From positions 6,391 through 70,390 of the forward strand of contig JAWODY010000074.1 in assembly GCA_046483045.1 (NCBI GenBank): DNA of 64,000 nt, given 5' to 3'. The position numbers and the translations under genes were made by a program. Origin of the DNA: Anaerolineales bacterium (GTDB taxonomy: Bacteria; Chloroflexota; Anaerolineae; Anaerolineales; UBA11858). The notes under the pieces were generated by a model. It had not been told where the DNA came from. It did no database searches and saw nothing but the letters and a program-made list of their open reading frames with translations. Positions 1 to 64,000 of the stretch are shown piece after piece. How positions within the stretch are numbered: the first letter of the stretch is position 1; each line of letters begins with the position of its first letter.

Positions 1-639
1 ATCGCCAAACAGCAGGCCTATGGGATCGTGGGCCTGGACGGCTTAGCCGGTCCCACGGAAACCATGGTCATCGCCGATGAGAGCGCCAACCCTGAATGGG
101 TAGCCAGCGACCTGCTGGCCCAGGCGGAACACGACGTGCTGGCCAGCGCCATCCTCCTCACTCCCTCCCGGAAGCTGGCCCTGACTGTGCAGCGGGAAGT
201 GGCCCAGCAGGTCGAGACCCTGTCCCGGGCTGAGATCATCCTCCAATCCCTGGAAAACAAAGGCGGAGCGGTGATCACGCCTGACCTAGAGACCGCCGCA
301 AAGCTGGCGGATGACTATGCCACTGAACACCTCTGCCTGGCGGTGAAAGACCCCGTTGGTCTGGCGGAAAAGATCAACAACGCAGGAGGATTTTTCCTGG
401 GCGACCACTCCTTCGAGGTCCTGGGAGATTACGTGGCCGGCCCCAGCCACATCATGCCCACGGGAGGGACCGCTCGCTTTGCTTCTCCGCTGAACGTGAT
501 GGATTTCGTCAAAATCAGCAGCATGGTGACCCTAGATCCGGACACCGGGAAAGATCTCAGCCCCACCGCAGCCCGAATTGCCCGGATGGAATCCCTCACC
601 GCACACGCTGCCAGCGCAGATTTCAGGAGTGAATCATGA
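1..639 (+). CDS. hisD: Histidinol dehydrogenase, C-terminal part (5' end outside window)
   Basis: The frame is open from base 1 ([27 protein letters not shown]...DLLAQAEHD), matching the conserved HisD 'GPSE...ADxxAxP..vA.DLLsQAEH' region. The TGA stop overlaps the hisC ATG (ATGA at 636-639). Confidence 0.9.
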
Positions 640-1733
640 ACACATTCAATCCCCGCACCCTGCTCCGGGACCACATCCAGGATATGCCGCCCTACCAGCC
701 TATTCACCCTTTTGACGTCCTTTCCGAACGCCTGGGGATCCCAGAAGACAAACTGACCAAATTGGATGCCAATGAGAACCCATACGGCCCCCTTCCCCAG
801 GCAAAAAAGGCCTTGAACGATCTTTCCTCCCTCCATATTTACCCTGATCCGGAATCACGCTATCTGCGCCAGGACCTGTCCCGGGTCCACAATATCCCGG
901 CGGAGAGGATCCTGGCCGGAGCCGGGGCGGACGAATTGATTGATCTCATCCTTCGCGTGACGCTTGATCCGGATGATCTCATCCTGGACTGCCCCCCCAC
1001 CTTCAGCATGTATGCCTTTGACGCGGACGTCAACGCTGCCCGCACCCTGAAGGTGTCCAGAAACAAGGACTTCTCCCTTGACCTTCCGGCCATTGAAGAC
1101 TCAGTCCACGCCTACCATCCCAAACTGCTCTTCCTGGCCTCTCCTAACAACCCCGATGGCGGCCTGCTGTCCCGGGTTGCATTGGAGCGCCTTCTGGAGC
1201 TACCCCTGCTTGTCGTGGTTGATGAAGCCTACATCGCTTTCGCGCCTGAAGGGACAAGCGCCATACCTTTGACCGAGTCTTATAAAAACCTGATCGTGCT
1301 GCGCACCTTCAGCAAGTGGGGCGGCCTGGCCGGACTCCGGGTTGGTTACGGGATCTTCCCGGCATGGATCACCCCGGCCATCTGGAAAATCAAACAGCCG
1401 TATAATGTTAATGCTGCTGGCGCTGCAGCAGCCAGGGCCACATTAGGGCACCGGGACCAGCTCAAGGAACAAACCCAGGCAATCATTGCTGAACGGGAAA
1501 GGCTGGACAAGAATCTGCGGGAGGTGCCCTGGCTGGACCCCTACCCCTCCCGGGCAAATTTTATCCTCTGCCGCGTGAAAGGACGGAATGCCGCTCGGGT
1601 CAAAGAACGCTTGTCCCAGCAGGGGATCCTGATCCGGTATTTCAATAAACCTGGGTTGGATGACCATATCCGGATCAGCGTCGGTAAACCATCTGATACC
1701 GAGGCCCTGATCCAAGCCCTGCGGAAACTATAA
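636..1733 (+). CDS. hisC: Histidinol-phosphate aminotransferase
   Basis: 365 aa class-II aminotransferase. It has '[11 protein letters not shown]', a PLP-lysine context '[17 protein letters not shown]', and his operon context. Confidence 0.9.
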
Positions 1734-1759
1734 CCAGAAAACGAAAAAGTGAGGTGCCC

Positions 1760-2347
1760 ATGCGAAAAACAACCATTCAACGTAAGACCGAGGAGACTGA
1801 AATCAACCTCAAGCTTAATCTGGACGGAAATGGACAGGCAGAGATCGATACCGGGATAGGTTTCCTGGACCACATGCTCCTCCACCTGACGGTGCACGGA
1901 AACTTCGACCTCGAACTGACCGCCCGCGGTGATCTTGAAGTCGACGAACACCACACCGTGGAAGACTGCGCCCTGGCTCTTGGCCAGGCCTTCGATCAGG
2001 CCCTGGAAGAGCGGATAGGGATCACCCGCATGGGGTCGGCGCTTGTCCCCATGGATGAGGCCCTGGTCCAGATTGCAGTAGACCTCTCCGGGCGCCCCTA
2101 CAGCGTGATCCAGATCGATTGGAACGGACCACAAGTGGGTGGAATTGCCACCACCCTCTTCCCTCATTTTCTGGAATCCTTTGCGGTCACTGCCCGCTGC
2201 AATCTGCACGCCCGCATGTTATATGGACAAGACGACCATCACAAAGCAGAAGCGTTATTCAAAGGTTTAGGACGAGCCCTGGATTCAGCCTGCCGACCTG
2301 ACGAGCGGCGGGGGGGACAAGTTCCAAGCACAAAGGGTACTATATAG
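1760..2347 (+). CDS. hisB: Imidazoleglycerol-phosphate dehydratase (monofunctional, no phosphatase domain)
   Basis: Contains '[16 protein letters not shown]...GIGFLDHML...[17 protein letters not shown]'. The ORF track starts at GTG 1754, but ATG 1760 sits 5 nt after a GAGG. At about 195 aa it has only the IGPD domain. Confidence 0.9.
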
Positions 2348-2356
2348 GAGTTGAGG

Positions 2357-2965
2357 ATGAAGATTGCCTTGATCGATCACGGCGTGGGAAACCTGCGCTC
2401 GGTGGAAAAGGCCCTCACAGCGGCGGGGGCAGATGTGAACCTGACCAGGGATCCCAATAACATAAGGCAGGCAAATAAGTTGGTCCTGCCCGGTGTAGGG
2501 GCGTTCGCAGACGCCATGCATGGTCTGCTGAGCAGGAATCTGGAAAACCCACTGATGGAAGCAGTGGAGGCTGGCGTGCCGCTGCTGGGGATCTGTGTCG
2601 GCATGCAAATGCTTTTTGATGTTAGCGAGGAACACGGAGAACACCCCGGGCTGGGCTTGCTCCCCGGACGGGTTGTCCGTTTTCCTGAAAGGGAGCTGAC
2701 GGTCCCTCATACCGGTTGGAACCAGATCCAACCTCTCCGGGAAAGCGAGTTCCTGGGGGATATCCCCGCTGGAAGTTATACATATTTCAACCACACCTAT
2801 TTCTGCGCCCCCACTCGCGAAGAGGATGTTCTGGCGGTCACAGAGTACGGGGACCATTATGCATCCATCGTCCAGCGCGGGAACCTGTACGGGGTCCAGT
2901 TTCACCCTGAAAAAAGCCAGCATGTAGGCCTGGCAATGCTGAAAAACTTCGTCCAGCGTTGCTGA
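2357..2965 (+). CDS. hisH: Imidazole glycerol phosphate synthase, glutamine amidotransferase subunit
   Basis: Contains 'KIALIDHGVGNLRSV', 'LPGVGAF', the catalytic 'GICVGMQ' and 'GVQFHPEKS'. An alternative TTG start lies at 2351. Confidence 0.9.
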   Translation: MKIALIDHGVGNLRSVEKALTAAGADVNLTRDPNNIRQANKLVLPGVGAFADAMHGLLSRNLENPLMEAVEAGVPLLGICVGMQMLFDVSEEHGEHPGLGLLPGRVVRFPERELTVPHTGWNQIQPLRESEFLGDIPAGSYTYFNHTYFCAPTREEDVLAVTEYGDHYASIVQRGNLYGVQFHPEKSQHVGLAMLKNFVQRC

Positions 2966-2986
2966 GTGAACGTAAAAGGAGAACCG

Positions 2987-3733
2987 GTGACAGATTTTGA
3001 CGTATTCCCGGCCATTGACCTGCGCGGCGGTCAGGTGGTGCGCCTGCGGCAGGGAGACCCTGGCCACCAGACCACCTATGATAACCATCCGGGCATTGTT
3101 GCCCGACAATGGTTAAAACAAGGCGCTCAGTGTCTTCACGTGGTCAACCTGGACGGGGCTTTCGGGGAGGAAGACAACCCGAATCAGGACGGTATACAAG
3201 AGATCGTCGAGGAAGCGCACCAGGCTGGAGCCAAAGTCCAACTGGGCGGAGGGATTCGCTCCCGGGAGGACATTGACAGACTGCTTTCCTTGGGGATCCG
3301 GAGAGTGATCCTAGGCACGGCTGCCACCCAAAACCCAGAACTGGTTGAACGGGCCCTAATTCATTATGGAAGCGACCGGATTGTGGTCGGGGTGGATGCC
3401 CGGGGAGGAAAAGTACGGGTGCAAGGCTGGACGGAAGGCACCGAACTTGAGCCTCTGGGATTCGGCCGGATGCTGCGGAAAAGAGGGCTGCAATGGTCCG
3501 TGTACACCGACATCACCCGGGACGGGGTAGGAAAGGGCCTGAATGTAGAAGCGGCTCGTATTTTCCAGGAAGAAACCGGGGTGAAAGTCATCGCGGCCGG
3601 CGGCGTTGCTTCCCTGGATGACATCCGCGCTGCGCGAGACGCTGGGCTGTGGGGCGTGATCATTGGCCGGGCCCTGTATGAAAAGGAGCTGGATTTGGCC
3701 AGGGCACTAAAGTTCAATCGAGGAGGGCATTAA
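2987..3733 (+). CDS. hisA: ProFAR isomerase (1-(5-phosphoribosyl)-5-[(5-phosphoribosylamino)methylideneamino]imidazole-4-carboxamide isomerase)
   Basis: Contains 'VFPAIDLRGGQVVRLRQGD', 'LHVVNLDGA' and 'GGGIRS'. The ORF opens at GTG 2966, but GTG 2987 follows 'aaaaggaga', so the exact start is uncertain. Confidence 0.88.
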   Translation: MTDFDVFPAIDLRGGQVVRLRQGDPGHQTTYDNHPGIVARQWLKQGAQCLHVVNLDGAFGEEDNPNQDGIQEIVEEAHQAGAKVQLGGGIRSREDIDRLLSLGIRRVILGTAATQNPELVERALIHYGSDRIVVGVDARGGKVRVQGWTEGTELEPLGFGRMLRKRGLQWSVYTDITRDGVGKGLNVEAARIFQEETGVKVIAAGGVASLDDIRAARDAGLWGVIIGRALYEKELDLARALKFNRGGH

Positions 3734-4537
3734 ATGTTAGCCAAACGGATTATCCCCTGCCTGGATATCGATCAGGGCCGGGTGGTCAAAGGGGTCAATT
3801 TCGTAAATATCCGGGATGCCGGTGACCCGGTAGAACAAGCCAGGATATATGATCAAATGGGAGCGGACGAACTGGTCTTTCTGGACATCACCGCCAGCCA
3901 TGAAAAGCGAGACATCGTGGCCGGGATGGTGAGGCAGGTCGCCGATCAGGTCTTCCTGCCCCTGACGGTAGGCGGCGGCATCCGGGGAGCGGATGATATG
4001 CGCGTCATCCTCCGGGCGGGCGCGGATAAAATCAGCATCAACTCCGCGGCGGTCAAAGACCCCACGATACTCAGTGATGGCGCCTGGCGCTTTGGCAGCC
4101 AGTGTGTGGTGCTGGCCATAGATGCCAAAGGTAAGGACGATGGATCCTGGGAGGTATATATTTACGGCGGCCGGCAGGCGACAGGCTTGGACGCGGTGGA
4201 ATGGGCCCAGCGCGGGGTAGAACACGGCGCCGGCGAGATTTTGCTCACCAGCATGGACCGTGACGGCACTCTCGCGGGATACGACCTGGAGCTGACCCGG
4301 ACCATGGCTGCAGCTGTCGATGTCCCTATCATCGCCAGCGGAGGAGCGGGAAATGTGGAACACTTTGCCGAAGCTGTGACGACCGGCGAGGCTGACGCTG
4401 CCCTGGCAGCATCGCTCTTCCACGATAATGTTCTGACCATCGGTGAGGTAAAACGGCACTTGATTTCTCAGAGAATCTCCATCCGACCGGTTGGGATAAA
4501 TATGAGACGTGAACAAATTGAGGAGCTTCAATCATGA
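3734..4537 (+). CDS. hisF: Imidazole glycerol phosphate synthase, cyclase subunit
   Basis: Contains '[20 protein letters not shown]', '[12 protein letters not shown]', 'GGGIR' and '[15 protein letters not shown]'. The stop overlaps the purH start (ATGA 4534-4537). Confidence 0.92.
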
Positions 4538-6048
4538 AAACAGCCTTATTATCCGTGTGGGACAAGCGAGAATTGCTCCCGCTGGGACACCGTTTGCACG
4601 AAGAAGATTGGCAGTTGATCGCCAGCGGCGGCACTGCACAGGAACTCGAAAAAGACGGGCTGCAGGTCGTTCCTGTCCAGGAGATCACCGGTGAACGGGA
4701 ACTTTTTGGAGGACGGGTAAAAACCCTCCATCCCGCGATCCACGCTGGTATCCTGGCCCCGGACACCAAAAATGCATTGGGACAGCTCAAGGAGCGTGGA
4801 TGGCCGAGACTCGACCTGGTTGTGGTTAACCTCTACCCGTTTCAAGAGATGATCGACCAGGCCGATCTCTCGCAGGATGAAATCCTGGAGTTCATCGACA
4901 TCGGCGGAGCAGCTCTGCTGCGTGCCGCAGCAAAAAATTACACCCGTGTGACCGTCCTCAGCGACCCGGATGATTACCCTACCGACCTTTCCGTCCTAGA
5001 CAAGAAGGGTTACCGGCTGGAGATGGCCTACAAAGCCTTTGCGACCACTGCTGCTTACGACCAGGCCATTTCCCGTTACTTTACAAAACATACGGCAGCT
5101 CCGAGGGAAAAAATTCATATCCTTCACCCAGTCCAAAGACTTCGATATGGTGAAAACCCCCACCAAGAAGCGACTTTTTATGCCCGGAAACCGGGAGGAA
5201 AACCATTTCACGGGACTTTACTGCAGGGAAAAGCCCTCTCTTATAACAATTTGTTAGATCTGGAAGGGGCCTGGCGCTGCGTGCGGCGCTTTGAAGGCCC
5301 TGCGGCTGCAGTCGTCAAACATACCAGCCCGTGCGGTGTGGCTGAAGCTGATTCACTAGCAGAAGCCCTGCGCCTGGCCCTTGCCAGCGATCCCACCTCC
5401 GCCTTTGGCAGCGTGATCGCCAGCAACCGGACCATCACACCTGCCTTTGTGGATACGTTGGGTGATATGTTCCTGGAATGCTTGATCGCGCCCGACTTCT
5501 CTCCTCCAACACTCCAACAGCTTTCCCAACAGGGAAGCCTGCGGCTGATCAAAGCCCCGCTGGAGAAACCCCTTCCCGGCCGGGAACTGCGCACGATACC
5601 AGGTGGATACCTTGAGCAGGAAGGTGATACCGGAGACCCCGAGGAATCACCACGCTGGACAGTTATGACGGAGCGAGACCCTACACCTCAGGAATTGGCC
5701 GCTCTCAAATTTGGTTGGCAGGCAGTGATGGATGTCAAATCCAATGCTGTACTCCTGGCCAGGGTCGAAGGCAGCAAGCGGTTCACGGTGGGGATTGGAG
5801 GCGGCCAGCCCAATCGCGCGGACTGCGTGCGCATGGCTGGGCTGCGTGCGGGTGATCGAGCCCAGGGAGCGGTTTTAGCCAGCGATGCATTCTTCCCTTT
5901 CCCCGACGGCATCCAGCTGGCACATGAATCGGGCGTGACCGCTGTCGTCCAACCGGGAGGGTCCATCCGGGACCCGGACGTGATCGCTGAAGCAGACGCC
6001 CGGGGTTTAGCGATGCTCTTCACCCATACCCGCCACTTCCGACATTAA
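4534..6048 (+). CDS. purH: Bifunctional AICAR transformylase / IMP cyclohydrolase
   Basis: 504 aa. The N-terminal MGS-like domain has '[11 protein letters not shown]...GGTA..L...G' and '[16 protein letters not shown]'. The C-terminal part has 'LRYGENPHQ' and 'GIGGGQPNR'. Confidence 0.92.
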
Positions 6049-6058
6049 GGAGAACACA

Positions 6059-6394
6059 ATGGCCGAGATTCAGCTCAACTACAACCCCAAAGGTCTCATC
6101 CCGGCAATGCTCCAGGATGCTGAGACACAGCAGGTCCTGATGTTCGCCTGGATGAATGAGGAAGCCTTTCAGCGCACACTAGAAACAGGCCAGGCCCACT
6201 TCTGGAGCCGGAGCCGGGAGGAACTGTGGCATAAAGGGAAAACATCAGGGAACTTCATGGATGTCCGGGAGATCAAGGTGGACTGTGACGCAGACACCCT
6301 GCTGGTCCTGGTCGATCCCCATGGGCCGGCCTGCCATACAGGCGCCACATCCTGTTTTTATCGATCTTTCCAGGGCTTAGACCCCAAAACATAA
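6059..6394 (+). CDS. hisI: Phosphoribosyl-AMP cyclohydrolase
   Basis: 111 aa with '[25 protein letters not shown]', '[18 protein letters not shown]' and 'DCDADTLLV...GPACHTG'. Confidence 0.9.
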
Positions 6395-6410
6395 CCGAGG
6401 GAGAAGTTAA

Positions 6411-6692
6411 ATGATCGAAAAGCTATTCCAAATCATCCAGGACCGCAAAGCGGTTCAACCCCAGGGTTCTTACACCGCTTTCCTTCTTCAGGAAGGAAAA
6501 GAGGCGATCCTGAAAAAAATCGGCGAAGAGACGGTGGAGGTCATCCTGGCCGCCACGGGAGAGGGGAGACAGCGGGTAGTGGAAGAGACAGCTGATCTTT
6601 TTTATCATTCTCTGGTTCTGCTCTCTGCCATGGACCTCACCCTGGATGATGTTCAAGACGAACTCCGTAAGCGCCATATCGAGAAAGGATAA
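6411..6692 (+). CDS. hisE: Phosphoribosyl-ATP pyrophosphohydrolase
   Basis: 93 aa MazG-like protein with 'SYTAFLL..G...ILKKIGEE..E' and 'E.ADLFYH.LVLL'. It is a separate gene from hisI, not a fusion. Confidence 0.88.
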   Translation: MIEKLFQIIQDRKAVQPQGSYTAFLLQEGKEAILKKIGEETVEVILAATGEGRQRVVEETADLFYHSLVLLSAMDLTLDDVQDELRKRHIEKG

Positions 6693-6699
6693 ATAAGAG

Positions 6700-7833
6700 A
6701 TGAAGAACATTCTGCTTTTTGATATGGACGGCGTCCTGCTCGAACCGCGCGGCTATCACAGGGCTCTGCAGGAAACAGTTCAAACCATTGGAGAGTCGCT
6801 GGGTTTCAAAAACCCACAACTCAGCCAGAAGGAAATTTACGCTTTTGAGGCCGCCGGGATCACCAGCGAATGGGATTCAGCCGCCATTATTCTGGGTCTG
6901 ATGATGAGGGAAATCTGGCAAACCCAACCAGAGATGAACCCGCCGGATACACTCCCCCCAACGCCAACAGGGAGCCGGACCCGACAACCACCTCAATGGC
7001 GCGCCTTCCTGACCAAGCTGGGGAAGCAGGAGGAAACCCAGAGGACCCCCCGCGAACGGGCCGCTGAATTCCTGAAAAAAGACCTTTCCAGCGACAAACA
7101 GGAAATGATTGAGAATCTGGTTGCAGGCGCGCATGAAGCCCGCCGCTCAATCACGCACCGCACCTTCCAAGAATTCGTGCTGGGAAGCGAGAGATTTCAA
7201 AAGGTATATCAGCTGCGGCCCCAATTCAACTGCCGCAGCTACTTGGAACAATATGACCGGCCCCTTCTCTCCTCCCATTCCAGCAAAAAGCTCTCAGATT
7301 GGCTCAACAATGAGGGCCAATCGAGTGCAATTCTCACCAATCGCCCTTCCCAACCTCTGGAGGACCACTTTGGCACCCCTGAGGCTGAAATGGGTGCGGC
7401 ATTGGTCGGTCTGGAAGACCTTCCGATCATCGGCCACGGTGAGATTGCCTGGCTGGCTGAAGAACGGGAGCAACCTTTGGGGCATGTCCGAAAACCCAGC
7501 CCAGTCCATACCCTAGCAGCTCTTCTTGTCAGCCTTGGAACCCCAAAGCTGCATGCTCTACAGGCCAGTGATGAATTTGTCCATGACAAACAAGCTGGTG
7601 AGATTTGGCAGAATCTTCACCAGAACACGGTTTACGTATTTGAAGACACACCGCCTGGATTCCAAAGTGCTCGATCCGCTCAAGAGATTCTGGACACAGC
7701 GGGATTTAACCTGGATCTGAGGCTGATTGGGATCGCTGTGGATGAGGAAAAAGGGGGCGTATTGAGAAATTGGGGCGGGAAGGTTTATCCAAACATTGAC
7801 CTCGCACTGCGGGAACAGATTTTAACATTATAA
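6700..7833 (+). CDS. HAD-superfamily hydrolase with an unusually large cap insertion, last gene of the his operon
   Basis: HAD motif I 'LLFDMDGVLLEP', motif II-like 'SAILTNRP' and motif IV-like 'VYVFEDTPPG'. About 200 aa lie between motifs I and II, including a Pro-rich 'NPPDTLPPTPTGSRTRQPPQW' segment. It starts 7 nt after hisE. Confidence 0.7.
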   Translation: MKNILLFDMDGVLLEPRGYHRALQETVQTIGESLGFKNPQLSQKEIYAFEAAGITSEWDSAAIILGLMMREIWQTQPEMNPPDTLPPTPTGSRTRQPPQWRAFLTKLGKQEETQRTPRERAAEFLKKDLSSDKQEMIENLVAGAHEARRSITHRTFQEFVLGSERFQKVYQLRPQFNCRSYLEQYDRPLLSSHSSKKLSDWLNNEGQSSAILTNRPSQPLEDHFGTPEAEMGAALVGLEDLPIIGHGEIAWLAEEREQPLGHVRKPSPVHTLAALLVSLGTPKLHALQASDEFVHDKQAGEIWQNLHQNTVYVFEDTPPGFQSARSAQEILDTAGFNLDLRLIGIAVDEEKGGVLRNWGGKVYPNIDLALREQILTL

Positions 7834-7938
7834 GGAGCTTTCCTTTCCCATTTTGAAGTTTGAACACTCCAATCTGGGAAACAAAACCGTACAAATCGCG
7901 TATACTATAAATAGAAATATGAGAACAAGGAGGATATC

Positions 7939-8316
7939 ATGAGTTTTCTAGGCAACATCATCTGGTTTATCTTCGGTGGTTTTCTGGCAGCTTTAGGGTA
8001 TTTAATCGGGGGAGCTATCTTGTGTCTGACGATCATCGGCATCCCTTTTGGCGTGCAGGCTATAAAGATCGGTATCGCTACCCTGACCCCTTTTGGGGAA
8101 GAAATCACACTGAAACCTAATGCCCACAACACGATGAACACCATTTTCAACTTGATCTGGCTGGTTCTCTTTGGCTGGGAGATCGCTATCGCCCACCTGG
8201 TCAATGGGCTCATCCTGTACATTACCATCCTCGGGATCCCTTTCGGCAAACAGCATTTCAAACTTATACCCTTGGCTTTGTTTCCCTTCGGCAGAGAATT
8301 CACCAAAATGAACTGA
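7939..8316 (+). CDS. yccF: YccF-family inner membrane protein (DUF307)
   Basis: 125 aa with two copies of the 'NIIWFIFGG...IGIPFG' type repeat characteristic of YccF. 'aaggagg' lies upstream. Confidence 0.8.
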   Translation: MSFLGNIIWFIFGGFLAALGYLIGGAILCLTIIGIPFGVQAIKIGIATLTPFGEEITLKPNAHNTMNTIFNLIWLVLFGWEIAIAHLVNGLILYITILGIPFGKQHFKLIPLALFPFGREFTKMN

Positions 8317-8358
8317 TCCTCATAAAAAGCTCCGTACCCTGTTAAAAAAATATAGGCA

Positions 8359-8396
8359 TAAAAAAGAAAACTCCCCTTGGAAATATCCAGGGGGAG
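8359..8396 (-). terminator. Intrinsic terminator oriented for minus-strand transcription
   Basis: A 10-bp stem ctccccttgg / ccagggggag (one G-U pair) with a 6-nt loop. The A-rich run 8359-8370 on plus becomes a U-tract on the minus strand. It may also serve as a weak stop for yccF. Confidence 0.5.
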
Positions 8397-8597
8397 TCAT
8401 TTGATTCCGGTTATTTGCAGTAGATTACCTCATTTCACCCATCCTGTGATGATGACTTTCTTGACCAGCTTTCAACATAAATTTATCACAATGCTTCTTT
8501 TTCATCGTCTTCAGGATTGTATCGAAAGAAGTTCAGCGTGATCTGGATGCTATCCTGACTTAGTACGAACGCTTCTTGGGCAGGTATTTGTTGATAT

Positions 8598-8732
8598 TTA
8601 CCCATCGACATACATGGCCCTGATGACCACGACCCGTGAAGCCAAATCGTTCACTGTCAGGGCATACTCCGTCATGAATTGCTTTCTCCACCCCCCAAGC
8701 CCCCTCTGAAACGGGGTCCTCCTAAGGAACAC
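8598..8732 (-). pseudogene. Possible RelE/ParE-family toxin fragment (C-terminal half only)
   Basis: The minus-frame translation '..FQRGLGGWRKQFMTEYALTVNDLASRVVVIRAMYVDG*' resembles the C-terminal 'L.G.l.G.wR.r.gdYRiiY.i.d....v.vl.v.HR' core of RelE/ParE toxins. The frame is closed by TAA/TAG about 40 codons upstream, so the N-terminal half is missing. Confidence 0.3.
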
Positions 8733-8744
8733 CTCTCCAGCATT

Positions 8745-8780
8745 AATAAAGAAAAGCCCCCCTAAAGGAGGCTTCTTTAT
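8745..8780 (-). terminator. Probable intrinsic terminator of the 8809..9531 gene
   Basis: An imperfect hairpin aagccccc/gggaggctt (8754-8774). On the minus strand it is followed by a 'ttttctttatt' U-rich run, and it lies 30 nt after the stop codon. Confidence 0.5.
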
Positions 8781-8808
8781 TATTTAACGCTAAAGACAAA
8801 CTACGGAC

Positions 8809-9531
8809 TTACGGACTGGCAAAGAGGGTATTTTCCAACGAACCCAGTTTAGAAGACAGCACCTCCAGATCAGATCGGGCGGAAAATCGGTCCTCTTCAA
8901 GTTCTTCCATGATCAATTCATGCCTCTGCTGCATGTTGATCACCACCTCAACCTGGTCCTCGTTAAGCATGGTCTCCAATGTGTCTAAGGTATTCCCAAC
9001 TTTATCTAATTCCAACTTCGCTTCCGCAAGATTACCCTCCGAAAGAGCCAAAAGAGCGTCTGACACAGAGGATCGGGCACTGAGAAGGGTGATATGAACC
9101 TTTGTCTGTTTGATTTCCGCTTCCAATTCCTGGTTTCGTTCTTCAAAAGCAGACAAACGCTCCACTTCCCCTTCTAAATTGGCAACCTCAGCTTCAGCAT
9201 CCTCTAAAGCCTGTGTCGTCTGAGCTGCTTTCTTCATCGCTGGTTGGTAAAGGGCATAGTATGTCGTCCCTACTCCTGCACCGAAAGCGATGACCACAAT
9301 CACCAGCCATACCAACACCTTCCGAAAGAAACGGGCAACCTTACTTCGTTCTCTGCCTTCCTCTTTTGGTTCTGTGACGGGTTCTTCAAGCACCTCGTCC
9401 CCTTCTTTGGTAATGTCCGTTTGACCTTTTCCCAATTCTTCTTCCGGGGTCATTGGTTCCTGATCCTCGACTTGTTCTGCTTCTTCGTATTGTTCCTCGG
9501 CTGACTCCTCTTCTTTTTTCTTCCACTTCAT
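8809..9531 (-). CDS. Hypothetical single-pass membrane protein with acidic N-terminus and coiled-coil ectodomain
   Basis: A GGAGG lies 8 nt before ATG 9531 (MKWKKKEEES...). The TM segment is 'VLVWLVIVVIAFGAGVGTTYYALY', followed by heptad-like E/L-rich sequence. The ORF track start at 9561 lacks an RBS. Confidence 0.6.
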   Translation of the reverse strand: MKWKKKEEESAEEQYEEAEQVEDQEPMTPEEELGKGQTDITKEGDEVLEEPVTEPKEEGRERSKVARFFRKVLVWLVIVVIAFGAGVGTTYYALYQPAMKKAAQTTQALEDAEAEVANLEGEVERLSAFEERNQELEAEIKQTKVHITLLSARSSVSDALLALSEGNLAEAKLELDKVGNTLDTLETMLNEDQVEVVINMQQRHELIMEELEEDRFSARSDLEVLSSKLGSLENTLFASP

Positions 9532-9667
9532 AATATTTCCTCCTTCATAACCATCACTCATTGCCCAACTATATTATACCTGACACAAACCTGTTTGGAA
9601 TGCTCAACCTCAGAAGGAACCTAAAACATCCATTCTGAAGAAGATCAAACAGAAATATTCCTGCCAT

Positions 9668-9699
9668 AAAAAAAGCTGGGCTTCTGCCCAGCTTTTTTT
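9668..9699. terminator. Bidirectional intrinsic terminator (serves hsp20 on the minus strand)
   Basis: An 8-bp stem agctgggc-ttct-gcccagct is flanked by A7 on the left and T7 on the right. Confidence 0.8.
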
Positions 9700-9719
9700 C
9701 ATCAAGGATCACGTTCAAA

Positions 9720-10115
9720 TTAGCTAGTTCGAACTTCAATGGTGCGAGGAAGTGCTTCCTCAGCGACCGGCACCCGAAGGGTCAGGATTCCCTGCTCGAG
9801 ATTGGCTTCTGATTGATCCACTTCCATCATCTTGGGAATCTTTATCACACGTCGGAACTTTCCTAAAGGAATTTCCTCACGCAAGTATTGCACATCCTCT
9901 TCAGGTTTACTGAACTCACCTTGAATTTCAATCCTATTCTTCAGGATCTCAATATCTAAGTCATCCGGCTTCAACCCCGGAACGATCATTTCGACAAGGT
10001 ACATATCGTCCTCTACTCTGACATTGAGAGGTACCTGAACCTCGCGCTCCACAGATTCTGGGGACCGTTGGATTTTAGATCTCTGTCCCCGATACGGTCT
10101 GATATACATAGCCAT
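9720..10115 (-). CDS. Hsp20/alpha-crystallin family small heat-shock protein
   Basis: 131 aa with the alpha-crystallin core 'YLVEMIVPGLKPDDLDIEILKNRIEIQGE' and 'GILTLRVPV'. A visibly AT-rich upstream region spans 10116-10260. Confidence 0.88.
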   Translation of the reverse strand: MAMYIRPYRGQRSKIQRSPESVEREVQVPLNVRVEDDMYLVEMIVPGLKPDDLDIEILKNRIEIQGEFSKPEEDVQYLREEIPLGKFRRVIKIPKMMEVDQSEANLEQGILTLRVPVAEEALPRTIEVRTS

Positions 10116-10311
10116 TTTATTCTCCTATTTGAAACGGATAACGAATATCTTTTTCTTTTGTGCTGTTTATGATAAGAAACGAGTATAAGAAAAATAAAAA
10201 CGAAATATAAGATGATTCCTAATAAGATGTACACAGATTATTAACACCCACAACCTACTGACAGCAGAAGCGGGAAAGGAGGCCTCCTATTCACGATTTT
10301 GGTATTCCCTT

Positions 10312-11118
10312 TCAGTGTTGACCCAAGATGATCAGATAGGGACTTTCTTTTGTGAAAGATGATTTATGGAAATTCCCAAACGTTTGAATTGAAAATCCGT
10401 ACCTCCTCAATTCGGAAAGGTACATATCCACCGGCGTATCGTAATGAAGGTTGCTGACTGTTTGGCGTTCCACTTTCCCGTCCGGCATAAGATGGTCGTA
10501 ATGCCAGGTCCATCTCACCCCATTCGGGGCAGATTCCACCCAACTGCTGATCTGAACAGGGTTTCGTGTAACAGGATGCTGTATGATCTCTTCCAAGACA
10601 GAGTTTTTACCCCCTTCTCTCTCCTCCCCATCCTGCATCCAATTCAGCAGTTGATGGGGGTTAGGTACACTGAAAGAAAACAACCCGTGAGGTTTTAAGT
10701 GTTTAACAACGCATTCCAGGATAGAAATCCGGCCCTCCTCCGGAAATAAGCTGTATGTATTACAAGGAGAAAGCAGGATATCAAAGTCACGACTCAAGTG
10801 GAAAGACCTCATATCCATAGCTAAAAAGCAAACCCTATCCTGAACCGCTTGAGAGCGCTTTCTCAATTCCGCCCTGGCAAACTCCAGCTGATCCCGATCA
10901 TGATCCAGACCCCACACGACACGGCCCTTTTCTCCAAGAGCGATCGTCACCCGCCCTGTCCCACACCCCAACTCCAAAGCCCCATCACACCCTTTAGTGA
11001 TATCGGACCAAAATGGGATATCTTCCTGATATAAGTGGTGGTGAAATTGATATAACTGACTCCGCATAAAAAAATAAACCCGGAAACGAAGGGAACCCGT
11101 CATCCTTGACGCTGACAT
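10312..11118 (-). CDS. Class I SAM-dependent methyltransferase
   Basis: SAM-binding motif I 'ALELGCGTGRVTIALGEKG' with post-I 'GLDHD'. The substrate is unknown. An alternative start lies at M18. Confidence 0.75.
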   Translation of the reverse strand: MSASRMTGSLRFRVYFFMRSQLYQFHHHLYQEDIPFWSDITKGCDGALELGCGTGRVTIALGEKGRVVWGLDHDRDQLEFARAELRKRSQAVQDRVCFLAMDMRSFHLSRDFDILLSPCNTYSLFPEEGRISILECVVKHLKPHGLFSFSVPNPHQLLNWMQDGEEREGGKNSVLEEIIQHPVTRNPVQISSWVESAPNGVRWTWHYDHLMPDGKVERQTVSNLHYDTPVDMYLSELRRYGFSIQTFGNFHKSSFTKESPYLIILGQH

Positions 11119-11155
11119 CCATTAAGATTATACTGCTTTGCGGGAAGGTGGACCC

Positions 11156-11228
11156 CGGGGTGTAGCGCAGAGGGCAGCGCGCCGCGTTTGGGACGCGGAG
11201 GTCGACGGTTCAAGTCCGTCCACCCCGA
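11156..11228 (+). tRNA. tRNA-Pro (anticodon UGG)
   Basis: Hand-folded cloverleaf of 73 nt: acceptor cggggtg/caccccg, D-arm gcgc-agagggca-gcgc, anticodon arm ccgcg-tt TGG ga-cgcgg (G37), variable aggtc, T-arm gacgg-ttcaagt-ccgtc, discriminator A. No CCA is encoded. Confidence 0.93.
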
Positions 11229-11636
11229 CTGCCTATCATGCAAACTGGTGTCACTGTCAAAGGATGACTCAAACAGCGCTGTTCAAGCGAAAAATAAACG
11301 GGGGTCACAAAAGCTGTTCGGTACACGGCGGAAGGATTCATAGATTAAGTCCGATTATATGAACGCAGAGACACGGCATATTTCGATGTCCTCATTTCAG
11401 ATCGGGAGGAATTATTGAAACACCATAAGGTGGGGAAATTAATCAATACCGGAGTGCGAAAGCATTAGCAGGAAATCGCGTTTAATAAGTAGTTAATCAC
11501 CAGGAAAATCAGTGGGAAGAATAACTACTTTTCCGAAGGATTGGATCCGGAAAAGGGCCAGTCAGAAAACACACCCTTAGTTTACTAAGATCAATCAGAA
11601 TGAATGGACCAGTCAGGCTGTCTTTGCAGCTTGGTT

Positions 11637-11666
11637 TTGATTTTTAACCTATTTGACTGGTATAAT
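11637..11666 (+). promoter_or_regulatory. Candidate sigma-70-type promoter (TTGATT-N18-TATAAT with extended TG)
   Basis: -35 ttgatt at 11637-11642 and 'tgg tataat' with -10 at 11661-11666, about 35 nt upstream of ATG 11701. Confidence 0.4.
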
Positions 11667-11700
11667 CCACATAAATCCATTATCTATTCTGAGCACACTT

Positions 11701-12492
11701 ATGAAAACGATTGATCTCACCCCCTATAAAAACGATTCACCCGTTCTCTCAACGCTAAAAACCCTCCAGGGCATCATCGTACAGGGTTGGTCTTGGTACC
11801 AATCCAGGAAAAGTCAACAGAAACTGATTTCGATCTTGGATGATATTTTAAGTGACGAGTGTGTCCTGCTCAGAAATGTCAACCTTCCCAAAGCAGGAAA
11901 ACCTATCCCTCTTGTCTTGGTCGCCCCTTCGGGAACAACGGTGATCAACCCGAAGGATAAAAAAGGGTTTTTCAGAGCAGAAGGAAAGAAATGGGAGGTC
12001 ATGGGTCAGGGGGAAGAATATAAACCTGCATTCAATAATCTCATTCATGAAACGTGGGTTTATCAGAAAACCATAGAAGGTTATTTAAAAAGACATAACT
12101 TTAAAGCACCCAACCTAAACGGCGCTCTGATTTTTGTTTCCACGGAAACCCATATCGAATCCATCTCCCCCATTGTCAAAGTAATCCGCGCGGACGGGAT
12201 TAAAAACTTCGCCCGCAGGTTGGCGATTTCCAAACCTGAATTCACAGATTTGGACTTCAGAAACCTGATTAAACTCTTGACCAAACCTGCCCTTCCAGAA
12301 AAGAAGCAAGAACCAGCCCAAAAGGAAGTGTCTTCCCCCAAAGCTGAACCCTTTAGATTTGAAGAAAAACTCAACAACCTCGTGGATGTGGTTAATTTCA
12401 CGAGGCAAGAATGGATTATCATCGGCATCTTGATCATCTTCGTCATCCTGGTTCTAATCGCTTTGATCACTCTGGTCCTCCTCACCCAATAA
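11701..12492 (+). CDS. NERD-like domain membrane-anchored protein (catalytic residues apparently degenerate)
   Basis: 'VLLRNVNLPKAGKPIPLVLVAPSGTTVINPKDKKGFFRAEGKKWEV' resembles the NERD core but lacks the usual acidic/E.K positions. The C-terminal TM is 'WIIIGILIIFVILVLIALITLVLL'. The ORF track TTG 11653 overlaps the predicted promoter. Confidence 0.45.
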   Translation: MKTIDLTPYKNDSPVLSTLKTLQGIIVQGWSWYQSRKSQQKLISILDDILSDECVLLRNVNLPKAGKPIPLVLVAPSGTTVINPKDKKGFFRAEGKKWEVMGQGEEYKPAFNNLIHETWVYQKTIEGYLKRHNFKAPNLNGALIFVSTETHIESISPIVKVIRADGIKNFARRLAISKPEFTDLDFRNLIKLLTKPALPEKKQEPAQKEVSSPKAEPFRFEEKLNNLVDVVNFTRQEWIIIGILIIFVILVLIALITLVLLTQ

Positions 12493-12516
12493 CACAAATC
12501 CCCAACGGATCTCATC

Positions 12517-13242
12517 GTGGATAACCCCTTTCTCTCTCTGATCATTCCTGCGTACAATGAAGAAAAACGCTTGCCCTCCACTCTTAATCAAGTCATCAGC
12601 TTCCTAGAAAAACAATCCTATTCACATGAAATTGTCGTCGTTGATAATGCCAGCACAGATGAAACTGGAAACATCATCGATGCTCATGCCCGGGAGCAAG
12701 CCAGTTTGAGGAAGCTTTATGAAGGTCAACCCGGGAAAGGAGCAGCGATCCGGAGGGGAATGTTGGCTGTAACCGGACAATACCGGTTCATGTGCGACGC
12801 AGATTTATCCATGCCCATCGGGGAATTAAACCGGTTTCTCCCCCCCGCATTAGAACAATTTGATCTGGCGATCGCCTCCCGTGAGACCGAGGGTTCCATT
12901 CGCTATCACGAACCTATCTATCGGCATCTGGGTGGACGGTTGATCAACTTTATCATCCAGCTTTCCCTTCTCCCCGGCATGCAGGATACACAATGTGGTT
13001 TCAAATGTTTCAGAGGGCCTGTAGCGGAAGACATTTTCAAGCATCTTACCCTCCATGGCTGGGCATTTGACATTGAAATTTTGACCATAGCAAAAATGCG
13101 CGGCTACAGGATCAGAGAAGTCCCCATTCCCTGGTATTTCGATTCGGAAAGCAAAGTAAACGCATTCCAAGATGCACTACGAATGTTAAACGACATCTTA
13201 ACCATCCGGCGCAACAAACGCCGAGGTGTATATGAGAAGTAG
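12517..13242 (+). CDS. Family 2 glycosyltransferase (dolichyl/polyprenyl-phosphate hexosyltransferase-like)
   Basis: Contains 'LSLIIPAYNEEKRL', 'VVDNASTDET', the DxD-like 'CDADLS' and 'QCGFKCF'. Confidence 0.8.
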   Translation: MDNPFLSLIIPAYNEEKRLPSTLNQVISFLEKQSYSHEIVVVDNASTDETGNIIDAHAREQASLRKLYEGQPGKGAAIRRGMLAVTGQYRFMCDADLSMPIGELNRFLPPALEQFDLAIASRETEGSIRYHEPIYRHLGGRLINFIIQLSLLPGMQDTQCGFKCFRGPVAEDIFKHLTLHGWAFDIEILTIAKMRGYRIREVPIPWYFDSESKVNAFQDALRMLNDILTIRRNKRRGVYEK

Positions 13243-13888
13243 ACTGGACCCCTGTTTTATCCCTCCTAAACCGAATCTGGATTTTGAATCAGCCTTCTGG
13301 AAAGCCCATATTCCCTATATAGCTGGCATCGATGAGGCAGGGAGAGGCGCTCTAGCTGGACCTGTAGCGGTAGGTGCTGTCATCCTTCCACCCAATCCAG
13401 ATATCGAAGAGACATTATCAGAAGTGCGGGATTCCAAAGAATTGACCCCAACAGAAAGGGAGTCTATCAAAGGCCGCATACAGGCAGAAGCCTTGGGATG
13501 GAACGTCGCCTTTGCAACCTCCCATGAGATTGACATGTGGGGGATCATTCCAGCCATACGATTGGCAGCTCAACGCGCCATAGACAACATTCGTCCCTTC
13601 CCCAAACACCTTCTCCTGGATTATTTGCAGCTCCCGGATAATCCCATTCCTCAAACATGGCTGATCAAAGGAGATGCGCGATCCTTAAGCATTGCAGCTG
13701 CTTCCATCCTGGCAAAAACAATCCGTGATAAACACCTTGTAGAGTTGGAAAAACAATATCCTTCGTATCAGCTCTTTCAAAATAAAGGATACGGCACCAA
13801 GGCTCACCGGAAAGCGATCGCTGAAAAAGGACCTACTCCTATCCACCGGATGTCCTTTGCACCCATGCGGCACATGCAGGAGGGTTAA
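13226..13888 (+). CDS. rnhB: Ribonuclease HII
   Basis: Contains 'IAGIDEAGRGALAGPVAVGAV', 'DSKELT', 'LLDY' and 'GDARSLSIAAASILAK'. Confidence 0.9.
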   Translation: MYMRSRLDPCFIPPKPNLDFESAFWKAHIPYIAGIDEAGRGALAGPVAVGAVILPPNPDIEETLSEVRDSKELTPTERESIKGRIQAEALGWNVAFATSHEIDMWGIIPAIRLAAQRAIDNIRPFPKHLLLDYLQLPDNPIPQTWLIKGDARSLSIAAASILAKTIRDKHLVELEKQYPSYQLFQNKGYGTKAHRKAIAEKGPTPIHRMSFAPMRHMQEG

Positions 13889-13911
13889 AAGGAAAAGAAT
13901 CTTGAGTTCCA

Positions 13912-15837
13912 ATGAGCACAAGAAGTTCTGAAGAGGAGACAATCATGATCGAAAAAAGCCAAAAACCGCACGGAACATGGACCAGTCCCATTTCGCCTCA
14001 GGATATCAGTCAGGGTTTAAGTTTCAGCGACGTGGCCTGGAACAAAGATGGGACCTTGGTTTGGCGTGAGCGGTACGCCGGTCGAGGAAGGTTGATCGCC
14101 TTACCTCCGGGAGGGGAAACCTTTCGAGTCATGAACAACGATTTCGCGGTTAAGGGCGGCGTGGGCTATGGGGGTGGCTCCTTCACCGTTGGCGATGATC
14201 ATGTCTATTTCGTGGAATCGGATTCCAAGCGTATCTACAAACAGCCCCTCAAATCAGGAAAGGCCCAACCGATCACACCTGAATACGGAGCCGCTGCATC
14301 CCCGCAAGTATCCCTGGAGGGGGACTTTCTGCTTTATGTACACACTTATGAAGAAAAGGATAACCTAGTCATTGTGGATACCGAAGGGCGCTTCTGGCCG
14401 CGTAAGATTGTCAGCGGTGATGACTTTTACATGCACCCCCGCTGGCACCCAGATGGGGAAAAAATCGCCTGGATTTGCTGGGACCAACCAAACATGCCCT
14501 GGGATGGGACGAAGTTGAAAATTGGCACTTTGAGATCGTACGACCGGGGTCTTCCCCAACTAGAAGAGCAGACAACCATCGCTGGAGATGATCATACCTC
14601 AATCTTTCAAGTTGAATTTTCACCGCACGGTCGTTATCTGGCCTATGCATCTGACCAAAGCGGTTGGTGGCAGCTCTATCTGTTTGACATCCAAGAAGGC
14701 AGCCACACGCAGTTGACCTCAGAACCCGCTGAACACGGAAAACCTGCCTGGGGACAAGAAATGCGCACTTTTGGATTCAGCGCCGATGGCCGTCACCTAT
14801 ACTTCATTCGCAACCAGGAGGGGGTCGCGACGCTGTGGTCTGTGGAGATTTCCTCGGGGGAACGAATCCGCTGGACACTGGAAGAGGCCTATACCTGGCT
14901 TGAACAGATAGCCGTCTCCCCCTCTAGGGATCAGGTAGCCCTGATCGCTTCTGGAGGAAAGATCCCTCATAGGGTACTCACCCTCCAAAACGGGGAAAAG
15001 GAGTATGTGGTGCGGCGCTCAACATCTGAGGAGCTCCCTCCCGCGGCGTACAGTGAGCCGCAGCACATGCAGTGGCGGGGAATGGATGACGGGGATGTAT
15101 ACGGCATGTATTACCCCCCTCTCGACAAGGCGGAAGTGGAGAATGAACTCCCTCCCCTTCTCGTCCTCATCCACGGCGGACCTACCAGCCAGCGGGTGGC
15201 GGATTTTCAGATCAAAGTCCAATTTTTCACCAGCAGAGGATATGCCGTTCTCCAGCCCAATTACAGAGGCAGCACAGGCTACGGTCGGGCCTACCGGAAG
15301 GCGCTCCAGGGGAAGTGGGGGATCTATGATGTGGAGGATGCTATCAGCGGGGCCCAGCATCTATCCAGCACAGGAAAGGTGGACGAAGACAAAATGGTGA
15401 TCATGGGGGGAAGCGCGGGAGGATTCACGACCCTTAAAGCTCTGGTGGATTATCCAGGTGTCTTTAAGGCCGGGATATGCCTTTACGGCGTGACCAATCA
15501 GTTCTCGCTGGTCGCGGACACCCATAAGTTTGAACAGCATTACTCCGATTCGCTGCTGGGGCCTCTGCCCGGCGCCAAAGCCCGCTACCGGGAGCGGTCG
15601 CCCCTCTTCTTCGCTGATAAGATTCAAGACGCCCTGGCCATCTTCCAGGGCGGTGAGGACAAGGTCGTCGTCCCCGAACAAGCGGAAGCCATCGTGCAGG
15701 CGTTGAAGGAAAATGACGTTCCCCACGAATACCATCTTTATCCGGAGGAAGGTCACGGTTTCCGGCAGCCGGAAAACATTAAGCATTTCTACCGAACGGT
15801 GGAAACCTTCCTGAAGAAACACGTCGTGTACGCCTGA
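13912..15837 (+). CDS. S9-family serine peptidase (prolyl oligopeptidase / acylaminoacyl-peptidase type)
   Basis: An N-terminal beta-propeller-like region is followed by a C-terminal alpha/beta hydrolase with the nucleophile elbow 'IMGGSAGGFTT' and 'HGGP', 'D...V', 'EGHGF' triad contexts. Confidence 0.85.
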   Translation: MSTRSSEEETIMIEKSQKPHGTWTSPISPQDISQGLSFSDVAWNKDGTLVWRERYAGRGRLIALPPGGETFRVMNNDFAVKGGVGYGGGSFTVGDDHVYFVESDSKRIYKQPLKSGKAQPITPEYGAAASPQVSLEGDFLLYVHTYEEKDNLVIVDTEGRFWPRKIVSGDDFYMHPRWHPDGEKIAWICWDQPNMPWDGTKLKIGTLRSYDRGLPQLEEQTTIAGDDHTSIFQVEFSPHGRYLAYASDQSGWWQLYLFDIQEGSHTQLTSEPAEHGKPAWGQEMRTFGFSADGRHLYFIRNQEGVATLWSVEISSGERIRWTLEEAYTWLEQIAVSPSRDQVALIASGGKIPHRVLTLQNGEKEYVVRRSTSEELPPAAYSEPQHMQWRGMDDGDVYGMYYPPLDKAEVENELPPLLVLIHGGPTSQRVADFQIKVQFFTSRGYAVLQPNYRGSTGYGRAYRKALQGKWGIYDVEDAISGAQHLSSTGKVDEDKMVIMGGSAGGFTTLKALVDYPGVFKAGICLYGVTNQFSLVADTHKFEQHYSDSLLGPLPGAKARYRERSPLFFADKIQDALAIFQGGEDKVVVPEQAEAIVQALKENDVPHEYHLYPEEGHGFRQPENIKHFYRTVETFLKKHVVYA

Positions 15838-15882
15838 GGTCCACGGGCTGCTCCCGGAAAGCACCAGACGGAGTTGATATAT

Positions 15883-15914
15883 AAAAAACCCCACAGCAGA
15901 CTGTGGGGTTTTTT
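15883..15914. terminator. Bidirectional intrinsic terminator between convergent genes
   Basis: aaaaaa-ccccacag-caga-ctgtgggg-tttttt, a perfect 8-bp GC-rich stem with A- and T-tracts on both sides. Confidence 0.9.
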
Positions 15915-15943
15915 CTCTCCAAGTGGCGCTATGATCGGGAAGG

Positions 15944-18772
15944 TCAGGCTTTCTCCTGCTGCTTTTTATCCCTCCGGGGTGTGGACACGGCTTTGAATAG
16001 TTCCGCGAAAATCGCCGGGATAATCAAGAGGGGAAGGATGTACATCCACTGCTGCCACATCAAGGGTACGGTTTTAAAGACCCGCTGCAGGAACGGCACG
16101 TAAATGACGATCAGGAGCAGGAAAAGGGAGGAGAGCACCGCCAGATTCATATATTTGCTGTTAAATACCCCCATCTTCAACACAGGATAGCGCTCAGAAC
16201 GGGCAGTGAAGGCCCGCAGCAGTTCCGAGACAGAAAGGGTAACGAAGGCCATGGTCTGGGCCATCTCGGGGTAGTTCCGCAGGCCAATCCAGTAAGCAAA
16301 CAATGTCACACCGGCAATGGCCACGGTCTGGATGGCGATCCCCTGCTGCATATAGCGGTTGAGGATTGGTTCCCCGGGGTCGCGCGGGGGACGGTCCATC
16401 AGGTCCGGTTCCCCTTTTTCTAACCCCAAGGCCAATGCCGGGGCCCCATCCGAAATCAGGTTCAGCCACAACAGCTGGATGGCTTTCAGCGGAGAGTTCC
16501 AGCCGAACATGATGGCCAGGAAAATGGTCATGATCTCGGCGATGTTGCAGGAGAGTAGGAAGTACACGAACTTGCGGATATTGCTGTAAATCACCCTGCC
16601 CTGCTCCACGGCAGCTACGATGCTGGCGTAGTTGTCGTCAGTCAGCACCATATCCGCGGTTTCTTTGGCGACGTCTGTGCCGGTGATCCCCATGGCAATG
16701 CCAATGTCCGCTTTCTTGATCGAAGGGGCATCGTTGACCCCATCACCGGTCATGGCCACGATCTGATTGTTGGCTTTGAAGGCGTCCACGATGCGCACTT
16801 TATGCTCCGGAGAAACCCGGGCGTAGACATCCGTTCGGTTGACTTCCTCCTTAAGCTGGTCATCAGAGATCTCGTCCAGCTCCCGTCCAGTGAGCACCTT
16901 ATGGCCTTCCTGCATCAAACCGATCTCGCTGGCGATGGCTTCCGCTGTGTTGGGGTAATCCCCGGTGATCATGGCTGTGCGGATCCCTGCCTGGCGGGCT
17001 TTATTGAGAGCCGGGACCACCTCAGGGCGGGCCGGATCGATCATCCCCAACAGGCCAACAAAGATCAACTTCTCCTCCACATCATGATCCAGCTCCCCGT
17101 TTTGCCGGAATTGATCCAGGTCTTCCACTACCCGGTAAGCCACCCCCAGCACCCGCAGGGCGTTGCTTGTCATGCGGTCATTGGCTGCCAAAATCCGACG
17201 CCGCTGTTCATCCGTCAGGGGCACAGCTTCATCATCCCGGGATTGATAATGGGTACAGCCCTCAAGGACCACATCCGGAGCTCCTTTCTGGGTGACAACG
17301 TACCAGGCTTTGTGCTGCGTTTCATCATAAAACGGGGACACATCCTGGGCATTGGGCGTCTCAATGGCATGTACGGTGACCATGCGCTTGCGCTCGGAGT
17401 CAAAGGGGATTTCTTCCACGCGGGGATAGGCCTGAGCCAGCGGGGCAGGCGTTGCACCCGCCTTGGCCGCCGCCACCAGGAGTGCGCCTTCCGTTGGATC
17501 CCCTACCATGCGGTACGTCTTACGGCCCTGTTCATCATAATCGGTCTCCAGCGCGGCGTCGTTATTGAGGGCCGCAATCCACAGCGCGGTGAGGATGCCG
17601 GGATATTCATCGGAGAGGTTGACTTCCTCTCCATCACAGAGGAACTTCCCCTCGGGTTGATAGCCGGAGCCGGTGACATCCAGAAACTCGCCGTCCACAG
17701 CCACCCTGGTTACAGTCATTTCGTTCTGGGTGAGGGTTCCCGTCTTGTCGGAGCAGATGATCGTGGTTGACCCCAGGGTCTCCACCGAGGAAAGTCGGCG
17801 GATGAGGGCGTTGCGCTCGATCATTTCCTGCATGCCTAAGGCCAGGGTGATGGTGACCACAGCTGGCAGACCTTCCGGGACTGCGGCGATAGCCAAACTG
17901 ACAGCGATGATGAACATATCCAGAGGTTCTGTCCCTGTGATGATCCCCTCCACAAAAATCACCCCGCTGATGGCCAGAGCAGCCCAGCCCAGGGTGCGGC
18001 CAAAGCTGTCCAAGCGCTTCTGAAGCGGGGTCTCCTCCTCCTCCACCCCCTGCAGCATCTCAGCGATCTGACCGATTTCGCTTGACATCCCGGTGCTGAC
18101 TACCACACCCACTCCGCGGCCGTAGGTAACCATGGTCCCCGTGTAGGCCATGGTTTTCCGGTCCCCCAGAGCGGCTTCCTCGGAAAGCCGCATCTCGGCA
18201 GTTTTCGAAACGGGGACGGACTCCCCGGTCAGGGCAGCTTCATCGATGCGCAGATTAGCGGTCTCCAGCAAGCGCAGGTCTGCCGGGACGAAGTTTCCCG
18301 CCTCTAAAAAGACGATATCCCCCGGTACCACCTCACGGGCTGGAACATCCTGACGGTGACCCTCCCGGAGCACATCGGCGTCCGGCGAGGCCATCTTCTT
18401 CAAGGCCTCCAGGGCCTCTTCAGCCCGGCGCTCCTGGACGACGCCCAGGACTGCATTGAGGACCACGATGGTCATAATCGCCCCGGATTCAATCCAATCG
18501 CCCAGCAGGGCGGAGATCACTGCAGCGACCAATAAGAGGATGACCAGAAAGTCTGAAAGCTGGGCCAGGATCATCTCCCAAATCGTAGTCTTTTCCCCTT
18601 CTTTTAGTTCGTTGTAACCGAATTTCTCAACTCTGCGCTCGACCTCAGAAGTGGGAAGACCTTCTTCACGCGTCACCCCCAGGTGATCTTTTACCTCTTC
18701 CCCACTCGTTGCATGCCAGGATTCGATGGCTTGCACATCTGCTATAGCTTGATTTTGCTTTGTTTCATTCAC
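15944..18772 (-). CDS. P-type ATPase, P2A (SERCA-like) cation/Ca2+ transporter
   Basis: 942 aa with 'TGES', the phosphorylation site 'ICSDKTGTLTQNEM', 'PEGLPAVVTITLALG', 'MITGDYPNTA' and 'TGDGVNDAPSIKKADIGIAMG'. Confidence 0.9.
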   Translation of the reverse strand: MNETKQNQAIADVQAIESWHATSGEEVKDHLGVTREEGLPTSEVERRVEKFGYNELKEGEKTTIWEMILAQLSDFLVILLLVAAVISALLGDWIESGAIMTIVVLNAVLGVVQERRAEEALEALKKMASPDADVLREGHRQDVPAREVVPGDIVFLEAGNFVPADLRLLETANLRIDEAALTGESVPVSKTAEMRLSEEAALGDRKTMAYTGTMVTYGRGVGVVVSTGMSSEIGQIAEMLQGVEEEETPLQKRLDSFGRTLGWAALAISGVIFVEGIITGTEPLDMFIIAVSLAIAAVPEGLPAVVTITLALGMQEMIERNALIRRLSSVETLGSTTIICSDKTGTLTQNEMTVTRVAVDGEFLDVTGSGYQPEGKFLCDGEEVNLSDEYPGILTALWIAALNNDAALETDYDEQGRKTYRMVGDPTEGALLVAAAKAGATPAPLAQAYPRVEEIPFDSERKRMVTVHAIETPNAQDVSPFYDETQHKAWYVVTQKGAPDVVLEGCTHYQSRDDEAVPLTDEQRRRILAANDRMTSNALRVLGVAYRVVEDLDQFRQNGELDHDVEEKLIFVGLLGMIDPARPEVVPALNKARQAGIRTAMITGDYPNTAEAIASEIGLMQEGHKVLTGRELDEISDDQLKEEVNRTDVYARVSPEHKVRIVDAFKANNQIVAMTGDGVNDAPSIKKADIGIAMGITGTDVAKETADMVLTDDNYASIVAAVEQGRVIYSNIRKFVYFLLSCNIAEIMTIFLAIMFGWNSPLKAIQLLWLNLISDGAPALALGLEKGEPDLMDRPPRDPGEPILNRYMQQGIAIQTVAIAGVTLFAYWIGLRNYPEMAQTMAFVTLSVSELLRAFTARSERYPVLKMGVFNSKYMNLAVLSSLFLLLIVIYVPFLQRVFKTVPLMWQQWMYILPLLIIPAIFAELFKAVSTPRRDKKQQEKA

Positions 18773-18849
18773 AATGATTACTCCAAAAAATAAATATAAA
18801 TTTTCATTACCTAATCGATTTCATAATCGGATCAGGAGTCGACACCATG

Positions 18850-20562
18850 CTATTCGAGCGGAGTTCCAGAAGGAGATTGACCTCCGGGAACCTCTGAGAA
18901 AATATACCAGTCAGTGACCGTTTTCAAACGATCGGAAGGTTTGAAAACAGGTCCAATTCGTACGCCCTTCACATCCTCTGATACCCCGTAGGTGTACATC
19001 GGGTAGAAAAGGGGCAAAGCCGGCATCTGGTCAACAAAACGGACTTGAAAATTCCTATACAGCCGAGCTCGTTCATCGGGATTATCAAATGTAATCCTCG
19101 CCTGCTCGATATATTTGCTGGCCTGACGATCATCCCACATCGAATAATTTTGTCCGCCAGTTGTTTGAGTCTGATGCCAAAAAGGATAAGGGTCAGGATC
19201 GGGGTTATGAGAAAGATTGAAATCGATCAACACAGCCTCGTAAACCCGGTTTTCCAGGTATTCTGCCCTCAATTCCTGATACGAGTGGGCTTCCAGATTC
19301 ACATCAAAACCAAGTGTTGACCAATCTTCCTGGATGGCTTCCGCCAGGGCTTCATGCCGCGGATCATCCGGGTAAAGGAGCGTGAACTCCAATCTGACTT
19401 CCTCCTCGTTAACACGAACCTCTCCCCCCTCAGCAGGGATAGTGTATCCCAGTTCGCGGAGAGTTTCGAGCGCTTCTTCTGGTTCATAATTATAATGGGT
19501 GATCCCCTCATAATAGGCCCATGTTTTGGGGAAAATCGGACCGTCTGCGATGACGGCTTGGCCTTCGAGAACATGATCGACCATCCACTGTCGATTAAGT
19601 CCCCTTAGCATGGCCCGCCGCAGGTCCACTTCCTGGAAAAAGGGGACTTCAGGATTGTCCAAGTTGAGAAGGACAAGGGATATTTCAGGGAGCCGAGATG
19701 TGTACAAATTGAAATCAGGTTTGTCCATTGCGGGGGTCAATATCCCCTCAGGGATCCGACCGATACCCAGAATTTCACCTTTTTCATAGGCTTCCCATGC
19801 TTCTTGGTAGGAGTCAAAATAAATAATTACAAACTCATCCAGAAAAGCTTGATCCTGATAATAATCCTCAAATTTTTTCAGAACCACACCAGATATTTGA
19901 TCGCCTTCGCCTAAAAAGCGGTCAAACTTATACGGGCCTGTCCCGATGGGGTCGAGATTGAATTCAGCGTCAACGATCTCATCGGGGGATATATCCTCCA
20001 AGATGTGGGCAGGAAGAATCCCAAAATTCAGGTAACTCAAAAAGGGAGCAAATGGTTCGGGAAGGCGAAACTGGAGGGTTTGTTCGTCCATTGCCTCCAC
20101 CTCAATATCCTTCCAGAACAATTCCACATCCCGAGGTGTGGGAAACTCCTCCTCCTTCAAGAGGTTGACCGTGAAAACGACGTCTTCACTGGTCACAGGT
20201 TGGCCATCATGCCACACAGCATCCGTTCTCAGCGAGAAGTTATAAACTTCCCCATTTCTTGAAATACCCCAGGAATTGGCAAGATCAGGTTGTGGATAGC
20301 CCTTGCTGTCATATTGAACAAGACCTGTGAACAGCAGACTGGTCACATCCTGGTCTACTGGATTATATCTAGCGAGGAGAGGGTTCAAGCGTCTTAAGGA
20401 ACCGACAAGCCCTTCCTTGTATACACCCCCTCCGGTTGGCTCCGGAGACTCAACTACAACAGGTTCCGCCTGTTGTCCCCAGAGGATAGCCGCGATGACA
20501 ATTAAAGCTAAGAGGATAATCAGAAACTGCCACCGTAATTTTTTTATGAGGTCCATAGCCAA
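18850..20562 (-). CDS. ABC transporter substrate-binding protein, family 5 (peptide/nickel type), orphan
   Basis: 570 aa with an N-terminal TM/signal segment and cluster-C SBP-like sequence ('GTGPYKF', 'W..I'). No permease or ATPase gene is adjacent. Confidence 0.75.
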   Translation of the reverse strand: MAMDLIKKLRWQFLIILLALIVIAAILWGQQAEPVVVESPEPTGGGVYKEGLVGSLRRLNPLLARYNPVDQDVTSLLFTGLVQYDSKGYPQPDLANSWGISRNGEVYNFSLRTDAVWHDGQPVTSEDVVFTVNLLKEEEFPTPRDVELFWKDIEVEAMDEQTLQFRLPEPFAPFLSYLNFGILPAHILEDISPDEIVDAEFNLDPIGTGPYKFDRFLGEGDQISGVVLKKFEDYYQDQAFLDEFVIIYFDSYQEAWEAYEKGEILGIGRIPEGILTPAMDKPDFNLYTSRLPEISLVLLNLDNPEVPFFQEVDLRRAMLRGLNRQWMVDHVLEGQAVIADGPIFPKTWAYYEGITHYNYEPEEALETLRELGYTIPAEGGEVRVNEEEVRLEFTLLYPDDPRHEALAEAIQEDWSTLGFDVNLEAHSYQELRAEYLENRVYEAVLIDFNLSHNPDPDPYPFWHQTQTTGGQNYSMWDDRQASKYIEQARITFDNPDERARLYRNFQVRFVDQMPALPLFYPMYTYGVSEDVKGVRIGPVFKPSDRLKTVTDWYIFSEVPGGQSPSGTPLE

Positions 20563-20683
20563 AATCCAATTCTGAAGCAGATTCTACCAAAACTCACGTA
20601 TACACACATAACCGGAAAATATGGATGCCCCATATTTCCCGGTATTCGTTCATTATCTGAGTCTCATGTAAAGAGAATCTCGA

Positions 20684-20908
20684 TCAGCCTGAAACAATCA
20701 CAGTAGCAATGGCGAGGCCAAAAAATAGAAAACTTAATCCAATCGTAATCCGGAAAAGTGTCTTTTCAATACCCCTCCTCGCAGAAAACACACCGCCCAT
20801 ATCAGCTCCGGTCAGGCCGCCAAGCCCAGCACCTTTGCTCTGCAGAATTACACTGGCAATCAAAGCTACTGAGGTAATGATCAACCCGATATCAAGATAC
20901 GTTTCCAC
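20684..20908 (-). CDS. secG: Preprotein translocase subunit SecG
   Basis: 74 aa with two TM helices flanking the Gly-rich loop 'LQSKGAGLGGLTGADMGGVFSARRG'. Confidence 0.85.
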   Translation of the reverse strand: METYLDIGLIITSVALIASVILQSKGAGLGGLTGADMGGVFSARRGIEKTLFRITIGLSFLFFGLAIATVIVSG

Positions 20909-21120
20909 GCCTACCCTCCTAAGACTTCCATGAATATCCTATAATCTTCTATGGTGTATGTCAGACCTGCTCTAAATCAAACCATTTCATTGACACACAA
21001 GCAGAGCGATTATACCGTCATCCCAGCTTAGTAGTCAAGCGCCCCCTCTTTGAGGGCGTGATTTTTCCCTCCCTATGCGAATAATCCTTTCATATACAGA
21101 TCAAACCCCCAAAAGAAGCC

Positions 21121-22188
21121 ATGATGAATGAAATAACTGTCAACTTACACATCCACACCACCTATTCCGACGGTACCGGCAGCCACCAAGATCTCATCCA
21201 AGCCGCCCTGCAAACAAAGGTGGATGCCATCATCGCTACAGACCACAACGTGCGTGTAAAGGGACTGGAGGGCTATTACGGGGATGAGGAAAGATCGGTT
21301 CTGCTCTTAGTTGGGGAAGAAACCCACGACCGCACGCGAGACCCACAAAAAAATCATCTGCTGATCTTCGGTATGGATGAGACGATGGTTGACAAAGCGA
21401 AGGATCCCCAAACATTGATCGAGGCTGTGAGGAAAGGAGGAGGGTTGTCATTCATCGCTCATCCCATAGACCCAGCAGCTCCTGCTGTGGATCAACCCAA
21501 TATCTCCTGGGTGAACTGGGATGTAAACGGGTATACAGGGATCGAGTTATGGAACGCTTTTTCGGAATTTAAGTCCCTTTTAAAAAGTAAACTCCACGCC
21601 ATTTTTTATGCATATTGTCCCCAACGGATCGCCCGGGGACCTTTCCGGGAAACACTGAACCTCTGGGATTCTTTAACTTCCACCGGGAAAAGGATCGCAG
21701 CTGTGGGAGGATCGGATGCCCACGCTTTGCAGGCCAGTATGGGACCCTTGCATCGCACCGTATTCCCGTATCGTTTCCACTTCCAGGGAGTAAACACTCA
21801 CCTTCTCACTCCACACCCGCTTCGTGGTAATATACACCAGGACAAAGAGATGGTTTGGCAGGCATTTCGGGAAGGTCATGCGTTCATCGGTTACGATCTC
21901 CCAAGAACCAGTAAAGGGTTCCGATATAAAGCTCACGGAAAGAACGAAACGGTGATCATGGGAGATGAAATATCCGCAAAAAACGGAGTGACGCTGCAAA
22001 TCACACTGCCGAATCGGGCGGAATGTCACCTCATCAAAGATGGAAAACTGTTGAAACGTTGGCAAGATCGCAAGATTTCCTCCCATACCACCACGGAACC
22101 CGGCGTATATCGTGTGGAATCGTATTTATTTTACAAAGGTAAAAAGAGGGGCTGGATTTACAGCAACCCCATTTACGTTCGACCCTAA
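21121..22188 (+). CDS. PHP-domain metallohydrolase (CehA/McbA-like)
   Basis: Contains 'VNLHIHTTYSDGTGS', 'ATDHN', 'IAHP' and 'GGSDAH'. The C-terminal beta-rich extension is unassigned. Confidence 0.7.
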   Translation: MMNEITVNLHIHTTYSDGTGSHQDLIQAALQTKVDAIIATDHNVRVKGLEGYYGDEERSVLLLVGEETHDRTRDPQKNHLLIFGMDETMVDKAKDPQTLIEAVRKGGGLSFIAHPIDPAAPAVDQPNISWVNWDVNGYTGIELWNAFSEFKSLLKSKLHAIFYAYCPQRIARGPFRETLNLWDSLTSTGKRIAAVGGSDAHALQASMGPLHRTVFPYRFHFQGVNTHLLTPHPLRGNIHQDKEMVWQAFREGHAFIGYDLPRTSKGFRYKAHGKNETVIMGDEISAKNGVTLQITLPNRAECHLIKDGKLLKRWQDRKISSHTTTEPGVYRVESYLFYKGKKRGWIYSNPIYVRP

Positions 22189-22197
22189 ACGTGAATT

Positions 22198-24231
22198 ATG
22201 GCATTTAATCTAAAAGCTCCATTTAAACCTACCGGTGATCAACCCCAGGCGATTGAAAAAATCATTCGGGGCGTAGAAAACGGGAAAAATGACCAGGTGC
22301 TGTTAGGCGCTACGGGAACAGGCAAGACCTACACCATGGCCAATGTCATCGAGCACCTACAAATGCCGGCATTGGTGATCGCTCACAATAAAACCCTGGC
22401 TGCTCAACTTTATGCTGAGTTCAAATCCTTCTTCCCCGAGAATGCCGTGGAATACTTTGTCAGTTATTATGATTATTATCAGCCAGAAGCCTATGTCCCG
22501 CATCAAGACCTGTACATTGAAAAGGACACCGACATCAATGAAGAAATCGATCGGCTTCGATTAGCGGCCACCACGGCACTCATGTCCCGGAAGGACGTGA
22601 TCATCGTCGCTTCGGTATCCTGTATCTACGGGTTGGGAAGTCCTGACGCGTACGGAAAAGTGGTTATCGAGCTTCAACAAGGGGAAATCTACCGCCGCAA
22701 TGCCCTTCTGCGCCAGCTCATCGAAGGGCAGTACGAGCGGAATGAAGTGGAGTTGAAACCGGGCACGTTCCGCGTTCGCGGCGATACCCTTGAAATTGCT
22801 CCCGCTTATGAAAATGATTTTCTGTACCGGATCTCATTCTTTGGGGATGAGGTGGAACGCATCACCCGCATCCACCGCGTGACAGGAGAAATCCTGGAAT
22901 CTCCGGACACGGTAAACATCTATCCCGCCAAACATTACATCACTGAAGAGGAAAAGCTGCAAAGGGCGATCCAGAATATTGAAGAAGAGCTGGAAGATCA
23001 ACTGGCCTATTTTAAGTCCGTCGGGAAACTGTTAGAAGCTCAGCGCCTCGAGCAGCGCACGAAATACGACCTGGAAATGCTGCGGGAGGTGGGGTACTGT
23101 TCTGGGATTGAGAATTATTCCCGACACCTGGACCAACGGCCCCCAAATTCACCGCCCTGGACTTTGATGGATTACCTGCCCCAAGAATACCTCTTAATCA
23201 TCGACGAATCCCACATGACCATACCGCAGATCCGGGGCATGTTCAACGGCGACCGGTCTCGAAAGGCTACTTTGGTGGAACATGGATTCCGTCTTCCCTC
23301 TGCTCTGGACAACCGACCTCTGACCTTCGACGAATTCGAAGGGAAAATGGGATACACCGTGTACACTTCCGCGACACCCGGTCCCTATGAACTTGAAAAA
23401 GCGCCCGAGGTCATCGACCAGGTCATCCGCCCCACAGGTCTCGTGGATCCCCAGATCGACGTCCGACCCATAGAAGGCCAGGTGGATGACCTGATCGGGG
23501 AAATTTACCAGCGCACCGAGCGGGGTGAACGGGTTTTGGTGACCACATTAACCAAGCGGATGGCGGAAGACCTTGCGGACTACCTCCGGGACACCGGGAT
23601 CAAAGTCCATTATCTGCACTCTGAAATCGATACGATTGAAAGGGTAGGCATCCTGCGAGATTTGAGATTGGGGGTCTACGATGTGGTGGTAGGGATCAAC
23701 CTGCTCCGGGAAGGGCTTGACCTTCCCGAGGTCTCCCTTGTAGCCATTCTGGACGCCGATAAATCTGGGTTCCTACGCTCGGACACAGCACTCATTCAAA
23801 CCATTGGCCGAGCAGCGCGTCACGTGAATGGAAAAGTGGTTATGTATGCAGATGAGATCACACCTGCCATGCAAAACGCGATTGACGAGACCAATCGACG
23901 TCGAGAAATCCAAATCGCATTCAACGAAGAACACGATATCAAACCGGTCAGCATCAAGAAATCCATCAGTGACATTACAGATCGTGTCCCCATGAAAGCT
24001 GTCTCAGAAGCAGAGGGGGAATATGGCGCGGAGAGCGTACGCGGTATCCCAGAAGATGAGCTGCGGGATATCATCGCGGACTTGAAACAACAAATGCTGA
24101 CAACAGCTGACAATCTGGAGTTTGAAAAAGCGGCTGCTTTACGCGACCAAATTTTTGAACTGCGGGAGATCTTAGCCCTGGAAAGCGATATGAAACCCTG
24201 GGAGAAAATACAGCTCTTGGCTGGTGATTAA
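22198..24231 (+). CDS. uvrB: Excinuclease ABC subunit B
   Basis: 677 aa with 'GDQPQAI', the Walker A 'GATGTGKT', 'DESH', helicase motifs, and the C-terminal UVR motif '[13 protein letters not shown]'. Confidence 0.95.
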
Positions 24232-24250
24232 GGTTATTTGAGTTCCCCTC

Positions 24251-24760
24251 TTAAGATCCGGATTCTTCCTGAGAACGAATAAAGTGCTGGATGGTAAAAG
24301 GATGTTCGTTTGCCCCCTTCGCTTGATAGTGCCTCTCATCCTCTAACGTCCAAGATTTCAAATCAAACGCCGGGAAAAACGTATCCGCCTTCGCATCAGT
24401 GTGTACCCGGGTCAAATACAACTGGTCCGCCCAGGGCAGCGCTTCACGATATACAGATGCACCTCCAATGATAAACACCTCGCCTTCCCCTCGCGCTTCA
24501 GCCAGCGAGAGCGCTTCCAGAAGGGAATGAACCACAAGACATCCCGCAGCTCGAAAGTCTGGATTGCGAGTGAGGATGATCATCGTCCGCCCCGGCAATT
24601 TTTTCCCAATGGATTGAAAAGTTTTCCGCCCCATGATCAAATGGTGCCCCATGGTGACCTCTTTGAAATGCTGGAGATCCTGGGAGATATGCCAAGGAAG
24701 CTTACCCGCCTTTCCAATCCCTCCTTTTTCATCCATGGCCACAATCAAAGAGATGATCAT
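24251..24760 (-). CDS. folA: Dihydrofolate reductase
   Basis: Contains '[24 protein letters not shown]', 'MGRKTF.SI' and 'IIGGASVY'. It overlaps thyA by 4 nt. Confidence 0.9.
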
Positions 24761-25551
24761 ACGGAAACCTTGGCCTTGATATGGGGATGTGCTTGATATC
24801 CCCTGAGCAGGAAATCCTCATATTTAAAATCAAAAATTGAGTCCACTTCCGGGTTGATCTGTATTTCCGGTAAAGGATAAGGCTTCCTGCTTAACTGCAA
24901 ACGGGCTTGATCAAGATGGTTCAAGTAAAGGTGAGCATCCCCCAACGTATGGACAAAATCCCCTGGCTTGAGATCGCACACCTGCGCAACCATCAAGGTC
25001 AGAAGGGCATAGGAAGCGATATTAAATGGGACGCCCAAAAAGACATCTGCCGAACGTTGGTACAGCTGACATGATAACCGCTGATCCGCGACATAAAATT
25101 GGAACAACAGATGACAGGGGGGGAGGGCCATTTTGTCAATTTCTCCCACGTTCCAAGCGCTGACGATGATACGTCGGGAATCCGGGTTCTCCTTGAGTTG
25201 ATCAACAACCCTGCAGAGTTGATCAATCTTTTTACCATCTTTCGTTTCCCAAGACCGCCATTGAGCACCGTACACAGGACCCAACTCACCCTTTTCGTCG
25301 GCCCATTCATCCCAGATACTTACGCCGTGATCCTGGAGGAACCCTACATTTGAATCCCCCTTAATAAACCACAACAATTCATAGATGATGGATTTCAGGT
25401 GAAGCTTTTTAGTCGTTACCAGAGGAAACCCTTTTTGTAAATCAAAACGCATCTGGTAACCAAAAACAGAACGGGTACCGGTACCGGTCCGATCTCCCTT
25501 CTCCACTCCATGTTCAAGGATATGTTTTAATAAATCCAAATATTGTCGCAT
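24757..25551 (-). CDS. thyA: Thymidylate synthase (ThyA type)
   Basis: Contains '[13 protein letters not shown]....DRTGTGT.S.FG', 'LPPCH.LFQFYV' and '[12 protein letters not shown]'. Confidence 0.95.
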
Positions 25552-25767
25552 GGCAACCTCACAAGGAATTAATCCAGATCGGTAAATGCTTAAAAGAATG
25601 CTACCACAAAGAGTTCCTCCCTTCCTCCCCTCAGCACAGGAAACCTATCCAAATATCACACAACAGAGACAGCTCCGGAGAGGCCAGGTATACAAATTTC
25701 AAGAAAAGGAAATCCCTGGATCCATGAGTGGTTAGACCCCCTCCCTACCGAACAGATTGCCCTTTAC

Positions 25768-25803
25768 GAAAAAAAGATCGAATTCCATTGGGGACCTTCG
25801 ACC
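25768..25803 (-). terminator. Possible terminator downstream of pncB
   Basis: The minus strand has ggtcgaa-(14 nt)-ttcgatc followed by T7. The stem is only 7 bp with one G-U pair. Confidence 0.4.
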
Positions 25804-25848
25804 TTTTTAAATATATATTGCCGACCATCCACAATCACAATTGTTGGT

Positions 25849-27390
25849 TTATGCCAAACGCTCAATCAGGTCACGTTTCAAATCCCACAACCTTTCTGTG
25901 AGTGAGACATGGTAAATATGGGGATTCATCAAGCGGCAAACCCCGGGATCTAATTTTGAAACATCATCCAACCTTCGTTCCCGCAAACGTTCCAAGGGAG
26001 GAATCTCAATGACGACCTCCCCATCCACCCAAACTTCTTCCAGCAAAGGTTCGATATGATCCACATCAGACTGCTGTAAAATCCGAAAGACAGCGTGTTC
26101 CGCGAGGTGATGGAGTACCAACTCATCCATGTCCCGCGGATCTTCATCTTCCAGACTAAGGATGTCAACAGTAGCTCTTCCGCGCCGATCATAAGCCCGC
26201 CAGACATGCTTGTGACCTGGATTAGGGACCTTAGCAGGATTTTCGGAAATCTTGATTGCCGGAACCCATTCAGCGTTTTCACGAACGGCTACCAACTTGT
26301 ACACCCCGTCAAGCGCGGCGTGTCCTTGAGAGGTAATCAACCTTGTGCCGACGCCATACACCAAAGAGTCGATGACCCGATCTGGGTTCACAGCACAGCA
26401 TTCAGATTCCTTCTGGATTTGGGTCAGGATTTGCCACAAAACTAATTCATCCAATTGATTAGAAAGGACGATAATCGTATCCTCGAATCCTGCCTCATCC
26501 AGCATCTTCCGGGCCTGAATGCTTAAAAAAGCCAAATCCCCGGAATCCAAGCGAATACCAACAGGTTGATGGCCTTTTTGCTTCAATTCCTCAAATACCT
26601 TGATCGCATTGGGAATACCGCTTTCCAAGGTATCCACCGTGTCCACTAACAAAAGGCAGTCATCCGGATAAACATCCGCATAGGCCCGGAAAGCATCTAA
26701 TTCGCTCCCGCCCAGGGCAAGGAAAACCTGCACCATACTGTGGGCATGCGTTCCTTTCGGTTCAATACCGAGGATATGGGATGCACCGACGTTGGATGAG
26801 AAATCAGCTCCGCCAATCAGCGCGGCCCTGGTCCCGGCGTTTGCTCCTTTTTCGGGACCTCGCCGGAGTCCAAACTCCAACAAAAGGCCATTTCCCCCAC
26901 TATGATGTATCCGTGAGGCTTTGGTGGCAATCAGCGTTTGAAAATTCAGATGATTCAACAGAGAGGTCTCTAATATTTGGGCCCAGGCTAAAGGACCCTG
27001 AACAGTGGTGAGAGGGACATCAGGGTGCACAACCCTTCCTTCCGGAATCGCTTTCATTGTCAGATTCGCAAATGGGGGGGAAGATTTTAACCAGGAAAGG
27101 AAATCCTCATTGAAAACCGGTTCCCCCGTGTTTCCCGTCTGGCTTCTCAGGTATGAGATCTCTTCTTCCCCGACCTGAAGACCTTCCATCCAATCAAGCA
27201 GCCATTCCAGCCCCGCGTTGACGCAGTACCCCGCTTTGTGCTGCCCGTAATCCGGATAACTGCGGAAGAAATGATCAAACTGTGCCATTTTTTCATGCAT
27301 GCCCATCCGATAATAAAGTTGAGCCATGGTCAGCTGATATTGATCTGTCAACAATATGCCTTCTGCTATGGATCGCTCTCTGGAATTCAT
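25849..27390 (-). CDS. pncB: Nicotinate phosphoribosyltransferase
   Basis: 513 aa with '[15 protein letters not shown]', 'EFGLRR', 'GTHAHS' and 'GIRLDSGD'. Confidence 0.88.
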
Positions 27391-27623
27391 AGAATCCTTT
27401 TACTTACCTCTAATTTGTCGTGAAATGTCTTCTAGGAATCTCACAAGCCAAAAAATTTCTAGCCAGAATGTATGATATCACAGTCGGTTGGAGCGAAATT
27501 GTTTTTGACCTCCCATGTTTTCGATCTCATTATGTGGATTTGTTGATTCCATTGCTGAACCCAGACACTGGGTCTGAGAAACAGCAACCAGTAGTTTTAC
27601 CCAACATCCACCAATAGTCTCAA

Positions 27624-28175
27624 ATGGCTGTGTTAAAATCTCCCACACAGATCCTAATTTGCAGCCAATTCAGAGGTGACCCTGTGCCCACTAATAATGT
27701 CACTCGTTTTTTGGACAGCCGCAAGATCCCTTATAAGGCTTTTGCCCTCCCCGCTGAGAAACAGAGCGCTGAGGAAACGGCAGCATTTCTAGATGTCCCC
27801 CTGCCATTGATTTACAAAAGCATCGTAGTCACGAGAAAGAATGGTGGAAAAGAAATTCTTGCAGTGGTCCCAGGAGATAAAGAGGTGGATACCGGTGCTT
27901 TAGCCAAAGCCGTGGGAGAGAAAAAAGTCAAAGTCTCCTCTCAAAAAGAAGCGGAGCGCACCACTGGTTTGCAGGTGGGCGGGATTTCACCCCTGGTTTT
28001 AATTCAAAAAGGATTTGACATCATACTTGATGCTTCCGCTGAAGAACACGAAACCATTCACGTATCCGGAGGAGAATTGGGAGTCAACATACAGCTCCCC
28101 GTCGATGCCCTTATTGAATGCACCCATGCTCTCGTAGCACAGATCAGCCGGACCCCATCGACAGGTAGTCATTAA
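27624..28175 (+). CDS. ybaK: YbaK/EbsC-family aminoacyl-tRNA deacylase (Cys-tRNA(Pro) type)
   Basis: Contains 'VTRFLDSRKIPYKAF', 'IYKSIVV', 'LQVGGISPL' and 'VSGGELGVNIQL'. The true start may be the in-frame GTG at 27684, preceded by 'agaggtga'. Confidence 0.75.
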   Translation: MAVLKSPTQILICSQFRGDPVPTNNVTRFLDSRKIPYKAFALPAEKQSAEETAAFLDVPLPLIYKSIVVTRKNGGKEILAVVPGDKEVDTGALAKAVGEKKVKVSSQKEAERTTGLQVGGISPLVLIQKGFDIILDASAEEHETIHVSGGELGVNIQLPVDALIECTHALVAQISRTPSTGSH

Positions 28176-28180
28176 CATTA

Positions 28181-28222
28181 ACACCCACGAAGGTTCCTCT
28201 TCGTGGGTGTTTCGTTTGTTTG
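28181..28222. terminator. Intrinsic terminator between convergent ybaK and lipoprotein genes
   Basis: A perfect 12-bp stem acacccacgaag/cttcgtgggtgt with a 6-nt loop, followed by 'ttcgtttgtttg'. Confidence 0.8.
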
Positions 28223-28236
28223 TCTTATTGAGTTGC

Positions 28237-28743
28237 TTAATACTCCCCTACCTTTTCGCCATTTACCCAGAAAGAAATCCCCTCGTCCTTAAAGGATCCC
28301 AGAGGAATATTCACTTCAAACGGTTCAAGAACCTGGGCACACATCTGTTCGGGGTCTGTCAGGGAATAAATTTCGATGTCTACCCTCTGATCATCACCTT
28401 TTTCAGATATTTTAGCTCGCAATTGATGACAAGGCGTGGGCAGGTTACCTTCTACCTGAAGGGATATTTGCACAGGCCAGCTCTCCATGATCAGCAAATC
28501 AATCTTCTCGAGCTGAACGTCCCCTCGCTCAAGGTCCTGATCACCCGCCTGTGGTGCGAACGGTCGACCCTCTTCACTGTCCTCTGTTGCCTGATCATGA
28601 GAAGGGGAGACCGCTGTGGACGATTGTGTGTCGGGGGGAACATCCGTGGTCGATGGAGCTGAATCCATCCCACATGCGGTACTTAAAACCGTGACACTAA
28701 TAACCAGCACAGAGAGCAAAATCCAATAAATTTGTTTCTTCAT
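28237..28743 (-). CDS. Hypothetical exported protein / probable lipoprotein
   Basis: Signal peptide 'MKKQIYWILLSVLVISVTVLSTAC', a low-complexity linker, and a C-terminal domain of about 100 aa with two Cys. I could not assign a family. Confidence 0.6.
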   Translation of the reverse strand: MKKQIYWILLSVLVISVTVLSTACGMDSAPSTTDVPPDTQSSTAVSPSHDQATEDSEEGRPFAPQAGDQDLERGDVQLEKIDLLIMESWPVQISLQVEGNLPTPCHQLRAKISEKGDDQRVDIEIYSLTDPEQMCAQVLEPFEVNIPLGSFKDEGISFWVNGEKVGEY

Positions 28744-28809
28744 TTCTTAACCTCCTGTCCACTTATCTTGCTTACAAGGTTAAGACGCAAATCATCCCCA
28801 AATTGTTCC

Positions 28810-30261
28810 CTATCCTTTGACAACTGCTAAGGGGGTCAATAAGGCGACTTTATCCGCTATCCCCGCACTATCCACAGCATTCACAACAGCATCCACGTCT
28901 TTGTAGGCAAGCGGGGCTTCCTCCGCTAACCCGGCCATAGACTTGGCCCTGATGTGAATCCCTTCTCTTTCCAGATCCTCTTTGAGATCCTCACCCCAGA
29001 CCTCGTGCTTAGCTTGAGTGCGGCTCATCGTCCTCCCCGCTCCGTGGCATGTCGAGCCAAATGAGCGTTCCATGCTGGCTGCAGTCCCTTTCAATACCCA
29101 GGAGGCGGTGCCCATGCTCCCTGGCACCAAGACCGGTTGGCCAATACGTTTATATTCCGGCGGCAGATCTTCAGAGCCGGGCGGGAATGCACGGGTGGCT
29201 CCCTTACGATGGACGCATACTTTCATCGCCTCCCCGTCTATCATATGGGTTTCAATTTTACCCATGTTATGGGCCACATCATACACCTGTTTGAGATGCC
29301 AATCCTCGACCTCACCGGCCAGCACATTTTCAAATGCCCGCCGGGAATAATACGCCAGCAGCTGTCGATTCGCAAAAGCGAAGTTTGCTGCACAACGCAT
29401 GGCTGCCAGATAGTTTTTCCCATCCGGGGTATTCATGGGCGCACAGACCAACTCCCGATCGGGGAGTTCGATTCCGTAGCGGTTGACTGCACTCTGGAAG
29501 CTCTGCACATAATCCGTGCAAACCTGATGCCCAAACCCGCGAGATCCGGTATGGATCTGAAGGGCAATGTTCCCTTCCCGCAATCCCATCACTTCCGCTG
29601 CATCCTCGTCAAAAACTTTGGCGATTAAATCCACCTCCAGGAAATGGTTGCCGGAACCCAACGTTCCAACCTGGCTTTTCCCGCGGTTCAGCGCTCGTTG
29701 GCTGACCTTATCGGGATCGGCCCCATCTAACCTTCCTCCTTCCTCAGTTCGGCGCACATCCTGACCGGTGGCATAGCCTTCTTTCTTCGACCACTGGCTG
29801 CCCTCTCTCAATAATCGGCGCATCTCATCTTTACCCAGACGCAAATGTCCGCTCACACCGACGCCACTTGGACACTGGCGGTGCAGTTCCGTGGCCAGAT
29901 CGCTCAAAAAGGGCTTCACTTCATCATGCAGCATATTCGTGGACATCAGCCTCACCCCACAGTTGATGTCATATCCAATGGCACCCGGCGAGATCACGCC
30001 ATCTGGATATCGGGTTGCCGCGACCCCGCCAATAGGAAAACCATATCCCTGGTGCATATCCGGCATGACGACCACATTTCCTACCAATCCGGGCAAACAA
30101 GCTGTGTTCACAGCCTGATCTAAGGATTTGTCCCGGGTGACCTCTTCTATAAGCTCTTCTGAAGCTATAATCCTTACAGAAACGTTCATATCATCCCGGT
30201 AGGTCTTGGGGATCTCCCACTCGTTTTCTGCTATCCGATTTAAATCTCGTAGATCAACCAT
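28810..30261 (-). CDS. rtcB: RNA 3'-phosphate/2',3'-cyclic phosphate ligase RtcB
   Basis: 483 aa with '[15 protein letters not shown]', 'DINCGVRL', '[10 protein letters not shown]', '[11 protein letters not shown]' and 'HGAGR'. Confidence 0.93.
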
Positions 30262-30287
30262 AGTAGATACCTCACAACGTCTAAAAA

Positions 30288-30710
30288 CTAGATATCAAAT
30301 ACGATCCTTACCTGCCATCCTGTGTCCAGCTCTTGAATCTCAAGGTTGTGGAAGGTTACAGCTTTAATATCTCTGTTTAGATCCTTGACAATCGTACCTT
30401 CCAGCTGGGCTTGAAGGCGACCCTTCCCTTGAAACTCCAAATCAAATTCTTGAAAAACAATACGTTCCGTCTCCAGATAAAAGAGGACTTCATTTAAGTA
30501 CGCCACCAAAAGGCTCTCTGTGTCCATTCCCTTCACGGAAAAGGATCGCGATCTGGTTGATTGCTTATTTTCCTCCTTCCGAATTTGGGAGAGATGATAC
30601 ATCCCTTTTGCTGCCTGTATGAACAAAGCGTTCAGATCATCCCCCCACACCTTGATCTCCACATCCGCCGTGTGCTCAATTTCCTGGAAACCAGCTTCCT
30701 TTTCGCTCAT
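30288..30710 (-). CDS. Archease (RtcB activator family)
   Basis: From ATG 30710: '[37 protein letters not shown]' and the C-terminal '[11 protein letters not shown]'. It lies 26 nt downstream of rtcB. The longer ORF-track start (30782) adds non-conserved residues. Confidence 0.8.
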
Positions 30711-30959
30711 ATCTAAGTACAGTATAACAAAGCTTAAAGAAAACCGGTCACAAGACGATATATCTTCCGATCTAGTTTTCACTCCAAATCACGAAGAATC
30801 GCAGCCTGATTCTGGCTGCTAATACCGCACCTATCACATCCCTCTCTTGTCCATTCCCGTAGATTCTTCTATAATTCGATTGACAGGCAGCATTAAAGCC
30901 AGAACACAAATTATGCCAACGTTGTTCTTATAATCAACTTTTCCCCCAAAGGAAAGAAA

Positions 30960-31826
30960 ATGAACAAACCTCCCGATTTCGCTGTGATAGGGGGTTCGGG
31001 TTTATATGACATCCCCGGATTATCAGACACACAAGAACATGACCTGGAAACCCCCTTTGGGAAACCCAGCGCTCCCGTCATGACGGGGGTCCTCCGGAAT
31101 CAAAAAATAGCCTTCTTGTCCCGTCATGGAATAGGCCATCAATTGAGCCCCAGTGAAGTGAATTACCGGGCAAACATTTACGCCCTGAAAATGCTGGGAG
31201 TGCAGCGGGTGATCAGTGTTAATGCCTGTGGGTCCTTAAGGGAAGACTACCAACCCGGGGATCTGGTCGTTCCCCACCAGTTGTTTGATTTTACGAAGAA
31301 CAGGATCAATACATTTTTTGAGGGAGGATTAGCAGCTCATATTGGTACTGCGGATCCTTTTTGTAAGGACCTTTCAACCCACCTCCTCGAAGCCTTGAAC
31401 TCAACGGGCGCTACCGTCCACAACCAGGGGGCTTTCATCACCATTGAAGGACCCCGATTTTCAACGCGGTTGGAGTCCAACACATTCCGGACCTGGGGGA
31501 TGTCCATTATCGGCATGACCACAGCTCCCGAGGCATTTTTAGCCCGGGAAGCGGAGCTCTGTTACGCCTCTTTAGCTCACATTACAGATTACGATGTCTG
31601 GCACACGAGCGAAGAACCTGTTACCGTGGAGATGGTTTTGAGCATCATTCAGCAAAATACAGAAAACGTCAAAGAAACCATTCAGCATTTAGCGGCGAAT
31701 CCTATGCCGTCTGAAACATCCTGCACCTGCTCTCAGGCCTTGAAAAACGCTGTGATCACAGATCCTGAAGCCATTCCTGAGAAAACCCGTTCAAAACTTG
31801 AGTTGTTAATTTCCAAATATCTCTAA
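30960..31826 (+). CDS. mtnP: S-methyl-5'-thioadenosine phosphorylase
   Basis: Contains 'FAVIGGSGLYD', 'FLSRHG.GH...PSEVNYRANI.ALK.LGV', 'ACGSL' and 'IGMT..PEA.LAREAE.CYA'. Confidence 0.9.
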   Translation: MNKPPDFAVIGGSGLYDIPGLSDTQEHDLETPFGKPSAPVMTGVLRNQKIAFLSRHGIGHQLSPSEVNYRANIYALKMLGVQRVISVNACGSLREDYQPGDLVVPHQLFDFTKNRINTFFEGGLAAHIGTADPFCKDLSTHLLEALNSTGATVHNQGAFITIEGPRFSTRLESNTFRTWGMSIIGMTTAPEAFLAREAELCYASLAHITDYDVWHTSEEPVTVEMVLSIIQQNTENVKETIQHLAANPMPSETSCTCSQALKNAVITDPEAIPEKTRSKLELLISKYL

Positions 31827-31859
31827 GCCAGGTTAACATTTGTGAACTAACCCATTCCC

Positions 31860-32216
31860 ATGGAACCAGATGTTATCCGTGAATTAAAAACAGGAGACAC
31901 CGCCAACTTTGCGGGGGTATTTGCTGCCAATCGAGAGGCTGTGCATACCTGAATGGTCGATACCTTCAATGATAAGTTGAGGAAACCCAAAGGGGAGGCA
32001 CAGGAAGCGGTCGCTGTCAGACCAAAGACAAGCATTTGGAAAGAACCTTATCAGAGGAAAGTCATGCTCCATTTTGACCTGCGGGGTGTGATCGGCAAAG
32101 GGGGATTAGGATCCCAGACCCTCCAGTCCTGTCTAGATATACCCGCAGCCTATTTCCACACTATGGGCGAGGTAGTTGATCGCCGAATCTGTGGAGAAGG
32201 TACTGGATGTTTATAA
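31860..32216 (+). other. Interrupted reading frame (in-frame TGA at 31950-31952), possible decayed gene
   Basis: ATG 31860 gives 30 codons (MEPDVIRELKTGDTANFAGVFAANREAVHT), then TGA, then the same frame continues from ATG 31953 for 87 codons. See findings. Confidence 0.3.
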
Positions 32217-32367
32217 ATTAGATTTTGGCGTGTCTGAAGCCATCCAAGTCCTCCATGTCAAAGATTTACCCGCTGTGGTGACTATGTACGCTCATGGGAA
32301 CAGCATTCACGATGAAGTAGAAGCGAAATCGAAAGCCAAGCTGCAGGACCTGATAAAATACTCATAA
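32176..32367 (+). CDS. Small hypothetical protein (63 aa) or 3' part of a frameshifted gene
   Basis: A TTG-start ORF in the +1 frame relative to 31860..32216, overlapping it by 41 nt. It is followed 27 nt later by a strong plus-strand terminator. Confidence 0.35.
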   Translation: MIAESVEKVLDVYKLDFGVSEAIQVLHVKDLPAVVTMYAHGNSIHDEVEAKSKAKLQDLIKYS

Positions 32368-32394
32368 CCTAGAGGATGATTATGACTATTTTTA

Positions 32395-32428
32395 GAGATG
32401 TGAGATGTATTCACATCTCCTTTTTTTT
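32395..32428 (+). terminator. Intrinsic terminator
   Basis: gagatgtga-gatgtat-tcacatctc, a 9-bp stem followed by T8. Confidence 0.85.
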
Positions 32429-32634
32429 CTGGCCATCAGAAAACATACTATGGAGCTTAACGAATCCGATCACTAAAATAAATAAAAATGGTCCTATCAA
32501 TCATCACAATTAAGAATTTGTTAACCAGGCAAGTGCCTTTTTAGGATAAGATGTAGATGCTGTAGTTGAAGAAAAGGTCTTTTCCCTTCAACAGTATCAA
32601 AACTACGTACCTCACATCATCTAGGTCGTAAATA

Positions 32635-33183
32635 ATGTCTTCAAAAGAGAAAAATTTATTACAGCGAGCCCGAAAGCTTGACAGCAAAGCCCTGGGAATT
32701 ATCTACGACACTTACAGTGACAAATTGTACGCATACGCTGTCAGAAGGGTGGGAAACGCTCAACAAGCGGAGGACTTCGTCGCTGAAACGTTTTCAAGAT
32801 TTTTGCAGGCATTAAAAAGCGGTGGAGGACCAAAAGACCACTTACAGGCCTACCTTTATAGAATCACCCACAACCTGATAACAGATCATTACCGCAGGGA
32901 ACCTCCCCCTCCCCTGGAATTGGATGAAGACAGATACAGTGAGGACCTTGGTCAACCCGCAGACATCTTAACGCAACAAATAAAAGCTGAAAGGCTCCAG
33001 AAAGCCCTCCAGCATCTAACCCCCGGGCAGCAGCAGGTTATCATGCTTAAATACATAGAAGGATTCAGCAATCAGGAAATTGCGGAAACGATGGAAAAAT
33101 CACCAGGTGCTGTAAGGTCACAAGCCCACCGCGCTCTTGCTTCTCTTGAAAGGATTCTGGTCGATGAGGAAGATGAATCATGA
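32635..33183 (+). CDS. ECF-type RNA polymerase sigma-70 factor
   Basis: 182 aa. Region 2 reads 'ALGIIYDTYSDKLYAYAVRRVGNAQQAEDFVAETFSRFL...YLYRITHNLITDHYRR'. Region 4 HTH reads 'LTPGQQQVIMLKYIEGFSNQEIAETMEKSPGAVRSQAHRAL'. Confidence 0.9.
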   Translation: MSSKEKNLLQRARKLDSKALGIIYDTYSDKLYAYAVRRVGNAQQAEDFVAETFSRFLQALKSGGGPKDHLQAYLYRITHNLITDHYRREPPPPLELDEDRYSEDLGQPADILTQQIKAERLQKALQHLTPGQQQVIMLKYIEGFSNQEIAETMEKSPGAVRSQAHRALASLERILVDEEDES

Positions 33184-34163
33184 CCAATCACAATATACAA
33201 CCTGAATTAAATGAATATCTCAAAGCTCTCAAAGAAAAAGTGCCGCAGCGCGACCCAGAAATGGCAGCCAAGGGGCGGGCTAATTTTCTTTCGGAAGTGA
33301 AAGAACTCCAAGCGAAGAAATCAACCCCCTGGTTGGCTGAAATTTTTGCAGCGATCTTCTCTTTGCCGATTCAGGCCAACCGGCGTCTGGCAACCGCTGT
33401 CGCCAGCATTCTCACCGCGATCGTTCTTACTTTCGGGGCAGTGGGGGGAACGGTGTATGCCTCTCAGGACAGCCTGCCAAAACAAACACTTTACGCTGTA
33501 AAAACACTCACCGAAGATATCAGGCTCAGATTTTCAAAACAACCGGAAGAAAAAATTAGATTACTGGAAAAGTTTGCCAATCGAAGGGTAGAAGAACTAT
33601 CCGCGCTTTCAGAGAAAGAAGAAGAATTTCCCGAGGAGACGATTACTCGCCTGGAGCAGCATACAGAAACCATACTTAAGATAGCTTCTAAACAGGAAGG
33701 AAAAGAGTTGACCCAATCATTGAAAAAAATCCGGAAGTCTCTCCAAGCACAGGAAGAGATCATATCCAAACTGGCAAACATGGAGCATGGAAATGCTGAC
33801 AAGAAACTAACGCAGGTGCAGAAAAAACTACGGGAAAAAATCCATCTTGCTGAGGAAGGCCTGGACAATCCAGCTGCTTTTCGAAAGAAAATGAAGAGCA
33901 CAACACCTTTCACCCCGGTAGAGACCCTAAAACCCGGGAAACCAGAAGAAACTAGGACGCCTGAAAATAAGCGGAAACCGGTTGACCGCGGCACCCCAAT
34001 TTGGAAAGGAAAACCTGACCAGGTTGGCACGCCAGATCATAAAGGGAAACCGGGAGAGGCTGGACAACAGGAGAACAAGGGGAAACCAAACGAGCCAGGC
34101 TCACCAGATGACAAAGGGAAACCTGAAGATCCGGGTCCGCCGGATGATAAAAGAGGACCATGA
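33180..34163 (+). CDS. Single-pass membrane protein, DUF5667-like ectodomain, putative anti-sigma/sensor partner, with GKP-repeat tail
   Basis: ATGA overlap with the sigma gene. It has a cytoplasmic N-terminus of about 70 aa, TM 'LATAVASILTAIVLTFGAVGG', 'SQDSLPKQTLYAVKTLTEDIRLRF' and a helical region. The C-terminal tail carries four 12-aa repeats starting GKP. Confidence 0.65.
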   Translation: MTNHNIQPELNEYLKALKEKVPQRDPEMAAKGRANFLSEVKELQAKKSTPWLAEIFAAIFSLPIQANRRLATAVASILTAIVLTFGAVGGTVYASQDSLPKQTLYAVKTLTEDIRLRFSKQPEEKIRLLEKFANRRVEELSALSEKEEEFPEETITRLEQHTETILKIASKQEGKELTQSLKKIRKSLQAQEEIISKLANMEHGNADKKLTQVQKKLREKIHLAEEGLDNPAAFRKKMKSTTPFTPVETLKPGKPEETRTPENKRKPVDRGTPIWKGKPDQVGTPDHKGKPGEAGQQENKGKPNEPGSPDDKGKPEDPGPPDDKRGP

Positions 34164-34501
34164 GAAGAGAACGACCATAATTTTAAGCAAATTTACGAAA
34201 TTCATATTAGACATATAACCTCTCAGCCTACAAACTACCCCATCTATTCCATCCTCCTATAACCTCCTCAGAATCAGGAAGATTCTCCTGAGGGTGAATG
34301 GCAGCGTTACCTCAAAATGCTTCCTGGCTCCACGCCTATCCTTTGATAACCAAATATTCGCCTTCTCCTCAAAACCACCATCTCAACCTTAAAAAATTCA
34401 GATATTTAACAAACACCCGTAACAATCTGGTCTTTTTCGCGTCATATAGAGTGAAAGAAAGTCAGAAAAAAGGGAATTTAAGTCCAAAACCAGGAAAAAT
34501 A

Positions 34502-35446
34502 ATGGCTGAAGAAAGGAAATACCCGATATTAAATGAATATTTTGAGGCTCTAAAAGAAAAAGCTCCTCAGCGTGATGCAGAGCAAGCCGCTAAAGGGCGG
34601 ACCCATTTCCTGGCGGAAGCGAAGAGCCTGCAAAAACCCCAATCGACATCCTGGTTAGCGGACTTCCGAAAGACGCTTGCTTCCCTACAAATCAGGGGCA
34701 ATCGCCGTTTAGCCACCGCTGTCGCCAGCGTTTTGATTGCTCTAATCATCACCCTGGGGTCCGTTGGAGGAACTGTATACGCTTCCCAAGACAGCTTGCC
34801 AACTCAAACCCTTTACGCTGTAAAGACATTAACTGAGGATATACAACTGCGATTTGCAGATCAGGCCCAGGAGAAAATTGACCTCCTGGAAAAATTCACG
34901 AACCGCCGCGTTGATGAAGTGACCGCATTGGCCGAACGGGGCGAGGATATCCCCCAAGATACGATCTCTCGTTTTGAACAGCACACAGAGACCATGCTGC
35001 AGCTCTCCGCGGAATTAGAGGATGAAGATCAAGCCCAAACGCTTTCCCATATTCGCAACGCGCTGCAAGTTCATGAAGAAGTCATTCAAAAGCTCGCCGA
35101 GCGAGAATCGGGGAAAGCGGGAGAAGCGCTGCGTATGGTCCAGGGAAGGTTGCAGTCACAGATACAACGCATCGAAGAAGGAATGCTGGACCCAACCACT
35201 TTTCAAGAGAACAATCAAGATCAGAATCCCTTCAAGCCATTCGAAACCCCTCCGTCCGGAAAGCCTGAAAATATTGGACCGCCCGAAGAAAAAGGGAAGC
35301 CGGATGGGGTTGGCACACCGGACCACAAAGGCAAACCGGAGGACGCCGGCACACCAGAGAGCAAAAAGGGTCCAGAAAGTGACCCCCCTGATGGCAATGG
35401 ACCTCCCGATGAGGTTGATCCTCCAGCCGGCGGAGGAAAACCATAA
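34502..35446 (+). CDS. Paralog of 33180..34163 (DUF5667-like membrane protein with GKP-repeat tail)
   Basis: From ATG 34502 (MAEERKYPILNEYFEALKEKAPQRD...) it is collinear with the upstream paralog. Shared runs include 'NRRLATAVAS', 'GGTVYASQDSLP', 'QTLYAVKTLTEDI' and 'EQHTET'. Confidence 0.65.
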   Translation: MAEERKYPILNEYFEALKEKAPQRDAEQAAKGRTHFLAEAKSLQKPQSTSWLADFRKTLASLQIRGNRRLATAVASVLIALIITLGSVGGTVYASQDSLPTQTLYAVKTLTEDIQLRFADQAQEKIDLLEKFTNRRVDEVTALAERGEDIPQDTISRFEQHTETMLQLSAELEDEDQAQTLSHIRNALQVHEEVIQKLAERESGKAGEALRMVQGRLQSQIQRIEEGMLDPTTFQENNQDQNPFKPFETPPSGKPENIGPPEEKGKPDGVGTPDHKGKPEDAGTPESKKGPESDPPDGNGPPDEVDPPAGGGKP

Positions 35447-35533
35447 ATGAACGTCCAAGACCATACTGCCTATGATGAAGAACAACCTCAGTAATTATTT
35501 AGTCTTTCGATCACCGAAAGAAAGGAGAAAGAT

Positions 35534-36313
35534 ATGAAACACAATAGGCACATTCTCACCAGTTTTATGCTCATCTTAACCCTACTGCTCACAGGGTTCA
35601 CCAGCCGGGCCGTTCAAGCGGAAACCCCGGATGAGTACGAATTTTCGGGCATCGTGGAAACGGTAAGCGAAGATGGCTTCACCTTCCTGACTGAAGACGA
35701 CATTCTGATCTCCGTGAGTGCGATAGAAGAGGATGAAGGAAACTTCTTCTTCACGCTCACCGTGGGAGAGGAAGACCCCCTCACCATCTCTGTAGATGAA
35801 GATTTCGATTTTGGCGTCATCGAAGAGGGTGGCGAATTCGAACTCGAGGTCAAGTACAACAAAGAGACCGAGGAATGGACTGTATACAAACAAAAATTCC
35901 AGGAGCGGGAACGCGAAGAAGACGGGTACTTCTGCTCCGAGGACACTGAAGAGCAACATCCAGTAGCTTTAGCCATCGCCGAGAGCTATGACACGGATTA
36001 TGAATCCGTGATCGGAATGTTCTGCGAAGGACAGGGTGAAGAGGGCAGCGCCCGGACCGGATTCGGGCAGATCATGCTGGCCTACCAGACCGCGGGAGAG
36101 ACCGGGGGAACAGCTTCCGAGATCTTGAGTGAACGCGCGGAAGGCAAAGGTTGGGGGCAAATTTGGCAGGACCTGGATTTGATCGGGAAACCTGAAGACG
36201 CTGGAAAACCTGATCACGCCGGAAAACCTGACGATGTAGGGAAACCCGAAGGCGTAGGTAATGGAAAACCAGAAGGCGCCGGGCCCCCAGAAGAAGCGGG
36301 CCCGAAACACTAA
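35534..36313 (+). CDS. Exported acidic protein: beta-rich N-domain + shared about 60-aa domain + KP(D/E)xxG repeat tail
   Basis: Signal peptide 'MKHNRHILTSFMLILTLLLTGFTSRAVQA'. The central part is 'HPVALAIAESYDTDYESVIGMFCEG...GQIMLAYQTAG...GWGQIWQDLDLIG'. The tail is 'GKPEDAGKPDHAGKPDDVGKPEGVGNGKPEGAGPPEEAGPKH'. 'aaaggagaaag' lies upstream. Confidence 0.7.
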   Translation: MKHNRHILTSFMLILTLLLTGFTSRAVQAETPDEYEFSGIVETVSEDGFTFLTEDDILISVSAIEEDEGNFFFTLTVGEEDPLTISVDEDFDFGVIEEGGEFELEVKYNKETEEWTVYKQKFQEREREEDGYFCSEDTEEQHPVALAIAESYDTDYESVIGMFCEGQGEEGSARTGFGQIMLAYQTAGETGGTASEILSERAEGKGWGQIWQDLDLIGKPEDAGKPDHAGKPDDVGKPEGVGNGKPEGAGPPEEAGPKH

Positions 36314-36334
36314 TCAAGCATTGACGTAGATCTC

Positions 36335-36380
36335 TGTGAGAGGTGACGCTCTCTCGCCCATGGGGAGCGTTCCTCTCACA
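36335..36380 (+). promoter_or_regulatory. Long intergenic hairpin (possible attenuator or stabiliser) between two cluster genes
   Basis: The outer stem tgtgagagg/cctctcaca (9 bp) plus the inner acgctc/gagcgt (6 bp), with no U-tract. It starts 22 nt after the 35534..36313 stop. Confidence 0.4.
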
Positions 36381-36395
36381 ACACTTGAAACAACT

Positions 36396-36812
36396 ATGAA
36401 AAAGAAACTTTTCATTCTCGTTATCCTGATACTCATTGCGCTGACCGCTTGCGATAACTCACTCCAAAAAGCGACCCAGCAAGTCCTGGGCAAAGAGGAA
36501 CGCAACACACCGACTCCTCCTCCAACAGAGGAAGAAAATGAGGCAGAACAATCGGAAGAGGAAAAAAATACCTCTGCGTGCCCAGAAGAAGATCCACAAC
36601 CCATCGCTGTCAGTATATCCGAAAAATTTGACGTCTCTTATGAAAAAGTAATCGATTGGTATTGCGATGGTTACATTTTTGAAGATATCTTACTAGCTTT
36701 GCAAACGAGCAAAATGTCGGACGTGGAACCCGACACCTTGCTGAAAGAAATTGAGGCAAAAACCTGGGAAGAGATTTGGGATAACTTAGGGATCACGAAT
36801 CCTAAGGAATAA
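36396..36812 (+). CDS. Lipoprotein carrying the shared about 60-aa domain
   Basis: From ATG 36396: 'MKKKLFILVILILIALTAC' (lipobox), an acidic linker, then 'PIAVSISEKFDVSYEKVIDWYCDGYIFEDILLALQTSKMSDVEPDTLLKEIEAKTWEEIWDNLGI'. Confidence 0.7.
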   Translation: MKKKLFILVILILIALTACDNSLQKATQQVLGKEERNTPTPPPTEEENEAEQSEEEKNTSACPEEDPQPIAVSISEKFDVSYEKVIDWYCDGYIFEDILLALQTSKMSDVEPDTLLKEIEAKTWEEIWDNLGITNPKE

Positions 36813-36847
36813 TTAAACGAATCATAGATTAAAGGTAAAGGTGAAAT

Positions 36848-37051
36848 ATGAATGAGAAAGATACCCAAAAATACGAAGTGTCCCAACAAGAACTCATGGA
36901 ATGGTACAGCGGGGGAAGATCATTCCAAGACATCATGAAAGCCCTTCAAACCAGCCAGCTATCCAATATCCCGCCAAAAGAATTATTGACCCGCAGCATA
37001 AACCAGAGCTGGGAAGAGATTTGGAAAGAAATCGGGGTATTGCCCGCCTAG
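36848..37051 (+). CDS. Stand-alone copy of the shared about 60-aa domain (67 aa, no signal peptide)
   Basis: 'KYEVSQQELMEWYSGGRSFQDIMKALQTSQLSNIPPKELLTRSINQSWEEIWKEIGV'. 'aaaggtgaaat' lies upstream of the ATG. Confidence 0.6.
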   Translation: MNEKDTQKYEVSQQELMEWYSGGRSFQDIMKALQTSQLSNIPPKELLTRSINQSWEEIWKEIGVLPA

Positions 37052-37142
37052 ATTAATATCATAGAGGGGGGCAATAGAAATGTGTCTTGATTCTAATTTT
37101 CCAGATTCATCCCTCAGGTGTGAATACCTGAGGGTGATCACT

Positions 37143-37301
37143 TTAAGACCTGTCGTCAAGCATCTCCCGATACACAGAGATCTTTCTCTTCACGCGTCGG
37201 ATCCGGATAAAGAGTTGGAGTAAGTACCCCAAGATAAAACTAAAGATAACCGCATATCCAGCAATCATGTACTGATATGTATCCATGATTTCTAATCCCA
37301 T
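37143..37301 (-). CDS. ccmD: Heme exporter protein D-like small membrane protein (not in supplied ORF track)
   Basis: 52 aa: MGLEIMDTYQYMIAGYAVIFSFILGYLLQLFIRIRRVKRKISVYREMLDDRS. It has one TM helix followed by a basic stretch. 'aaaggagaagg' lies 5-15 nt upstream, and it starts 19 nt after the ccmC stop. Confidence 0.65.
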   Translation of the reverse strand: MGLEIMDTYQYMIAGYAVIFSFILGYLLQLFIRIRRVKRKISVYREMLDDRS

Positions 37302-37319
37302 GTAATCCTTCTCCTTTGT

Positions 37320-38018
37320 TCAACTCATCAATTCCAAGCGGAGTTTATTCATCATGGATTCTAGCTTTTCCAACCTGATCCGGTGCCAGAGCACATCCGA
37401 AAAGAGAACAGAAAACGTGAATAAACTGAAGAAAAATGTTATTTTCATAGACTCTGTCATGCTGAACCCTCCCCCCGCAGTCGGGTCACCAGCGCCGATC
37501 ACCACAGGGTGAATGGTGCGCAGCATCCGGATGGAAACAAATGTCAACGGCACACTGACAAAACAAAAGATCGCATATACCGCAGAGAATCGAGCCTTTT
37601 GTCGTGGTTCGTCAATAGCCTGACGCAGTAAAAAATAAGCCCCATAGATCAGCTCCACCACAGCTGCTGTGGTTAACCTGGGATCCCACGTCCACCACGT
37701 ATTCCAAATCGGCCTGGCCCAAATGGAGCCAGAAATAATGGCAATGAAAAAGAAAATAAAACTTATTTCAACACTAGAAAAACCAATCATGTCCCATATT
37801 TTTTCCCTGCTGAGAATATACATGACGCCCATGAGGGCTGAAACAAAGAACCCCAACATCCCCACCCATGCAGTAGAGACATGAAAATAAAACACTTTTT
37901 GGACAGCACCCATACTACGTTCCAACGGAGCATAGAAAAATACCAACAAAACAGCCGCCAAAAAACAAATAACGGTAATCCCATCCAACAGGGAAAGGAA
38001 ACGGGGTTTTTCTTCCAT
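37320..38018 (-). CDS. ccmC: Heme exporter protein C
   Basis: 232 aa polytopic protein with the Trp-rich motif 'WARPIWNTWWTWDPRLTT' and conserved His contexts. Confidence 0.9.
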   Translation of the reverse strand: MEEKPRFLSLLDGITVICFLAAVLLVFFYAPLERSMGAVQKVFYFHVSTAWVGMLGFFVSALMGVMYILSREKIWDMIGFSSVEISFIFFFIAIISGSIWARPIWNTWWTWDPRLTTAAVVELIYGAYFLLRQAIDEPRQKARFSAVYAIFCFVSVPLTFVSIRMLRTIHPVVIGAGDPTAGGGFSMTESMKITFFFSLFTFSVLFSDVLWHRIRLEKLESMMNKLRLELMS

Positions 38019-38699
38019 TTACGACCACTCCTCTACCACATATTCAAACAACATAACAGCGACTGCAGTAAATATCAGATCATAGACAATAATGACATTC
38101 AGCCAGGTCATGATCCATGGCCCTGGATATCCTTCTAAATAACCGATGCTCGCTTTCACCGCGGGGATCAGGATCGGGATCGTGAGAGGAAAAAGCAGGA
38201 TCGGAAGTAAGATATCGTGCGTTCGGGCCTGAACACTCATGGCAGCCAGAAGGGTCCCTACCGCAATATAGCCTATCGAACCCAATAACACCACCAGCAG
38301 GAAACCGGGGACTAACATGTTGACATTGAAAAGGACGCTGTAGATTGGGAGGACTATCACCTCAACTACCAGCAAAAATATTAAATTACCAAGCGCTTTC
38401 CCGACGTATAACGCGCTGCGATCTACAGGTGCCAATAATAAACCATCCAAGCATCCCCCCTCCCTTTCAGAAGCCATGGATCTATTTACACCCAATGTGC
38501 CGGCAAACGTAAATGTCACCCATAAAACCCCCGCTGTGACGGATTCTTGAGCCTGGACATCCAAATCCAGAGCAAAGTTAAATATGAGTATTACCAATAA
38601 AGAAAAAACCAGCATAGACGTAAGAATTTCCTTGTTCCGGGCCTCCCCAACCATATCCTTCCAAACCACCGTTATCACGGTCCTGAGGTAATTTCTCAC
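38019..38699 (-). CDS. ccmB: Heme exporter protein B
   Basis: 226 aa, six predicted TM helices, CcmB-like 'KD...E.R.KE' N-terminus. It abuts ccmC and overlaps ccmA by 4 nt. Confidence 0.85.
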   Translation of the reverse strand: MRNYLRTVITVVWKDMVGEARNKEILTSMLVFSLLVILIFNFALDLDVQAQESVTAGVLWVTFTFAGTLGVNRSMASEREGGCLDGLLLAPVDRSALYVGKALGNLIFLLVVEVIVLPIYSVLFNVNMLVPGFLLVVLLGSIGYIAVGTLLAAMSVQARTHDILLPILLFPLTIPILIPAVKASIGYLEGYPGPWIMTWLNVIIVYDLIFTAVAVMLFEYVVEEWS

Positions 38700-39412
38700 A
38701 ACCGCTCTCCCCCTCTCCTCCGGACAGCCTCCCGGTAAAACATCAGTAGTCGATCCATGTCTATTTTCTCTTCCTTTACAGAAGCCACGATCTTACCTCG
38801 AGAGAGGACATCAAACCGCGATGCCAGATTGGCAACCTGGGCTAAATCGTGAGAGGTGACAAGAACAATCCGGCCTTGTTCACTCATATGCAGAAGGACA
38901 TCGTTCAACATTCGCACGGAATCCTGGTCCAAGCCTGTGTGTGGTTCATCAAAAAGTAAAATTTGGGGTTCATGTAAGAGGGATCTACCCAGGGCTAAAC
39001 GCTGAACCATGCCCCGCGAAAATGTCCGCACTAGATCAGCGCCTCGGCGTTGCAAACCTACCATGTCCAAAACCTGTGTAGCCCTTTGTCGATAATCAGA
39101 CACGTTGTAAAGGCGGCCATAAAACCAGAGATTTTCCTCCGCTGTGAGATCGCCGTACAGCAGGGGTTGATGGGAGACAAACCCTAATCGTTCTCTAACC
39201 CAATCAGCCTCTTGGGGCAACTGAAAACCCGCGACACTCACCTCCCCCCCATCTGGACGGAAAAGCGACGACAGGATACGGAGGAAGGTTGTTTTACCAG
39301 ATCCATTTGGCCCCAAAAGGGCTACAAGTTCACCCTTCTCCACTTGAAAATCCAACCCGTTCAGGACACGTTTATGACCAAAACGCTTCCGGAGATTCCG
39401 CACTTCAATCAT
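38696..39412 (-). CDS. ccmA: Heme exporter ATP-binding protein A
   Basis: Walker A 'GPNGSGKTT', signature 'FSRGMVQRLALGR' and Walker B 'LLFDEP'. Supported by its position next to ccmB and ccmC. Confidence 0.85.
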   Translation of the reverse strand: MIEVRNLRKRFGHKRVLNGLDFQVEKGELVALLGPNGSGKTTFLRILSSLFRPDGGEVSVAGFQLPQEADWVRERLGFVSHQPLLYGDLTAEENLWFYGRLYNVSDYRQRATQVLDMVGLQRRGADLVRTFSRGMVQRLALGRSLLHEPQILLFDEPHTGLDQDSVRMLNDVLLHMSEQGRIVLVTSHDLAQVANLASRFDVLSRGKIVASVKEEKIDMDRLLMFYREAVRRRGGERL

Positions 39413-40757
39413 CCTGCATTTCCTTCTCTACAGACTCTCTCAGCCTGGCTTTTAATGTCTCCCGGCGGGAACGATACACGTTCTCCTGGATCTCGCCTTC
39501 AGCGTATAAATTATCTAAAGCGATGATCGCATCCGTAAGCTCTGCTTTGTCTTTGGAAACCTGATTTAAATCTGGATCAGGACCCTCATTTTCCAGCCGC
39601 TGATGATAAAACCACATTCCAATCAACAACAAGGCCCCACTTAAGACGCTGAAACCAATCAAAAAACTTTTCTGATCCTCAACCAAAACCAATTCTTTTC
39701 CTGGATCTGACTGTCCAGGAAGACCGGAAAGGGCAAAACGTATTTGTTCTCCGCGACGTACGTTTTCCGCCAAATACACATGTATGCCCCCCCCCTGGAC
39801 TTCCCGGATACCCATGTCCTGTAAAAAGGTTCCCTGGACATCCACGCCCTGGGCAGGCGTCATGATCTCCACTGAGCCTACAGGTAAATTCGTTTTCTGT
39901 GTAAATTCAAGATGGTTGTCCTTATATGGGATATCAAAAAACACGGTGGTTTGATACACACCGGACCCTGGAGGGACACTCATCGTATCACCAAAACCAT
40001 TCTCCGTGAACACATAACGTTCCCCCAAGGAACCCGACTCGAACTTTATATTCTGCGCTCCTTCCGGCAAAGGAAAGTCAAGGACAGGCTCTCCTTTTTT
40101 CTCAGAAACAACCGTTTTAGGGCCAAAATTTGAAACGATAAACATTTCCCCAAACTTAACTAGAGCTTGATCGGAAAAGTTCACAAAGATATGCAAACTT
40201 TCCACGGATAATGACCCCTGATCTGTGGTCGTTCCATAAACCTGTATTTGAAGGTCAAGCGTTTTGTTGTCTGATTTTAGTTGGACAACATCCGAACGAT
40301 ACGTCGCTCCTTGATACACAAGGGAGGCGAAATAATGTAACCCCGGTTTCAAAGGCACCGAAGGGAACGTGATCTTACCATCCTCTTTTAGCGGGAGAGA
40401 TTGAACATAGACCTGAGTCATATGGTCATAACCCTCTAATTTCACCCGCAGGTCTGGCGCCAGGTTTTCGTCTTCCCGTTGATCAACAACGGTAACCATC
40501 ACGTTTCCGAGCCACTCCTCTCGGGTCGGTTCGGGTGTGGATTCGGATAGTGGAATTGGCCTCTGGTTTGGAATCAGTGATCCTCTCTGTCCCTCCAGGT
40601 GACGAGAGGGGAATTCCACTAAAACTTTCCCTAAAGGAGACCTGGTATATTTTAAGAATGGTGTGGTCGTTGGGTAAGAGGAAAGCCCACCCCACATACC
40701 CATGTAGAGGGCATGTAATGAAATCAAGACGAACCACCCAGCCTTTGCCACATTCAT
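39405..40757 (-). CDS. Hypothetical bitopic membrane protein inside the ccm operon (large beta-rich ectodomain, cytoplasmic CcmI-like helix)
   Basis: The ATG at 40757 overlaps the upstream stop (ATGA). It has an N-terminal TM, a Thr/Val-rich domain of about 330 aa, a second TM 'FLIGFSVLSGALLLIGMWFY', then 'DKAELTDAIIALDNLYAEGEIQENVYRSRRETLKARL'. Confidence 0.6.
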   Translation of the reverse strand: MNVAKAGWFVLISLHALYMGMWGGLSSYPTTTPFLKYTRSPLGKVLVEFPSRHLEGQRGSLIPNQRPIPLSESTPEPTREEWLGNVMVTVVDQREDENLAPDLRVKLEGYDHMTQVYVQSLPLKEDGKITFPSVPLKPGLHYFASLVYQGATYRSDVVQLKSDNKTLDLQIQVYGTTTDQGSLSVESLHIFVNFSDQALVKFGEMFIVSNFGPKTVVSEKKGEPVLDFPLPEGAQNIKFESGSLGERYVFTENGFGDTMSVPPGSGVYQTTVFFDIPYKDNHLEFTQKTNLPVGSVEIMTPAQGVDVQGTFLQDMGIREVQGGGIHVYLAENVRRGEQIRFALSGLPGQSDPGKELVLVEDQKSFLIGFSVLSGALLLIGMWFYHQRLENEGPDPDLNQVSKDKAELTDAIIALDNLYAEGEIQENVYRSRRETLKARLRESVEKEMQDD

Positions 40758-41236
40758 GACGCCAATCTTTCTCCACACTGGACACAGTATTGATCAGAAG
40801 TTCCCACAACATGGCCGCAGTGAGGGCAAAATTTGTATTTCTTGCTGCCTAATTTGCGGCGCCGGGAAGCGATCAAGGTTTCAATCTCATCGACCTCCGT
40901 TCTGGGAGGGGATTTTTTGATCGCCTCACCAGATAGGGGTTTCCTTTCAATCTGCTGCTTTTCTTTTAACTCATCGATTTTTTTAACGATTAGGGCTGCT
41001 TTTTTTACCAAGGTTTGGCGGGCTCTTTGATAATCTTTGGGGGCAATTTTTTCCAGCTCGTAATCAAAATCTAACTCCTCAATACGTTTGTACATCCGCT
41101 CCCGTTCAGCCTGAAGCCTGGATAACTCACACTCCTCCTCTGACACATACGTCTCCTGATCAAAAAAGGGTTGGCTGACAAATACAGCTACCAACAACAT
41201 AATGCTGAGGAGGACTAAAATTGAACCGACATCCAT
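40754..41236 (-). CDS. Hypothetical membrane protein with CcmI-N-like helix and C-terminal zinc ribbon
   Basis: GAGGTG lies 8 nt before ATG 41236. The order is TM 'ILVLLSIMLLVAVFV', then 'RMYKRIEELDFDYELEKIAPKDYQRARQTLVKKA', then 'CPHCGHVVGTSDQYCVQCG'. Confidence 0.6.
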   Translation of the reverse strand: MDVGSILVLLSIMLLVAVFVSQPFFDQETYVSEEECELSRLQAERERMYKRIEELDFDYELEKIAPKDYQRARQTLVKKAALIVKKIDELKEKQQIERKPLSGEAIKKSPPRTEVDEIETLIASRRRKLGSKKYKFCPHCGHVVGTSDQYCVQCGERLAS

Positions 41237-41260
41237 TTCAAAGCACCTCAAATTCTGATC

Positions 41261-41776
41261 TCATTTTTTTTCCAGAAGAGGATCAAGAGTGGATTTGATA
41301 TCTTCCAGGGAACGAAACGGCCCGATCTGCCTGTGGTAGATTTCACCGTTCCGGTCGATGATGTAGGTTTCCGGGACGCCGCGAATGCGAAAGGCCTGAG
41401 AAATATCTGTGCGCCTGTCCGGGCCGTTTGGATATGTGATTTCAAATTGTTCAATGTACTCTCTTGCTGCAGGCTCAGTATCCACATAATCCACACCCAA
41501 GAAGATTACATCTTCTCGAGATCGATAATCCCGCCAAGCCTGCTCTAAATCCTTGGCTTCGGGCTTACATGATTCGCACCAGGAAGACCAGAAATTTACA
41601 ACTACCACCTTCCCTCCCAGCTCCTGCAAATGAAACGTTTCCCCAGAGAATGTTGTCAATTTGAAATCAGGCGCTTTCTCACCTACCCCGATCTGACCTT
41701 GCTGTGTCCTTATCAAACCAAGTGCAAGGATCGTCAAGAGCAGCACCAATCCTCCCCAAAGCAACCACTTTTTCAT
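41261..41776 (-). CDS. ccmG: Thiol:disulfide interchange protein (CcmG/DsbE/ResA-type thioredoxin)
   Basis: N-terminal membrane anchor and 'VVVVNFWSSWCESCKPE' CxxC thioredoxin fold, in ccm context. Confidence 0.85.
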   Translation of the reverse strand: MKKWLLWGGLVLLLTILALGLIRTQQGQIGVGEKAPDFKLTTFSGETFHLQELGGKVVVVNFWSSWCESCKPEAKDLEQAWRDYRSREDVIFLGVDYVDTEPAAREYIEQFEITYPNGPDRRTDISQAFRIRGVPETYIIDRNGEIYHRQIGPFRSLEDIKSTLDPLLEKK

Positions 41777-41795
41777 ACGGTTTCCCTTACCCCTT

Positions 41796-42296
41796 TCACC
41801 TATTTTCTAATTCCTTCTCCACGCGAGAGATATATTCTTCCTCAATCCCTACCTCATCTTCCTGGACTTCCCTGGAATCAGGACGAGAGGACCTTCCGCT
41901 GATCTGCCATTTAGTAAATCCGCGATAAAGGGCATAGGCTCCTGCTAAGAATGCCAGTGGTGGGACGAGATAAACTAACCAGTTGAACCCTCGCTTTGGG
42001 GGCTCAGCCAAAACACGATCGCCGTATTCCTCGACAAAATACCCCTTGATTTCTTCCTCCGTCCAACCCTGCTGAAGCTTGTCACGGATCAACCCCCGCC
42101 ACTGCTCGCAGGCAGAAGTTCGACAGGCATCCAGCGGCGTGTTTTCACAAACCGGGCAGTAAAGCTGTTTGGCAATCACATTTACCTCATCATCAGGAGG
42201 AGTTGGCTCTTGAGCGAAAGCAGGGCTTGGGTACAACATGACCAAAACAAGCAAAACCAGGAAAACCCAGGCCCCAAGATGAATATGTATCTTCAT
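41796..42296 (-). CDS. ccmH: Cytochrome c-type biogenesis protein CcmH/NrfF family
   Basis: Signal peptide, 'QLYCPVCENTPLDAC', 'EEIKGYFVEEYGDRVLAEPP' and a C-terminal TM. It is collinear with the E. coli CcmH N-domain. Confidence 0.85.
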   Translation of the reverse strand: MKIHIHLGAWVFLVLLVLVMLYPSPAFAQEPTPPDDEVNVIAKQLYCPVCENTPLDACRTSACEQWRGLIRDKLQQGWTEEEIKGYFVEEYGDRVLAEPPKRGFNWLVYLVPPLAFLAGAYALYRGFTKWQISGRSSRPDSREVQEDEVGIEEEYISRVEKELENR

Positions 42297-44341
42297 CGTT
42301 TCCTCTTTTGGAGTGGCGAGGACACTTTGTGAACTCGATCCAACTCATTTTCCGGCCAAGCGGCAACCAGGATTCCGGCGATAAAGACCCAGCCTCCAAT
42401 CCAGAGCCAATTTACCAGAGGATTATAATAAATCTTAAATGTGGCCCCTTGCTCGGATATCTCTCGCCAATCGACCAGGATGACATATAGATCACCGGCT
42501 AAAGTGCTTTTCACCCCTGGGATCGTCATTGGTTGATTGGCATCATAGAAGTAATCCCGCCTGGGATATATCTCCGCTAATTCCTCTCCACCACTGCTGA
42601 CACCCACAACTGCCCGGGTCACATTCCTACCATCATGGGTATCAAATGACACCAAATCTTTGTACGTGATGGAATATTCACTCAGGGAAAGGCTCCCCCC
42701 TTCTGGAATCGTTCCCTGGGTTTCTACCTGGTACATTTCAATGCCAATCACGCCCAGAGCCATAAATATCACACCAATATGCACAATATAACCACCATAT
42801 CGCCGGCGGTTTTTTTTCGCCAGGCTGTAGAATGCAGTGAACACATTTTCCCCATGTGCTTTTATGCGAGCTGCGGCTCCCCTCCAAAATTCATATGCCG
42901 TAACAGCGAACACAAACCCTACCAGCCAAAAACCCAGTACCCCTTGCCAGCGCGTGATACCAGCGATATAGAGGACAGGAAAAGTTAGCAAAGAAAAAAC
43001 CAAAGGTTTCCAAACCGCCCGGCCCCATTTTTTTAGGGAGGAATATGTCCACGCAGTGAGCGGAGCAATCCCCATCAATAAAAGCAAGCCAGCAAAAAGA
43101 GGCCCTGTCGCTCGCTCGTAGAATGGGGGTCCCACCGTGACTTTCTGACCAGTGACAATCTCAGAAATAAGCGGGAAGAGGATTCCCCATAAAGTGGTCA
43201 CAAAAATGCCTAAAAAAAGCAAGTTGTTAAGGAGAAACAACGCCTCCCGCGAGAAAAGCGAATGAAGCTCATTGTTTGATTCTAAATCCTTCCAACGAGA
43301 TAACAATAACCCCAAAGAAACAGTTAAAGTCAAGGCAATGAACACAAAGAAAAGAGGGCCTATCGCGCTTTGAGCAAATGCGTGTACAGAAGACAGTACC
43401 CCTGAACGCGTGAGGAACGTACCGAAGACCACCAGGTCAAAGGTAAGGATGATCAAGACCAAGTTCCACCGCTTAAACATGTCTTTCTTCTCCTGGATCA
43501 TGACAGAATGCAGAAAGGCCGTCCCAGTCAGCCACGGCATAAAAGCTGAGATCTCTACCGGGTCCCACCCCCAGTATCCTCCCCAACCAAGGACATCATA
43601 TGCCCAACGTGCCCCCAGGATCAACCCCAAAGAAAGGAACAGCCAAGCCCAAAGGGTCCAGCGCCTCGTCAGGCATATCCAACGATCATCCGTCCGCCCT
43701 GTGACCAAAGCGGCAATTGCAAACGCGTAAGGGATGATAAAGGACACAAATCCTAAATACAACATGGGAGGATGAATGATCATGCCCGGATGGCGAAGCA
43801 GGGGATTCAGACCCTGACCATCACGGGGCACAAAAGGGACAGCCCCTTCAGGTCGGGCAAATGCCCGAACGATCCCTGTAGAAGTTTGCCAATAGCGGGA
43901 GAATGGATTTTCAAAGAATACATTTACGATGAGGAAAAAAGACAGCGTGACCAGGATGACTATGATCACCCAGGGCAAGAACTCCCGATCTCGTCCCCAG
44001 TCGCGCAGCGCAATGGCCGTGGCAAAGGCAGCCAACAGCCAGGACCAAAACACAAGCGAACCAGATTGTCCGCCCCAGAGTGCGGTTAATTTTAAGTAAA
44101 AGGGCATGCTCCGGCTGGTAACCTCAGAAACATAAGCAACCTGGTAGTGATGGGTTACCAATAAATACAGAAGGCTGAGGACAGGTACGGTCAATAAGGG
44201 AAACATCAAAGCCATGGATTGACGCGCGCTGTTGATCCACTGCTCATGTTGTGACCTTTGACCGTTAACCGCTGCTGCGATCCCGTAAAGGGCGACAATA
44301 AGTGTAATCAACAAGGTGCCAAATCCGATGTTCGCTACCAC
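42293..44341 (-). CDS. ccmF: Cytochrome c heme lyase subunit CcmF
   Basis: 682 aa polytopic protein with a WWD-like 'GGYWGWDPVE' and GTG start. It overlaps ccmH by 4 nt. Confidence 0.9.
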   Translation of the reverse strand: MVANIGFGTLLITLIVALYGIAAAVNGQRSQHEQWINSARQSMALMFPLLTVPVLSLLYLLVTHHYQVAYVSEVTSRSMPFYLKLTALWGGQSGSLVFWSWLLAAFATAIALRDWGRDREFLPWVIIVILVTLSFFLIVNVFFENPFSRYWQTSTGIVRAFARPEGAVPFVPRDGQGLNPLLRHPGMIIHPPMLYLGFVSFIIPYAFAIAALVTGRTDDRWICLTRRWTLWAWLFLSLGLILGARWAYDVLGWGGYWGWDPVEISAFMPWLTGTAFLHSVMIQEKKDMFKRWNLVLIILTFDLVVFGTFLTRSGVLSSVHAFAQSAIGPLFFVFIALTLTVSLGLLLSRWKDLESNNELHSLFSREALFLLNNLLFLGIFVTTLWGILFPLISEIVTGQKVTVGPPFYERATGPLFAGLLLLMGIAPLTAWTYSSLKKWGRAVWKPLVFSLLTFPVLYIAGITRWQGVLGFWLVGFVFAVTAYEFWRGAAARIKAHGENVFTAFYSLAKKNRRRYGGYIVHIGVIFMALGVIGIEMYQVETQGTIPEGGSLSLSEYSITYKDLVSFDTHDGRNVTRAVVGVSSGGEELAEIYPRRDYFYDANQPMTIPGVKSTLAGDLYVILVDWREISEQGATFKIYYNPLVNWLWIGGWVFIAGILVAAWPENELDRVHKVSSPLQKRKR

Positions 44342-44399
44342 ACGAAAACTCCATAGACCGACTTGATTAATAAATTCCTATTACGATTCCCCAGATATC

Positions 44400-44918
44400 T
44401 CATCCAGATTTTTCAGGAGAGACTTCTTCATATTTGGTGGGGCATTTCAGGAGAACTTCATCCGCGTAGAATACACCATCTAAAGTCATCTTTCCTGTGA
44501 TGATGGCCTGGGCTTCATGCACCAATAAATCCGGTTTAGGACCCTCATACATGACATCCAATGTCTCCCGATCAGGGTCATTCACAGCTTGATGCAAGGC
44601 AGCGGCTACACCGCCCTCAGCATTGAGGGCTACCTTTTTCCCCGGAACATGAGCAATCGTGAAGGTCAAGTTTAAATTTTCCATATCATATGCGATGCTT
44701 TCGCCAATCACTGCCCCGGATACACGCACGTTCCGATCATTTAATTCCCCCTGCTCATATTTCAAGTTTGTTTCCTCTACGGTGAGATAATACTGCGTGT
44801 TGGCTTTCGCGGAGGAAGCAATCAAATAAATCACCGCTGTCACAATCAGGATCCCCCCCACGATGAACTTAATCCGACCCCGATTTTTCATTTCCTTCAC
44901 AGCCATTTCTTCACCCAT
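44400..44918 (-). CDS. ccmE: Heme chaperone CcmE, CxxxY variant
   Basis: Membrane anchor plus OB-fold 'VRVSGAV...F.I......L.V.Y.G..PDL'. The C-terminal 'EVLLKCPTKYEE' aligns with E. coli 'EVLAKHDENYTP'. Cys (codon 44442-44444) replaces the heme-binding His. Confidence 0.85.
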   Translation of the reverse strand: MGEEMAVKEMKNRGRIKFIVGGILIVTAVIYLIASSAKANTQYYLTVEETNLKYEQGELNDRNVRVSGAVIGESIAYDMENLNLTFTIAHVPGKKVALNAEGGVAAALHQAVNDPDRETLDVMYEGPKPDLLVHEAQAIITGKMTLDGVFYADEVLLKCPTKYEEVSPEKSG

Positions 44919-45087
44919 GCTGAAAGCCCCATGATTACTTTACGCAACTCACGTTTCCTTGCTTGTCAAAATTTTCACATATTGAGATTAATAGAATATG
45001 AAAATCAGACGAATGGTATATGAAATATCCTTTCAGACTGGAGATTAACTCTTAATACCGATCCTTATGGGCCGCTCCAGGTAAAGA

Positions 45088-45978
45088 CTAGAGTTTATGC
45101 CCACAGACTCTACAATAACGATCGTTTTCTGCTGTTTTGCTTCCACACTGCGGACAAGAGGAACTCAACTCAGAGAAAACTGGCTCATGTGGTTTCGGTT
45201 TGCTTTCCAGACTTTCAGGAGGATTTCGTTTTTCACCAAACCACCAATAAATTCCAACTGCACCCAGTATGAACAGAAAGCCTAAACTACCCAGCAGCCA
45301 GGGGAGAAGATTCCAGCCCTGGAAAGAAAAAGATAGTTGGGGTTCAATGGGTTTACGGGGTTGGACTGATTGTCCCCCCATACTCAATGAATCAGAGGAT
45401 TTATGATATTTAATCTGGATATTCTGGCTTTCAGTTTCCTTCAATTGGGCTTCGCTCATCCTGAAATATTTTAAGCCGTCACTTCCCTGATAAGATTCCC
45501 CAAAAGGTGGTGATATATCCAGGTCATAAGCACCCCGAGGTTCTTGAACCTGGAACACAACCGAATTCACAGAGTGATTGCCCGGCCATGTATAAGTAAA
45601 TGTGCGCAGATTTCCCTCTTTTTTTAGAAGAGGGTCATAGTATTCAAATTGAACTTCATGAAACGTAGCGATAAAAGAGATCTCAGCGAATTCCCCCTTT
45701 AACACACGTTCATATTTAACAGACATTAACTTGTTATCAGGATCGCGAACAGCTACAGCATTGGGTTGGCCTGCTTCAGCAGGAATTTGAAATGTAACCA
45801 AAGCAGGCAGGGACACCTGGGATGACAAGACTCCCCGATAAATGATCAGGACACGAGGATCGTCGTACTCTGGCCAAATGTCAACCACCAGTTCATCAAA
45901 GGTTACCCCTTCCTGACCCTGTACCGGAAGGGGGAAGAGCATCAGAAACAGCACAATGACCAAAACCGCTTTTTTCAA
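45088..45978 (-). CDS. Hypothetical exported/bitopic protein with cytoplasmic zinc ribbon, first gene of the ccm cluster
   Basis: Signal peptide 'MKKAVLVIVLFLMLFPLPVQG', a beta-rich ectodomain of about 200 aa, TM 'LLPWLLGSLGFLFILGAVGIYWWF', and the C-terminal 'CPQCGSKTAENDRYCRVCG'. Confidence 0.6.
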   Translation of the reverse strand: MKKAVLVIVLFLMLFPLPVQGQEGVTFDELVVDIWPEYDDPRVLIIYRGVLSSQVSLPALVTFQIPAEAGQPNAVAVRDPDNKLMSVKYERVLKGEFAEISFIATFHEVQFEYYDPLLKKEGNLRTFTYTWPGNHSVNSVVFQVQEPRGAYDLDISPPFGESYQGSDGLKYFRMSEAQLKETESQNIQIKYHKSSDSLSMGGQSVQPRKPIEPQLSFSFQGWNLLPWLLGSLGFLFILGAVGIYWWFGEKRNPPESLESKPKPHEPVFSELSSSCPQCGSKTAENDRYCRVCGHKL

Positions 45979-46030
45979 AGGGAAACCTCCTCAAGTAGTA
46001 TACCGGAATCTCCCTCAACCGTTGTTTATC

Positions 46031-46810
46031 TCAGCGTATCGCATCCCGCAACTGGTGCGTGAGTTCGATAAACCGGGTGGAATATCGAACTCCTTCTTCT
46101 CGGGGTCGGGGTAAATTCACCAAAAGATCCATCCGGAGGCGTCCGGGTTGGGGGCTGAACGCAAAAACACGATCTGCTAAGAAAACTGCTTCCGCTATAT
46201 CGTGGGTGACCATGACCACCGTCTTTTTACGAGCGCGCCAGATACGCAATAACTCATCTCCCATACGCTCCCGTGTCAATGCATCCAAGGAGCCAAAAGG
46301 TTCATCTAACAATAAAAGTTTAGGATCATGTACCAAACTGCGGGCAATGGCCACACGCTGAGCCATCCCACCGGACAGCTCCCGCGGCAGCCAGTCCTGA
46401 AATCCAGACAGGCCGACCAAATCAATCAACTCTTGTGACCGGTCTTCCATTTCGTTCCGGGATAGATTTGATGCTCGGTCCAATTCCAGAGGCAGAAGGA
46501 TATTTTCCAGCACCGTCCTCCAGGGCATAAGATTCGCATCCTGGAATACCATCCCCAGACCAGGACGGGGGCCCGTGACCCGTTCTCCTTCAAAAACCAC
46601 CTCGCCTATCGTGGGGGAAAGCAAACCCGCGATAATTCGCAGCAAAGTGCTTTTCCCACTCCCTGAGGGACCTACAATGCAAATGAACTCCTCAGGGAGG
46701 ACCCGGAAATGGATCTCGCGCAGGGCCTCCAAGGGTTCCTTCCCATCCAGAAAAGCTAAGCTGAGGTCATGGACCTCCAGTATCGGGTCTCTACTCTTTG
46801 ATGAATTCAT
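46031..46810 (-). CDS. ABC transporter ATP-binding protein (NitT/TauT family), riboflavin transporter candidate
   Basis: Walker A 'GPSGSGKST', signature 'LSGGMAQRVAIAR' and Walker B 'LLLDEP'. The start is probably ATG 46810, overlapping the SBP gene end. Confidence 0.85.
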   Translation of the reverse strand: MNSSKSRDPILEVHDLSLAFLDGKEPLEALREIHFRVLPEEFICIVGPSGSGKSTLLRIIAGLLSPTIGEVVFEGERVTGPRPGLGMVFQDANLMPWRTVLENILLPLELDRASNLSRNEMEDRSQELIDLVGLSGFQDWLPRELSGGMAQRVAIARSLVHDPKLLLLDEPFGSLDALTRERMGDELLRIWRARKKTVVMVTHDIAEAVFLADRVFAFSPQPGRLRMDLLVNLPRPREEGVRYSTRFIELTHQLRDAIR

Positions 46811-47783
46811 TTGTGTACATGGCTTCCACATTGATTGCGTCTTCGAGCAAACCCATATTTCTCAAGATCTCTACCATATTTTCCCAGGATTGATCTTCGC
46901 TCTTCCCATAAGGGTCTACCTGATAAAGATCTATGGATGTCCGCAGCACTTCCATTTGCACTTCCCGGTCAGCTTCCTCCAGCCCTTCCACATATCCATG
47001 AGTTATCTCGTACGCTTTTTCTGGGTTCTCTACTGTGAACTGGATGCCTTTCAAAGTCGCCTGCACCATATCGCGCACCAGATCTGGGTTTTCATTCAGG
47101 GTTTGCTGATTGGTAATCAATCCGTTCGAAACCAGCTGCACGTAATCAGCGACCGCGATGACATCAATATCGTAACCCTGGCTTCTGAGTTGGACTGGCT
47201 CATTCGCGAGATACCCGACGACAGCTTCAACTTGATCGCTGACCAAGGCTTCGACCTGATTGTAACCAATGGAATCCAGCCTAAGATCATTTTCCTTTAA
47301 CCCCACATAACCCAAGAGTGCGCGCAGACCAACGTAATTCGCGCCATATAATCCAGGCAAACCCACTGTGCGCCCTTCAAGGTCCTCCGGTTCCGTGATC
47401 CTCTGATCCTCACTGGCAATCACTGCGACCGGGTAATCCTTATACCAGGCCATCACGTAAACCACAGGGAGGTCTTTAGCCCTGGCCAGGGGAACCTGCT
47501 CACCTGAAACCACGGAAAAAGGGATCTCACCAGCTCCAACCAGGGCCAGGCCATCCGTTTCGCGTTTATAATCAAAGGTCACCTCAAGACCCACTTCCCG
47601 GTAATAACCTTTTTCCACAGCGACATAAAAAGGGGCAAACTGAATGTTGGGCACAAAACCCATAGGAAGCCTAATCTCCACCAATTCCGGTGAGGTTGGC
47701 TTGAATGCTTCTCGCTCAGCACATGCAGAAAGGACCAGAGTCATCATAAATATGACGATAACGACGTTCTTTTTCATATTCAT
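46791..47783 (-). CDS. ribY: NMT1/THI5-like substrate-binding lipoprotein (RibY-like)
   Basis: Lipobox 'LVLSAC' and 'LPMGFVPNIQFAPFYVAVEKGYYREVGLEV', typical of NMT1/THI5-type SBPs. It is under FMN riboswitch control. Confidence 0.75.
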   Translation of the reverse strand: MNMKKNVVIVIFMMTLVLSACAEREAFKPTSPELVEIRLPMGFVPNIQFAPFYVAVEKGYYREVGLEVTFDYKRETDGLALVGAGEIPFSVVSGEQVPLARAKDLPVVYVMAWYKDYPVAVIASEDQRITEPEDLEGRTVGLPGLYGANYVGLRALLGYVGLKENDLRLDSIGYNQVEALVSDQVEAVVGYLANEPVQLRSQGYDIDVIAVADYVQLVSNGLITNQQTLNENPDLVRDMVQATLKGIQFTVENPEKAYEITHGYVEGLEEADREVQMEVLRTSIDLYQVDPYGKSEDQSWENMVEILRNMGLLEDAINVEAMYTNEFIKE

Positions 47784-47799
47784 TCACTCCTTGGGTATC

Positions 47800-48612
47800 T
47801 TAAAAATGGCTTTCTGTCTTTTGCCATGAAAGAACATTTTTTTCTATTAATATAACTGCCCCATACAAAGCCAGGGCCATAAGTATTAACGCAAATACAG
47901 CCACAAAAACCAGGGATGTATCATACATTCCCCGGCCCACATTGACCAAGAATCCCAATCCCTGATCTGCCCCCACAAATTCCCCTACGACTGCTCCAAT
48001 AACCGAGAGGGTCGCTCCTACCCGCAGCCCACCCAAGAAAACAGGCAAAGCCGCTGGGATTTCCAGCAACCTCATTCGCTGCCAGGAATTAGCCTGCAGG
48101 GAATGCATCAAATCATAGAGTTCATCAGGGACAGAGCGGATCCCAACGATCGTGTTCACCAGGACCGGAAAAAATACGATCAAGGCGCTAATCAAAACTT
48201 TGGAAAACATGCCCGGACCCAGCCAGATCACCAACAGAGGGGCAATAGCTACGACAGGGATCGACTGACTGGCGACAATATAAGGTGCCAATATTCGTTC
48301 CACTACCCTCATTTTCGCCAGGGTATACCCGATAACAATCGCTGAACTTACGCCGATCAATAAGCCCATCAGAACTTCAGACAGAGTCACCCAGGCATGA
48401 AAGATCAAGCTGCCATCGGAAACAGAGATCAAAAAACGATCCCAAACCTGGCCTGGCGTGGGCAAAATAAAAGCGGGTACCTGGCTGTACTTCGTGAATG
48501 AAAACCACAAAGCTAAGGCAATCAAGCCAGAGGTAATAGTGAGAATAATCCTTCCCGCAGGCCTTACAAAGAAGGAGCGTTTGGATGACTGATAAAGGTT
48601 CTTTTGTTCCAT
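47800..48612 (-). CDS. ribX: ABC transporter permease (NitT/TauT family, RibX-like)
   Basis: 270 aa, six TM helices, with a BPD-type EAA-loop region 'SLQANSWQRMRLLEIPAALP'. It is the first gene after the FMN riboswitch. Confidence 0.8.
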   Translation of the reverse strand: MEQKNLYQSSKRSFFVRPAGRIILTITSGLIALALWFSFTKYSQVPAFILPTPGQVWDRFLISVSDGSLIFHAWVTLSEVLMGLLIGVSSAIVIGYTLAKMRVVERILAPYIVASQSIPVVAIAPLLVIWLGPGMFSKVLISALIVFFPVLVNTIVGIRSVPDELYDLMHSLQANSWQRMRLLEIPAALPVFLGGLRVGATLSVIGAVVGEFVGADQGLGFLVNVGRGMYDTSLVFVAVFALILMALALYGAVILIEKNVLSWQKTESHF

Positions 48613-48694
48613 AACAACCCTGTAAACGAATGAAGCCCTGCCGCATTAGATCGGGGCAGGGCGTTTGATTCTACTCACACAGGCAGGACCATCT

Positions 48695-48891
48695 AAATAA
48701 AAACCGAAAGCTGTACGCTTTCGGGGCAGATTCTCCCGCCATGACAAACACCAGGCAGAGGAAAACATGGTACCTTCTCCTGTCCGGACTATACCGTCGG
48801 CCCCGGAGTTTCACCGAATCCTGCGCCATTTCAGGCGCTCGCGGGCTTTACCGCCGATAGGGAATTGCTTTCGCTCACCCAACCCCGAAGG
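48695..48891 (-). promoter_or_regulatory. FMN riboswitch (RFN element) with terminator-type expression platform
   Basis: Minus-strand RNA: CCUUCGGGGUUGGGUGAGCGAAAGCAAUUCCCUAUCGGCGGUAAAGCCCGCGAGCGCCUGAAAUGGCGCAGGAUUCGGUGAAACUCCGGGGCCGACGGUAUAGUCCGGACAGGAGAAGG (48773-48891). This matches the RFN consensus blocks (CGGGG..GGGUG, CGGCGGUAAAGCCCGCGAGC, GAUUCGGUGAAA.UCCGG.GCCGACGGUAUAGUCCGGA..GAGAAGG). It is followed by hairpin CCGAAAGC-GUACA-GCUUUCGG plus UUUUUAUUU (48695-48726). Confidence 0.9.
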
Positions 48892-48916
48892 TTGAAAGTA
48901 TTCAATTTCCAAAAAA

Positions 48917-48945
48917 ATTATACTATGAACAAGAATCATCGTCAA
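48917..48945 (-). promoter_or_regulatory. Candidate promoter for the riboswitch-ribXY transcript (TTGACG-N17-TATAAT)
   Basis: The minus strand has -35 TTGACG (48940-48945), a 17-nt spacer and -10 TATAAT (48917-48922), about 25 nt upstream of the riboswitch P1 helix. Confidence 0.6.
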
Positions 48946-49014
48946 TAAACGGCATCTCCAGTGTTAGGGCAATAGGACATTTTAACTTTGCCTTGGCATA
49001 AACGGCATCTCCAG
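48945..49014. repeat. Two exact 17-nt direct repeats ATAAACGGCATCTCCAG, 53 nt apart start-to-start
   Basis: Copies lie at 48945-48961 and 48998-49014 in the divergent ribX / rpsB control region. The first copy abuts the -35 of the ribX promoter. Confidence 0.8.
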
Positions 49015-49118
49015 AATATTACAATGGACCGAGTGGCCGTCATCCTTATCATTCGTCCCATCTAAGTATTCAAAGTAAAAGCCCAACCAAGACATCACCC
49101 CTCAAAAGGGAGGCCACC

Positions 49119-49147
49119 TAGACGAATCATATCTCTCATGATATACT
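49119..49147 (+). promoter_or_regulatory. Candidate rpsB promoter (TAGACG-N17-TATACT with extended TG)
   Basis: -35 at 49119-49124 and 'tga tatact' with -10 at 49142-49147. This would give a leader of about 135 nt containing hairpin cccgcc-ttat-cggcggg (49158-49175). Confidence 0.35.
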
Positions 49148-49290
49148 TCTCACGTTCCCGCCTTATCGGCGGGACAAATGTTGAATCAACTAATTACACA
49201 CGTTTCCCGACCTGACGGTGCGTGCCAGCCTCAACCGCTGGTGCCGGGAAGGAAAGACGGAAACGGAGGCCTAACGCAAGGAGAAACCTC

Positions 49291-50322
49291 ATGTCCATTG
49301 TATCCATGAAAGAACTATTAGAAAGCGGCGTTCATTTTGGTCATCGAACATCAAAATGGAACCCGTATATGAAGCCTTACATCTTTACGGAAAGAAATGA
49401 CATTCACATCATTGACCTTCAACAAACCGTAGAGGGCCTTGAGGAATCATATGAAGTCATTCGCGACATCGTAGCAAAAGGCGGTGAAGTCCTTTTCGTA
49501 GGGACAAAACGCCAAGCCCAAGACATCATTAAAAAATACGCTGAAAAGGTCAACATGCCCTATGTGATCGGCCGCTGGCTTGGGGGCACTCTGACCAACT
49601 GGCAAACAATCCGGGAACGCATCCACGAATTGGAACGCCTAGAAGCCATGCGCGACCGGGGGGAGTTTGAACTTCGCCCCAAGAAGGAAGCCCTCGGCAT
49701 GCAGCGTCAAATCGAACGCCTGCTGGACCGATTGGGGGGCATCCGCGAGATGGATGGGCTTCCAGACATTCTTTTCGTTGTAGATGTCTTCCGGGAGGAA
49801 ATCCCTGTCCACGAAGCGAATCTTCTCAAAATTCCTGTCGTAGCTGTGGTGGACACAAACTGCAATCCAAAAAACATTGATTATGTCATCCCGGCTAATG
49901 ACGACGCCATTCGCGGCATTCAACTGATCGTGAGTAAAATCGCCCAAGCTGTACAGGAGGGCGTAAACATGCGCAAAGACCAGGAAGCTGAAATGGAAGC
50001 TGCGGAAGCAGAAGCCCAACTGCCGGAAGAACTTCGAGATGAATTGACGGATGAAGAACTCCTCGGAGAATCCACCTTGGAGAAGATGCAGGAAGAGCAG
50101 GAAAAAGAAACCCAAAAGAAAGAGGAAAAAGCCGAAGCTGAGGTTGAGACCGAATCTGAAGAAACAGAAGAGGAGATAGAAAGCCCCGAAGCAGACGCGG
50201 AACCTGAGGAAGAAGAAGCTGAAGAGTTGGATGAGCAAGAGGGTGACGAGGAAGAAGAAGCCGAAGAGTCGGATGAAGAAGAGAGTGAAGAGGAAAAAGA
50301 AACGGAAGACGATAAGGCCTAA
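49291..50322 (+). CDS. rpsB: 30S ribosomal protein S2 with a long acidic C-terminal extension
   Basis: AAGGAG lies 8 nt before ATG 49291. The sequence 'MSIVSMKELLESGVHFGHRTSKWNP.M..YIF..RN.IHIIDL' is canonical S2 up to about residue 230, followed by about 110 aa of E/D-rich sequence. Confidence 0.92.
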   Translation: MSIVSMKELLESGVHFGHRTSKWNPYMKPYIFTERNDIHIIDLQQTVEGLEESYEVIRDIVAKGGEVLFVGTKRQAQDIIKKYAEKVNMPYVIGRWLGGTLTNWQTIRERIHELERLEAMRDRGEFELRPKKEALGMQRQIERLLDRLGGIREMDGLPDILFVVDVFREEIPVHEANLLKIPVVAVVDTNCNPKNIDYVIPANDDAIRGIQLIVSKIAQAVQEGVNMRKDQEAEMEAAEAEAQLPEELRDELTDEELLGESTLEKMQEEQEKETQKKEEKAEAEVETESEETEEEIESPEADAEPEEEEAEELDEQEGDEEEEAEESDEEESEEEKETEDDKA

Positions 50323-50328
50323 ACAACT

Positions 50329-51742
<1,414 letters not shown>

Positions 51743-51763
51743 CAACTGATTAGAAAAAACTTG

Positions 51764-51797
51764 CCCCATCTGATTTCTGTTCCAGATGGGGTTTTTT
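51764..51797 (+). terminator. Intrinsic terminator after pyrH
   Basis: ccccatctg-(9 nt)-cagatgggg followed by T6. Confidence 0.85.
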
Positions 51798-51846
51798 CAT
51801 TTCCGGTTATCCTGCAGCGATTCAGGTCGAGTTTTAACATTTATGC

Positions 51847-51874
51847 TTGAATAGGTAGTAAAAAGGCCTATAAT
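51847..51874 (+). promoter_or_regulatory. Candidate frr promoter (TTGAAT-N16-TATAAT)
   Basis: -35 at 51847-51852 and -10 at 51869-51874, downstream of the pyrH terminator and about 135 nt before the frr ATG. Confidence 0.4.
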
Positions 51875-52010
51875 AAGACTATTCCAGAAGAGATGGATCC
51901 TGACCGTTTTCACCACATGCAGGTACGGGTTTGTACTGATCAACAACAGCAGTGTTTGTCCATGATCCAGTTGATTGTATAAGTAATCCATAATCACACC
52001 GGAGGTCCCA

Positions 52011-52568
52011 ATGCTAGATGATGTCTATAAGGAAACCGAAACCCGCATGAAAAAAGCAGTTGAAACATTCAAGCATGAACTCAACTCCATACGGACAGGG
52101 CGAGCGAACCCTTCCCTCATCGAAACCCTACCTGTGGAGTATTACGGTACGAAGACCCCCCTCCAAGAATTGGCCAGCATCAGTGTTCCAGAAGCCCGGA
52201 CGCTGTTGATCAGACCTTTTGATCCCACATCTTTAGAGAATATTGAACGGGCAATTTTGACATCAGATCTGGGCTTGATGCCCAATAACGATGGCGAAAA
52301 CATCCGCCTGAACCTTCCCACACCCACGGAAGAACGCCGGAAAGAATTGGTCAAGGTGGTCGGGGACAAGGCAGAAGAAGCCAGGATTGCTATACGCAAT
52401 ATCCGGCGGGAAAGCATCCGGAATTTGCGCGAATTCGAGGATGAAACCTTGATTACCGAAGATGATCTTCACCGCGGGCAAGAGAAAGTGCAGGAGATCA
52501 CGGATCACTTCAACGAAAAAGTTGACGCCCTGTGTGAACGGAAAGAAAAGGAGATCATGGCTGTTTAA
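52011..52568 (+). CDS. frr: Ribosome recycling factor
   Basis: 185 aa with 'RTGRANPSLIE...V.YYG..TPL.ELA.ISVPEAR.LLI.PFD' and 'IRNIRR'. Confidence 0.93.
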   Translation: MLDDVYKETETRMKKAVETFKHELNSIRTGRANPSLIETLPVEYYGTKTPLQELASISVPEARTLLIRPFDPTSLENIERAILTSDLGLMPNNDGENIRLNLPTPTEERRKELVKVVGDKAEEARIAIRNIRRESIRNLREFEDETLITEDDLHRGQEKVQEITDHFNEKVDALCERKEKEIMAV

Positions 52569-52663
52569 GGATCATGACCCTTTGCCCATTTCAAGTTTTC
52601 ATCCCGTCGATCAGGAGGAGTTGAGAAGAAAACCTCCTGCAAGGCTCACTTACAACCATAAAA

Positions 52664-53386
52664 ATGAATAACGAAACCTTAGAAATTCCCGAAAATACCC
52701 CCCAACATGTGGCCATCATCATGGATGGTAATGGGCGTTGGGCATCAGCCCGCGGCCTGCCCCGTTTAGCGGGCCATCGAGCAGGTACAGAAAACCTGAG
52801 GACAATTATTGAGACCGCTGTGGAATTCAACATCCAATATCTGACCATTTATGCCTTTTCCACAGAAAATTGGAAAAGGCCCGAACAAGAGGTCAAAGGC
52901 TTAATGAGGATCTTCCGAAACATGCTGGATCGGGAACTTAAAAATCTCCACGAAAACGGGGTCCAGCTCCGGCATCTAGGGCAATTGGATCCCATCAATC
53001 AGGAATTACAACGCAGAGTAAAAGAAGCCATCGAGCTCACGAAAGACAACACTCGACTAATCCTCAATGTAGCCTTCAACTACGGCGGCAGAGATGAAAT
53101 CCTCCACGCGGTGAAAAAAATCATCAAAGATGGCCTTGCCCCTGAGGAAATTGACGCGGACGTTTTCAGCCAGTATTTATATACCGCGGAATCTCCAGAT
53201 CCAGACTTAATTATCCGCACCTCCGGCGAATTCCGATGCAGTAATTTCCTTCTCTGGCAGGGAGCCTACTCAGAATGGTATTACACACCCGCATACTGGC
53301 CTGATTTTGACAGGGAGGAATTGCTAAAAGCACTGGTTGATTATGACCAACGAGATCGCCGGTTCGGCACCATCTCCCCCCAATAG
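52664..53386 (+). CDS. uppS: Undecaprenyl (isoprenyl) diphosphate synthase
   Basis: Contains 'PQHVAIIMDGNGRWA', 'LTIYAFSTENWKRP', 'RTSGE.R.SNFLLWQ.AYSE' and 'WPDF'. Confidence 0.93.
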   Translation: MNNETLEIPENTPQHVAIIMDGNGRWASARGLPRLAGHRAGTENLRTIIETAVEFNIQYLTIYAFSTENWKRPEQEVKGLMRIFRNMLDRELKNLHENGVQLRHLGQLDPINQELQRRVKEAIELTKDNTRLILNVAFNYGGRDEILHAVKKIIKDGLAPEEIDADVFSQYLYTAESPDPDLIIRTSGEFRCSNFLLWQGAYSEWYYTPAYWPDFDREELLKALVDYDQRDRRFGTISPQ

Positions 53387-53399
53387 TCGAAAGGGAATT

Positions 53400-54221
53400 A
53401 TGCTGCCTCAACGATCGTTAGTAGCCCTGATCCTTGCTCTTACAGCACTCTTTATCACCTATCTGGGAGGAATCTATTTCACAATCCTCATCACAGCTGT
53501 CCTGCTCCTGGCAGCCTGGGAATGTATGAAACTGATGAAAAAAATCGGTTATGAACCTGCCACACCTGTCATCTTGATGGGGGTTTTCCTGCTGCCCATG
53601 AGCGCGGGCTTCCATTACCAACACTTAACACCCTGGTTGATAAGCGGGCTCCTGCTTGTCTGCGCTGGATATTTCACCCTCCAGTTTGAACGGTCCCGCC
53701 CGCACCCTTTGAGAGATTTTGGGGGGACGCTGATCGTCACCCTCTACATCGGTTGGTTGGGATCCTACCTGATCATCATCCGCATGCTCACCGGAGGAAT
53801 GTGGTGGATGTTTCTAATCTTCTTCATTGTATGGATGACAGACACAGGAGCCTATTTCATCGGCACCCATTTTGGTTCTCATCAGCTCAGTCCCCGTCTT
53901 AGTCCCCATAAAACCTGGGAAGGGTATTTTGGGGGGATCCTTGTCGGCTCCCTTGCAGGAATCGGTTTCTCTTTCCTGCCCCAAAAGGTTGGAGCAGAAA
54001 TCTCGTTTTCCCCCTGGGCAAGCCTTCTTTTGGGTTTGACTCTGACCTGCGTGATTCCCTTGGGCGACCTCACTGGAAGCATGTTCAAAAGGATAGCCGG
54101 CGTAAAGGATTCCGGCAGCCTTTTCCCCGGGCACGGCGGCATGTTTGATCGCATCGACACCCTGTTATGGGCCATGCCCTTAAGTCACCTCTTCATCCAA
54201 TACATATATCCAACTCTATAA
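53400..54221 (+). CDS. cdsA: Phosphatidate cytidylyltransferase
   Basis: From ATG 53400. It is polytopic, with the signature 'SMFKRIAGVKDSGSLFPGHGGMFDRID'. The longer ORF-track start overlaps uppS. Confidence 0.9.
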   Translation: MLPQRSLVALILALTALFITYLGGIYFTILITAVLLLAAWECMKLMKKIGYEPATPVILMGVFLLPMSAGFHYQHLTPWLISGLLLVCAGYFTLQFERSRPHPLRDFGGTLIVTLYIGWLGSYLIIIRMLTGGMWWMFLIFFIVWMTDTGAYFIGTHFGSHQLSPRLSPHKTWEGYFGGILVGSLAGIGFSFLPQKVGAEISFSPWASLLLGLTLTCVIPLGDLTGSMFKRIAGVKDSGSLFPGHGGMFDRIDTLLWAMPLSHLFIQYIYPTL

Positions 54222-54225
54222 AACT

Positions 54226-55209
54226 ATGAACACAAAACCTACCCGAAACCTTGCTTTAGAACTTGTCCGTGTAACCGAAGCAGCTTCCCTTTCCGCAGGT
54301 CGATTCATGGGGAGGGGAAATAAAGAGGCTGCGGATAAAGCTGCAGTGGATGCCATGCGACTGGTTTTGAACTCCATAGACATGGATGCCGCCATCATCA
54401 TCGGTGAAGGTGAAAAAGACGAAGCTCCCATGCTCTTCAACGGAGAGAAGGTCGGCACAGGAGAATCCCCCGCTGTGGATATCGCAGTTGATCCCATCGA
54501 TGGTACTCGACCCCTGGCGAATGGTTTTTTGAACTCCATCGCCACGGTCGCCACCTCCCCAAGAGAAACCATGTTCGACCCCGGTCCCTTCGTGTATATG
54601 GATAAAATTGCCGTGGGTCCTCCGGCCAAAGGGCTGATTGACATCGAAGCGCCGGTCGCTGAAAACCTGAAAGTAATTGCCAAATCCGAAGACAAAAACA
54701 TCAAGGATGTGACCGTCGTCATCCTCAGCCGACCCCGTCACGAAGAGCTCATCAAGGAAGTTCGATCCGTTGGCGCTCGGATCCGTCTCATCCCGGATGG
54801 GGACGTAGCGGGTGCGTTGATGACCTGCCTCCCCGAATCAGGGATCGATGCCTTGTTGGGTATTGGGGGCACCCCCGAAGGTGTATTAGCTGCCTGTGCA
54901 ATCCGTGCAATGGGAGGGGAACTACAGGGGAAACTTTATGCCCGATCTGAGGAAGAAAAGAAAAGGGGGGAGCAATTAGGATATAACTTTGAAAAAGTCA
55001 TCACCATGGATGACCTGGTCTCTTCTGATGATGTCTTCTTCGCTGCCACTGGAATTACAGACGGTGAATTATTGGAGGGAGTCCGGTACATACCGCATGG
55101 GGCAGAGACGCATAGTCTGGTGATCAGAGGTATGACAGGCAGCGTGCGTTGGATCAGAGCGAAACACAATTTTGAGAAACTCAATCCCATCAGCGAAATC
55201 GAATATTAA
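54226..55209 (+). CDS. glpX: Fructose-1,6-bisphosphatase class II
   Basis: Contains 'LALELVRVTEAASLSAGRFMGRG.K..AD.AAVDAMR', 'DIAVDPIDGT' and 'GIGGTPEGVLAA'. Confidence 0.92.
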   Translation: MNTKPTRNLALELVRVTEAASLSAGRFMGRGNKEAADKAAVDAMRLVLNSIDMDAAIIIGEGEKDEAPMLFNGEKVGTGESPAVDIAVDPIDGTRPLANGFLNSIATVATSPRETMFDPGPFVYMDKIAVGPPAKGLIDIEAPVAENLKVIAKSEDKNIKDVTVVILSRPRHEELIKEVRSVGARIRLIPDGDVAGALMTCLPESGIDALLGIGGTPEGVLAACAIRAMGGELQGKLYARSEEEKKRGEQLGYNFEKVITMDDLVSSDDVFFAATGITDGELLEGVRYIPHGAETHSLVIRGMTGSVRWIRAKHNFEKLNPISEIEY

Positions 55210-55236
55210 CCCTTGCAGGCCTAAAAATCCCTATAT

Positions 55237-56892
55237 CTAAAGCTCTTTCACCAGATAATGTTTTCCTCGCTTAAACCCGCGTTCTAAGTAATACTTCCGG
55301 GTGCCAATTGCAGATATCACAGCGATTTTCGGATACCCGCGTTCTCGGGCGATTTGTTCAGACCATTCCAATAATGATGTGCCCAGCCCTGCATGCTGTG
55401 CCGCGCCTTCCCTTTCCCGTCCCACCTGCAAAGAAGGACCATAGACGTGAACTTCACGGATGACGGCGGCACCTTTGAGGTCATCCATCCCCGGATCTAA
55501 AATATCCTCCCCGGGCAATGACAGTCGCAGGAAACCTGCAAGCTCATCATCCGGTGTATTGAAAGAAAGGAAATGCTCTTCACTGCCGTGGATGGTGTAG
55601 GTTAAATCATCCAAGGTGAGGTCCTCCACTTCAACGTCTTTCCCCCTCACTTCCCGGCACCGGATACACAGGCACCTTTCGCCGCGTCTCTTCAGCTCCC
55701 TTTGGATGTCCTGACGCAAACTTGGCGTCTTATTTCCAGCCACAACGTTCGTAGAAGGGATATCACGCACGATACGATTCACCCGACAATAACGGGGAAT
55801 GCTTGGCTTTACATCTGCGATGAGTTCAATAAGTTCCTGCGTTGTGTAAGGATCATACTCCCCGCGTTTCCAGTACTCATAAAGCTCCGTACCCTCTAAA
55901 AGCTGCGTAGGATAAATCTTCAATTCATCAGGAGCCAAATACTTCCACAAGCGGGCAAAATCTTCTTTATCGGACTCCAGGGTCGCTCCCAGTAAATTAG
56001 GCATCCAATGGAGAACAATTTTGAACCCGGCAGCCCGCAGCCATGCCACCCCTCGGATGGTTTCCTCTCGGGTGTGACCGCGTTTGTTGAGCGCTCCAAT
56101 CCGATCATCGAGATTTTGCACACCCAATTGGACTTTGGTCACCCCCAAGCCGCGCATCTTTTTCATCTCCCGGGGAGAAATATAATCCGGACGCGTTTCA
56201 ATCACCATGCCCACGTTCTTATGGTCCGCTGTCTCATTCAGGGACTGCGCCTGCGCTAGGGTCTCCGCAACCTCATCGTTCATGGCATCCAGGCAGCGTT
56301 TGACAAACCATTCCTGGTAATCCGTCCGGTAAGCACTCCATGATCCGCCCAAGATTAAAAGTTCTATTTTGTCCGTGGGGTGGCCAATTTCATATAGCGC
56401 CTGAATGCGGGCTTTAACTTGGTCATAAGGATTAAATTGGTGGCGGAGAGCCCGCATAGCTCCAGGCTCATCCGGTAAGTAACTGACTGGCAGCTCATCA
56501 TAATCCGGGCAAAAAATACAATCCGCTGGACACGGGTAGGGTTTGGTGAGTACGGTGACCGTGGTCACGCCAGAAAGGCTCCTCATGGGCTTGAGCCTAA
56601 TCTTCGCCAACAATTCTCTGTCCGGCAAACGTTCCCCACTTTCCACCTGCTGTCGATAGGCTGTGACCAAAGCATGCTTACTGAGAAATCCAGCCCCATC
56701 AGGTAAAGGATGGGTCCGTATTGCGTCAAAGACTTCCTCACCCCGGACAATATCTTCCAGCGTTTCCCTTGCTAAGGCCAACTCCTCTGAGCTGTGTTCA
56801 CGGTGTTCTTCCATCCAACCATCTTTTTGTTTACTCATCTCAATTCCCATCACTACCTGAATAAAATGTCTTTCACTAACCGCGCTGCTCAA
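55237..56892 (-). CDS. elp3: Elp3-family radical SAM / GNAT acetyltransferase (bacterial Elongator subunit 3 homolog)
   Basis: Contains 'KPMRSLSGVTTVTVLTKPYPCPADCIFCP' (CxxxCxxC), 'EPGAMRALRHQFNPYDQV', 'KIELLILGGSW' and the C-terminal GNAT 'IREVHVYG...QHAGLGTSLL..E.IARE.GY.KIAVISAIGTRKYY'. The start is uncertain: TTG 56892, ATG 56850 or ATG 56838. Confidence 0.88.
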   Translation of the reverse strand: MSSAVSERHFIQVVMGIEMSKQKDGWMEEHREHSSEELALARETLEDIVRGEEVFDAIRTHPLPDGAGFLSKHALVTAYRQQVESGERLPDRELLAKIRLKPMRSLSGVTTVTVLTKPYPCPADCIFCPDYDELPVSYLPDEPGAMRALRHQFNPYDQVKARIQALYEIGHPTDKIELLILGGSWSAYRTDYQEWFVKRCLDAMNDEVAETLAQAQSLNETADHKNVGMVIETRPDYISPREMKKMRGLGVTKVQLGVQNLDDRIGALNKRGHTREETIRGVAWLRAAGFKIVLHWMPNLLGATLESDKEDFARLWKYLAPDELKIYPTQLLEGTELYEYWKRGEYDPYTTQELIELIADVKPSIPRYCRVNRIVRDIPSTNVVAGNKTPSLRQDIQRELKRRGERCLCIRCREVRGKDVEVEDLTLDDLTYTIHGSEEHFLSFNTPDDELAGFLRLSLPGEDILDPGMDDLKGAAVIREVHVYGPSLQVGREREGAAQHAGLGTSLLEWSEQIARERGYPKIAVISAIGTRKYYLERGFKRGKHYLVKEL

Positions 56893-56920
56893 GAAATGTA
56901 ATTTAACCTATAATGAATAT

Positions 56921-57643
56921 ATGGACTACAGTGTGGCCCAATACCTGATCAAACTCAATCATCAATTTTACCAAACGTTCTCCGGAGAGTTCTCAGAAAC
57001 CCGGCAGAGGATCCAACCAGGGGTAGACCAGATCCTGGATCAACTCAACTCCCAGATCCGGATTTTAGACCTTGGCTGCGGAAACGGGAAATTAGCCCGG
57101 GCCTTAGCCCAGAGGGATATAGCGTGTTCATATGTAGGAGCTGACTTCAGCAGCGACCTGTTGACCCATGCTCGAGAAAACCTGCCCGATGACTTCGCTG
57201 CCAGCTTTCTTGAATTGGATCTCATTCAGGATGACTGGGGGAAATCCCTTCCCCCTCTTCCGTTTGACACGATCTTCGCTTTCGCCACCCTACATCACAT
57301 CCCATCCCAAGCCCTCCGGCTGAATACACTGAGGGAGATTCGCCCCCGTATCAAGCCGGACGGGGTTTTCTACCTTTCCAATTGGCAGTTCTTAAACAGT
57401 CCTCGGCTCAAAAAGCGGGTTCAGCCCTGGGAGAAAGTGGGCCTTCGGAAAAAAGATGTGGAGGAAGGGGACTACCTCATGGATTGGCGACGGGGAGGTT
57501 ACGGACTGCGGTACGTGCATCATTTTACCCCATCGGAGTTGGCGGTATTGGCTGAAAAGAGCAGATTTCAAATTATAGACGATTTTTATTCCGACGGTAA
57601 GGAAGGCAACCTTGGATATTACCAAATCTGGAAGCCAAGTTAG
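56921..57643 (+). CDS. Trm9/ALKBH8-like class I SAM-dependent methyltransferase
   Basis: It is collinear with yeast Trm9 blocks: 'FYQTFSGEFSETRQRIQPGVDQIL' (VY..IA.HFS.TR...WP.V..FL), 'ILDLGCGNGK', 'FDTIFAFATLHHIPS', 'NWQFLN', 'GDYLMDW' and 'LRYVHHFTPSEL' (RYYH.F...EL). Confidence 0.65.
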   Translation: MDYSVAQYLIKLNHQFYQTFSGEFSETRQRIQPGVDQILDQLNSQIRILDLGCGNGKLARALAQRDIACSYVGADFSSDLLTHARENLPDDFAASFLELDLIQDDWGKSLPPLPFDTIFAFATLHHIPSQALRLNTLREIRPRIKPDGVFYLSNWQFLNSPRLKKRVQPWEKVGLRKKDVEEGDYLMDWRRGGYGLRYVHHFTPSELAVLAEKSRFQIIDDFYSDGKEGNLGYYQIWKPS

Positions 57644-57646
57644 CTT

Positions 57647-59341
57647 TCAATCACCATTCTCTGCAGCGATCTTCTCTGTTTCTCCGCCTTTCACACCTTC
57701 CACCAAGAATCCCATTTCCAGGAACACTTCCTTGATCCTCGGTTCACTCCCCTCTTGGATAATCACCGCTGTCGGACCAAGCGTTTCACGCAAATACCGC
57801 TCTGCGCGGGAACCTTTGAGGGCCTTTAACATGTCAGGAGAGCGAACGCGAAGCACTGTTTCTTGCTCCATAGAGGCTTGATTCCCTTGCTGATCCCAGC
57901 GCTGCAAAGCTTTTACCAAGTTCGGCGGCACGACCTCAGCATGGTTTTCCAATAAGGCCAATAAATGTTGAATCTGTAAATCTTGCCGTTTCGCCTCTTG
58001 CAAAGAACTGGGGCTCAGGGAGTACATATAGGAATCCCTCTTCATGGGCAGCCAATCACAAAACCGGGACAGCTGGTAGCGCACTTTTCTCTGCACCCCT
58101 TTCGAAACCCTGATCCAACCCTTGGAGCGAACGTGAACCGGATCCGGATCCAGCGGGGTTATATCAGGGACCTCATCTGCCAATAAGGCCTGACCCTGGG
58201 TGCAGATCCGGAACGCGGTCCAAGGGTGGCCGGGAACTTGACTTGCAGAAGCCAAGTCCATCACCCCCAACCAGTGAAGTGGGCCTGTGATCAGGTAACG
58301 GAGGAGAGCACCTTCCACTTCATCCCATTGTTCAAACCCTCGTAAGAAATCTCCTGTTTCATCATCCTTTATATACCAAGAGTCAAATTCCCCTGCAGAG
58401 CGAAGATAATTGGAATGATCTTGTCTCATGCGAGAGACAAAGGAAGATAAACTCAACCACGCATTCCCGGGAAGTTGAGAAATCAATTCGAGAACAGAGT
58501 TCCGAACATTGAGGGGTTTATAATCCCACGTTCCTTCAGGGCTTAATCCTGGCGTGAGATACAAATCATTGTGAGTCGAACTGTACCGCCAGGCCTTCCA
58601 CAGATCCAGCCACCCTTTATCTCTAGGCAGGTCAAAAAAATCGCGAATGTGTTCCGGTTCTGGAACGCCTTTCGGATCTAACAAGTTCATGGTTTGCAGC
58701 AGTCGCTGATAAAATTGGCGTTCTCCTTCTGTGACGTCCGGCAAATGAATCCCGGGGTCCACGCCCATGCGAAGAGCCGCAAGCACAGTGCAGGTATGCT
58801 GGATCACCTCAATGGAGGCAAATAATTTTTCCTTCCGCTCCTCGGGAGTTGCCTTCCTGGCAATCAGAACCTGATTCGGGGTTTTTTCTCCCTCGTGAGT
58901 TGGATAGACCGATTCGGGCAAATATTCTTTTAGATCATCAGGCACGTAAGCAAATTCCTTTGGACCGGTTTCAGAGTCAAAAAAACCCCGCCCCAAAAAC
59001 GCACGATACCAGAGAACTTCCGCAGGGGAAATAGGATCGAGATCCGGGCGTTCTCGATCACGTTTCCCAGGTCCCATCTCCCTGACTTCCCCAAAACGGC
59101 GGGTAAACAAATCCCAGGGGACCCGCCCATTCTGATCTCCCAACCACTTTAAAGCATCCAAGGTCTCCACCGGCAGCGCAGAGACCATCTCCTCCACCAG
59201 TTCAGGCTGGGTCAGTTTTTCCACTAAAAGCGGGATGCCGTGCCGCACATCAGGCGCCTCCAGGGTGAGTCCCCATTTATCAGCAATGTGTCTCAGGTGC
59301 ATGAGATCAGCACCCTGTAAACTGTGTTTCAAATCAGGCAT
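57647..59341 (-). CDS. Hypothetical protein (564 aa), family not recognised
   Basis: A long uninterrupted ORF with coding-like composition, 14 nt downstream of the lipid kinase gene. It has no TM segments and is Trp- and Leu-rich and helical-looking. Confidence 0.6.
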   Translation of the reverse strand: MPDLKHSLQGADLMHLRHIADKWGLTLEAPDVRHGIPLLVEKLTQPELVEEMVSALPVETLDALKWLGDQNGRVPWDLFTRRFGEVREMGPGKRDRERPDLDPISPAEVLWYRAFLGRGFFDSETGPKEFAYVPDDLKEYLPESVYPTHEGEKTPNQVLIARKATPEERKEKLFASIEVIQHTCTVLAALRMGVDPGIHLPDVTEGERQFYQRLLQTMNLLDPKGVPEPEHIRDFFDLPRDKGWLDLWKAWRYSSTHNDLYLTPGLSPEGTWDYKPLNVRNSVLELISQLPGNAWLSLSSFVSRMRQDHSNYLRSAGEFDSWYIKDDETGDFLRGFEQWDEVEGALLRYLITGPLHWLGVMDLASASQVPGHPWTAFRICTQGQALLADEVPDITPLDPDPVHVRSKGWIRVSKGVQRKVRYQLSRFCDWLPMKRDSYMYSLSPSSLQEAKRQDLQIQHLLALLENHAEVVPPNLVKALQRWDQQGNQASMEQETVLRVRSPDMLKALKGSRAERYLRETLGPTAVIIQEGSEPRIKEVFLEMGFLVEGVKGGETEKIAAENGD

Positions 59342-59355
59342 AACATCGATTGAGG

Positions 59356-60276
59356 TCAGGCGACAACTTGGATGGCTTTGGGGTACTGCTCCACTTTTAA
59401 GTACCGCAAATTGGATGAGAACCCTGAAAAGATCTCCCCATCCATATGAATGTACATGGATTGATCAGATTTGATTTCCAGCTGATGGAACGGATGCAGG
59501 GATATTTGCGGAAAGCGGAGATGAGCCCCGCGCATGAATTCCGGTATTAACCGCAGCATCATCGGACGGGAAACGCTTTTGACAGCCACATATTCAAAGC
59601 GACCATCATCCATAATAGAATCCGGAGAAATTTCAAACCCACCACCCTCGCGCGGACCGTTGCAAAGGGTCAACATTAACAACTGGTCTTCCCAGTCATG
59701 CTCCCCATCCACAGTCACATTTAAATTCAAGGGTTGATGGTTTAAGAATACGGTTTTCATAACCGCAATTAAATACATAAAAAAACCTCTTACCAGAGGT
59801 AAATTATGGGAGTAAATTGTAACGATGGCATCAAAGCCGATGCCCACCGTGTTTTGCCAAAATTCTTGACGTCCCCGGTCATCCTCTACGTAACCAAGAT
59901 CGATTTCCCTCGGCGTACCGGAAAATATTTGGCGTAAAGCCTCCCAAGGTTCTTCCGGCATTCCAATGCCATGCGCGAAATCGTTCCCAGAACCCAAGGG
60001 TACCACGCCCAATTTAGGGCGATCCTCAATCGGGAATTCCATCAGCCCATTGATAATTTCATGAACCGTCCCATCACCTCCCCCTGCAATGATCATTTCA
60101 TACCCCTCATGAACCGCCTGCCGGGCGAGTTCAACTGCATGCGTGGGAAACACCGATCCTGCCCAATCCGCCCCACCATATTCATCCATCACTGGACGCA
60201 AATCTGCAGCAAGACGCCAAGCTTTCCCCATATTGGCGTTGGGATTCATAATAAATTTCACATCATGGTTTCGCAT
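59356..60276 (-). CDS. Diacylglycerol kinase-family lipid kinase (YegS/BmrU type)
   Basis: Contains 'FIMNPNAN', 'IIAGGGDGTVHEIINGL' and 'GVVPLGSGNDFA'. Confidence 0.85.
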   Translation of the reverse strand: MRNHDVKFIMNPNANMGKAWRLAADLRPVMDEYGGADWAGSVFPTHAVELARQAVHEGYEMIIAGGGDGTVHEIINGLMEFPIEDRPKLGVVPLGSGNDFAHGIGMPEEPWEALRQIFSGTPREIDLGYVEDDRGRQEFWQNTVGIGFDAIVTIYSHNLPLVRGFFMYLIAVMKTVFLNHQPLNLNVTVDGEHDWEDQLLMLTLCNGPREGGGFEISPDSIMDDGRFEYVAVKSVSRPMMLRLIPEFMRGAHLRFPQISLHPFHQLEIKSDQSMYIHMDGEIFSGFSSNLRYLKVEQYPKAIQVVA

Positions 60277-60387
60277 TTACATATCCTCGCGATCAGATCA
60301 GGGAAGGAGGGCAGCCGGGTCATTGATTTGGAAGCTCTGGTCAACAGAAAGACATTTAGAATTCTTCTTCAACAGAATGTATCCGCT

Positions 60388-61158
60388 TCATCGATAAGTA
60401 TCCGCCAGGTCCCCCACGGGGAGGATTATTTCGCCCTCCTTACGATCACCTATTCTGGTAACTGCTTCTTCTTCTTTTGCAGCCATCCACGCGGTATACG
60501 CAGCTACCAACGCATCCAATTCTTCCACCGAATGCAAGCGATCCAGCGGCAGCACTCCCTGCAAAATACGGTACCGGGTGATTTCTTCAAATATCCTCAT
60601 GGGGTCCGGCACATCCATCGCCAAAGAGTGCAGCACCAACTGACGCTGCAGACGACCTTCTAGGCTGTGTTTAGAGAATGGGATCCGCTCTAAAAGCACC
60701 GTGAAAGAAGCATGAGGATAAACTTCCAGCGTTTGCTGTTTCGATCCCTTAGTGGGGAATTCCTGATATCCAAACTCCTTCAAGCGCTTGAAAAGTTTAA
60801 AAGATACTTGCATCCACGTGGGGCAAACATCCTCATCAGCCGCTGTTCTCGGGATACGGATGTTCTTCTGGAAGAGATAATATTCAGCTGCCCGAAAACT
60901 CGTCCACCGTCCCGGGTTTGGCTGGGGATTGAGTTCCTGGCGGAATTCTTCAGAAAGCATCAATTTTTGATTGGGACGCCGGGGACCGTTAATGCCGACA
61001 AAAGCCGCCTTTTGTCCCCCTGAGTAAGCCAAGACAGCGTTCATATCCCCTTTCGACAACGCCAGCAATTTCAGATCGTGATCGATGGCAGCATACGTCA
61101 TAGGACGTTCACCTGCAGTTGGATCAATCCCAATGAAAACAGCGTTATTAAATAGCAT
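60388..61158 (-). CDS. DUF429-like protein (predicted RNase H-fold nuclease)
   Basis: Contains 'VFIGIDPTAG', 'EVYPHASFTVLL', 'K.S.EGR.QR' and 'EELDALVAAYTAW'. This resembles the DUF429 pattern, recalled from memory and not searched. Confidence 0.45.
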   Translation of the reverse strand: MLFNNAVFIGIDPTAGERPMTYAAIDHDLKLLALSKGDMNAVLAYSGGQKAAFVGINGPRRPNQKLMLSEEFRQELNPQPNPGRWTSFRAAEYYLFQKNIRIPRTAADEDVCPTWMQVSFKLFKRLKEFGYQEFPTKGSKQQTLEVYPHASFTVLLERIPFSKHSLEGRLQRQLVLHSLAMDVPDPMRIFEEITRYRILQGVLPLDRLHSVEELDALVAAYTAWMAAKEEEAVTRIGDRKEGEIILPVGDLADTYR

Positions 61159-61253
61159 ATTTGAATTACCCGTTTTCGATGATCACATGTGTATTGAGTG
61201 TAGCCTAAAACCCCCTTTATGACAACATGGAAAAAACACAACCACCGCTCGCC

Positions 61254-61289
61254 AAAAAAAATTTGGTGAGGGGTGATCCCTCACCAAAT
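61254..61289 (-). terminator. Intrinsic terminator of clpC
   Basis: A 12-bp perfect stem atttggtgaggg/ccctcaccaaat with loop gtgat. The A8 on plus (61253-61260) becomes U8 on the minus strand. Confidence 0.88.
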
Positions 61290-61322
61290 ATTCATAAATT
61301 CCTTGTTTGTTTCTCTGTGAAC

Positions 61323-63773
61323 TCAGCCTTCGTTGGCATGAGAGAATTTCAACCCTTCCTCATCTTCCTCATTCACATCAACGATCACTACATCACCCTT
61401 CTTAAATTCACCTTTGAGGAGTTTTTTCGAGAGGGGGCTCTCCAGATATTTCTGAAGGATCCGCGTCAAAGGGCGAGCACCAAAGTCAGGATTATATCCT
61501 TTCTCAGCCAACCACTCCCGGGCTTCCAGGGTTAATTCCACTTCCAGTCCATTCTCCCGAAGCCGCTCCTCCACTTCAGCCATCTGCAAATCCACAATCT
61601 CCACCATTTGTTCTCTGCTCAGCGGGGAGAACGTGATAATTTCATCAATCCTGTTCAAGAATTCCGGCCGAAAATTATCCTTCAGGGCCTTTTCGATCTT
61701 CGCCTGTTCTTCCCGTTTCCCGTCTTGCCCTCCCCCATTTAAGAATCCCAAACTGCCTGACCTACTTACAAACTCTGTCCCCAGATTGCTGGTCATGATT
61801 AAAACTGTATTCCGGAAGTCAACCACATGCCCCTGACCGTCCGTGAGCCTGCCCTCATCCAGAATCTGCAATAGAGCATTCCAAACTTCAGGGTGGGCTT
61901 TTTCGATTTCGTCAAACAGCACCACGCGGTAAGGACGTCTGCGGACTGCTTCCGTCAATTGTCCTCCCTCTTCATATCCTACATATCCAGGAGGCGCTCC
62001 AAATAAACGGGAAGCGGTGTGCTGCTCTCGGTATTCACTCATATCCAAGCGCAGGAGAGCATCCTCATCATCAAACAGGAATTCCGCCAAAGCTTTCGCC
62101 AGTTCAGTCTTGCCAACGCCCGAAGGTCCAATAAATATGAACGAGCCTATGGGACGTTTCGGATCTTTCAGTCCAGATCTGGCCCTGCGGATAGCGTCAG
62201 AAATCACGGTGATGGCATCATCCTGGCCCACAATTCGCTCGTGGATGCGTTCTTCCATGTGGAGAAGTTTCTCAGCTTCCTTTTCCAACATCTGGGTCAT
62301 GGGGATGCCAGTCCATTGCGAAACGACTTCCGCTACATCATTCTCATCCACCACTTCGTCCAATTCATGCTCTGCTTCCCACTGGTCCCGTTTTTCGACG
62401 AATTCGTTTTTCAGCCGTAAGCGCTGGGTTTGCATGGTCGCCGCGCGCTCGTAATCCCGCTCCTGACCCGCAACCTCCTCCTCATTTTTTAGGTGCATGA
62501 TTTGGGATTGCATTTCTTTCAATTCAGAAGGTAATGAATACAAAGCGACACGGAGTTTTGCCGCCGCCTCATCCATGAGATCAATGGCCTTATCCGGCAG
62601 AAATCGGTCAGAAACATAACGGTCCGCCAGGTTAGCTGCAGCCAACAAAGCCTCCTCTGAAAAGCGCACTTTGTGATGAGCTTCATAACGGTCCCGCAGC
62701 CCTTCCAACATTTCAATCGTTTCCTCAACCGAGGGCTCTTCCACAAAGACGGGGGCAAATCGGCGCTCCAGCGCGCTGTCTTTTTCAATGTACTTGTGAT
62801 ATTCATCCAGGGTGGTGGCCCCCACACACTGCAGCTCTCCCCGTGCCAGTGCTGGTTTGAGCATGTTGGAAGCGTCCATCGCTCCCTGCGCTGCTCCAGC
62901 ACCAACCACAGTGTGCAATTCATCAATGAAAAGAATAACTTCCCCTTCCGCCTCTTTCACATCATCAATGGCTGCCTTTAGCCGCTCTTCAAACTCGCCC
63001 CGGTACCTTGAACCAGCAATCATGGAACCCATATCCAGGGAAACCACCTTTTTGCCAGCTAAAATTTCGGGGACATCATTGGAAGCGATCTTCTGCGCTA
63101 ATCCTTCAACAATGGCAGTTTTCCCAACCCCGGCTTCCCCAATTAACACCGGGTTGTTTTTAGTGCGTCGGGAAAGGATCTGGATGACCCGCAATATCTC
63201 CACATCGCGACCGATCACGGGATCTAACTTTCCTTCCCGGGCTAACTTGGTCATGTCCCGCGAAAATTTTTCCAGGGCCTGATAACGGCTTTCCGCTTTG
63301 GGATCCGTGACCCTTTTTCCACCTCGGATTTCATTGATAGCATCATACACCCGCTCTTTCGTCACCCCCTCCCCTTCTAATAAACGAGCTGCTGGCGTGT
63401 TCTTTTCATGCAGGATGGCCAAGAAAAGATGTTCGGTGGAGATGAATTCATCTTTCAACCGGTTCGCCTCTTGATTAGCGACATCCACAATCCTTTTCAC
63501 CCGGGGTGTGATAAATACCTGACCCGCACCTCTGCTCCCAAAAATGCTTGCTTTTTGGGTGTTTTTCAGGATGTAATCCAAACGATCAATCAGTTCAGCC
63601 CCACTCACATTGAGCTGATCCAGAATCTGGGAAATGGCACCTTCTTTCTGTTCAATGAGAGCCAAAAGGATATGTTCAGTATCAATTTGATTGTGCCCAT
63701 ACCGTTGAATGACCTCCGCGGCACGCTGGGCAGCCTCCTGTGCTCGTTCCGTAAAACGATCGAAACGCATCAT
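61323..63773 (-). CDS. clpC: Class I AAA+ Clp ATPase, ClpC-type
   Basis: Double Clp-N '[37 protein letters not shown]' and two Walker A sites ('GEAGVGKTA', 'GPSGVGKTE'). It has a short M-domain with the UVR-like '[11 protein letters not shown]' and an 'LGF' ClpP-docking-like loop before '[11 protein letters not shown]'. GAAGGAAGG precedes ATGATG at 63773. Confidence 0.85.
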
Positions 63774-64000
63774 AAGCTTACCTTCCTTCATATGGAAATT
63801 TCAAACAGGGTATTTTTCTCTACCCTTTACCAGTGCCATTATATCAAGATGACGTTAATAATTTGTATGAAAAAACCCTTCCTCAGCTGTAGAAACCATA
63901 GAAAAGAGGCATCCGGAACTGGTAAAAATATGTGCAATTATCGGACCACTATAGATCGACAGAGACAGGAATCCATTCAGCCAGAAAGGTTCGACCTGCA

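Follow-up and report, generated by a model that had tools for sequence, protein, structure and literature searches.

Six open reading frames on one strand of an Anaerolineales bacterium, lying within a 64-kb stretch of DNA (the window), encode an ECF sigma factor followed by five proteins, designated B to F (Table 1). This arrangement raises the question of whether the genes constitute a genuine signalling unit and, if so, which of the products sense, which transmit and which execute. An initial annotation had proposed a self-contained envelope regulon.

Organization and conservation of the gene cluster

The six genes form a genuine envelope-signalling cluster that is conserved in relatives. 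Every feature of the layout described in the initial annotation was recovered at its coordinates, and none of the computationally accessible outcomes that would have refuted its interpretation was observed. At the 5′ boundary, the proposed terminator comprises a 10-bp stem with four GC pairs (32395-32419), a 5-nt loop and a T8 run. The convergent cytochrome c maturation genes form the 3′ boundary and are outside the signalling system; their assignment was corroborated by Pfam matches to Cytochrom_C_asm, CcmB and ABC_tran, and they are syntenic with the cluster in close relatives only. The cluster layout itself recurs in relatives at protein identities down to 49-63%, being kept in L001, L008, L009, L010, L011, L015 and L084. 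Beyond the reach of synteny, the association continues as gene fusion to sigma-coupled membrane proteins.

Table 1. Features of the cluster and its flanks (window coordinates; residues refer to the respective protein).
Feature	Position	Strand	Remarks
Intrinsic terminator of upstream unit	32395..32428	+	Marks 5′ boundary
Degenerate ECF-type motif GTATC-N16-CATCAT	32594..32620	+	Ends 14 nt before sigma start codon
ECF (group IV) sigma factor, BldN-like, 182 aa	32635..33183	+	Pfam, NCBIfam and PDB matches
B: single-pass membrane DUF5667 protein, 327 aa	33180..34163	+	ATGA coupling; PF18915
B cytoplasmic N-domain	residues 1-66 (33180-33377)	+	
B transmembrane segment (TM)	residues 67-89 (33378-33446)	+	
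B DUF5667 helical bundle	about residues 98-240 (33471-33899)	+	
B disordered Lys/Pro/acidic tail	residues 243-327 (33906-34160)	+	
Promoter/leader island before C	34390..34501	+	Conserved in relatives
-35 element GTAAC	34419-34423	+	16-nt spacer follows
-10 element CGTC	34440-34443	+	58 nt before C ATG
C: second DUF5667 membrane protein, 314 aa	34502..35446	+	B paralogue; longest ORF starts 34298
D: secreted protein, 259 aa	35534..36313	+	WEEIW profile match
D signal peptide	residues 1-29	+	..AVQA/E
D DUF5666-like beta domain	residues 30-122 (35621-35899)	+	
D WEEIW domain	residues 133-218 (35930-36187)	+	
D GKPxxx hexapeptide-repeat tail	36188-36310	+	
E: lipoprotein, 138 aa	36396..36812	+	Lipobox LTAC, Cys19; acidic linker
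E WEEIW domain	residues 61-138 (36576-36809)	+	
F: leaderless protein, 67 aa	36848..37051	+	N-terminally shortened WEEIW domain only
Cytochrome c maturation genes	37143..39412	-	Convergent; small ORF, CcmC-like, CcmB, ABC ATPase

A BldN-like sigma factor and its membrane partners

Pfam confirmed the first gene as an ECF sigma factor, with matches to Sigma70_r2 (residues 23-89) and Sigma70_r4_2 (residues 119-171) only. The highest-scoring NCBIfam model, TIGR02952 (BldN family), gives 135.9 bits, below its cutoff of 206.45, and the best PDB relative is BldN itself (6DXO_A, E = 1.4e-20). The sigma stop codon and the B start codon overlap as ATGA at 33180-33183, the configuration of the translational coupling that had been proposed; gene overlaps of 4-8 nt between sigma and partner are found across three sigma lineages.

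The two membrane partners had been described as DUF5667-like. The family assignment held, whereas the qualifier can be dropped: B and C are DUF5667 proteins proper, scoring 54.0 and 47.4 bits, respectively, against a Pfam gathering score of 27. They are clear paralogues (53% identity, E = 2e-114, with the previously quoted sequence runs common to both), lie 338 nt apart and share the same succession of N-domain, TM, bundle and tail. In the AF2 model of B, N-terminal helices at residues 8-19, 26-45 and 51-60 (pLDDT about 50) precede a TM at 68-86, helices at 105-240 (pLDDT above 90) and a tail at pLDDT about 35. Both proteins are predicted to be oriented N-in, which places their conserved part in the cytoplasm. 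Residues 1-66 of B contain no cysteine and thus no HxxxCxxC motif, in keeping with the reported absence of a ZAS motif.

The link between this family and ECF sigma factors also held in reverse: DUF5667 homologues with about 25-50% identity to B shared a locus with an ECF sigma gene in 4/4 cases, lying directly, or one gene, after it in each. One of the four contigs probably derives from outside Chloroflexota. Moreover, sigma clades go with the kind of cytoplasmic N-domain that the partner has and not with the composition of its ectodomain. The L083 sigma, 62% identical to that of the window, is accompanied by a partner with a type-1 N-domain, while the L085 and L015 sigmas, with 36-51% identity to the sigmas of loci with fused partners (fusion class), are accompanied by type-2 N-domains. 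B is, on these sequence grounds, the presumed cognate anti-sigma factor. Counting against this assignment, its N-domain bears no detectable similarity to solved anti-sigma domains, including RsbN in 6DXO, is not significantly related to the N-domains of fusion-class partners (hhalign probability 4-7%) and is modelled with low confidence.

A conserved putative promoter upstream of C

The sequence GTAAC-N15-17-CGTC occurs at a single site in the 64-kb window, immediately upstream of C, and this putative promoter is kept in L008, L001 and L084 amid an otherwise diverged spacer. The same motif precedes sigma or DUF5667 genes in L009, L010 and the fusion loci, as well as, in L003 and L005, WEEIW genes that are unlinked. 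Overall, 18 of 38 motif sites fell within 250 nt upstream of cluster genes, an approximately 50-fold enrichment over 143 scrambled control motifs (mean, 0.34 upstream-of-gene sites).

Three genes, at 34502, 35534 and 36396, had been singled out as possible starts of sigma-dependent transcription. A conserved ECF-type motif was found before the first, which argues for sigma-dependence of the genes downstream, and none before the other two, so that C-D-E-F more likely form one operon. C itself is predicted to be sigma-dependent and to supply negative feedback. The annotation's envelope-signalling component is supported; the regulon is probably not fully self-contained, since the unlinked WEEIW genes of L003 and L005 carry the same motif.

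In alignments, the counterpart of GTATC-N16-CATCAT upstream of the sigma gene is GTACC-N16-CGTCAT in L001, while L009 and L010 have consensus sites (TAAC-N16-CGTC) there. With two mismatches, one within the CGT of the -10 element, the window motif is of doubtful function and counts against the mechanism proposed below; it could represent an autoregulatory promoter that has weakened or been lost.

The WEEIW domain and its carriers

Within the window, the W-[EG]-[EQ]-I-W (WEEIW) domain is confined to D, E and F. Its presence in these three proteins agreed with the initial annotation; the length of about 60 aa did not, as the domain spans ~75-85 aa in D and E. The accompanying Lys/Pro/acidic tail was located in B, C and D, and in D an 18-nt tandem repeat (36184-36251) encodes it. 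The WEEIW domain has no model in Pfam or NCBIfam, and D, E and F match no characterised family in the databases searched, consistent with the view that these effectors belong to families without a nameable function. Foldseek returned no PDB match with E below 1 for the domain of E, which AF2 models as five helices (pLDDT 91.2). The family, comprising 1,217 clusters at 50% identity (E ≤ 1e-3), has a near-invariant Cys pair and signal peptides or lipoboxes, which together point to an extracytoplasmic location; WEEIW is a small five-helix module that a disulfide probably staples.

The three carriers have, respectively, a signal peptide, a lipobox and no leader, in line with the initial annotation. 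The N-domain of D-type proteins aligns with DUF5666 (hhalign probability 87.7%, E = 3.4e-6), and 5/10 D-like relatives give sub-threshold DUF5666 matches. This N-domain is thus probably a divergent DUF5666, and D would mirror the ectodomain of FecR-DUF5666-WEEIW fusions. In D, an acidic linker separates the DUF5666-like and WEEIW domains. E has 21 homologues, all from Anaerolineales where named. F is missing the HP motif and the two conserved Cys residues, possesses a good Shine-Dalgarno sequence and retains its length of 67 aa in L008 and L001. Codon changes relative to these loci (synonymous:non-synonymous, 10:5 and 17:21) show a synonymous excess over expectation, which indicates purifying selection on F.

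In other Chloroflexota, WEEIW is usually located outside the cytoplasm, as the C-terminal part of single-pass proteins. Of the top 150 representatives, 47 carry it fused behind TM-DUF5667 or TM-FecR-DUF5666, and 59 are small stand-alone lipoproteins (39 with a lipobox). In 37 informative metagenome loci chosen by the WEEIW motif alone, 30 of the 37 complete WEEIW genes have their start only a few bases from the stop codon of an ECF sigma gene, a proportion that overstates family-wide sigma linkage, as the scan pattern is typical of the fused subfamily. TIGR02952 is the best match for all sigmas of these loci. Counting against a general linkage, 6/11 genome loci contain WEEIW gene pairs with no sigma gene, DUF5667 gene or motif within 8 kb.

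Proposed mechanism and alternative readings

Alongside the directly observed gene order, protein families, topology signals, domain fusions, promoter conservation and co-variation of sigma clade with N-domain type, we propose, at about an even chance of being right, that the cluster is an ECF sigma/membrane anti-sigma module in which the WEEIW proteins D and E are detached sensor ectodomain modules. The sigma factor would be co-translated with B, a type-II single-pass membrane protein whose short helical cytoplasmic N-domain would hold it at the membrane, while the DUF5667 bundle and extended Lys/Pro/acidic tail would face the envelope. An envelope cue would release the sigma factor, which would then transcribe C-D-E-F as one operon from GTAAC-N16-CGTC at 34419-34443. 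C, as a second anti-sigma copy, would provide negative feedback, as rsbN does for BldN, and secreted D and lipid-anchored E would help the ectodomains of B and C to sense or tune the signal, possibly through WEEIW-DUF5667 contact. Since WEEIW forms the membrane-distal end of the sigma-coupled, anti-sigma-like partner elsewhere in Chloroflexota, D and E are most likely detached ectodomain modules, and the "effectors" D, E and F may belong to the sensing side, instead of or besides the output side. F, devoid of an export signal, is at odds with an ectodomain role and counts against this mechanism.

The same sigma/anti-sigma pair could alternatively switch on the WEEIW proteins as its output, namely abundant envelope or surface proteins, whether secreted or lipid-anchored, bearing extended KP tails, a reading that we consider possible but rather unlikely. 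D, E and F do lie downstream of the predicted sigma-dependent promoter, and the motif before unlinked WEEIW genes is what regulon members would show. The many stand-alone lipoproteins and the WEEIW pairs without a nearby sigma gene also fit, as does the precedent of BldN, which governs families of small secreted paralogues (PMC6101532, PMC4125116). Under this reading, the fused forms would merely display the domain on a membrane anchor, and domain fusion alone does not separate a sensor role from an anchored output domain. Nevertheless, about one-third of the top members are sigma-coupled membrane proteins with WEEIW at the C-terminus, a position typical of sensor modules; the domain is neither hydrophobic nor amyloid-like, there is no sign of high abundance, and F is leaderless.

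Another reading, which appears improbable, would deny B and C an anti-sigma role and make them sigma-associated scaffolds or regulon members, with the sigma factor controlled transcriptionally or by a factor encoded elsewhere. The lack of a detected known anti-sigma domain in B or C, the short, poorly modelled N-domain and the sigma-type promoter of C, resembling that of a target gene, would suit it; yet anti-sigma genes under their own sigma are normal, rsbN among them (PMC6101532), and the overlapping genes in three sigma lineages, the N-in topology with the conserved part on the cytoplasmic side and the co-variation of sigma clades with N-domain type all argue against it. Negligible, finally, is the probability that unrelated genes were juxtaposed by chance with low-complexity tails as their sole common feature. 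Such tails do occur in unrelated proteins, including P0064 from a proteobacterial MAG, but the retained layout in seven related loci, the gene fusions and the common promoter speak otherwise, and the WEEIW domain is well-defined and globular (pLDDT 91) instead of low complexity. Conservation and fusion data had already refuted chance juxtaposition.

Comparison with known regulatory systems

Sigma-BldN/RsbN of Streptomyces venezuelae (PDB 6DXO; ECF121 in the Casas-Pastor classification) provides both the closest solved relative and the best NCBIfam family of the window sigma. RsbN and B alike are single-pass membrane proteins whose helical cytoplasmic N-domain falls outside the earlier anti-sigma families and whose ectodomain is large, and in both systems a promoter of the cognate sigma's type precedes an anti-sigma gene, rsbN being a BldN target (PMC6101532). 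The differences are nonetheless considerable. The window sigma remains below the BldN family cutoff (135.9 versus 206.45) and has no N-terminal pro-sequence of the kind reported for BldN (PMC7826278); the B N-domain comprises ~66 aa rather than 117 aa and has no sequence similarity to RsbN(1-91), and RsbN homologues have been reported from Streptomyces only (PMC6101532). Whereas BldN turns on sheath proteins, the chaplins and rodlins, the predicted regulon here consists of WEEIW proteins. The minimal (class II) anti-sigma domains of CnrY and NepR bind sigma through very short helical cytoplasmic segments without a zinc motif (PMC6101532). B, with 66 residues and two to three predicted helices, resembles them in build but not in sequence or profile.

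Many WEEIW proteins have the architecture TM-FecR-DUF5666-WEEIW and directly follow a BldN-like ECF sigma, which relates the cluster to FecR-family regulators; D resembles the outer half of such a protein. In contrast, B and C carry a DUF5667 helical bundle and no FecR domain, the TonB-dependent receptor partner is absent, and the host belongs to Chloroflexota. The GKPxxx tails of B, C and D, predicted to be disordered in B, recall the Pro-rich Glu-Pro/Lys-Pro spacer of TonB, an extended, charged segment in the envelope compartment, but they form a hexapeptide repeat at a free C-terminus and not a connection between two domains.

In the SigI/RsgI systems of cellulolytic clostridia, anti-sigma factors bear swappable sensor modules at their extracellular C-terminal ends, and these module families recur on secreted proteins under the sigma. 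There, the RsgI N-domain belongs to a known family, as do the carbohydrate-binding modules, and SigI is not an ECF sigma, whereas the window sigma is one and WEEIW has no known ligand. The parallel lies in the distribution of the module: WEEIW, too, occurs both on anti-sigma-like proteins and on proteins encoded behind a sigma-type promoter.

Organization and boundaries of the cluster

ORF calling returned six genes where the initial annotation had placed them, all on the + strand: a BldN-like ECF sigma factor gene, two single-pass membrane proteins (B and C), a secreted protein (D), a lipoprotein (E) and a small cytoplasmic-looking protein (F). The proposed translational coupling of sigma and B is matched by an ATGA overlap. 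C had been described as a paralogue of B beyond a 338-nt spacer, in agreement with the 53% identity between the two proteins (E 2e-114) and with the quoted peptide runs, which both contain. The predicted leaders of D and E and the lack of one in F were likewise seen, and the bounding structures proved real, namely an upstream terminator and convergent CcmC, CcmB and ABC genes. The statement that two modules link the five non-sigma genes was borne out: a C-terminal Lys/Pro/acidic repeat (KP tail) is present in B, C and D, and a small helical domain ending in W-[EG]-[EQ]-I-W (hereafter WEEIW) is present in D, E and F, to which it is confined within the 64-kb window.

Genes of the sigma factor cluster (window coordinates)
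Gene	Coordinates	Strand	Basis and features
sigma	32635-33183	+	ORF call
B	33180-34163	+	ORF call; ATGA overlap with sigma gene
C	34502-35446	+	ORF call; 338-nt spacer after B
D	35534-36313	+	ORF call; signal peptide
E	36396-36812	+	ORF call; lipobox LTAC, Cys19
F	36848-37051	+	ORF call; no leader

The KP tail of D is encoded as an 18-nt tandem repeat. Long antisense ORFs run over the KP-tail regions of B, C and D (33491-34030, 35156-35485 and 35969-36310, all on the - strand); rather than being genes, they most likely reflect the biased composition of the repeats. The same type of tail, with the hexapeptide GKP[DE][DE]x in about 14 near-perfect C-terminal copies, ends an unrelated signal-peptide protein of 207 aa (P0064) encoded by a Proteobacteria MAG. 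This makes the tail a mobile module of low complexity in its own right. In TonB, a Pro-rich region acts as an extended spacer, and by analogy the KP tails are probably spacers of this kind.

An Rfam scan of 31500-38000 (E<=1) gave one chance-level match only, so we assign no RNA element to the 338-nt spacer between B and C. A functional link between the cluster and the neighbouring ccm genes was rejected, because synteny with them holds in close relatives only. Just upstream of the cluster, a Fumerase_C gene (31953-32367) is broken into overlapping ORFs at 31953-32216 and 32176-32367, of which only the second matches PF05683, at its C-terminal end. Relatives carry an intact gene of 207 aa (locus L001, 3213-3836; locus L084, 3749-4372), and the split in the window is probably a frameshift or an assembly error.

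A BldN-like ECF sigma factor

Domain analysis of the sigma protein (182 aa) revealed Sigma70_r2 at residues 23-89, Sigma70_r4_2 at residues 119-171 and no other Pfam domain. The protein belongs to the ECF (group IV) sigma-70 factors, scoring 100.8 bits against TIGR02937 (cutoff 42.9). Its best NCBIfam model is TIGR02952 (BldN family), whose score of 135.9 bits exceeds that of the runner-up by 35 bits and falls below the equivalog cutoff of 206.45 bits. The best solved relative is BldN in 6DXO, the structure of its complex with the anti-sigma factor RsbN (E 1.4e-20; next PDB match 2.5e-14). Members of the BldN family (ECF121 subgroup 1) have an N-terminal pro-sequence extension that is proteolytically removed (PMC7826278). 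This pro-sequence is absent from the window sigma, whose sigma-2 domain begins at residue 23 of 182.

TIGR02952 is also the best match for the sigma of every other WEEIW-linked locus (122-157 bits), and the sigmas of the WEEIW-linked metagenome loci are only 26-35% identical to the window sigma. Because one model fits them all best despite this low identity, the WEEIW domain is, as judged by these comparisons, used by several lineages of one BldN-like sigma clade.

The membrane partners B and C

Both membrane proteins belong to DUF5667 (PF18915; gathering cutoff 27 bits), with 54.0 bits for B (residues 98-216) and 47.4 bits for C, and a protein identical to the window DUF5667 partner carries the NCBI name 'DUF5667 domain-containing protein'. 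An AlphaFold2 model of B, built on a 37-sequence alignment, places short N-terminal helices at 8-19, 26-45 and 51-60 (pLDDT about 50), a transmembrane (TM) helix at residues 68-86, the DUF5667 domain as a helical bundle modelled with confidence (about 105-240, pLDDT above 90), and a tail (243-327) predicted to be disordered. A basic NRR stretch precedes the TM helix. The conserved cytoplasmic core spans only about 45 residues, with the pattern L..af..L..vP.pD...qa..R..FL..a.

The initial annotation had recognized no ZAS or other anti-sigma motif in the N-terminus of B, and the searches bear this out. Residues 1-66 of B and of C contain no Cys, no zf-HC2 or RskA-type Pfam family matches either protein at E<=1, and the cytoplasmic core has neither a Pfam nor a PDB match. 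PDB searches with B (phmmer) and with a 13-sequence N-domain profile returned no anti-sigma factor, 6DXO chain B being absent at E<=10. Foldseek of the B model against the PDB gave only generic helical-repeat or 14-3-3 matches (TM below 0.5, E above 0.02); such matches, for B and for WEEIW models alike, were rejected as uninformative. RsbN-type (class III) anti-sigma factors are defined by three helices, a long one being clamped between sigma-2 and sigma-4; the three helices modelled for the B N-domain, at pLDDT about 50, neither support such an arrangement nor argue against it. FecR (PF04773) is absent from B and C and was seen only in other WEEIW-bearing proteins.

Longer N-domains are found on other DUF5667 proteins and on FecR-type proteins, and these are homologous to each other (hhalign probability 97.9%). 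Comparison of the B-type N-domain with those of the fusion-class partners by hhalign was not significant for either longer type, and for this reason we do not claim homology between them.

In its gene context and topology, B has two of the operational features of an anti-sigma factor: co-transcription with the sigma gene, as judged by the ATGA overlap, and a single membrane pass with the N-terminus inside. In a reverse test, all four B homologues (DUF5667, about 25-50% identity) share a locus with an ECF sigma. Three of these four genes lie directly after the sigma, with an overlap of 4-8 nt or a 5-nt gap, and the fourth is the second copy in a locus laid out like the window. Furthermore, sigma similarity tracks the N-domain type of the partner, not its ectodomain. 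In L083, the partner has a type-1 N-domain and lacks WEEIW, and the sigma shares 62% identity with that of the window; the sigmas of L085 and L015, which have type-2 N-domain partners, are 36-51% identical to fusion-class sigmas and only 26-31% identical to the window sigma. Gene overlap, the reverse test and this covariation together point to B as the partner, and putative anti-sigma factor, of the sigma.

A sigma/DUF5667 pair with the same ATGA-type overlap was also observed at 5453-7200 of L086. This contig also carries genes for tRNA and ribosomal proteins together with TraG/TrwB-like and DUF87-type ones, a content that points to a very different host, possibly a CPR-like organism. DUF5667 would therefore be a general ECF sigma partner beyond Chloroflexota.

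A large domain family with a confident fold

From the WEEIW copies of D, E and F we derived a profile and compared it with 1.84 billion representative proteins. The search identified 1,217 clusters (50% identity) at E<=1e-3 and 533 at E<=1e-10; a word-indexed homologue search with the profile returned 24 matches only. The consensus is C-x5-HP-vg..lAe.YgV.Yee.M.WFC.G.GFGEI.LA......gv..eel.......GWGEIW.elGl, and the domain resembles two related helix-loop-helix halves. Its AlphaFold2 model contains five helices (pLDDT 91.2, pTM 0.79), for which Foldseek found no neighbour in the PDB (best E about 1, TM below 0.5). The family had been put forward as one without a named function, and indeed no Pfam or NCBIfam model covers it. 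Pfam matches among 46 diverse members, to DUF433 (5), LysM (2) and E3_binding (1), were set aside; sporadic and sub-threshold, they are read as a shared helix-loop-helix flavour, not as membership.

In nearly all members the domain comes after a signal peptide, lipobox or TM helix, and WEEIW is therefore taken to be extracytoplasmic. The Cys pair is almost invariant (column 30 is Cys in 206/207 sequences) and is most simply read as a disulfide. A metal site formed by the conserved Cys, His and Cys was considered and dropped, because E and about 20% of family members have another residue in place of the His.

D and E give full-length matches with both Cys kept, behind a signal peptide or lipobox. 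In E, MKKKLFILVILILIALTAC with Cys19 fits the bacterial lipobox pattern [LVI][ASTVI][GAS]C that closes a signal peptide, and a protein identical to E is present in an Anaerolineales MAG. F is an exception and matches only columns 15-76: the first 14 columns are missing, as are both Cys, the HP motif and any leader. Its length of 67 aa is nonetheless preserved, under purifying selection, in two loci laid out like the window, L008 and L001. D itself has no match to DUF5666 (PF18914; gathering score 27 bits), five of ten D-like relatives reach a sub-threshold 15-23 bits, and profile-profile alignment of the D N-domain with DUF5666 (hhalign) gave a probability of 87.7% and E 3.4e-6. Literature searches for DUF5667, DUF5666 and PF18915 turned up nothing relevant, and no publication was found for the WEEIW domain either.

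Gene fusions and conserved neighbourhoods

Among the top 150 WEEIW representatives, 59 are small single-domain proteins like E (39/59 with a similar lipobox) and about 42 resemble D in joining a signal peptide and an N-domain to one or two WEEIW copies. Fusions account for a further 32 proteins of TM-DUF5667-WEEIW type and 15 of TM-FecR-DUF5666-WEEIW type. Given that the D N-domain aligns with DUF5666, the window thus holds, as separate genes, the parts that are fused elsewhere: cytoplasmic N-domain, TM, DUF5667, DUF5666-like domain, WEEIW and KP tail, split here, form a single sigma-coupled protein in other loci.

Conservation of the neighbourhood, which the initial annotation had named as a check, was found in GTDB species genomes. 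All 11 WEEIW loci belong to Chloroflexota (11/11), and the sigma / DUF5667 / WEEIW arrangement recurs in five of them. L009 has four WEEIW genes, and in L015 the WEEIW gene and the sigma pair are divergently oriented. In the other six loci, no sigma lies within 8 kb of the WEEIW genes, which form tandem pairs in five of them. A metagenome scan keyed solely on WFCQG[YF]GF, which rests on a narrower alignment and is biased towards the fused WEEIW subfamily, yielded 64 loci. In 37 of their WEEIW genes the 5′ end was intact and preceded by 700 nt or more of sequence. In this fused-subfamily-biased set, 30 of the 37 genes start within a few bases of an ECF sigma stop, most of them overlapping it by 8 nt, and the 30 sigma-adjoining proteins are FecR-DUF5666-WEEIW (20) or DUF5667-WEEIW (10).

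A predicted ECF promoter shared by cluster genes

A scan for sigma-70 promoters found none on the + strand. ECF sigma factors generally recognize an AAC in the -35 element and a CGT in the -10 element. The sequence GTAAC-N16-CGTC occurs at 34419-34443 in the B-C spacer, 58 nt before the C start codon, as the sole such site in the 64-kb window; this uniqueness alone is not significant, at least one site being present in 40/100 shuffles. The motif lies in an island of about 110 nt kept in the window, in L008 and in the much more distant L001, the remaining spacer having diverged. Other copies of the motif precede the C-like gene of L084, the DUF5667 gene of L010, unlinked WEEIW genes of L003 and L005 (at 120-130 nt) and, at a distance of 10-15 nt, the sigma ORFs of L009, L010 and DUF5667-WEEIW fusion loci. 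In 592 kb of loci, 38 sites match TAAC-N16-CGTC, and 18 of them stand in the right orientation no more than 250 nt ahead of a cluster gene. Scrambled versions of the motif (143 controls) gave on average 14.2 sites in all and 0.34 (maximum 4) ahead of a cluster gene.

No ECF-type motif was found before D, E or F, so C-D-E-F are best read as one operon. Before the window sigma (32594-32620) stands a degenerate GTATC-N16-CATCAT, where relatives carry a near-consensus site (GTACC-N16-CGTCAT at the homologous position of L001). This degeneracy makes autoregulation of the sigma-B pair doubtful in this lineage; it may have weakened after duplication of the putative anti-sigma gene.

In several relatives (L009 3966, L010 5197, L070 1947, L072 2903, L076 5231 and others) the -10 element of the predicted autoregulatory promoter ends only 10-15 nt before the sigma ORF, so these sigma mRNAs would be leaderless or very short-leadered. 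The DUF5667-WEEIW fusion loci carry a second conserved GTAAC-N16-CGTC inside the anti-sigma ORF, about 230 nt from its start and just before the TM-coding part (L070 2767, L072 3726, L074 4172, L076 6069, L079 6039, L081 6063). Its GTAAC and CGTC letters are retained despite a change of peptide (VTNRNPFRL vs VTIFEPIRL), and it could be a sigma-dependent promoter for an isoform without the sigma-binding domain. Tad, TadE and TadE-Calx-beta (Flp-pilus-like) genes lie divergently beside the sigma/DUF5667 pair of L083 (606-5075) and directly after a WEEIW gene pair with an ECF-type promoter in L003 (2251-6653), which hints that Tad/TadE-type genes may belong to the regulon in some lineages.

Proposed mechanism

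The best-supported model for the cluster is a sigma/anti-sigma module. B would sequester the co-translated sigma, an envelope cue would free it, and the freed sigma would transcribe C-D-E-F from the predicted promoter. C would supply feedback; rsbN offers a parallel, being among the targets of BldN (PMC6101532). In many relatives the sigma-coupled partner carries WEEIW as its membrane-distal domain, and D and E are therefore most likely ectodomain modules that have become detached and work with the DUF5667 ectodomains. The main rival explanation is that D and E would be what the regulon delivers to the envelope as its output, a role that chaplins and rodlins play for BldN. The fusion and promoter data fit either role, and both could be true.

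A bolder reading builds on D and E as detached ectodomain modules, and we consider it unlikely as a whole. It would make WEEIW a new extracytoplasmic sensory module for a Chloroflexota-wide BldN-like ECF clade, with a sensor that is split here: B and C would keep the anchor and the DUF5667 bundle, and sigma-induced D and E would dock back onto them. F would be a cytoplasmic decoy or anti-anti-sigma factor, and the 45-66-aa B N-domain would represent a fourth, minimal anti-sigma class.

Significance and comparison with known systems

ECF sigma/anti-sigma pairs are a main route of bacterial envelope signalling; to our knowledge, their sensing domains are unknown in most groups outside the model phyla. 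As a signalling module the cluster is of an ordinary type and does not represent a new kind of system. What is new here, at the level of sequence and predicted structure, is the large, structurally novel and undescribed WEEIW family together with its systematic link to one ECF clade. With a confident fold, no solved relative and a place outside Pfam and NCBIfam, the family is tied to the Chloroflexota BldN-like ECF clade by gene fusion and a shared promoter, and thereby gains its first functional context. The orphan domains DUF5667 and DUF5666 become linked to sigma regulation, GTAAC-N16-CGTC offers a testable regulon motif, and the loci make up a natural 'split versus fused' series in which the working of an anti-sigma ectodomain can be studied.

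By analogy, the window system would work like the BldN/RsbN and FecR-type ECF modules. It departs from BldN/RsbN in its sub-cutoff TIGR02952 score and in the lack of a BldN-type pro-sequence, and no sequence similarity of B to RsbN(1-91) was found. Unlike ZAS anti-sigma factors, B and C lack the HxxxCxxC motif, and unlike FecR-type modules they lack the FecR domain. SigI/RsgI systems use the same modules on sensors and on regulated proteins; they illustrate that one module can serve both, as may be so for WEEIW.

Follow-up and report, generated by a model that had tools for sequence, protein, structure and literature searches.

What is the repeated C-terminal tail carried by the products of three neighboring genes in a sigma factor cluster, and is it private to that cluster? 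The locus lies in a 64,000-nucleotide stretch of DNA from an Anaerolineales bacterium (the window), in which two DUF5667 membrane proteins (D67a and D67b) and a secreted protein (exp) all end in hexads of the form G-[K/T/P]-P-[D/E]-x-x. Our analysis indicates that the tails are probably extracytoplasmic, intrinsically disordered regions (IDRs), polyampholytic, Pro-punctuated, Gly-hinged and devoid of both a hydrophobic core and an anchor, and that they represent a reused module rather than one confined to this cluster.

The ECF sigma factor gene of the cluster (32635..33183, + strand) matches Pfam Sigma70_r2, Sigma70_r4_2 and Sigma70_ECF; its closest NCBIfam model is the BldN-family TIGR02952, with a score under the cut-off of that model. 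Its stop codon overlaps the start of the D67a gene in an ATGA at 33180-33183, and in most of the related loci examined the DUF5667 gene is likewise preceded by a sigma gene, an order also seen in L168, L169 and L171. Both membrane proteins belong to DUF5667 (PF18915) in the Pfam scan: D67a (33180..34163, +; 327 aa) with 54.0 bits against a cut-off of 27 and the paralogous D67b (34502..35446, +; 314 aa from the ATG at 34502, where ortholog alignments begin) with 47.4 bits against the same cut-off of 27, the bodies of the two genes being 63% identical in DNA. No anti-sigma domain was matched in either protein in Pfam or NCBIfam, nor RsgI_N or RsgI_M in the Pfam scan; by gene position and synteny, D67a and D67b are candidate ECF anti-sigma factors. 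D67a is predicted to consist of a short N-terminal cytoplasmic part, a TM helix at about residues 68-92 (nt 33381-33455; hydropathy peak at residue 70), a helical DUF5667 ectodomain at residues 105-240, modeled by AF2 as a helical bundle with pLDDT >90, and a disordered tail; the TM helix of D67b is placed at about residues 67-92. A literature search for 'DUF5667' found no papers, and a third DUF5667 copy in the genome (C15:70-1521) contains DUF5666-like repeats and has no hexad tail.

The exp protein (35534..36313, +; 259 aa) begins with a Sec signal peptide (residues 1-29, ending in AVQA with E next), followed in prediction by an OB-like, DUF5666-like beta domain (residues 34-123), a five-helix 'WGQIW' domain (143-213) and a disordered tail. 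The AF2 model has a mean pLDDT of 82, with both domains >90. Many exp homologs are annotated DUF5666, and the Pfam scan of exp itself returned nothing above cut-off. When the model was compared to the PDB with Foldseek, the beta domain gave only weak OB-fold matches (E >= 2e-3), and the helical domain and tail gave no match; by sequence, D67a and exp found only chance-level PDB matches (E ~0.2 or higher). Downstream, a lipoprotein with the same helical domain ('WxxIW'; 36396..36812, +) has no hexad tail and serves as an in-cluster negative control, and a 67-aa stand-alone copy of the helical domain (36848..37051, +) has neither signal peptide nor tail. The absence of the tail from these two proteins of the same cluster was counted against reading the tails as IDRs.

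The D67a tail (33936-34160, +) is made of 12 consecutive [G/R]-x-[P/Q]-x-x-x hexads followed by RGP, the last eight hexads forming four 12-mers GKPxxxGxPxxK. The D67b tail (35258-35443, +) starts with three GKPxxxGxPxxK 12-mers, drifts in its final third to degenerate xPPDxx hexads and ends with GKP. In exp (36185-36310, +), the tail reads GKPEDA GKPDHA GKPDDV GKPEGV GN GKPEGA GPPEEA GPKH, i.e., four GKPxxx hexads and a 2-residue slip (GN) before the remaining units. The final residues of the three tails are ...DDKRGP, ...GGGKP and ...AGPKH, respectively. All repeat peptides quoted in the initial annotation were found where it had placed them, as were the 12-residue repeats that it described in D67a, which are regular from 34008 within a tail that runs as hexads from 33936. 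A four-copy peptide of the repeat reads (GKPEDVGTPEDK)4.

Successive Pro residues are spaced by six 10 times in the D67a tail, 11 times in the D67b tail and 5 times in the exp tail. Shuffles of the same residues matched this spacing in 0/20000, 0/20000 and 10/20000 cases, respectively, so that the periodicity noted earlier lies far beyond that of shuffled tails. When repeat detection was carried out with Tandem Repeats Finder, only the exp array was visible at the DNA level (18-bp period, 76-83% matches), and the D67 tails were not found. Because the units of the D67 tails differ in synonymous codons, it is at the protein level that the repeat is maintained.

The location of the tails is a matter of prediction: the single TM helix following a short N-terminus in D67a and D67b, together with the Sec signal peptide of exp, would place all three outside the cytoplasm, in agreement with the topology proposed initially. 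AF2 modeled the D67a tail (residues 245-327) as coil with pLDDT 34-45 and the exp tail (residues 218-259) as coil with pLDDT 54-59 and no secondary structure, which is consistent with the earlier suggestion of an extended or disordered, Pro-rich spacer. The tails are 35-41% charged, 19-24% Pro and 16-24% Gly, with a net charge of +1 to -6, and are nearly devoid of hydrophobic or aromatic residues; in predicted disorder (pLDDT 34-59) and charged-polar composition, they resemble the IDRs of RsgI and PBP1. An anchor or sorting signal was considered and rejected, as neither a hydrophobic segment nor an LPXTG-like end follows the tails.

Strict G/P periodicity could also mean that the hexads form a polyproline-II or collagen-like superstructure, or that they bind metal or wall polymers via Lys, Asp, Glu and His. 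The recurrence of a His-bearing PDHAGP unit in exp homologs and a weak Pfam Collagen match (E = 0.072, below cut-off) would suit such ordered assembly or binding. However, AF2 shows no structure in the tails, with low confidence, and most units of the D67 tails have no His, and we regard this explanation as highly improbable. A collagen-like repeat in particular was rejected: the collagen rule fails because Gly recurs every sixth residue, not every third.

Comparison with relatives revealed tails that are conserved in pattern and labile in length. About 29 DUF5667 orthologs keep the motif and its period, and the number of units varies even among DUF5667 proteins >80% identical, with D67a orthologs having one 12-mer more or fewer. 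The initial annotation had made its reading depend on such conservation and had proposed to compare copy number between relatives; both motif and period were indeed retained, while orthologous tails gained and lost units. Compared to the nearest ortholog (genome G027), the exp tail is 64% identical and the body 90%, and the corresponding values for D67b are 79% and 95%; in two of three comparisons, the tails are more diverged than the gene bodies.

The three genes are adjacent, on the same strand and carry similar repeats, and recombination or gene conversion among them might have homogenized the repeats irrespective of any common function. Two further observations fit this idea, namely, a GTPDHKGKP peptide common to D67a and D67b, and GKPEDPGPPDDK, which D67a shares with the G027 ortholog of D67b. 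Nonetheless, within one genome the longest exact DNA matches between tails of different genes span only 8-18 nt, compared to 40-53 nt in orthologous tails, and recent tail gene conversion was rejected on these lengths; the recombination between cluster genes suggested at the outset could therefore not be upheld as a recent event, the tails of different genes sharing at most 18 nt exactly. The differing synonymous codons between units and the wide distribution of the exp-type tail in Chloroflexota, older than this clade, also argue against homogenization, which we judge quite unlikely, although an old transfer of the tail in the ancestor of the clade is conceivable.

Throughout the Chloroflexota, exp homologs carry G-[P/K/R]-P-[E/D]-x-[A/V] hexads right after a conserved GWGQIWQxLxLIG junction; because it extends across the family, the hexad tail of exp is probably ancestral there. 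In contrast, it is only in the nearest clade that DUF5667 tails consist of regular GKP hexads, and DUF5667 proteins from other Anaerolineales lineages carry no more than short PG-rich ends or tails rich in GN/GS. The K-rich hexad flavor of the DUF5667 C-terminal low-complexity region thus seems to have arisen only in the clade of this genome, and the hexad is not required for DUF5667 function, since those other Anaerolineales proteins do without it. That the three tails go back to one origin, as implied earlier, is not supported by this distribution.

We then weighed the proposal that the tails form a partner-binding tag, by which D67a, D67b and exp would contact one another directly and sequence-specifically through their hexads, or would all bind a single receptor, exp being a ligand or co-sensor of the anti-sigma factors. 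When the whole assembly (94 contigs, 2.7 Mb, 91% complete) was scanned for hexad runs (>=3 G.P[DE].. or >=4 G.P...), the runs were confined to the D67a, D67b and exp genes, i.e., to three co-located gene products, as the tag would have it; one further match was an antisense-frame artifact of D67b. Moreover, some proteins of other lineages are fusions of DUF5667 to the helical WGQIW domain and hexad tail of exp, and motif positions G1, P3 and acidic residue 4 are strictly conserved. With the recurrent PDHAGP unit of exp homologs added, this conservation exceeds the order that an IDR governed purely by composition would need. The GKP counts of DUF5667 and exp proteins also match at clade level (Spearman 0.85, 19 loci), but this comes down to roughly one evolutionary event in one clade (five related genomes) and is for that reason not independent evidence of coupling. 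Against a tag, exp proteins with hexads stand beside DUF5667 proteins without them in other lineages, the number and sequence of the units turn over fast, and chaplins, proteases and glycosidases bear hexads with no DUF5667 partner. Such binding is, in our estimation, unlikely.

To survey the wider distribution of the hexads, a search with the tails alone was combined with a census of the DNA pattern. Searching other genomes for the motif, as had been suggested, recovered it on DUF5667 proteins and also where no DUF5667 partner occurs; among the matches listed, hexads were present on unrelated secreted or surface proteins across many phyla, often at the C-terminus or directly before a C-terminal membrane anchor. 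These listed carriers include anti-sigma factors with RsgI_N and RsgI_M domains (P0052, P0153 and L071), a FecR membrane protein, sigma-adjacent unassigned membrane proteins of Nocardioides and Dehalococcoidia, ChpA-C chaplins, S8 subtilases, CBM and pullulanase enzymes, glycosidases, and SBP, MucBP and SpaA proteins. About 5 of the 54 unrelated carriers listed are sigma-adjacent, which hints at, but does not establish, an enrichment of hexad tails on sigma-adjacent proteins. Since the hexads sit on unrelated secreted proteins in many phyla, they are not a private tag, and with no anchor motif after the tails, the cluster-specific anchoring or partner-binding role put forward earlier is not supported. 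The family-wide occurrence of the tail in exp homologs and the existence of the DUF5667 fusions likewise speak against a tag specific to this cluster. The objection, raised along with that role, that the tails might be generic low-complexity sequence applies in part: the hexads do occur on unrelated proteins across bacteria, but they are not found genome-wide here. On sequence comparison, repeats of this type form a low-complexity module that is widely reused among secreted and surface proteins. Long chaplins (ChpA-C) and Bacillota surface enzymes have the same G-K-P-(D/E)-x-(P/x) hexads, e.g., PGKPEQ and PGKPDK runs, which differ from the tails described here in that they often serve as linkers between a folded domain and a membrane or sortase anchor at the C-terminus, are Pro-richer (P every 3 residues) and have no sigma or DUF5667 context.

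The C-terminal phase of the tails is conserved (...GKP, ...RP), which suggests that the tail end itself matters. Pro is the C-terminal residue in 25/29 DUF5667 homologs and 40/92 exp homologs, compared to 7.8% of the long ORFs of this genome. A conserved end, at the extreme C-terminus of several unrelated sigma-adjacent membrane protein families, might mark the exposed tail as a substrate of an extracytoplasmic (site-1 or C-terminal processing) protease, with trimming starting anti-sigma proteolysis and exp acting as a competing substrate. The cluster holds no protease gene, however, and C-terminal Pro and regularly spaced Pro generally hinder exopeptidases; a Pro end and a Pro at every sixth residue point to protection, not degradation, making a proteolytic trigger very unlikely. 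The C-terminal Pro may protect the floppy tail end from carboxypeptidases.

In B. subtilis, the extracytoplasmic IDR of RsgI is needed for sigma-I activation, PBP1 has an IDR similar to that of RsgI, and disparate and scrambled IDRs can stand in for the native ones (Brunet et al. 2022, PMC9732909). D67a and D67b resemble RsgI in having a C-terminal, charged and polar, hydrophobic-poor tail, extracytoplasmic by prediction here, on a single-pass anti-sigma-type protein; as with PBP1, a second envelope protein in the same functional circuit has a similar tail, and in both settings the sequence is poorly conserved and the composition kept. In addition, the RsgI-family proteins named above bear the very GKP(D/E)xx hexads. 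As host proteins, D67a and D67b differ from RsgI and PBP1, with DUF5667 as their only Pfam family; the sigma factor is of the ECF type (BldN-like) and not SigI, exp is not a PG synthase, and a strict hexad repeat takes the place of an irregular IDR. The phylum differs as well, being Chloroflexota here.

By analogy with RsgI and PBP1, each tail would extend from a folded domain close to the membrane and reach into the cell-wall layer or across it. The tails of D67a and D67b might then act as flexible probes or spacers through which the condition of the wall is coupled to the DUF5667 ectodomain and, by way of it, to release of the ECF sigma factor, and the tail of exp would place or retain that protein in the same wall compartment. 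If the analogy is true, IDR-based wall sensing, so far shown for RsgI and PBP1 in Bacillus only, would extend to anti-sigma proteins of an unrelated family, in a phylum about whose envelope and signaling little is known; if it is false, the tails are ordinary low-complexity linkers and an unremarkable annotation detail. Hexads with G1, P3 and acidic 4 offer a simple sequence signature for spotting extracellular IDRs, and the DUF5667-WGQIW fusions give these two domains of unknown function their first functional connection. A broader proposal, which we hold to be speculative and rather doubtful, is that the G-(K/R/P)-P-(D/E)-x-x IDR is a cross-phylum wall-probing module, repeatedly recruited to the extracellular C-termini of anti-sigma factors that are not homologous (those of the DUF5667, RsgI and FecR types and unassigned ones from actinobacteria and Dehalococcoidia) and to co-occurring secreted proteins; ECF signaling would then have RsgI-style IDR sensing as a general mode of input, and the DUF5667/WGQIW/hexad trio would be a dedicated envelope surveillance system of Chloroflexota.

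Two other envelope proteins bear comparison with the tails. Region Xr of Staphylococcus aureus protein A, composed of octapeptide KPGKEDGN-type repeats and thought to span the wall, is likewise a short Lys/Pro/Gly/acidic tandem repeat that varies in copy number and lies at the C-terminal end of its exported protein, but its period is 8 and an LPXTG sorting signal follows, whereas the hexad tails have a period of 6 and no anchor. TonB contains a Pro-rich (Glu-Pro/Lys-Pro) spacer across the periplasm, which, like the tails, is a charged, Pro-rich extended segment spanning an envelope compartment; unlike them, it has a dipeptide period, lies between a TM helix and a C-terminal domain, and serves diderm energy transduction.

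Six plus-strand genes lie within 32635-37051 of the window. The first (32635-33183) encodes an ECF sigma factor matching Sigma70_r2, Sigma70_r4_2, and Sigma70_ECF, with the BldN family as its nearest NCBIfam model, at a score under that model's cut-off. It is followed by two candidate anti-sigma factor genes, D67a (33180-34163), with its start overlapping the stop of the sigma factor gene, and D67b (34502-35446); their products match Pfam DUF5667 at 54 and 47 bits, respectively (gathering score cut-off, 27), and possess one strongly hydrophobic segment apiece, beginning near residue 70. Further downstream are exp (35534-36313), encoding a secreted protein with a classical Sec signal peptide (MKHNRH-hydrophobic-AVQA|E), a lipoprotein gene (36396-36812), and a 67-codon gene (36848-37051). 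The mechanical D67b open reading frame (ORF) reaches upstream to an ATG at 34298; since every ortholog alignment starts from the Met at 34502, the 338 bp between D67a and D67b (34164-34501) are intergenic. The order of sigma factor, DUF5667 protein (one or two copies), exp, and lipoprotein was repeated in the fetched related loci with long enough contigs, and it was also found in two other Anaerolineales lineages.

D67a, D67b, and exp share C-terminal tails built of six-residue repeats (hexads, G-[K/T/P]-P-[D/E]-x-x), and the peptides quoted for them in the initial annotation were all found. The D67a tail (33936-34160, plus strand, as are the other two) contains 12 consecutive hexads, then RGP; that of D67b (35258-35443) contains three clean 12-mers (GKPxxxGxPxxK, i.e., two hexads each), then degenerate xPPDxx hexads; and exp (36185-36310) carries a 6-residue version. 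Exact 6-residue Pro-Pro spacing occurs 10, 11, and 5 times in D67a, D67b, and exp, counts equaled by 0, 0, and 10 of 20,000 composition-preserving shuffles, respectively. At the DNA level, a tandem repeat was detected in the exp array alone (18-bp period, 76-83% matches), and the Gly and Pro codons of the D67a and D67b tails vary from unit to unit, so the periodicity is kept at the protein level and does not reflect recent slippage. Charged residues make up 35-41% of the tails, Pro 19-24%, and Gly 16-24%; hydrophobic residues are almost absent, and the net charge is +1 to -6. A collagen-type repeat was rejected, as Gly occupies every sixth position.

Homolog C-termini stop in a fixed repeat phase (...GKP or ...GRP). 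Although these counts come from phylogenetically non-independent homologs, a C-terminal Pro is present in 25/29 DUF5667 homologs (P0001-P0029) and 40/92 exp homologs (P0062-P0152), compared to 7.8% of long ORFs in the genome, a frequency that would be consistent with a flexible end being shielded from carboxypeptidases. That the tails instead serve as proteolytic fuses seems improbable.

AlphaFold2 models of exp and D67a were built with family alignments. The exp model comprises a signal helix, a beta domain (residues 34-123; window 35633-35902), and a five-helix domain (residues 143-213), each domain with pLDDT above 90, whereas its tail (residues 218-259) has no secondary structure (pLDDT 54-59). 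Likewise, the D67a model shows a transmembrane helix (residues 68-86) and a helical bundle (residues 105-240; pLDDT above 90), followed by a tail without secondary structure (residues 245-327; pLDDT 34-45). By these predictions, the tails are probably extracytoplasmic and probably disordered; an ordered polyproline II or metal-binding assembly is very unlikely. The exp beta domain is OB-like, with weak Foldseek matches to the OB folds of RPA, IF1, CusF, and PriB, and the helical domain had no Foldseek match. Many exp homologs are annotated as DUF5666, with exp itself under the Pfam threshold.

The helical domain (about 70 residues, HPVA...WFC.G..GFGQIMLALQT...GWGQIWQ.LGL; pLDDT above 90) has no Pfam model and is present in exp, the lipoprotein, and the 67-residue protein (window 35950-37051). 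Elsewhere in Chloroflexota, it follows DUF5667 as a fusion within the membrane protein (P0086, P0117, P0118, P0125, and P0128-P0130). In 52 homologs, the exp residues Cys134, His142-Pro143, and Cys164 do not vary. Locus L033 of the related genome G018 has four tandem genes bearing this domain, and its exp ortholog (L033:7176-7965) lies in two overlapping frames (7176-7829 and 7630-7965); this split, just before the hexad tail, is a frameshift or an assembly error.

The initial annotation had raised recombination between cluster genes as a possible source of the tails. No recent gene conversion was found: tails of different genes in one genome share exact DNA strings of at most 8-18 nt, compared to 40-53 nt for orthologous tails. 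An older exchange, in the ancestor of the clade, is conceivable, but recombination is an unlikely cause of the sharing. Of 99 proteins found with exp as the query, the majority are exp-like and from Chloroflexota; they share a junction that hardly varies (...GWGQIWQxLxLIG(K/R)P(E/D)xAGPP...), a PDHAGP(K) unit recurs, and the hexads are of the form G-[P 46%/K 29%/R 20%]-P-[E/D 90%]-x-[A/V 71%]. Since most exp homologs carry hexads after the junction, the hexad tail is probably ancestral in this family, and the K-rich flavor is the local variant. Seven matches are DUF5667 proteins of 368-441 residues, e.g., P0118 from Candidatus Promineifilaceae, in which DUF5667 is followed by the helical domain of exp and by a hexad-type tail; this fusion is a Rosetta-stone link between both families.

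Among 43 D67a homologs, all of the 29 closest carry GKP(E/D)x(V/A/P)G(T/P)P(E/D)xK 12-mers in 3-6 units, and the change in copy number that the initial annotation had proposed to look for among relatives was observed, with proteins over 80% identical differing by one whole unit (327 versus 338-339 residues). Between the window's genome and its nearest relative, G027, tail divergence exceeds that of the body in two of three genes: DNA identities of tail and body are 64% and 90% for exp and 79% and 95% for D67b, but 96% and 90% for D67a. The tails are C-terminal and periodic; their motif is conserved and their length labile. Only in the nearest clade (G000, the window's own genome, with G027, G035, G009, and G023) do DUF5667 proteins and exp both bear regular GKP hexads. 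In G018 and locus L171, exp has GKP hexads and the DUF5667 protein an irregular PG or PENPG-rich tail; in more distant species, DUF5667 tails are of PGN/PGQ/GNG type and exp tails of GKPDxGxPPGQxKK type. The low-complexity tails of remoter DUF5667 proteins are of different kinds, with GSGN-rich runs or GPGDGTCDxCTPQ repeats as examples. GKP contents of DUF5667 and exp tails correlate across 19 loci (Spearman 0.85), which we do not take as functional coupling because approximately one clade lies behind it. Distant same-genus exp orthologs (L041-L048), from species without GKP hexads, end in a conserved aromatic/basic motif (..DWLPxxWFQKGKK) that is lost in the GKP clade and could serve as an amphipathic end for membrane or wall binding.

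When the 2.73-Mb assembly was scanned across all six-frame ORFs, at least three G.P[DE].. or at least four G.P... hexads in a run were found in D67a, D67b, and exp only, besides an antisense artefact; the genome's third DUF5667 protein (C15:70-1521, minus strand, outside the window) has no hexad tail. In its place, straight after DUF5667, are two near-identical DUF5666-like repeats (YGILESMTEDSLVVDGMTYLITPE...), and the end of this ORF resembles read-through into unrelated sequence.

When the 75-residue D67a tail was searched by phmmer against 1.84 billion representative proteins, 19 matches (E ≤ 1e-3) were obtained; by Pfam scan, these include an RsgI-type anti-sigma factor (P0052; RsgI_N and RsgI_M), a membrane protein with a FecR domain (P0048), an ORF in which a membrane segment and GKPT hexads come after ECF region 4 (P0057), exp-like proteins (P0049 and P0054), and a CarboxypepD_reg lipoprotein (P0047). 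Identical GKP(D/E) hexads are found on the RsgI-family proteins P0052, P0153, and L071. When one genome of each prokaryotic species was scanned for DNA patterns encoding GKP[DE]xxGxP[DE]xx twice in tandem, at least 119 stretches were obtained, those listed coming from Actinomycetota, Bacillota, Chloroflexota, Acidobacteriota, Myxococcota, Gemmatimonadota, Thermotogota, Planctomycetota, Verrucomicrobiota, Cyanobacteria, Proteobacteria, and a haloarchaeon. Among the matches listed, 57 carrier ORFs had heterogeneous Pfam content (ChpA-C chaplins, 4; DUF5667, 3; Peptidase_S8 and CBM_4_9, 2 each; pullulanase, SBP_bac_5, MucBP, SpaA, and RsgI_M, 1 each), most with an N-terminal signal or transmembrane segment, and the repeat often lay about 30-80 residues from the C-terminus or right before a C-terminal hydrophobic anchor. 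Six carriers in that list sit directly 3' of an ECF sigma gene (two of the window's own genus, one Anaerolineaceae DUF5667 protein, and two Nocardioides and one Dehalococcoidia protein with no Pfam match), and one further carrier is RsgI-type. By the initial annotation, its claim would fail if the tails were generic low-complexity sequence on unrelated proteins genome-wide; half of this holds, as the motif proved generic across bacteria but not within this genome. A specific partner-binding tag would agree with this exclusivity to three genes, with the DUF5667/helical-domain/tail fusions, and with the tight conservation of G1, P3, and the acidic fourth residue, yet we consider it unlikely and favor, with reasonable confidence, a generic extracytoplasmic disordered region or spacer over a private tag.

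Extracellular disordered regions on anti-sigma factors and wall enzymes are already known, and Pro-rich charged wall-spanning repeats are classical. In B. subtilis, the extracytoplasmic disordered region of the anti-sigma factor RsgI is needed for sigma-I activation under impaired wall synthesis, a similar C-terminal region plays an important part in the function of PBP1, and both can be replaced by foreign and scrambled disordered regions, which the authors proposed to enter gaps in the peptidoglycan meshwork (PMC9732909). As in RsgI and PBP1, a similar region is borne here by two candidate anti-sigma factors and a co-encoded secreted protein, and the tails may act as disordered spacers or probes inside the wall compartment; within the spacer reading, a specific wall-probing signaling role, by analogy, is a tentative suggestion. 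Newly documented here are the tails of DUF5667 proteins and of their secreted neighbor in Chloroflexota, the strictness of the hexad grammar, and the link made by DUF5667-WGQIW-tail fusions.

For the window's sigma factor, the best-scoring model is that of the BldN family; in Streptomyces, chaplin genes are under BldN control. In four Streptomyces loci (L069, L075, L106, and L124), long chaplins (Pfam ChpA-C) have PGKP(E/D)x hexad runs linking the chaplin domain to a C-terminal anchor.

Follow-up and report, generated by a model that had tools for sequence, protein, structure and literature searches.

Non-TPR membrane proteins as a candidate replacement for CcmI in the cytochrome c maturation operon of Anaerolineae

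Introduction

What are three additional genes doing inside a cytochrome c maturation (ccm) operon that encodes no TPR protein, and could their products stand in for CcmI? CcmI/CycH is the apocytochrome c chaperone subunit of the CcmFHI heme lyase; in E. coli its counterpart is the C-terminal part (half) of CcmH, and it has a paralogue in NrfG. The protein has two TM helices linked by a cytoplasmic region and, after these, a TPR chaperone domain in the periplasm, and it forms the CcmFHI complex (PMC3884852). In some systems it is dispensable or missing (PMC3601427).

Results

An eleven-gene operon of the System I* type

The window, that is, the whole 64,000-nucleotide stretch of Anaerolineales DNA that was analysed, contains a ccm locus of eleven co-directional minus-strand genes at 37143-45978. 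All eleven open reading frames were found where a previous sequence-only reading had placed them. Eight are ccm genes and three, here called A, B and C, are extra:

45088..45978, minus strand: A, 296 aa; PF13240 at 25.3 bits (cutoff 25)
44400..44918, minus strand: ccmE, Cys-type heme chaperone; PF03100, E 7e-20; CPTKY at residues 159-163 (44430-44444)
42293..44341, minus strand: ccmF heme lyase; PF16327, E 2.8e-53; PF01578, E 1.5e-38; TIGR00353, E 1.8e-121
41796..42296, minus strand: ccmH; PF03918, E 1.5e-22; CPVC at residues 47-50
41261..41776, minus strand: ccmG/ResA-like membrane-anchored thioredoxin; AhpC-TSA, Redoxin and Thioredoxin_8 matches; CESC at residues 67-70
40754..41236, minus strand: B, 160 aa; PF13240 at 26.3 bits
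39405..40757, minus strand: C, 450 aa; 204 homologues
38696..39412, minus strand: ccmA ABC ATPase; TIGR01189 at 143.1 bits (cutoff 131.6)
38019..38699, minus strand: ccmB; PF03379, E 4.8e-30
37320..38018, minus strand: ccmC; PF01578, E 3e-27
37143..37301, minus strand: ccmD, alternative CcmD family; TIGR04391 at 23.9 bits (cutoff 24), its position after ccmC being kept in related loci

The ccmG product matched the ResA and DsbE subfamily models below their own cutoffs. No TPR domain was matched in any of the eleven operon products, in line with the prior claim that a TPR-type CcmI is missing. The tight or overlapping junctions reported from the sequence were also confirmed. An ATGA read directly at 40757-40754 combines the start of C with the stop of B, ccmF and ccmH overlap by 4 nt (42293-42296), ccmA and ccmB overlap at 38696-38699, and C overlaps ccmA by 8 nt (39405-39412). 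An AT-rich spacer of 169 nt lies between A and ccmE.

The heme-binding position of CcmE is a cysteine (CPTKY), which assigns the operon to the System I* variant. This CcmE-Cys variant is known from Desulfovibrio, some Firmicutes, Chloroflexi and archaea (PMC3601427), so that Chloroflexi are already among its listed holders. The operon analysed here nevertheless keeps CcmH and CcmG, which are absent from many System I* sets. In the sources open to search, A, B and C do not appear in published System I* descriptions, and we found no literature on these three genes.

B and C are constant and A is optional in ccm operons of Anaerolineae

We compared 89 related loci, which belong to Anaerolineae wherever the record gives a taxon; counts for A refer to 80 genome loci. 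B-C lies directly upstream of ccmA in 89 of 89 loci, preceded by ccmG or, in loci that lack ccmH and ccmG, by ccmF. The position of B, between ccmG or ccmF and C, is therefore invariant, and a 4-nt overlap of the two genes B and C is usual. The order ccmE-F-H-G-B-C-ccmA-B-C-D recurs in all related loci of sufficient length to display it, ccmH and ccmG being missing in some. A is found directly before ccmE in 28/80 genome loci and adjoins ccmE upstream wherever it is present. Because A is set off by the spacer and occurs in only these 28, the conserved core comprises ten genes, to which a variable A is added. A relative of C is encoded in 375 GTDB species representatives, and a profile search with the N-terminus of B recovered 981 clusters at E<=1e-10.

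A rearranged operon without ccmH and ccmG has the order dsbA-dsbA-A-ccmE-ccmF-B-C-ccmABCD-ccdA. Even in this arrangement, most of the genes around and between A, B and C have Ccm or thiol-redox functions. Our results show that B and C are always-present extras and A an optional extra of Anaerolineae ccm operons, and that the three are not chance neighbours of the ccm genes. The expected synteny across Chloroflexota thus holds within Anaerolineae, and the extras are not absent from the ccm loci of relatives.

A, B and C are built from pairwise-shared modules

A has a signal peptide (residues 1-21), a predicted all-beta ectodomain (residues 24-200), a TM helix (residues 224-247; 45238-45309) and a cytoplasmic CxxC-N10-CxxC zinc ribbon (CPQC...CRVC, residues 275-292; 45103-45156). 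We found 55 homologues, and the AF2 model has a pLDDT of 83. For B, correction of the start to Met6 of the open reading frame gives 40754-41236. The protein has a single, predicted N-out TM helix (residues 5-25), then a cytoplasmic helix with an LDFDY...R..L motif (residues 55-76; 41009-41074; LDFDYELEKIAPKDYQRARQTL) and a zinc ribbon (CPHC...CVQC, residues 137-154; 40775-40828). The two ribbons foreseen by the sequence-only reading are thus those of A and B, and both pass the PF13240 cutoff for generic C4 zinc ribbons (PF13240, DZR).

The ATG at 40757 is the start of C, whose length equals that of the 100%-identical NCBI protein P0001. According to the AF2 model (pLDDT 81.5) and Foldseek, its N-terminal hydrophobic helix (residues 4-22), which has no counterpart of the lipobox Cys conserved in relatives, is followed by a disordered linker, an Ig-like beta-sandwich (residues 82-175) and a ribophorin-I/M1-N-like beta-sandwich (residues 183-344). 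After a TM helix (residues 362-390) comes a SHOCT-like two-helix cytoplasmic tail (residues 404-449) whose motif, LDNLYAEGEIQENVYRSRRETL, lies at 39453-39518 and is kept in 58/80 C relatives. The motif of B is kept in 32/78 relatives, or in 71/78 by a relaxed pattern. A post-TM helix motif common to both proteins had been proposed; it is indeed found in B and C, but its 'G/K' position is one residue off register in B.

On profile and model evidence, A, B and C are single-pass membrane proteins that form a mosaic of three pairwise-shared modules. The membrane-proximal ectodomain plus TM helix aligns between A and C (hhalign 95%, E 2e-8), the TM helix plus cytoplasmic helix between B and C (95%, E 2e-8) and the zinc ribbon between A and B (96%). 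A and C share a predicted all-beta ectodomain fold, and the sequence similarity of the ectodomains alone is weak (profile alignment probability 24%, E 8.5e-4). Two stretches that had been equated, VTFQIPAEAG and LDFPLPEGAQ, both exist; their equivalence is unconfirmed, since this low-confidence alignment places them in different columns.

Foldseek placed ribophorin I/Ost1 of the eukaryotic oligosaccharyltransferase at the top of the PDB matches for the A model as well as the C model, at E 2e-8 in one case and 3e-7 in the other; the M1 aminopeptidase N-terminal beta-sandwich was also among the best. Ribophorin I has the same arrangement of one or two extracytoplasmic beta-sandwiches, one membrane-spanning helix and a cytosolic tail that is helical. 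The TM-scores of 0.26-0.42 are low, so the likeness is architectural only; sequence similarity is absent, with no match to PF04597, and with an unrelated partner enzyme and pathway the comparison is only an analogy. Both the ribophorin I/Ost1 and the M1 N-domain modules lie adjacent to a polypeptide substrate.

The cytoplasmic tails could also point to signalling, with the ectodomains of a transmembrane regulatory device sensing the outside and the tails acting, for instance, on the products of the neighbouring sigma factor and DUF5667 genes, or on translation and secretion. Each of the three proteins has such a tail, made of SHOCT-like helices or bearing a zinc ribbon, and the window encodes an ECF sigma factor and a pair of DUF5667 proteins just past ccmD, as does locus L005. 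SHOCT (PF09851) scores at or near its cutoff of 27 bits in the C-tail of relatives (27.0, 24.8 and 24.6 bits), while the tail of the window copy gives no match at E<=0.1. SHOCT co-occurs with double zinc ribbons; its function is not established, and a test of oligomerisation was negative (PMC3581485). However, L001, L003, L008 and the other distant loci examined have no sigma/DUF5667 neighbourhood, and B-C stays in ccm there. The ribbons of A and B are not ZAS-type anti-sigma motifs, and translational coupling to ccmA points to a stoichiometric subunit. We regard a signalling device as very improbable.

B resembles the N-terminal domain of CcmI

The CcmI family model TIGR03142 was the top non-zinc-ribbon family for B. 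At E<=0.1 it matched 45/123 B-family members (best E 3.7e-5) and 0/42 C-family controls. Every single B sequence stayed below the curated cutoff (15 bits vs 29.3). By hhalign, B aligned with authentic CcmI N-termini over TM1 and the helix at 70-74% probability (E 3-4e-5; 74% and E 3e-5 with five of them), within an overall range of 51-74%. When an HMM was built from five CcmI N-termini, B supplied 19/22 of the best matches among 24,510 ORFs. Within these loci, no other protein matches the N-terminal domain of CcmI as well as B does, a weak but consistent similarity that is sub-threshold for each sequence and recurs family-wide. The CcmI/CycH-like post-TM segment claimed for both proteins consequently holds for B, and not for C, which alone reaches a probability of 9%.

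CcmI/CycH is encoded together with ccmF, ccmH and ccmG, as are B and C. B has a similar N-out TM1 and cytoplasmic amphipathic helix, with the consensus ELDFDYxLGKIxxxDYxxxR compared to ELDREVETNQLGRNEYEYAR in Rhizobium CcmI, and C adds a large extracytoplasmic domain to the same anchor module. There are also differences. B has one TM helix instead of two, no periplasmic domain and no TPR; two or three genes would share the function; the anchor is preceded by an extracytoplasmic domain that is all-beta; zinc ribbons are present in addition on the cytoplasmic side; and all sequence scores are under curated cutoffs.

Most C relatives carry a diheme cytochrome domain

In 50/80 genome relatives, C bears an N-terminal CcoP/QcrC-like diheme cytochrome c, which has two CxxCH motifs and scores E 1e-13 to 1e-22 against models of CcoP, QcrC and class I cytochrome c. 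The heme motif is absent from the window copy. Heme-less C proteins make up 29/80 relatives, among them the window copy and those of the divergent L008 lineage. The fusion suggests an electron carrier more than a chaperone and counts against a replacement of CcmI; it opens an electron-transfer alternative. The sequence-only reading had mentioned neither this fusion nor the Cys-type CcmE, the SHOCT-like helix motif and the optional presence of A.

One form of this alternative is that C is primarily a membrane-anchored CcoP/QcrC-like diheme respiratory cytochrome that carries electrons, with B as its membrane partner, in a cell probably without a periplasm. The two would then belong to the operon as a housekeeping Ccm substrate and would have no part in maturation, and the window lineage would have lost the heme domain. 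Besides the heme motifs and model matches, a lipobox together with a C-terminal TM anchor, present in 68/80 C relatives, agrees with this, such double anchoring being typical of membrane-tethered cytochromes of monoderm bacteria. Yet the heme-less relatives retain the core of beta-sandwich, TM segment and helix, occupy an unchanged operon slot and share many invariant residues, which indicates that the conserved function resides in the heme-less core. Moreover, B resembles a Ccm component, CcmI, and A, with the ectodomain fold of C, is tied to ccmE and never has a heme domain among its relatives. A respiratory cytochrome is in our view unlikely.

Alternatively, B and C could be accessory subunits of Ccm with a redox instead of a chaperone role. 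The diheme domain of C, in proteins that have it, would supply electrons that keep the heme on CcmE or the b-heme of CcmF reduced, or that reduce apocytochrome thiols, while the beta-sandwich docks on the lyase. In most lineages the diheme domain is indeed fused to a ccm-locked protein, the C gene has the lyase/thiol-redox genes on one side and those for heme delivery on the other, and the CcmE chemistry of System I* differs from that of System I (PMC3601427). With the heme motif missing from 29/80 relatives as well as from the window copy, a redox role cannot be universal; no other redox motif is conserved, and no Cys pair occurs among the columns that are invariant in C. We consider such a role quite improbable.

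Discussion

For the proposal that B and C, optionally with A, constitute a non-TPR replacement for CcmI, profile similarities and structure models leave us with roughly even chances. In such a replacement, the TM and cytoplasmic helices of B and C, and of A where it is present, would bind these proteins to the CcmF/CcmH heme lyase. The membrane/cytoplasmic part of CcmI (the 'CcmI-1' role) would come from B, and C and A would use their beta-sandwich ectodomains to keep apocytochrome c, once exported by Sec, at the surface of the membrane beside the lyase (the 'CcmI-2' role). We infer complex formation, apocytochrome binding and a need for A, B and C in holocytochrome formation; a chaperone or signalling function of the three is purely inferential. 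If the replacement of CcmI by B and C is true, the ccm operon of Anaerolineae would encode a lineage-specific variant of a well-known machine.

Composition of the operon

The eleven ORFs on the minus strand at 37143–45978 were found in the order given by the sequence-only reading, and Pfam and NCBIfam models identified eight of the eleven products as Ccm proteins. All four components of the CcmABCD heme-delivery module are present in the window operon (by Pfam/NCBIfam match and position), together with the CcmF lyase, CcmH and a CxxC-bearing thioredoxin-like CcmG. The three extra genes are called A, B and C.

Products of the operon in gene order
45088–45978, minus strand: A, extra gene
Minus strand: CcmE, PF03100 match (Pfam)
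44430–44444, minus strand: CPTKY in CcmE, C-terminal end ...LLKCPTKYEE
Minus strand: CcmF, PF16327 and PF01578; TIGR00353 at 1.8e-121
Minus strand: CcmH, PF03918, with CPVC
Minus strand: CcmG, thioredoxin fold, ResA/DsbE-like, with CESC
40754–41236, minus strand: B, extra gene
39405–40757, minus strand: C, extra gene
Minus strand: CcmA, TIGR01189 over its cutoff
Minus strand: CcmB, PF03379
Minus strand: CcmC, PF01578
Minus strand: CcmD, 52 aa, TIGR04391 at 23.9 bits against a cutoff of 24 (borderline); position conserved

The junctions also agree with those first described: an ATGA at 40757–40754, read directly from the sequence, overlaps of 4 nt at 42293–42296 and 38696–38699, and an 8-nt overlap at 39405–39412. 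The start of B was corrected to the sixth codon of its ORF (40754–41236, 160 aa) and that of C to the ATG within the ATGA, which gives a product of 450 aa; this is also the length of NCBI protein P0001, 100% identical to C, from an Anaerolineales MAG.

The heme-binding position of CcmE is a His in System I and a Cys in System I* (PMC3601427). Because the window CcmE has a Cys in place of the canonical His, the operon belongs to System I* and not to classical System I. The motif is of the Cys type in every related locus where it is readable (63 CPTKY and one CPSKY among 80). System I* in Chloroflexi has already been noted by a review (PMC3601427), and the operon itself is an ordinary System I*. 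No Pfam or NCBIfam model covers the ectodomains of the three extra families. Current annotations of their members read 'hypothetical', 'zinc ribbon domain-containing' or 'c-type cytochrome', and our literature searches found no paper mentioning the A, B or C genes.

Conservation of the extra genes in Anaerolineae

Homologues were found for C (204 matches), A (55 matches) and B, with named sources all in Anaerolineales or Chloroflexi, and the same arrangement is seen on contigs whose homologues are as low as 29–34% identical. A scan of GTDB species representatives gave 375 loci encoding C relatives; the best 80 of the 375 include Bellilinea caldifistulae GOMI-1, Levilinea, one Anaerolinea species and Ca. 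Desulfolinea. We labelled all six-frame ORFs of 89 related loci, these 80 genome loci among them, with profiles of the eleven proteins. Every sufficiently long locus among the 89 has the order ccmE-ccmF-ccmH-ccmG-B-C-ccmA-ccmB-ccmC-ccmD. The comparison of ccm loci proposed earlier thus places B and C in synteny with ccm throughout the related loci, and their 4-nt overlap recurs in 5 of the 6 locus types whose gene tables were read. A occurs in 28 of the 80 genome loci, each time directly upstream of ccmE, so that the other ten genes form the conserved core and A is an optional addition; in 13 further genome loci an upstream ABC ATPase gene directly abuts ccmE. The extra genes recur in ccm loci more often than by chance.

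A divergent lineage, represented by the contigs L008 and L009, has a compact operon of the form dsbA-dsbA-A-ccmE-ccmF-B-C-ccmABCD-ccdA-like (L008:1-11220), without ccmH and ccmG and with a ccmE product of 129 aa. A, B and C are embedded there among mostly known cytochrome-biogenesis or thiol-redox genes. The B product of the L008 lineage matches double-zinc-ribbon (DZR) models and has two Zn_Ribbon_1 matches.

Architecture of A, B and C

In A, a signal peptide is followed by an all-beta ectodomain, then by a TM helix, with a CPQC-N10-CRVC ribbon at the C-terminus. B starts with a short stretch outside the cell, crosses the membrane by a single TM helix and continues in the cytoplasm as a long helix and a CPHC-N10-CVQC ribbon. 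The two CxxC-N10-CxxC zinc ribbons noticed in the sequence are supported by PF13240 (A 25.3 and B 26.3 bits, cutoff 25) and are kept in 28/28 A relatives and 75/78 B relatives. C opens with a hydrophobic helix, joined by a disordered linker to two beta-sandwich domains; after these come a TM helix and a cytoplasmic tail of two helices (AF2 model, pLDDT 81.5). The N-terminal helix carries a lipobox Cys in 68 of 80 C relatives, which has been lost in the window C. The beta-sandwich, TM and helix of C are kept everywhere, with invariant residues that include an LGERYxxTxDGFGDTxSIPPGSGVYQ block.

BLASTP between A, B and C gave nothing significant, and their relationships are visible only by profile-profile comparison. 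The TM + helix module of B (residues 10–91) aligns with residues 364–445 of C (hhalign 95%, E 2e-8), the ribbon of B with that of A (96%), and the membrane-proximal ectodomain plus TM of A with that of C (95%, E 2e-8). Without the TM, hhalign finds a weak likeness between the A and C ectodomains (24%, E 8.5e-4 over 154 columns). Judged from these alignments, A, B and C are a mosaic of shared modules. The sequence-only reading had also equated VTFQIPAEAG with LDFPLPEGAQ in the two ectodomains; the ectodomain-only hhalign of A against C does not align these 'F-x-[IL]-P-x-[EG]-A' stretches, and we therefore do not accept that specific equivalence.

The post-TM helix motif, L-D-x-x-Y...R-x-x-L, is confirmed: 58 of 80 C tails have it, as do 32 of 78 B relatives by the strict pattern and 71 of 78 when the pattern is relaxed; A does not have it. 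The SHOCT model (PF09851) scores 27.0, 24.8 and 24.6 bits against tails of C relatives (cutoff 27), and the window C tail has no SHOCT match at E<=0.1. SHOCT lacks an established function (PMC3581485). The three proteins could also be read as a transmembrane regulatory device that would act via the zinc-ribbon tails; we regard this as very unlikely.

In Foldseek searches, the AF2 models of A and C share their best PDB matches, namely ribophorin I/Ost1 (E 2e-8 for C, 3e-7 for A; TM-scores 0.26–0.42) and the N-terminal beta-sandwich of M1 aminopeptidases. The likeness to ribophorin I/Ost1 of oligosaccharyltransferase is architectural, at fold level only, and the window proteins have no Pfam match to PF04597 (ribophorin I). 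PDB sequence searches with the A, B and C profiles otherwise returned generic zinc-ribbon matches only. We took two other matches as chance: PD-L1 with the first Ig-like domain of C (E 0.004), and 8whn, 'ribophorin 1 superfamily', with the B helix (E 0.05). The 8whn match did not recur with the helix alone as single-sequence query.

Ribophorin I ties oligosaccharyltransferase to the ribosome-translocon. By analogy, A and C might be ribophorin I-like in design, with beta-sandwiches that would catch the apocytochrome exiting Sec, while the cytoplasmic tails of A, B and C, with their zinc ribbons and helices, would dock on the Sec machinery or a translating ribosome, so that ligation by CcmF would be coupled to translocation. 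We know of no description of co-translocational cytochrome c maturation, and consider this combined scheme extremely improbable.

Similarity of B to the N-terminal domain of CcmI

CcmI/CycH is the TPR-type apocytochrome chaperone subunit of the CcmFHI heme lyase. As first noted, the operon has no TPR-type CcmI: none of the 11 products has a TPR Pfam match, and the A and C ectodomains are all-beta in confident AF2 models, not TPR. Since this defining feature of CcmI is missing, A, B and C are not filed as CcmI.

The window B matches TIGR03142, the model of the CcmI N-domain, weakly (E 0.02, 15 bits against a cutoff of 29.3), over TM1 and the helix. An exhaustive search with a B N-domain profile defined a B family of 981 clusters at E<=1e-10; the best 150 matches listed are almost all short B-like proteins, with one 635-aa protein that matches via its C-terminal tail. 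TIGR03142 is the top non-zinc-ribbon family among B-family matches, hit at E<=0.1 by 45 of 123 diverse B-family proteins, with 3.7e-5 as the lowest E. No match (0/42) was obtained with the C-family proteins that served as control for 'any TM plus SHOCT-like helix'.

For direct comparison we aligned the N-termini of five authentic CcmI proteins from Pseudomonas, Rhizobium (two), Serratia and Klebsiella plasmid records. These were used instead of E. coli CcmH, which is unsuitable as a CcmI reference as it is without the TM1-plus-loop module. Hhalign of B profiles against the five N-termini gave 51–74% probability (E 3e-5 to 1.5e-4) across 60–68 columns of TM and helix. In the reverse direction, an HMM of the five was run against the 24,510 ORFs of the 89 loci, where B ORFs make up ~0.35% of all ORFs; B accounts for 19 of the 22 matches with E<=1, and for 44 of 67 when the limit is relaxed to E<=10. 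The earlier suggestion that the post-TM segment is CcmI-like therefore holds for B, by family scan, hhalign and reverse HMM, and fails for C directly (hhalign 9%), which matches CcmI only via B.

Unlike CcmI, which has a second TM helix (TM2), B is without TM2, and all single-sequence scores are below the curated threshold. As a sequence signal, the likeness is consistent, specific and supported by context though below thresholds, and B is probably a homologous counterpart of the CcmI N-terminal module.

Diheme domains on C relatives

C is extended at its N-terminus by ~200 residues in 50 of the 80 genome loci. The extension has two CxxCH motifs and is matched by models of CcoP, QcrC and class I cytochrome c; a related contig likewise encodes a C relative with an N-terminal diheme domain (L001:10001-11980). 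In most lineages, then, C is itself a c-type cytochrome. The domain is missing from the window clade, from the clade of the related contig L003 and from the divergent L008 lineage, and across the 80 genome loci its presence is uncorrelated with that of A. The window C has no CxxCH, nor does any ORF of >=80 aa across the 64-kb window; the surroundings of the ccm operon thus encode no c-type cytochrome substrate.

The fusion might mean that C serves mainly in respiration, as a tethered cytochrome whose place in the operon is that of a substrate. As the beta-sandwich/TM/helix core is conserved everywhere, any universal function must lie in this core and not in the heme domain, and we find such a role rather unlikely. 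The diheme domain would also suit a redox role in which B and C, as an accessory module, reduce heme; this, given the clades with no heme domain, appears decidedly unlikely. Anything else takes the remainder.

Genomic neighbourhood

Features upstream of A
48768–48896, minus strand: FMN riboswitch RF00050, 87.7 bits
48724–48704, minus strand: terminator-like hairpin between the FMN riboswitch and the importer genes
46031–48612, minus strand: NMT1/THI5-type ABC importer (permease, binding protein, ATPase) downstream of the FMN riboswitch

By its context, the importer is probably a RibXY-like riboflavin importer. On the strand of A, the importer stops 52 nt before that gene, with no terminator predicted in the gap, and A is followed by an AT-rich spacer of 169 nt before ccmE. 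The order riboswitch, importer, (A), ccm was found in 7/7 related loci tested, and it is possible that ccm is under FMN control via read-through. Promoter-like sites are at chance level (16 against 16.6 expected) and terminator-like sites at about twice expectation (28 against 15.1), which leaves the limits of transcription units uncertain.

Convergent with the operon end, an ECF sigma factor gene is followed by those of two DUF5667 membrane proteins with Pro/Gly/Lys-rich tails (32635–35446, plus strand); these also lie past ccmD in the close relative L005, and not in distant loci. Further along, three short ORFs with exported or acidic products (259, 158 and 67 aa; 35534–37051, plus strand) have no Pfam match. 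They have a repeated C-terminal motif in common (compare VIDWYCDGYIFEDILLALQTSKM with LMEWYSGGRSFQDIMKALQTSQL), and may be a small paralogous family.

Proposed function and significance

We hold with about even confidence that CcmI is replaced by lineage-specific System I* subunits, namely B and C and, in some lineages, A. B would supply the membrane and cytoplasmic CcmI module; by the literature reviewed in PMC3884852, this module and the periplasmic part differ in function in Rhodobacter. After export, apocytochromes would be kept at the membrane surface beside CcmF/H by the C and A ectodomains, and the shared TM-helix modules would mediate assembly. The synteny, the modules in common, the folds and the likeness of B to CcmI are observed; assembly, substrate binding and a need for these proteins in maturation are inferred, and what bears on apocytochrome binding and a place in the CcmFH complex is gene adjacency and translational coupling.

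Holding apocytochrome c and presenting it to the CcmF/H lyase is among the least understood steps of System I, and CcmI, though essential to some bacteria, is dispensable to others and in many cannot be detected. The pattern described here spans a bacterial class (375 or more species representatives, roughly a thousand protein clusters): class-wide, ccm operons have, instead of a TPR CcmI, a zinc-ribbon protein that is CcmI-N-like together with a membrane protein of the beta-sandwich type. Names become possible for three large unnamed families, and the SHOCT-like module gains a first functional context. The L008/L009 operon is a natural 'minimal' version, useful for finding which parts are needed, and the C-diheme fusion offers a handle on whether some maturation systems have their electron supply built in. 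B and C thus provide a concrete, testable candidate for an alternative apocytochrome-handling module.

Follow-up and report, generated by a model that had tools for sequence, protein, structure and literature searches.

Cysteine-type CcmE encoded together with CcmH in a System I (Ccm) operon of Anaerolineales

Does a CcmE protein that has cysteine where the histidine that binds heme would stand, and is encoded in the same operon as CcmH, represent a mixture of two cytochrome c maturation systems? The question is raised by a ccm operon in the window, i.e. the whole 64,000-nt stretch of Anaerolineales DNA analysed here, which the first-pass annotation had described as a hybrid of canonical System I and its CxxxY variant. 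That annotation was right in that the original description of the variant system had no CcmH in it (Allen et al., 2006, cited through PMC3601427 and PMC9084895). Neither CcmH nor CcmG is needed for the Desulfovibrio operon to function (Goddard et al., 2010, summarised in PMC3601427). We examined the identity of the genes, the presence of alternative maturation proteins in the source genome, the distribution of the pairing across the Chloroflexota and the cysteine content of CcmH.

The cysteine of CcmE and its genomic setting

The protein encoded by the ccmE candidate belongs to the Pfam family CcmE (PF03100; 6.8e-20, 71.7 bits, cut-off 24.6) and ends with EVLLKCPTKYEE (as a longer stretch of the translated ORF, ...FYADEVLLKCPTKYEEVSPEKSG). 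Alignment with phmmer against the PDB pairs 'adEVLlKCptkYee' with 'akEVLaKHdenYtp' of E. coli CcmE (8ce8_E, 1sr3_A), and Cys159 and Tyr163 accordingly take the positions of His130 and Tyr134, respectively. The HxxxY signature of the canonical, E. coli-type System I is thus replaced by CxxxY. Formal HMMER alignment thereby bears out what had been read from the letters, namely, a cysteine at the heme-binding position followed four residues on by a tyrosine, and minus-strand translation reproduces the coordinates given for this motif exactly, with the Cys159 codon TGC at 44444-44442 and the Tyr163 codon TAT at 44432-44430.

The fold is consistent with this assignment. An AlphaFold2 model built with 20 homologues (mean pLDDT 79.8) predicts a membrane helix (residues 5-39), an OB barrel with strands up to residue 158 and a disordered tail, with Cys159 directly past the last strand of the barrel, where the tail begins. 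The best Foldseek matches of the model (8ce8_E, 1lm0, 1sr3, 1j6q and 2kct) all represent CcmE of E. coli, Shewanella or Desulfovibrio vulgaris. The domain carries an insertion (Table 1), evident from the Pfam match, which covers 124 residues for 97 model positions. Two short helices are predicted within it at residues 95-100 and 104-113 (pLDDT about 87-95), and its signature, GGxA..L..AV.DP.R, is conserved (alignment A1). Nucleotide matches of ~366 nt to ccmE were found solely in genomes of the same order, compared with ~290 nt elsewhere in the Chloroflexota. The two-helix insertion hence seems to be kept across the Anaerolineales and, within the phylum, restricted to them, a minor lineage feature that is possibly undescribed.

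Table 1. Features of the ccm operon and its upstream neighbour; coordinates are those of the window
Feature	Coordinates	Strand	Characteristics
upstream 296-aa protein	45088..45978	-	exported/TM protein, C-terminal zinc ribbon; Pfam Zn_Ribbon_1 1.2e-05
ccmE, 172 aa	44400..44918	-	N-terminal membrane anchor, OB-fold domain, flexible C-terminal tail with CPTKY motif
CcmE insertion, 25 residues (94-118)	44565..44639	-	KKVALNAEGGVAAALHQAVNDPDRE; in OB fold; two short helices predicted
CPTKY motif of CcmE	44430..44444	-	Cys159, position of heme-binding His130; Tyr163, position of axial-ligand Tyr134
ccmF, 682 aa	42293..44341	-	heme lyase subunit; WWD motif WGGYWGWDPVE; Pfam CcmF_C 2.8e-53, Cytochrom_C_asm 1.5e-38
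ccmH, 166 aa	41796..42296	-	signal peptide, CcmH domain with LYCPVC, C-terminal TM helix
CcmH cysteine motif, residues 47-63	42108..42158	-	CPVCENTPLDACRTSAC; CxxC (C47, C50) and second pair (C58, C63)
ccmG/ResA-like	41261..41776	-	membrane-anchored thioredoxin; WCESC, GVPET; Pfam AhpC-TSA and Redoxin matches
unnamed 165-aa protein	40754..41251	-	N-terminal TM helix, charged helical region, C-terminal zinc ribbon; Pfam Zn_Ribbon_1 5.9e-06
unnamed 457-aa protein	39405..40778	-	bitopic membrane protein; conserved operon member
ccmA	38696..39412	-	ABC ATPase; TIGR01189 ccmA 143.1 bits, cut-off 131.6
ccmB	38019..38699	-	Pfam CcmB 4.8e-30
ccmC	37320..38018	-	Pfam Cytochrom_C_asm 3e-27, TIGR01191 ccmC 2.3e-30
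ccmD candidate, 52 aa	37143..37301	-	single TM helix, then basic stretch

The ccmE gene opens an operon of the order ccmE-F-H-G-(two unnamed genes)-A-B-C-D, in which D is a candidate. The ccmF product matches CcmF of Thermus thermophilus (6zmq_A) at 3.5e-96, and ccmF overlaps by 4 nt with ccmH, the product of which is a member of the Pfam family CcmH (PF03918; 1.5e-22, 79.9 bits, cut-off 25), with LYCPVC aligned to LRCPKC of the CcmH structures 2hl7_A and 2kw0_A. The next gene encodes a CcmG-like thioredoxin, which matches the NCBIfam models ResA (3.7e-28) and DsbE (2.8e-17), in both cases under the curated cut-offs. The claim that a CcmH/NrfF-type gene and ccmG share the operon of ccmE is thus upheld by the Pfam and PDB alignments and by the nature of the thioredoxin.

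Between ccmG and ccmA, the two unnamed genes form a regular part of the operon. A gene for the 165-aa zinc-ribbon protein occupies this place in 70 of 80 Anaerolineales loci, and most other ccm loci of the Chloroflexota have it as well. The 457-aa bitopic protein, for which Pfam and NCBIfam searches matched no family, is present in 66 of the 80 loci and also occurs in Chloroflexota of other classes. Given that a TPR-type CcmI is absent, these two membrane proteins may stand in for it. The operons outside the order that share them include two with a histidine-type CcmE (L112 and L114). The candidate CcmD, which gave no match to PF04995 in Pfam even at E <= 10, is proposed on the basis of its size and predicted topology, its location after ccmC and its conservation among relatives: a homologous small ORF lies directly 3' of ccmC in the related loci listed, with the consensus YMIAGYAVIFG..Y..SL..R.RNL..DLE. 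The zinc-ribbon protein encoded upstream of ccmE is tied to the operon loosely, a homologue having been detected in only 23 of the 80 related loci. A scan of the operon for promoters and terminators returned sites about as often as expected by chance, or less often.

Distribution of cysteine-type CcmE and of its pairing with CcmH

Homologues of CcmE number more than 6,600. Each of the best 120 carries C-P-[TS]-x-Y, in 116 of them as CPTKY, and the cysteine therefore is neither a chance substitution nor a sequencing error. An alternative explanation is that the cysteine arose in assembly or sequencing, or that the true chaperone is a histidine-type CcmE whose gene lies outside the assembled contigs. 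The source genome is a metagenome-assembled genome (MAG) of 94 contigs that is 91% complete, so that a gene could be missing from the assembly. Nevertheless, this explanation is effectively refuted: the motif recurs in relatives, including one that is 92% identical and has CPSKY, a genome-wide search at E <= 1 recovered a single CcmE and no second one of either type, and closed or complete relatives yielded no histidine-type ccmE. Among the closed or near-complete relatives, Thermanaerothrix daxensis and T. solaris carry a single ccmE each, of the cysteine type, as do two chromosome-level MAGs and two single-contig genomes. The possibility of a second, HxxxY-type ccmE doing the work, which the first-pass annotation had itself raised, thus finds no counterpart in the 91%-complete genome or in its closed relatives.

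Alternative maturation systems were sought in the same genome. The only members of PF01578 (the CcsA/CcmC/CcmF family) are CcmC and CcmF, with no CcsA-type protein beyond these two, and System II was therefore rejected. CcmH and CcdA are encoded once each. A dedicated NrfE/NrfF pair for CXXCK heme sites was likewise rejected, because CcmF and CcmH are the sole copies in the genome; CXXCK does not occur in either of the ORFs with at least two CXXCH motifs, to which this screen was confined.

The candidate c-type cytochromes of this genome form a small set that includes a tetraheme and a diheme ORF, which are candidate clients of the operon. These two, an exported tetraheme protein (C54:28523-30331, minus strand) and a membrane-anchored diheme protein (C42:35298-36461, minus strand), are alone in the genome in having more than one CXXCH motif, and the full 10-gene ccm operon therefore appears to serve a small client set.

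The pairing of cysteine-type CcmE with CcmH is already known. According to Stevens et al. (2011; FEBS J 278:4170, PMC3601427), cysteine-type CcmE occurs in chloroflexi, about one third of the bacteria with such a protein have CcmH, and the commonest motif is CPSKY; reviews have thus covered the combination from 2011 on. The present operon shows exactly this combination, with CPTKY as the motif. The review describes no Chloroflexi operon, and it makes no mention of a second cysteine pair in CcmH, of the insertion in CcmE or of accessory genes.

A species-level scan, with one genome per species, located CcmE of the LLKCPTKY type or a close relative in at least 582 species genomes. The 80 genomes retrieved all belong to the Anaerolineales/Chloroflexota (one record is mislabelled as Nitrosomonadaceae) and include the cultured Thermanaerothrix. 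The 80 fetched loci share the gene order ccmE-F-H-G-ZnR-X-A-B-C, and in 75 of them CcmH comes after CcmF. Of the remaining five, four (L017, L063, L081 and L082) are cut contigs that end before that position, and the fifth, L051, is an unexplained miss, with ~1.7 kb downstream of ccmE but no match to ccmF or ccmH.

In the phylum at large, CcmE was found in 283 of 401 sampled genomes, and 40 CcmE loci from about 35 families were read in detail. This sample comprises 31 cysteine-type and nine histidine-type loci. CcmH is encoded in all nine histidine-type loci and beside CcmF in 19 of the 31 cysteine-type loci. Genome-wide searches of eleven cysteine-type genomes without ccmH at the ccmE locus found CcmH elsewhere in six of them, and recovered none in four well-completed small genomes and one incomplete genome. 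In the CcmE tree, the cysteine type is spread over the whole phylum, and the histidine type is a nested minority. The mapping of HxxxY versus CxxxY across the Chloroflexota, which the first-pass annotation had suggested, thus shows the cysteine type to be widespread rather than exceptional.

Taken together, the locus census, the genome searches and the CcmE tree indicate that the pairing is ordinary in the Chloroflexota: cysteine-type CcmE with CcmH is the conserved default in the Anaerolineales and the majority state across the phylum. The notion of an unusual hybrid between canonical and variant systems is therefore unsupported, given both the earlier report of the pairing by Stevens et al. 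(2011) and its presence in 75 of 80 related loci and in most of the phylum sample. The combination is an inherited, conserved state of the order, neither a hybrid nor an anomaly. As originally formulated, the finding carries little weight, the pairing being what a very large bacterial order has by default.

The four well-completed genomes without CcmH (G177, G284, G065 and G008, with loci L095, L108, L115 and L118, respectively) measure 1.5-2.9 Mb, are 96-100% complete and encode cysteine-type CcmE and CcmF. They represent, in the same phylum, the CcmH-less System I* in its original sense. A closed genome of the order Anaerolineales (G258) contains two ccmE genes (L130 and L132/L134), both of the cysteine type, with the motifs RCPARY and KCPTRY. 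An apparent alanine-type CcmE in L113 ('KAPAVY') was rejected, this being an N-terminal stretch of a protein in which the real motif is QCPSRY.

A possible heme route through Cys159

Compared with System I*, as known from Desulfovibrio desulfuricans, D. vulgaris and archaea such as Methanosarcina acetivorans, the operon shares the CxxxY CcmE, with cysteine at the His130 position and tyrosine at +4, the OB fold of CcmE (Foldseek to 2KCT, TM 0.72, target-normalised), CcmABC, CcmF and a candidate CcmD. It differs in encoding CcmH and the CcmG-like thioredoxin, both of which are absent from the Desulfovibrio operon and from archaea, in having the two unnamed membrane proteins instead of a TPR-type CcmI and in the helical insertion of CcmE. 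Thus, of the features by which System I* was first defined (Allen 2006; Goddard 2010), CxxxY is present here, whereas the lack of CcmH (in Desulfovibrio also of CcmG) does not apply. With respect to canonical System I (E. coli CcmABCDEFGH, 8CE8, 1SR3 and 2KW0; Thermus CcmF, 6ZMQ), the core components are recognizable and syntenic, including the WWD motif of CcmF, the CxxC of CcmH, the WCxxC of CcmG, CcmABC and a CcmD-like small protein. Unlike in E. coli, a cysteine substitutes for His130, CcmH has four cysteines and no fused CcmI/TPR domain, and the genes follow the order E-F-H-G...A-B-C-D rather than A-H.

We consider it very probable that the locus is a functional and complete System I operon of the cysteine-CcmE type in which heme is routed through Cys159 of CcmE. 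By analogy with the characterized systems, CcmABCD would load heme onto CcmE, where Cys159 would act in place of His130, a thioether to a heme vinyl group being the most likely linkage, and Tyr163 would ligate the iron. Holo-CcmE would then hand the heme to CcmF. CcmH, with its CPVC motif, and the CcmG-like thioredoxin, fed by CcdA, would keep the CXXCH of the apocytochrome reduced and present it for ligation. Finally, CcmF and CcmH would move the heme to the apocytochrome, with CcmG and CcdA providing reductant.

We infer the heme chemistry of Cys159, and with it the part assigned to CcmH, because CcmE proteins with CxxxY have been reported to behave differently: that of D. vulgaris binds ferric heme via Cys127 without a covalent bond (reviewed in PMC3884852), whereas covalent heme-CcmE has been demonstrated for D. 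desulfuricans and M. acetivorans (PMC3601427, PMC9084895). Cys159 might accordingly serve as a non-covalent thiolate ligand only, in which case CcmE would be a conventional heme carrier and CcmF and CcmH would have no thioether to break. Such a carrier would also sidestep the difficulty that a thioether is hard to break through a reverse Michael reaction (Stevens et al., 2011, PMC3601427). Nonetheless, we regard this reading as unlikely: besides the covalent adduct of D. desulfuricans, the heme stain of M. acetivorans CcmE, attached at C120, disappears in the C120A mutant (Gupta et al., eLife 2022, PMC9084895), and the conserved tyrosine at +4 and the position identical to His130 suit a covalent scheme. 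The Anaerolineales operon has modest value as a natural system that is well conserved and has relatives in culture (Thermanaerothrix, Anaerolinea), suited to asking what CcmH adds when a cysteine rather than a histidine delivers the heme, and whether the cysteine-heme link in System I* is covalent and how it is resolved.

Extra cysteines in CcmH

Only the accessory genes that the operon conserves and a second, invariant pair of cysteines in CcmH may be undescribed. The two additional cysteines, C58 and C63, stand where canonical CcmH has serine and alanine. All four cysteines of CcmH are invariant in the related Anaerolineales, being present in 74-75 of the 75 sequences that cover each column, and the order-wide pattern reads C-P-V-C-E-x-x-P-L-D-x-C-x-x-x-x-C. 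Given this extra invariant pair, the protein may not share the chemistry of its E. coli counterpart.

One interpretation is that multi-cysteine CcmH and cysteine-type CcmE are co-adapted, such that C58/C63, or a metal site formed by the four cysteines, would be needed to deal with cysteine-linked heme, and the lineage would represent a mechanistically distinct subtype, as opposed to System I* with an ordinary CcmH added. The invariance of the four cysteines is in line with this idea, as is the distribution of non-canonical CcmH motifs (four-cysteine, CQCGC..CDC and CPSDC), which occur in eight of 19 cysteine-type operons versus none of nine histidine-type operons (Fisher p = 0.03, uncorrected for phylogeny); within the phylum sample, multi-cysteine forms were seen exclusively alongside cysteine-type CcmE. 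However, 11 cysteine-type operons from different Chloroflexota families encode an ordinary two-cysteine CcmH (CPVCQ..SVADSPS), and CcmH is missing altogether from four or five cysteine-type genomes. Cysteine-type CcmE thus does not require the extra pair for its function, the four-cysteine CcmH was rejected as a requirement of such a CcmE, and we find co-adaptation distinctly unlikely. A broader version, in which the insertion-bearing CcmE of the Anaerolineales, the four-cysteine CcmH and the two unnamed membrane proteins would form a co-evolved, mechanistically distinct subtype of System I, with the additional thiols or a metal site of CcmH aiding heme release, appears more doubtful still. 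The extra pair may instead form a structural disulfide that became fixed in a single lineage; it is a minor lineage feature, possibly undescribed, and the accessory genes, too, may be undescribed.

Variation in the cysteine content of CcmH extends beyond the order. The four-cysteine pattern also occurs in two other Chloroflexota families (L093 and L101). Beside cysteine-type CcmE, we observed a cysteine-rich form with MCQCGCT...CDC (L085, 6495-6956, minus strand; L086; L105) and a form with a single cysteine, CPSAAS (L084, 7015-7575, minus strand). A further form, CPSDC...C, is encoded in a genome that carries two ccm systems (G086; L123, 15537-16082, minus strand).
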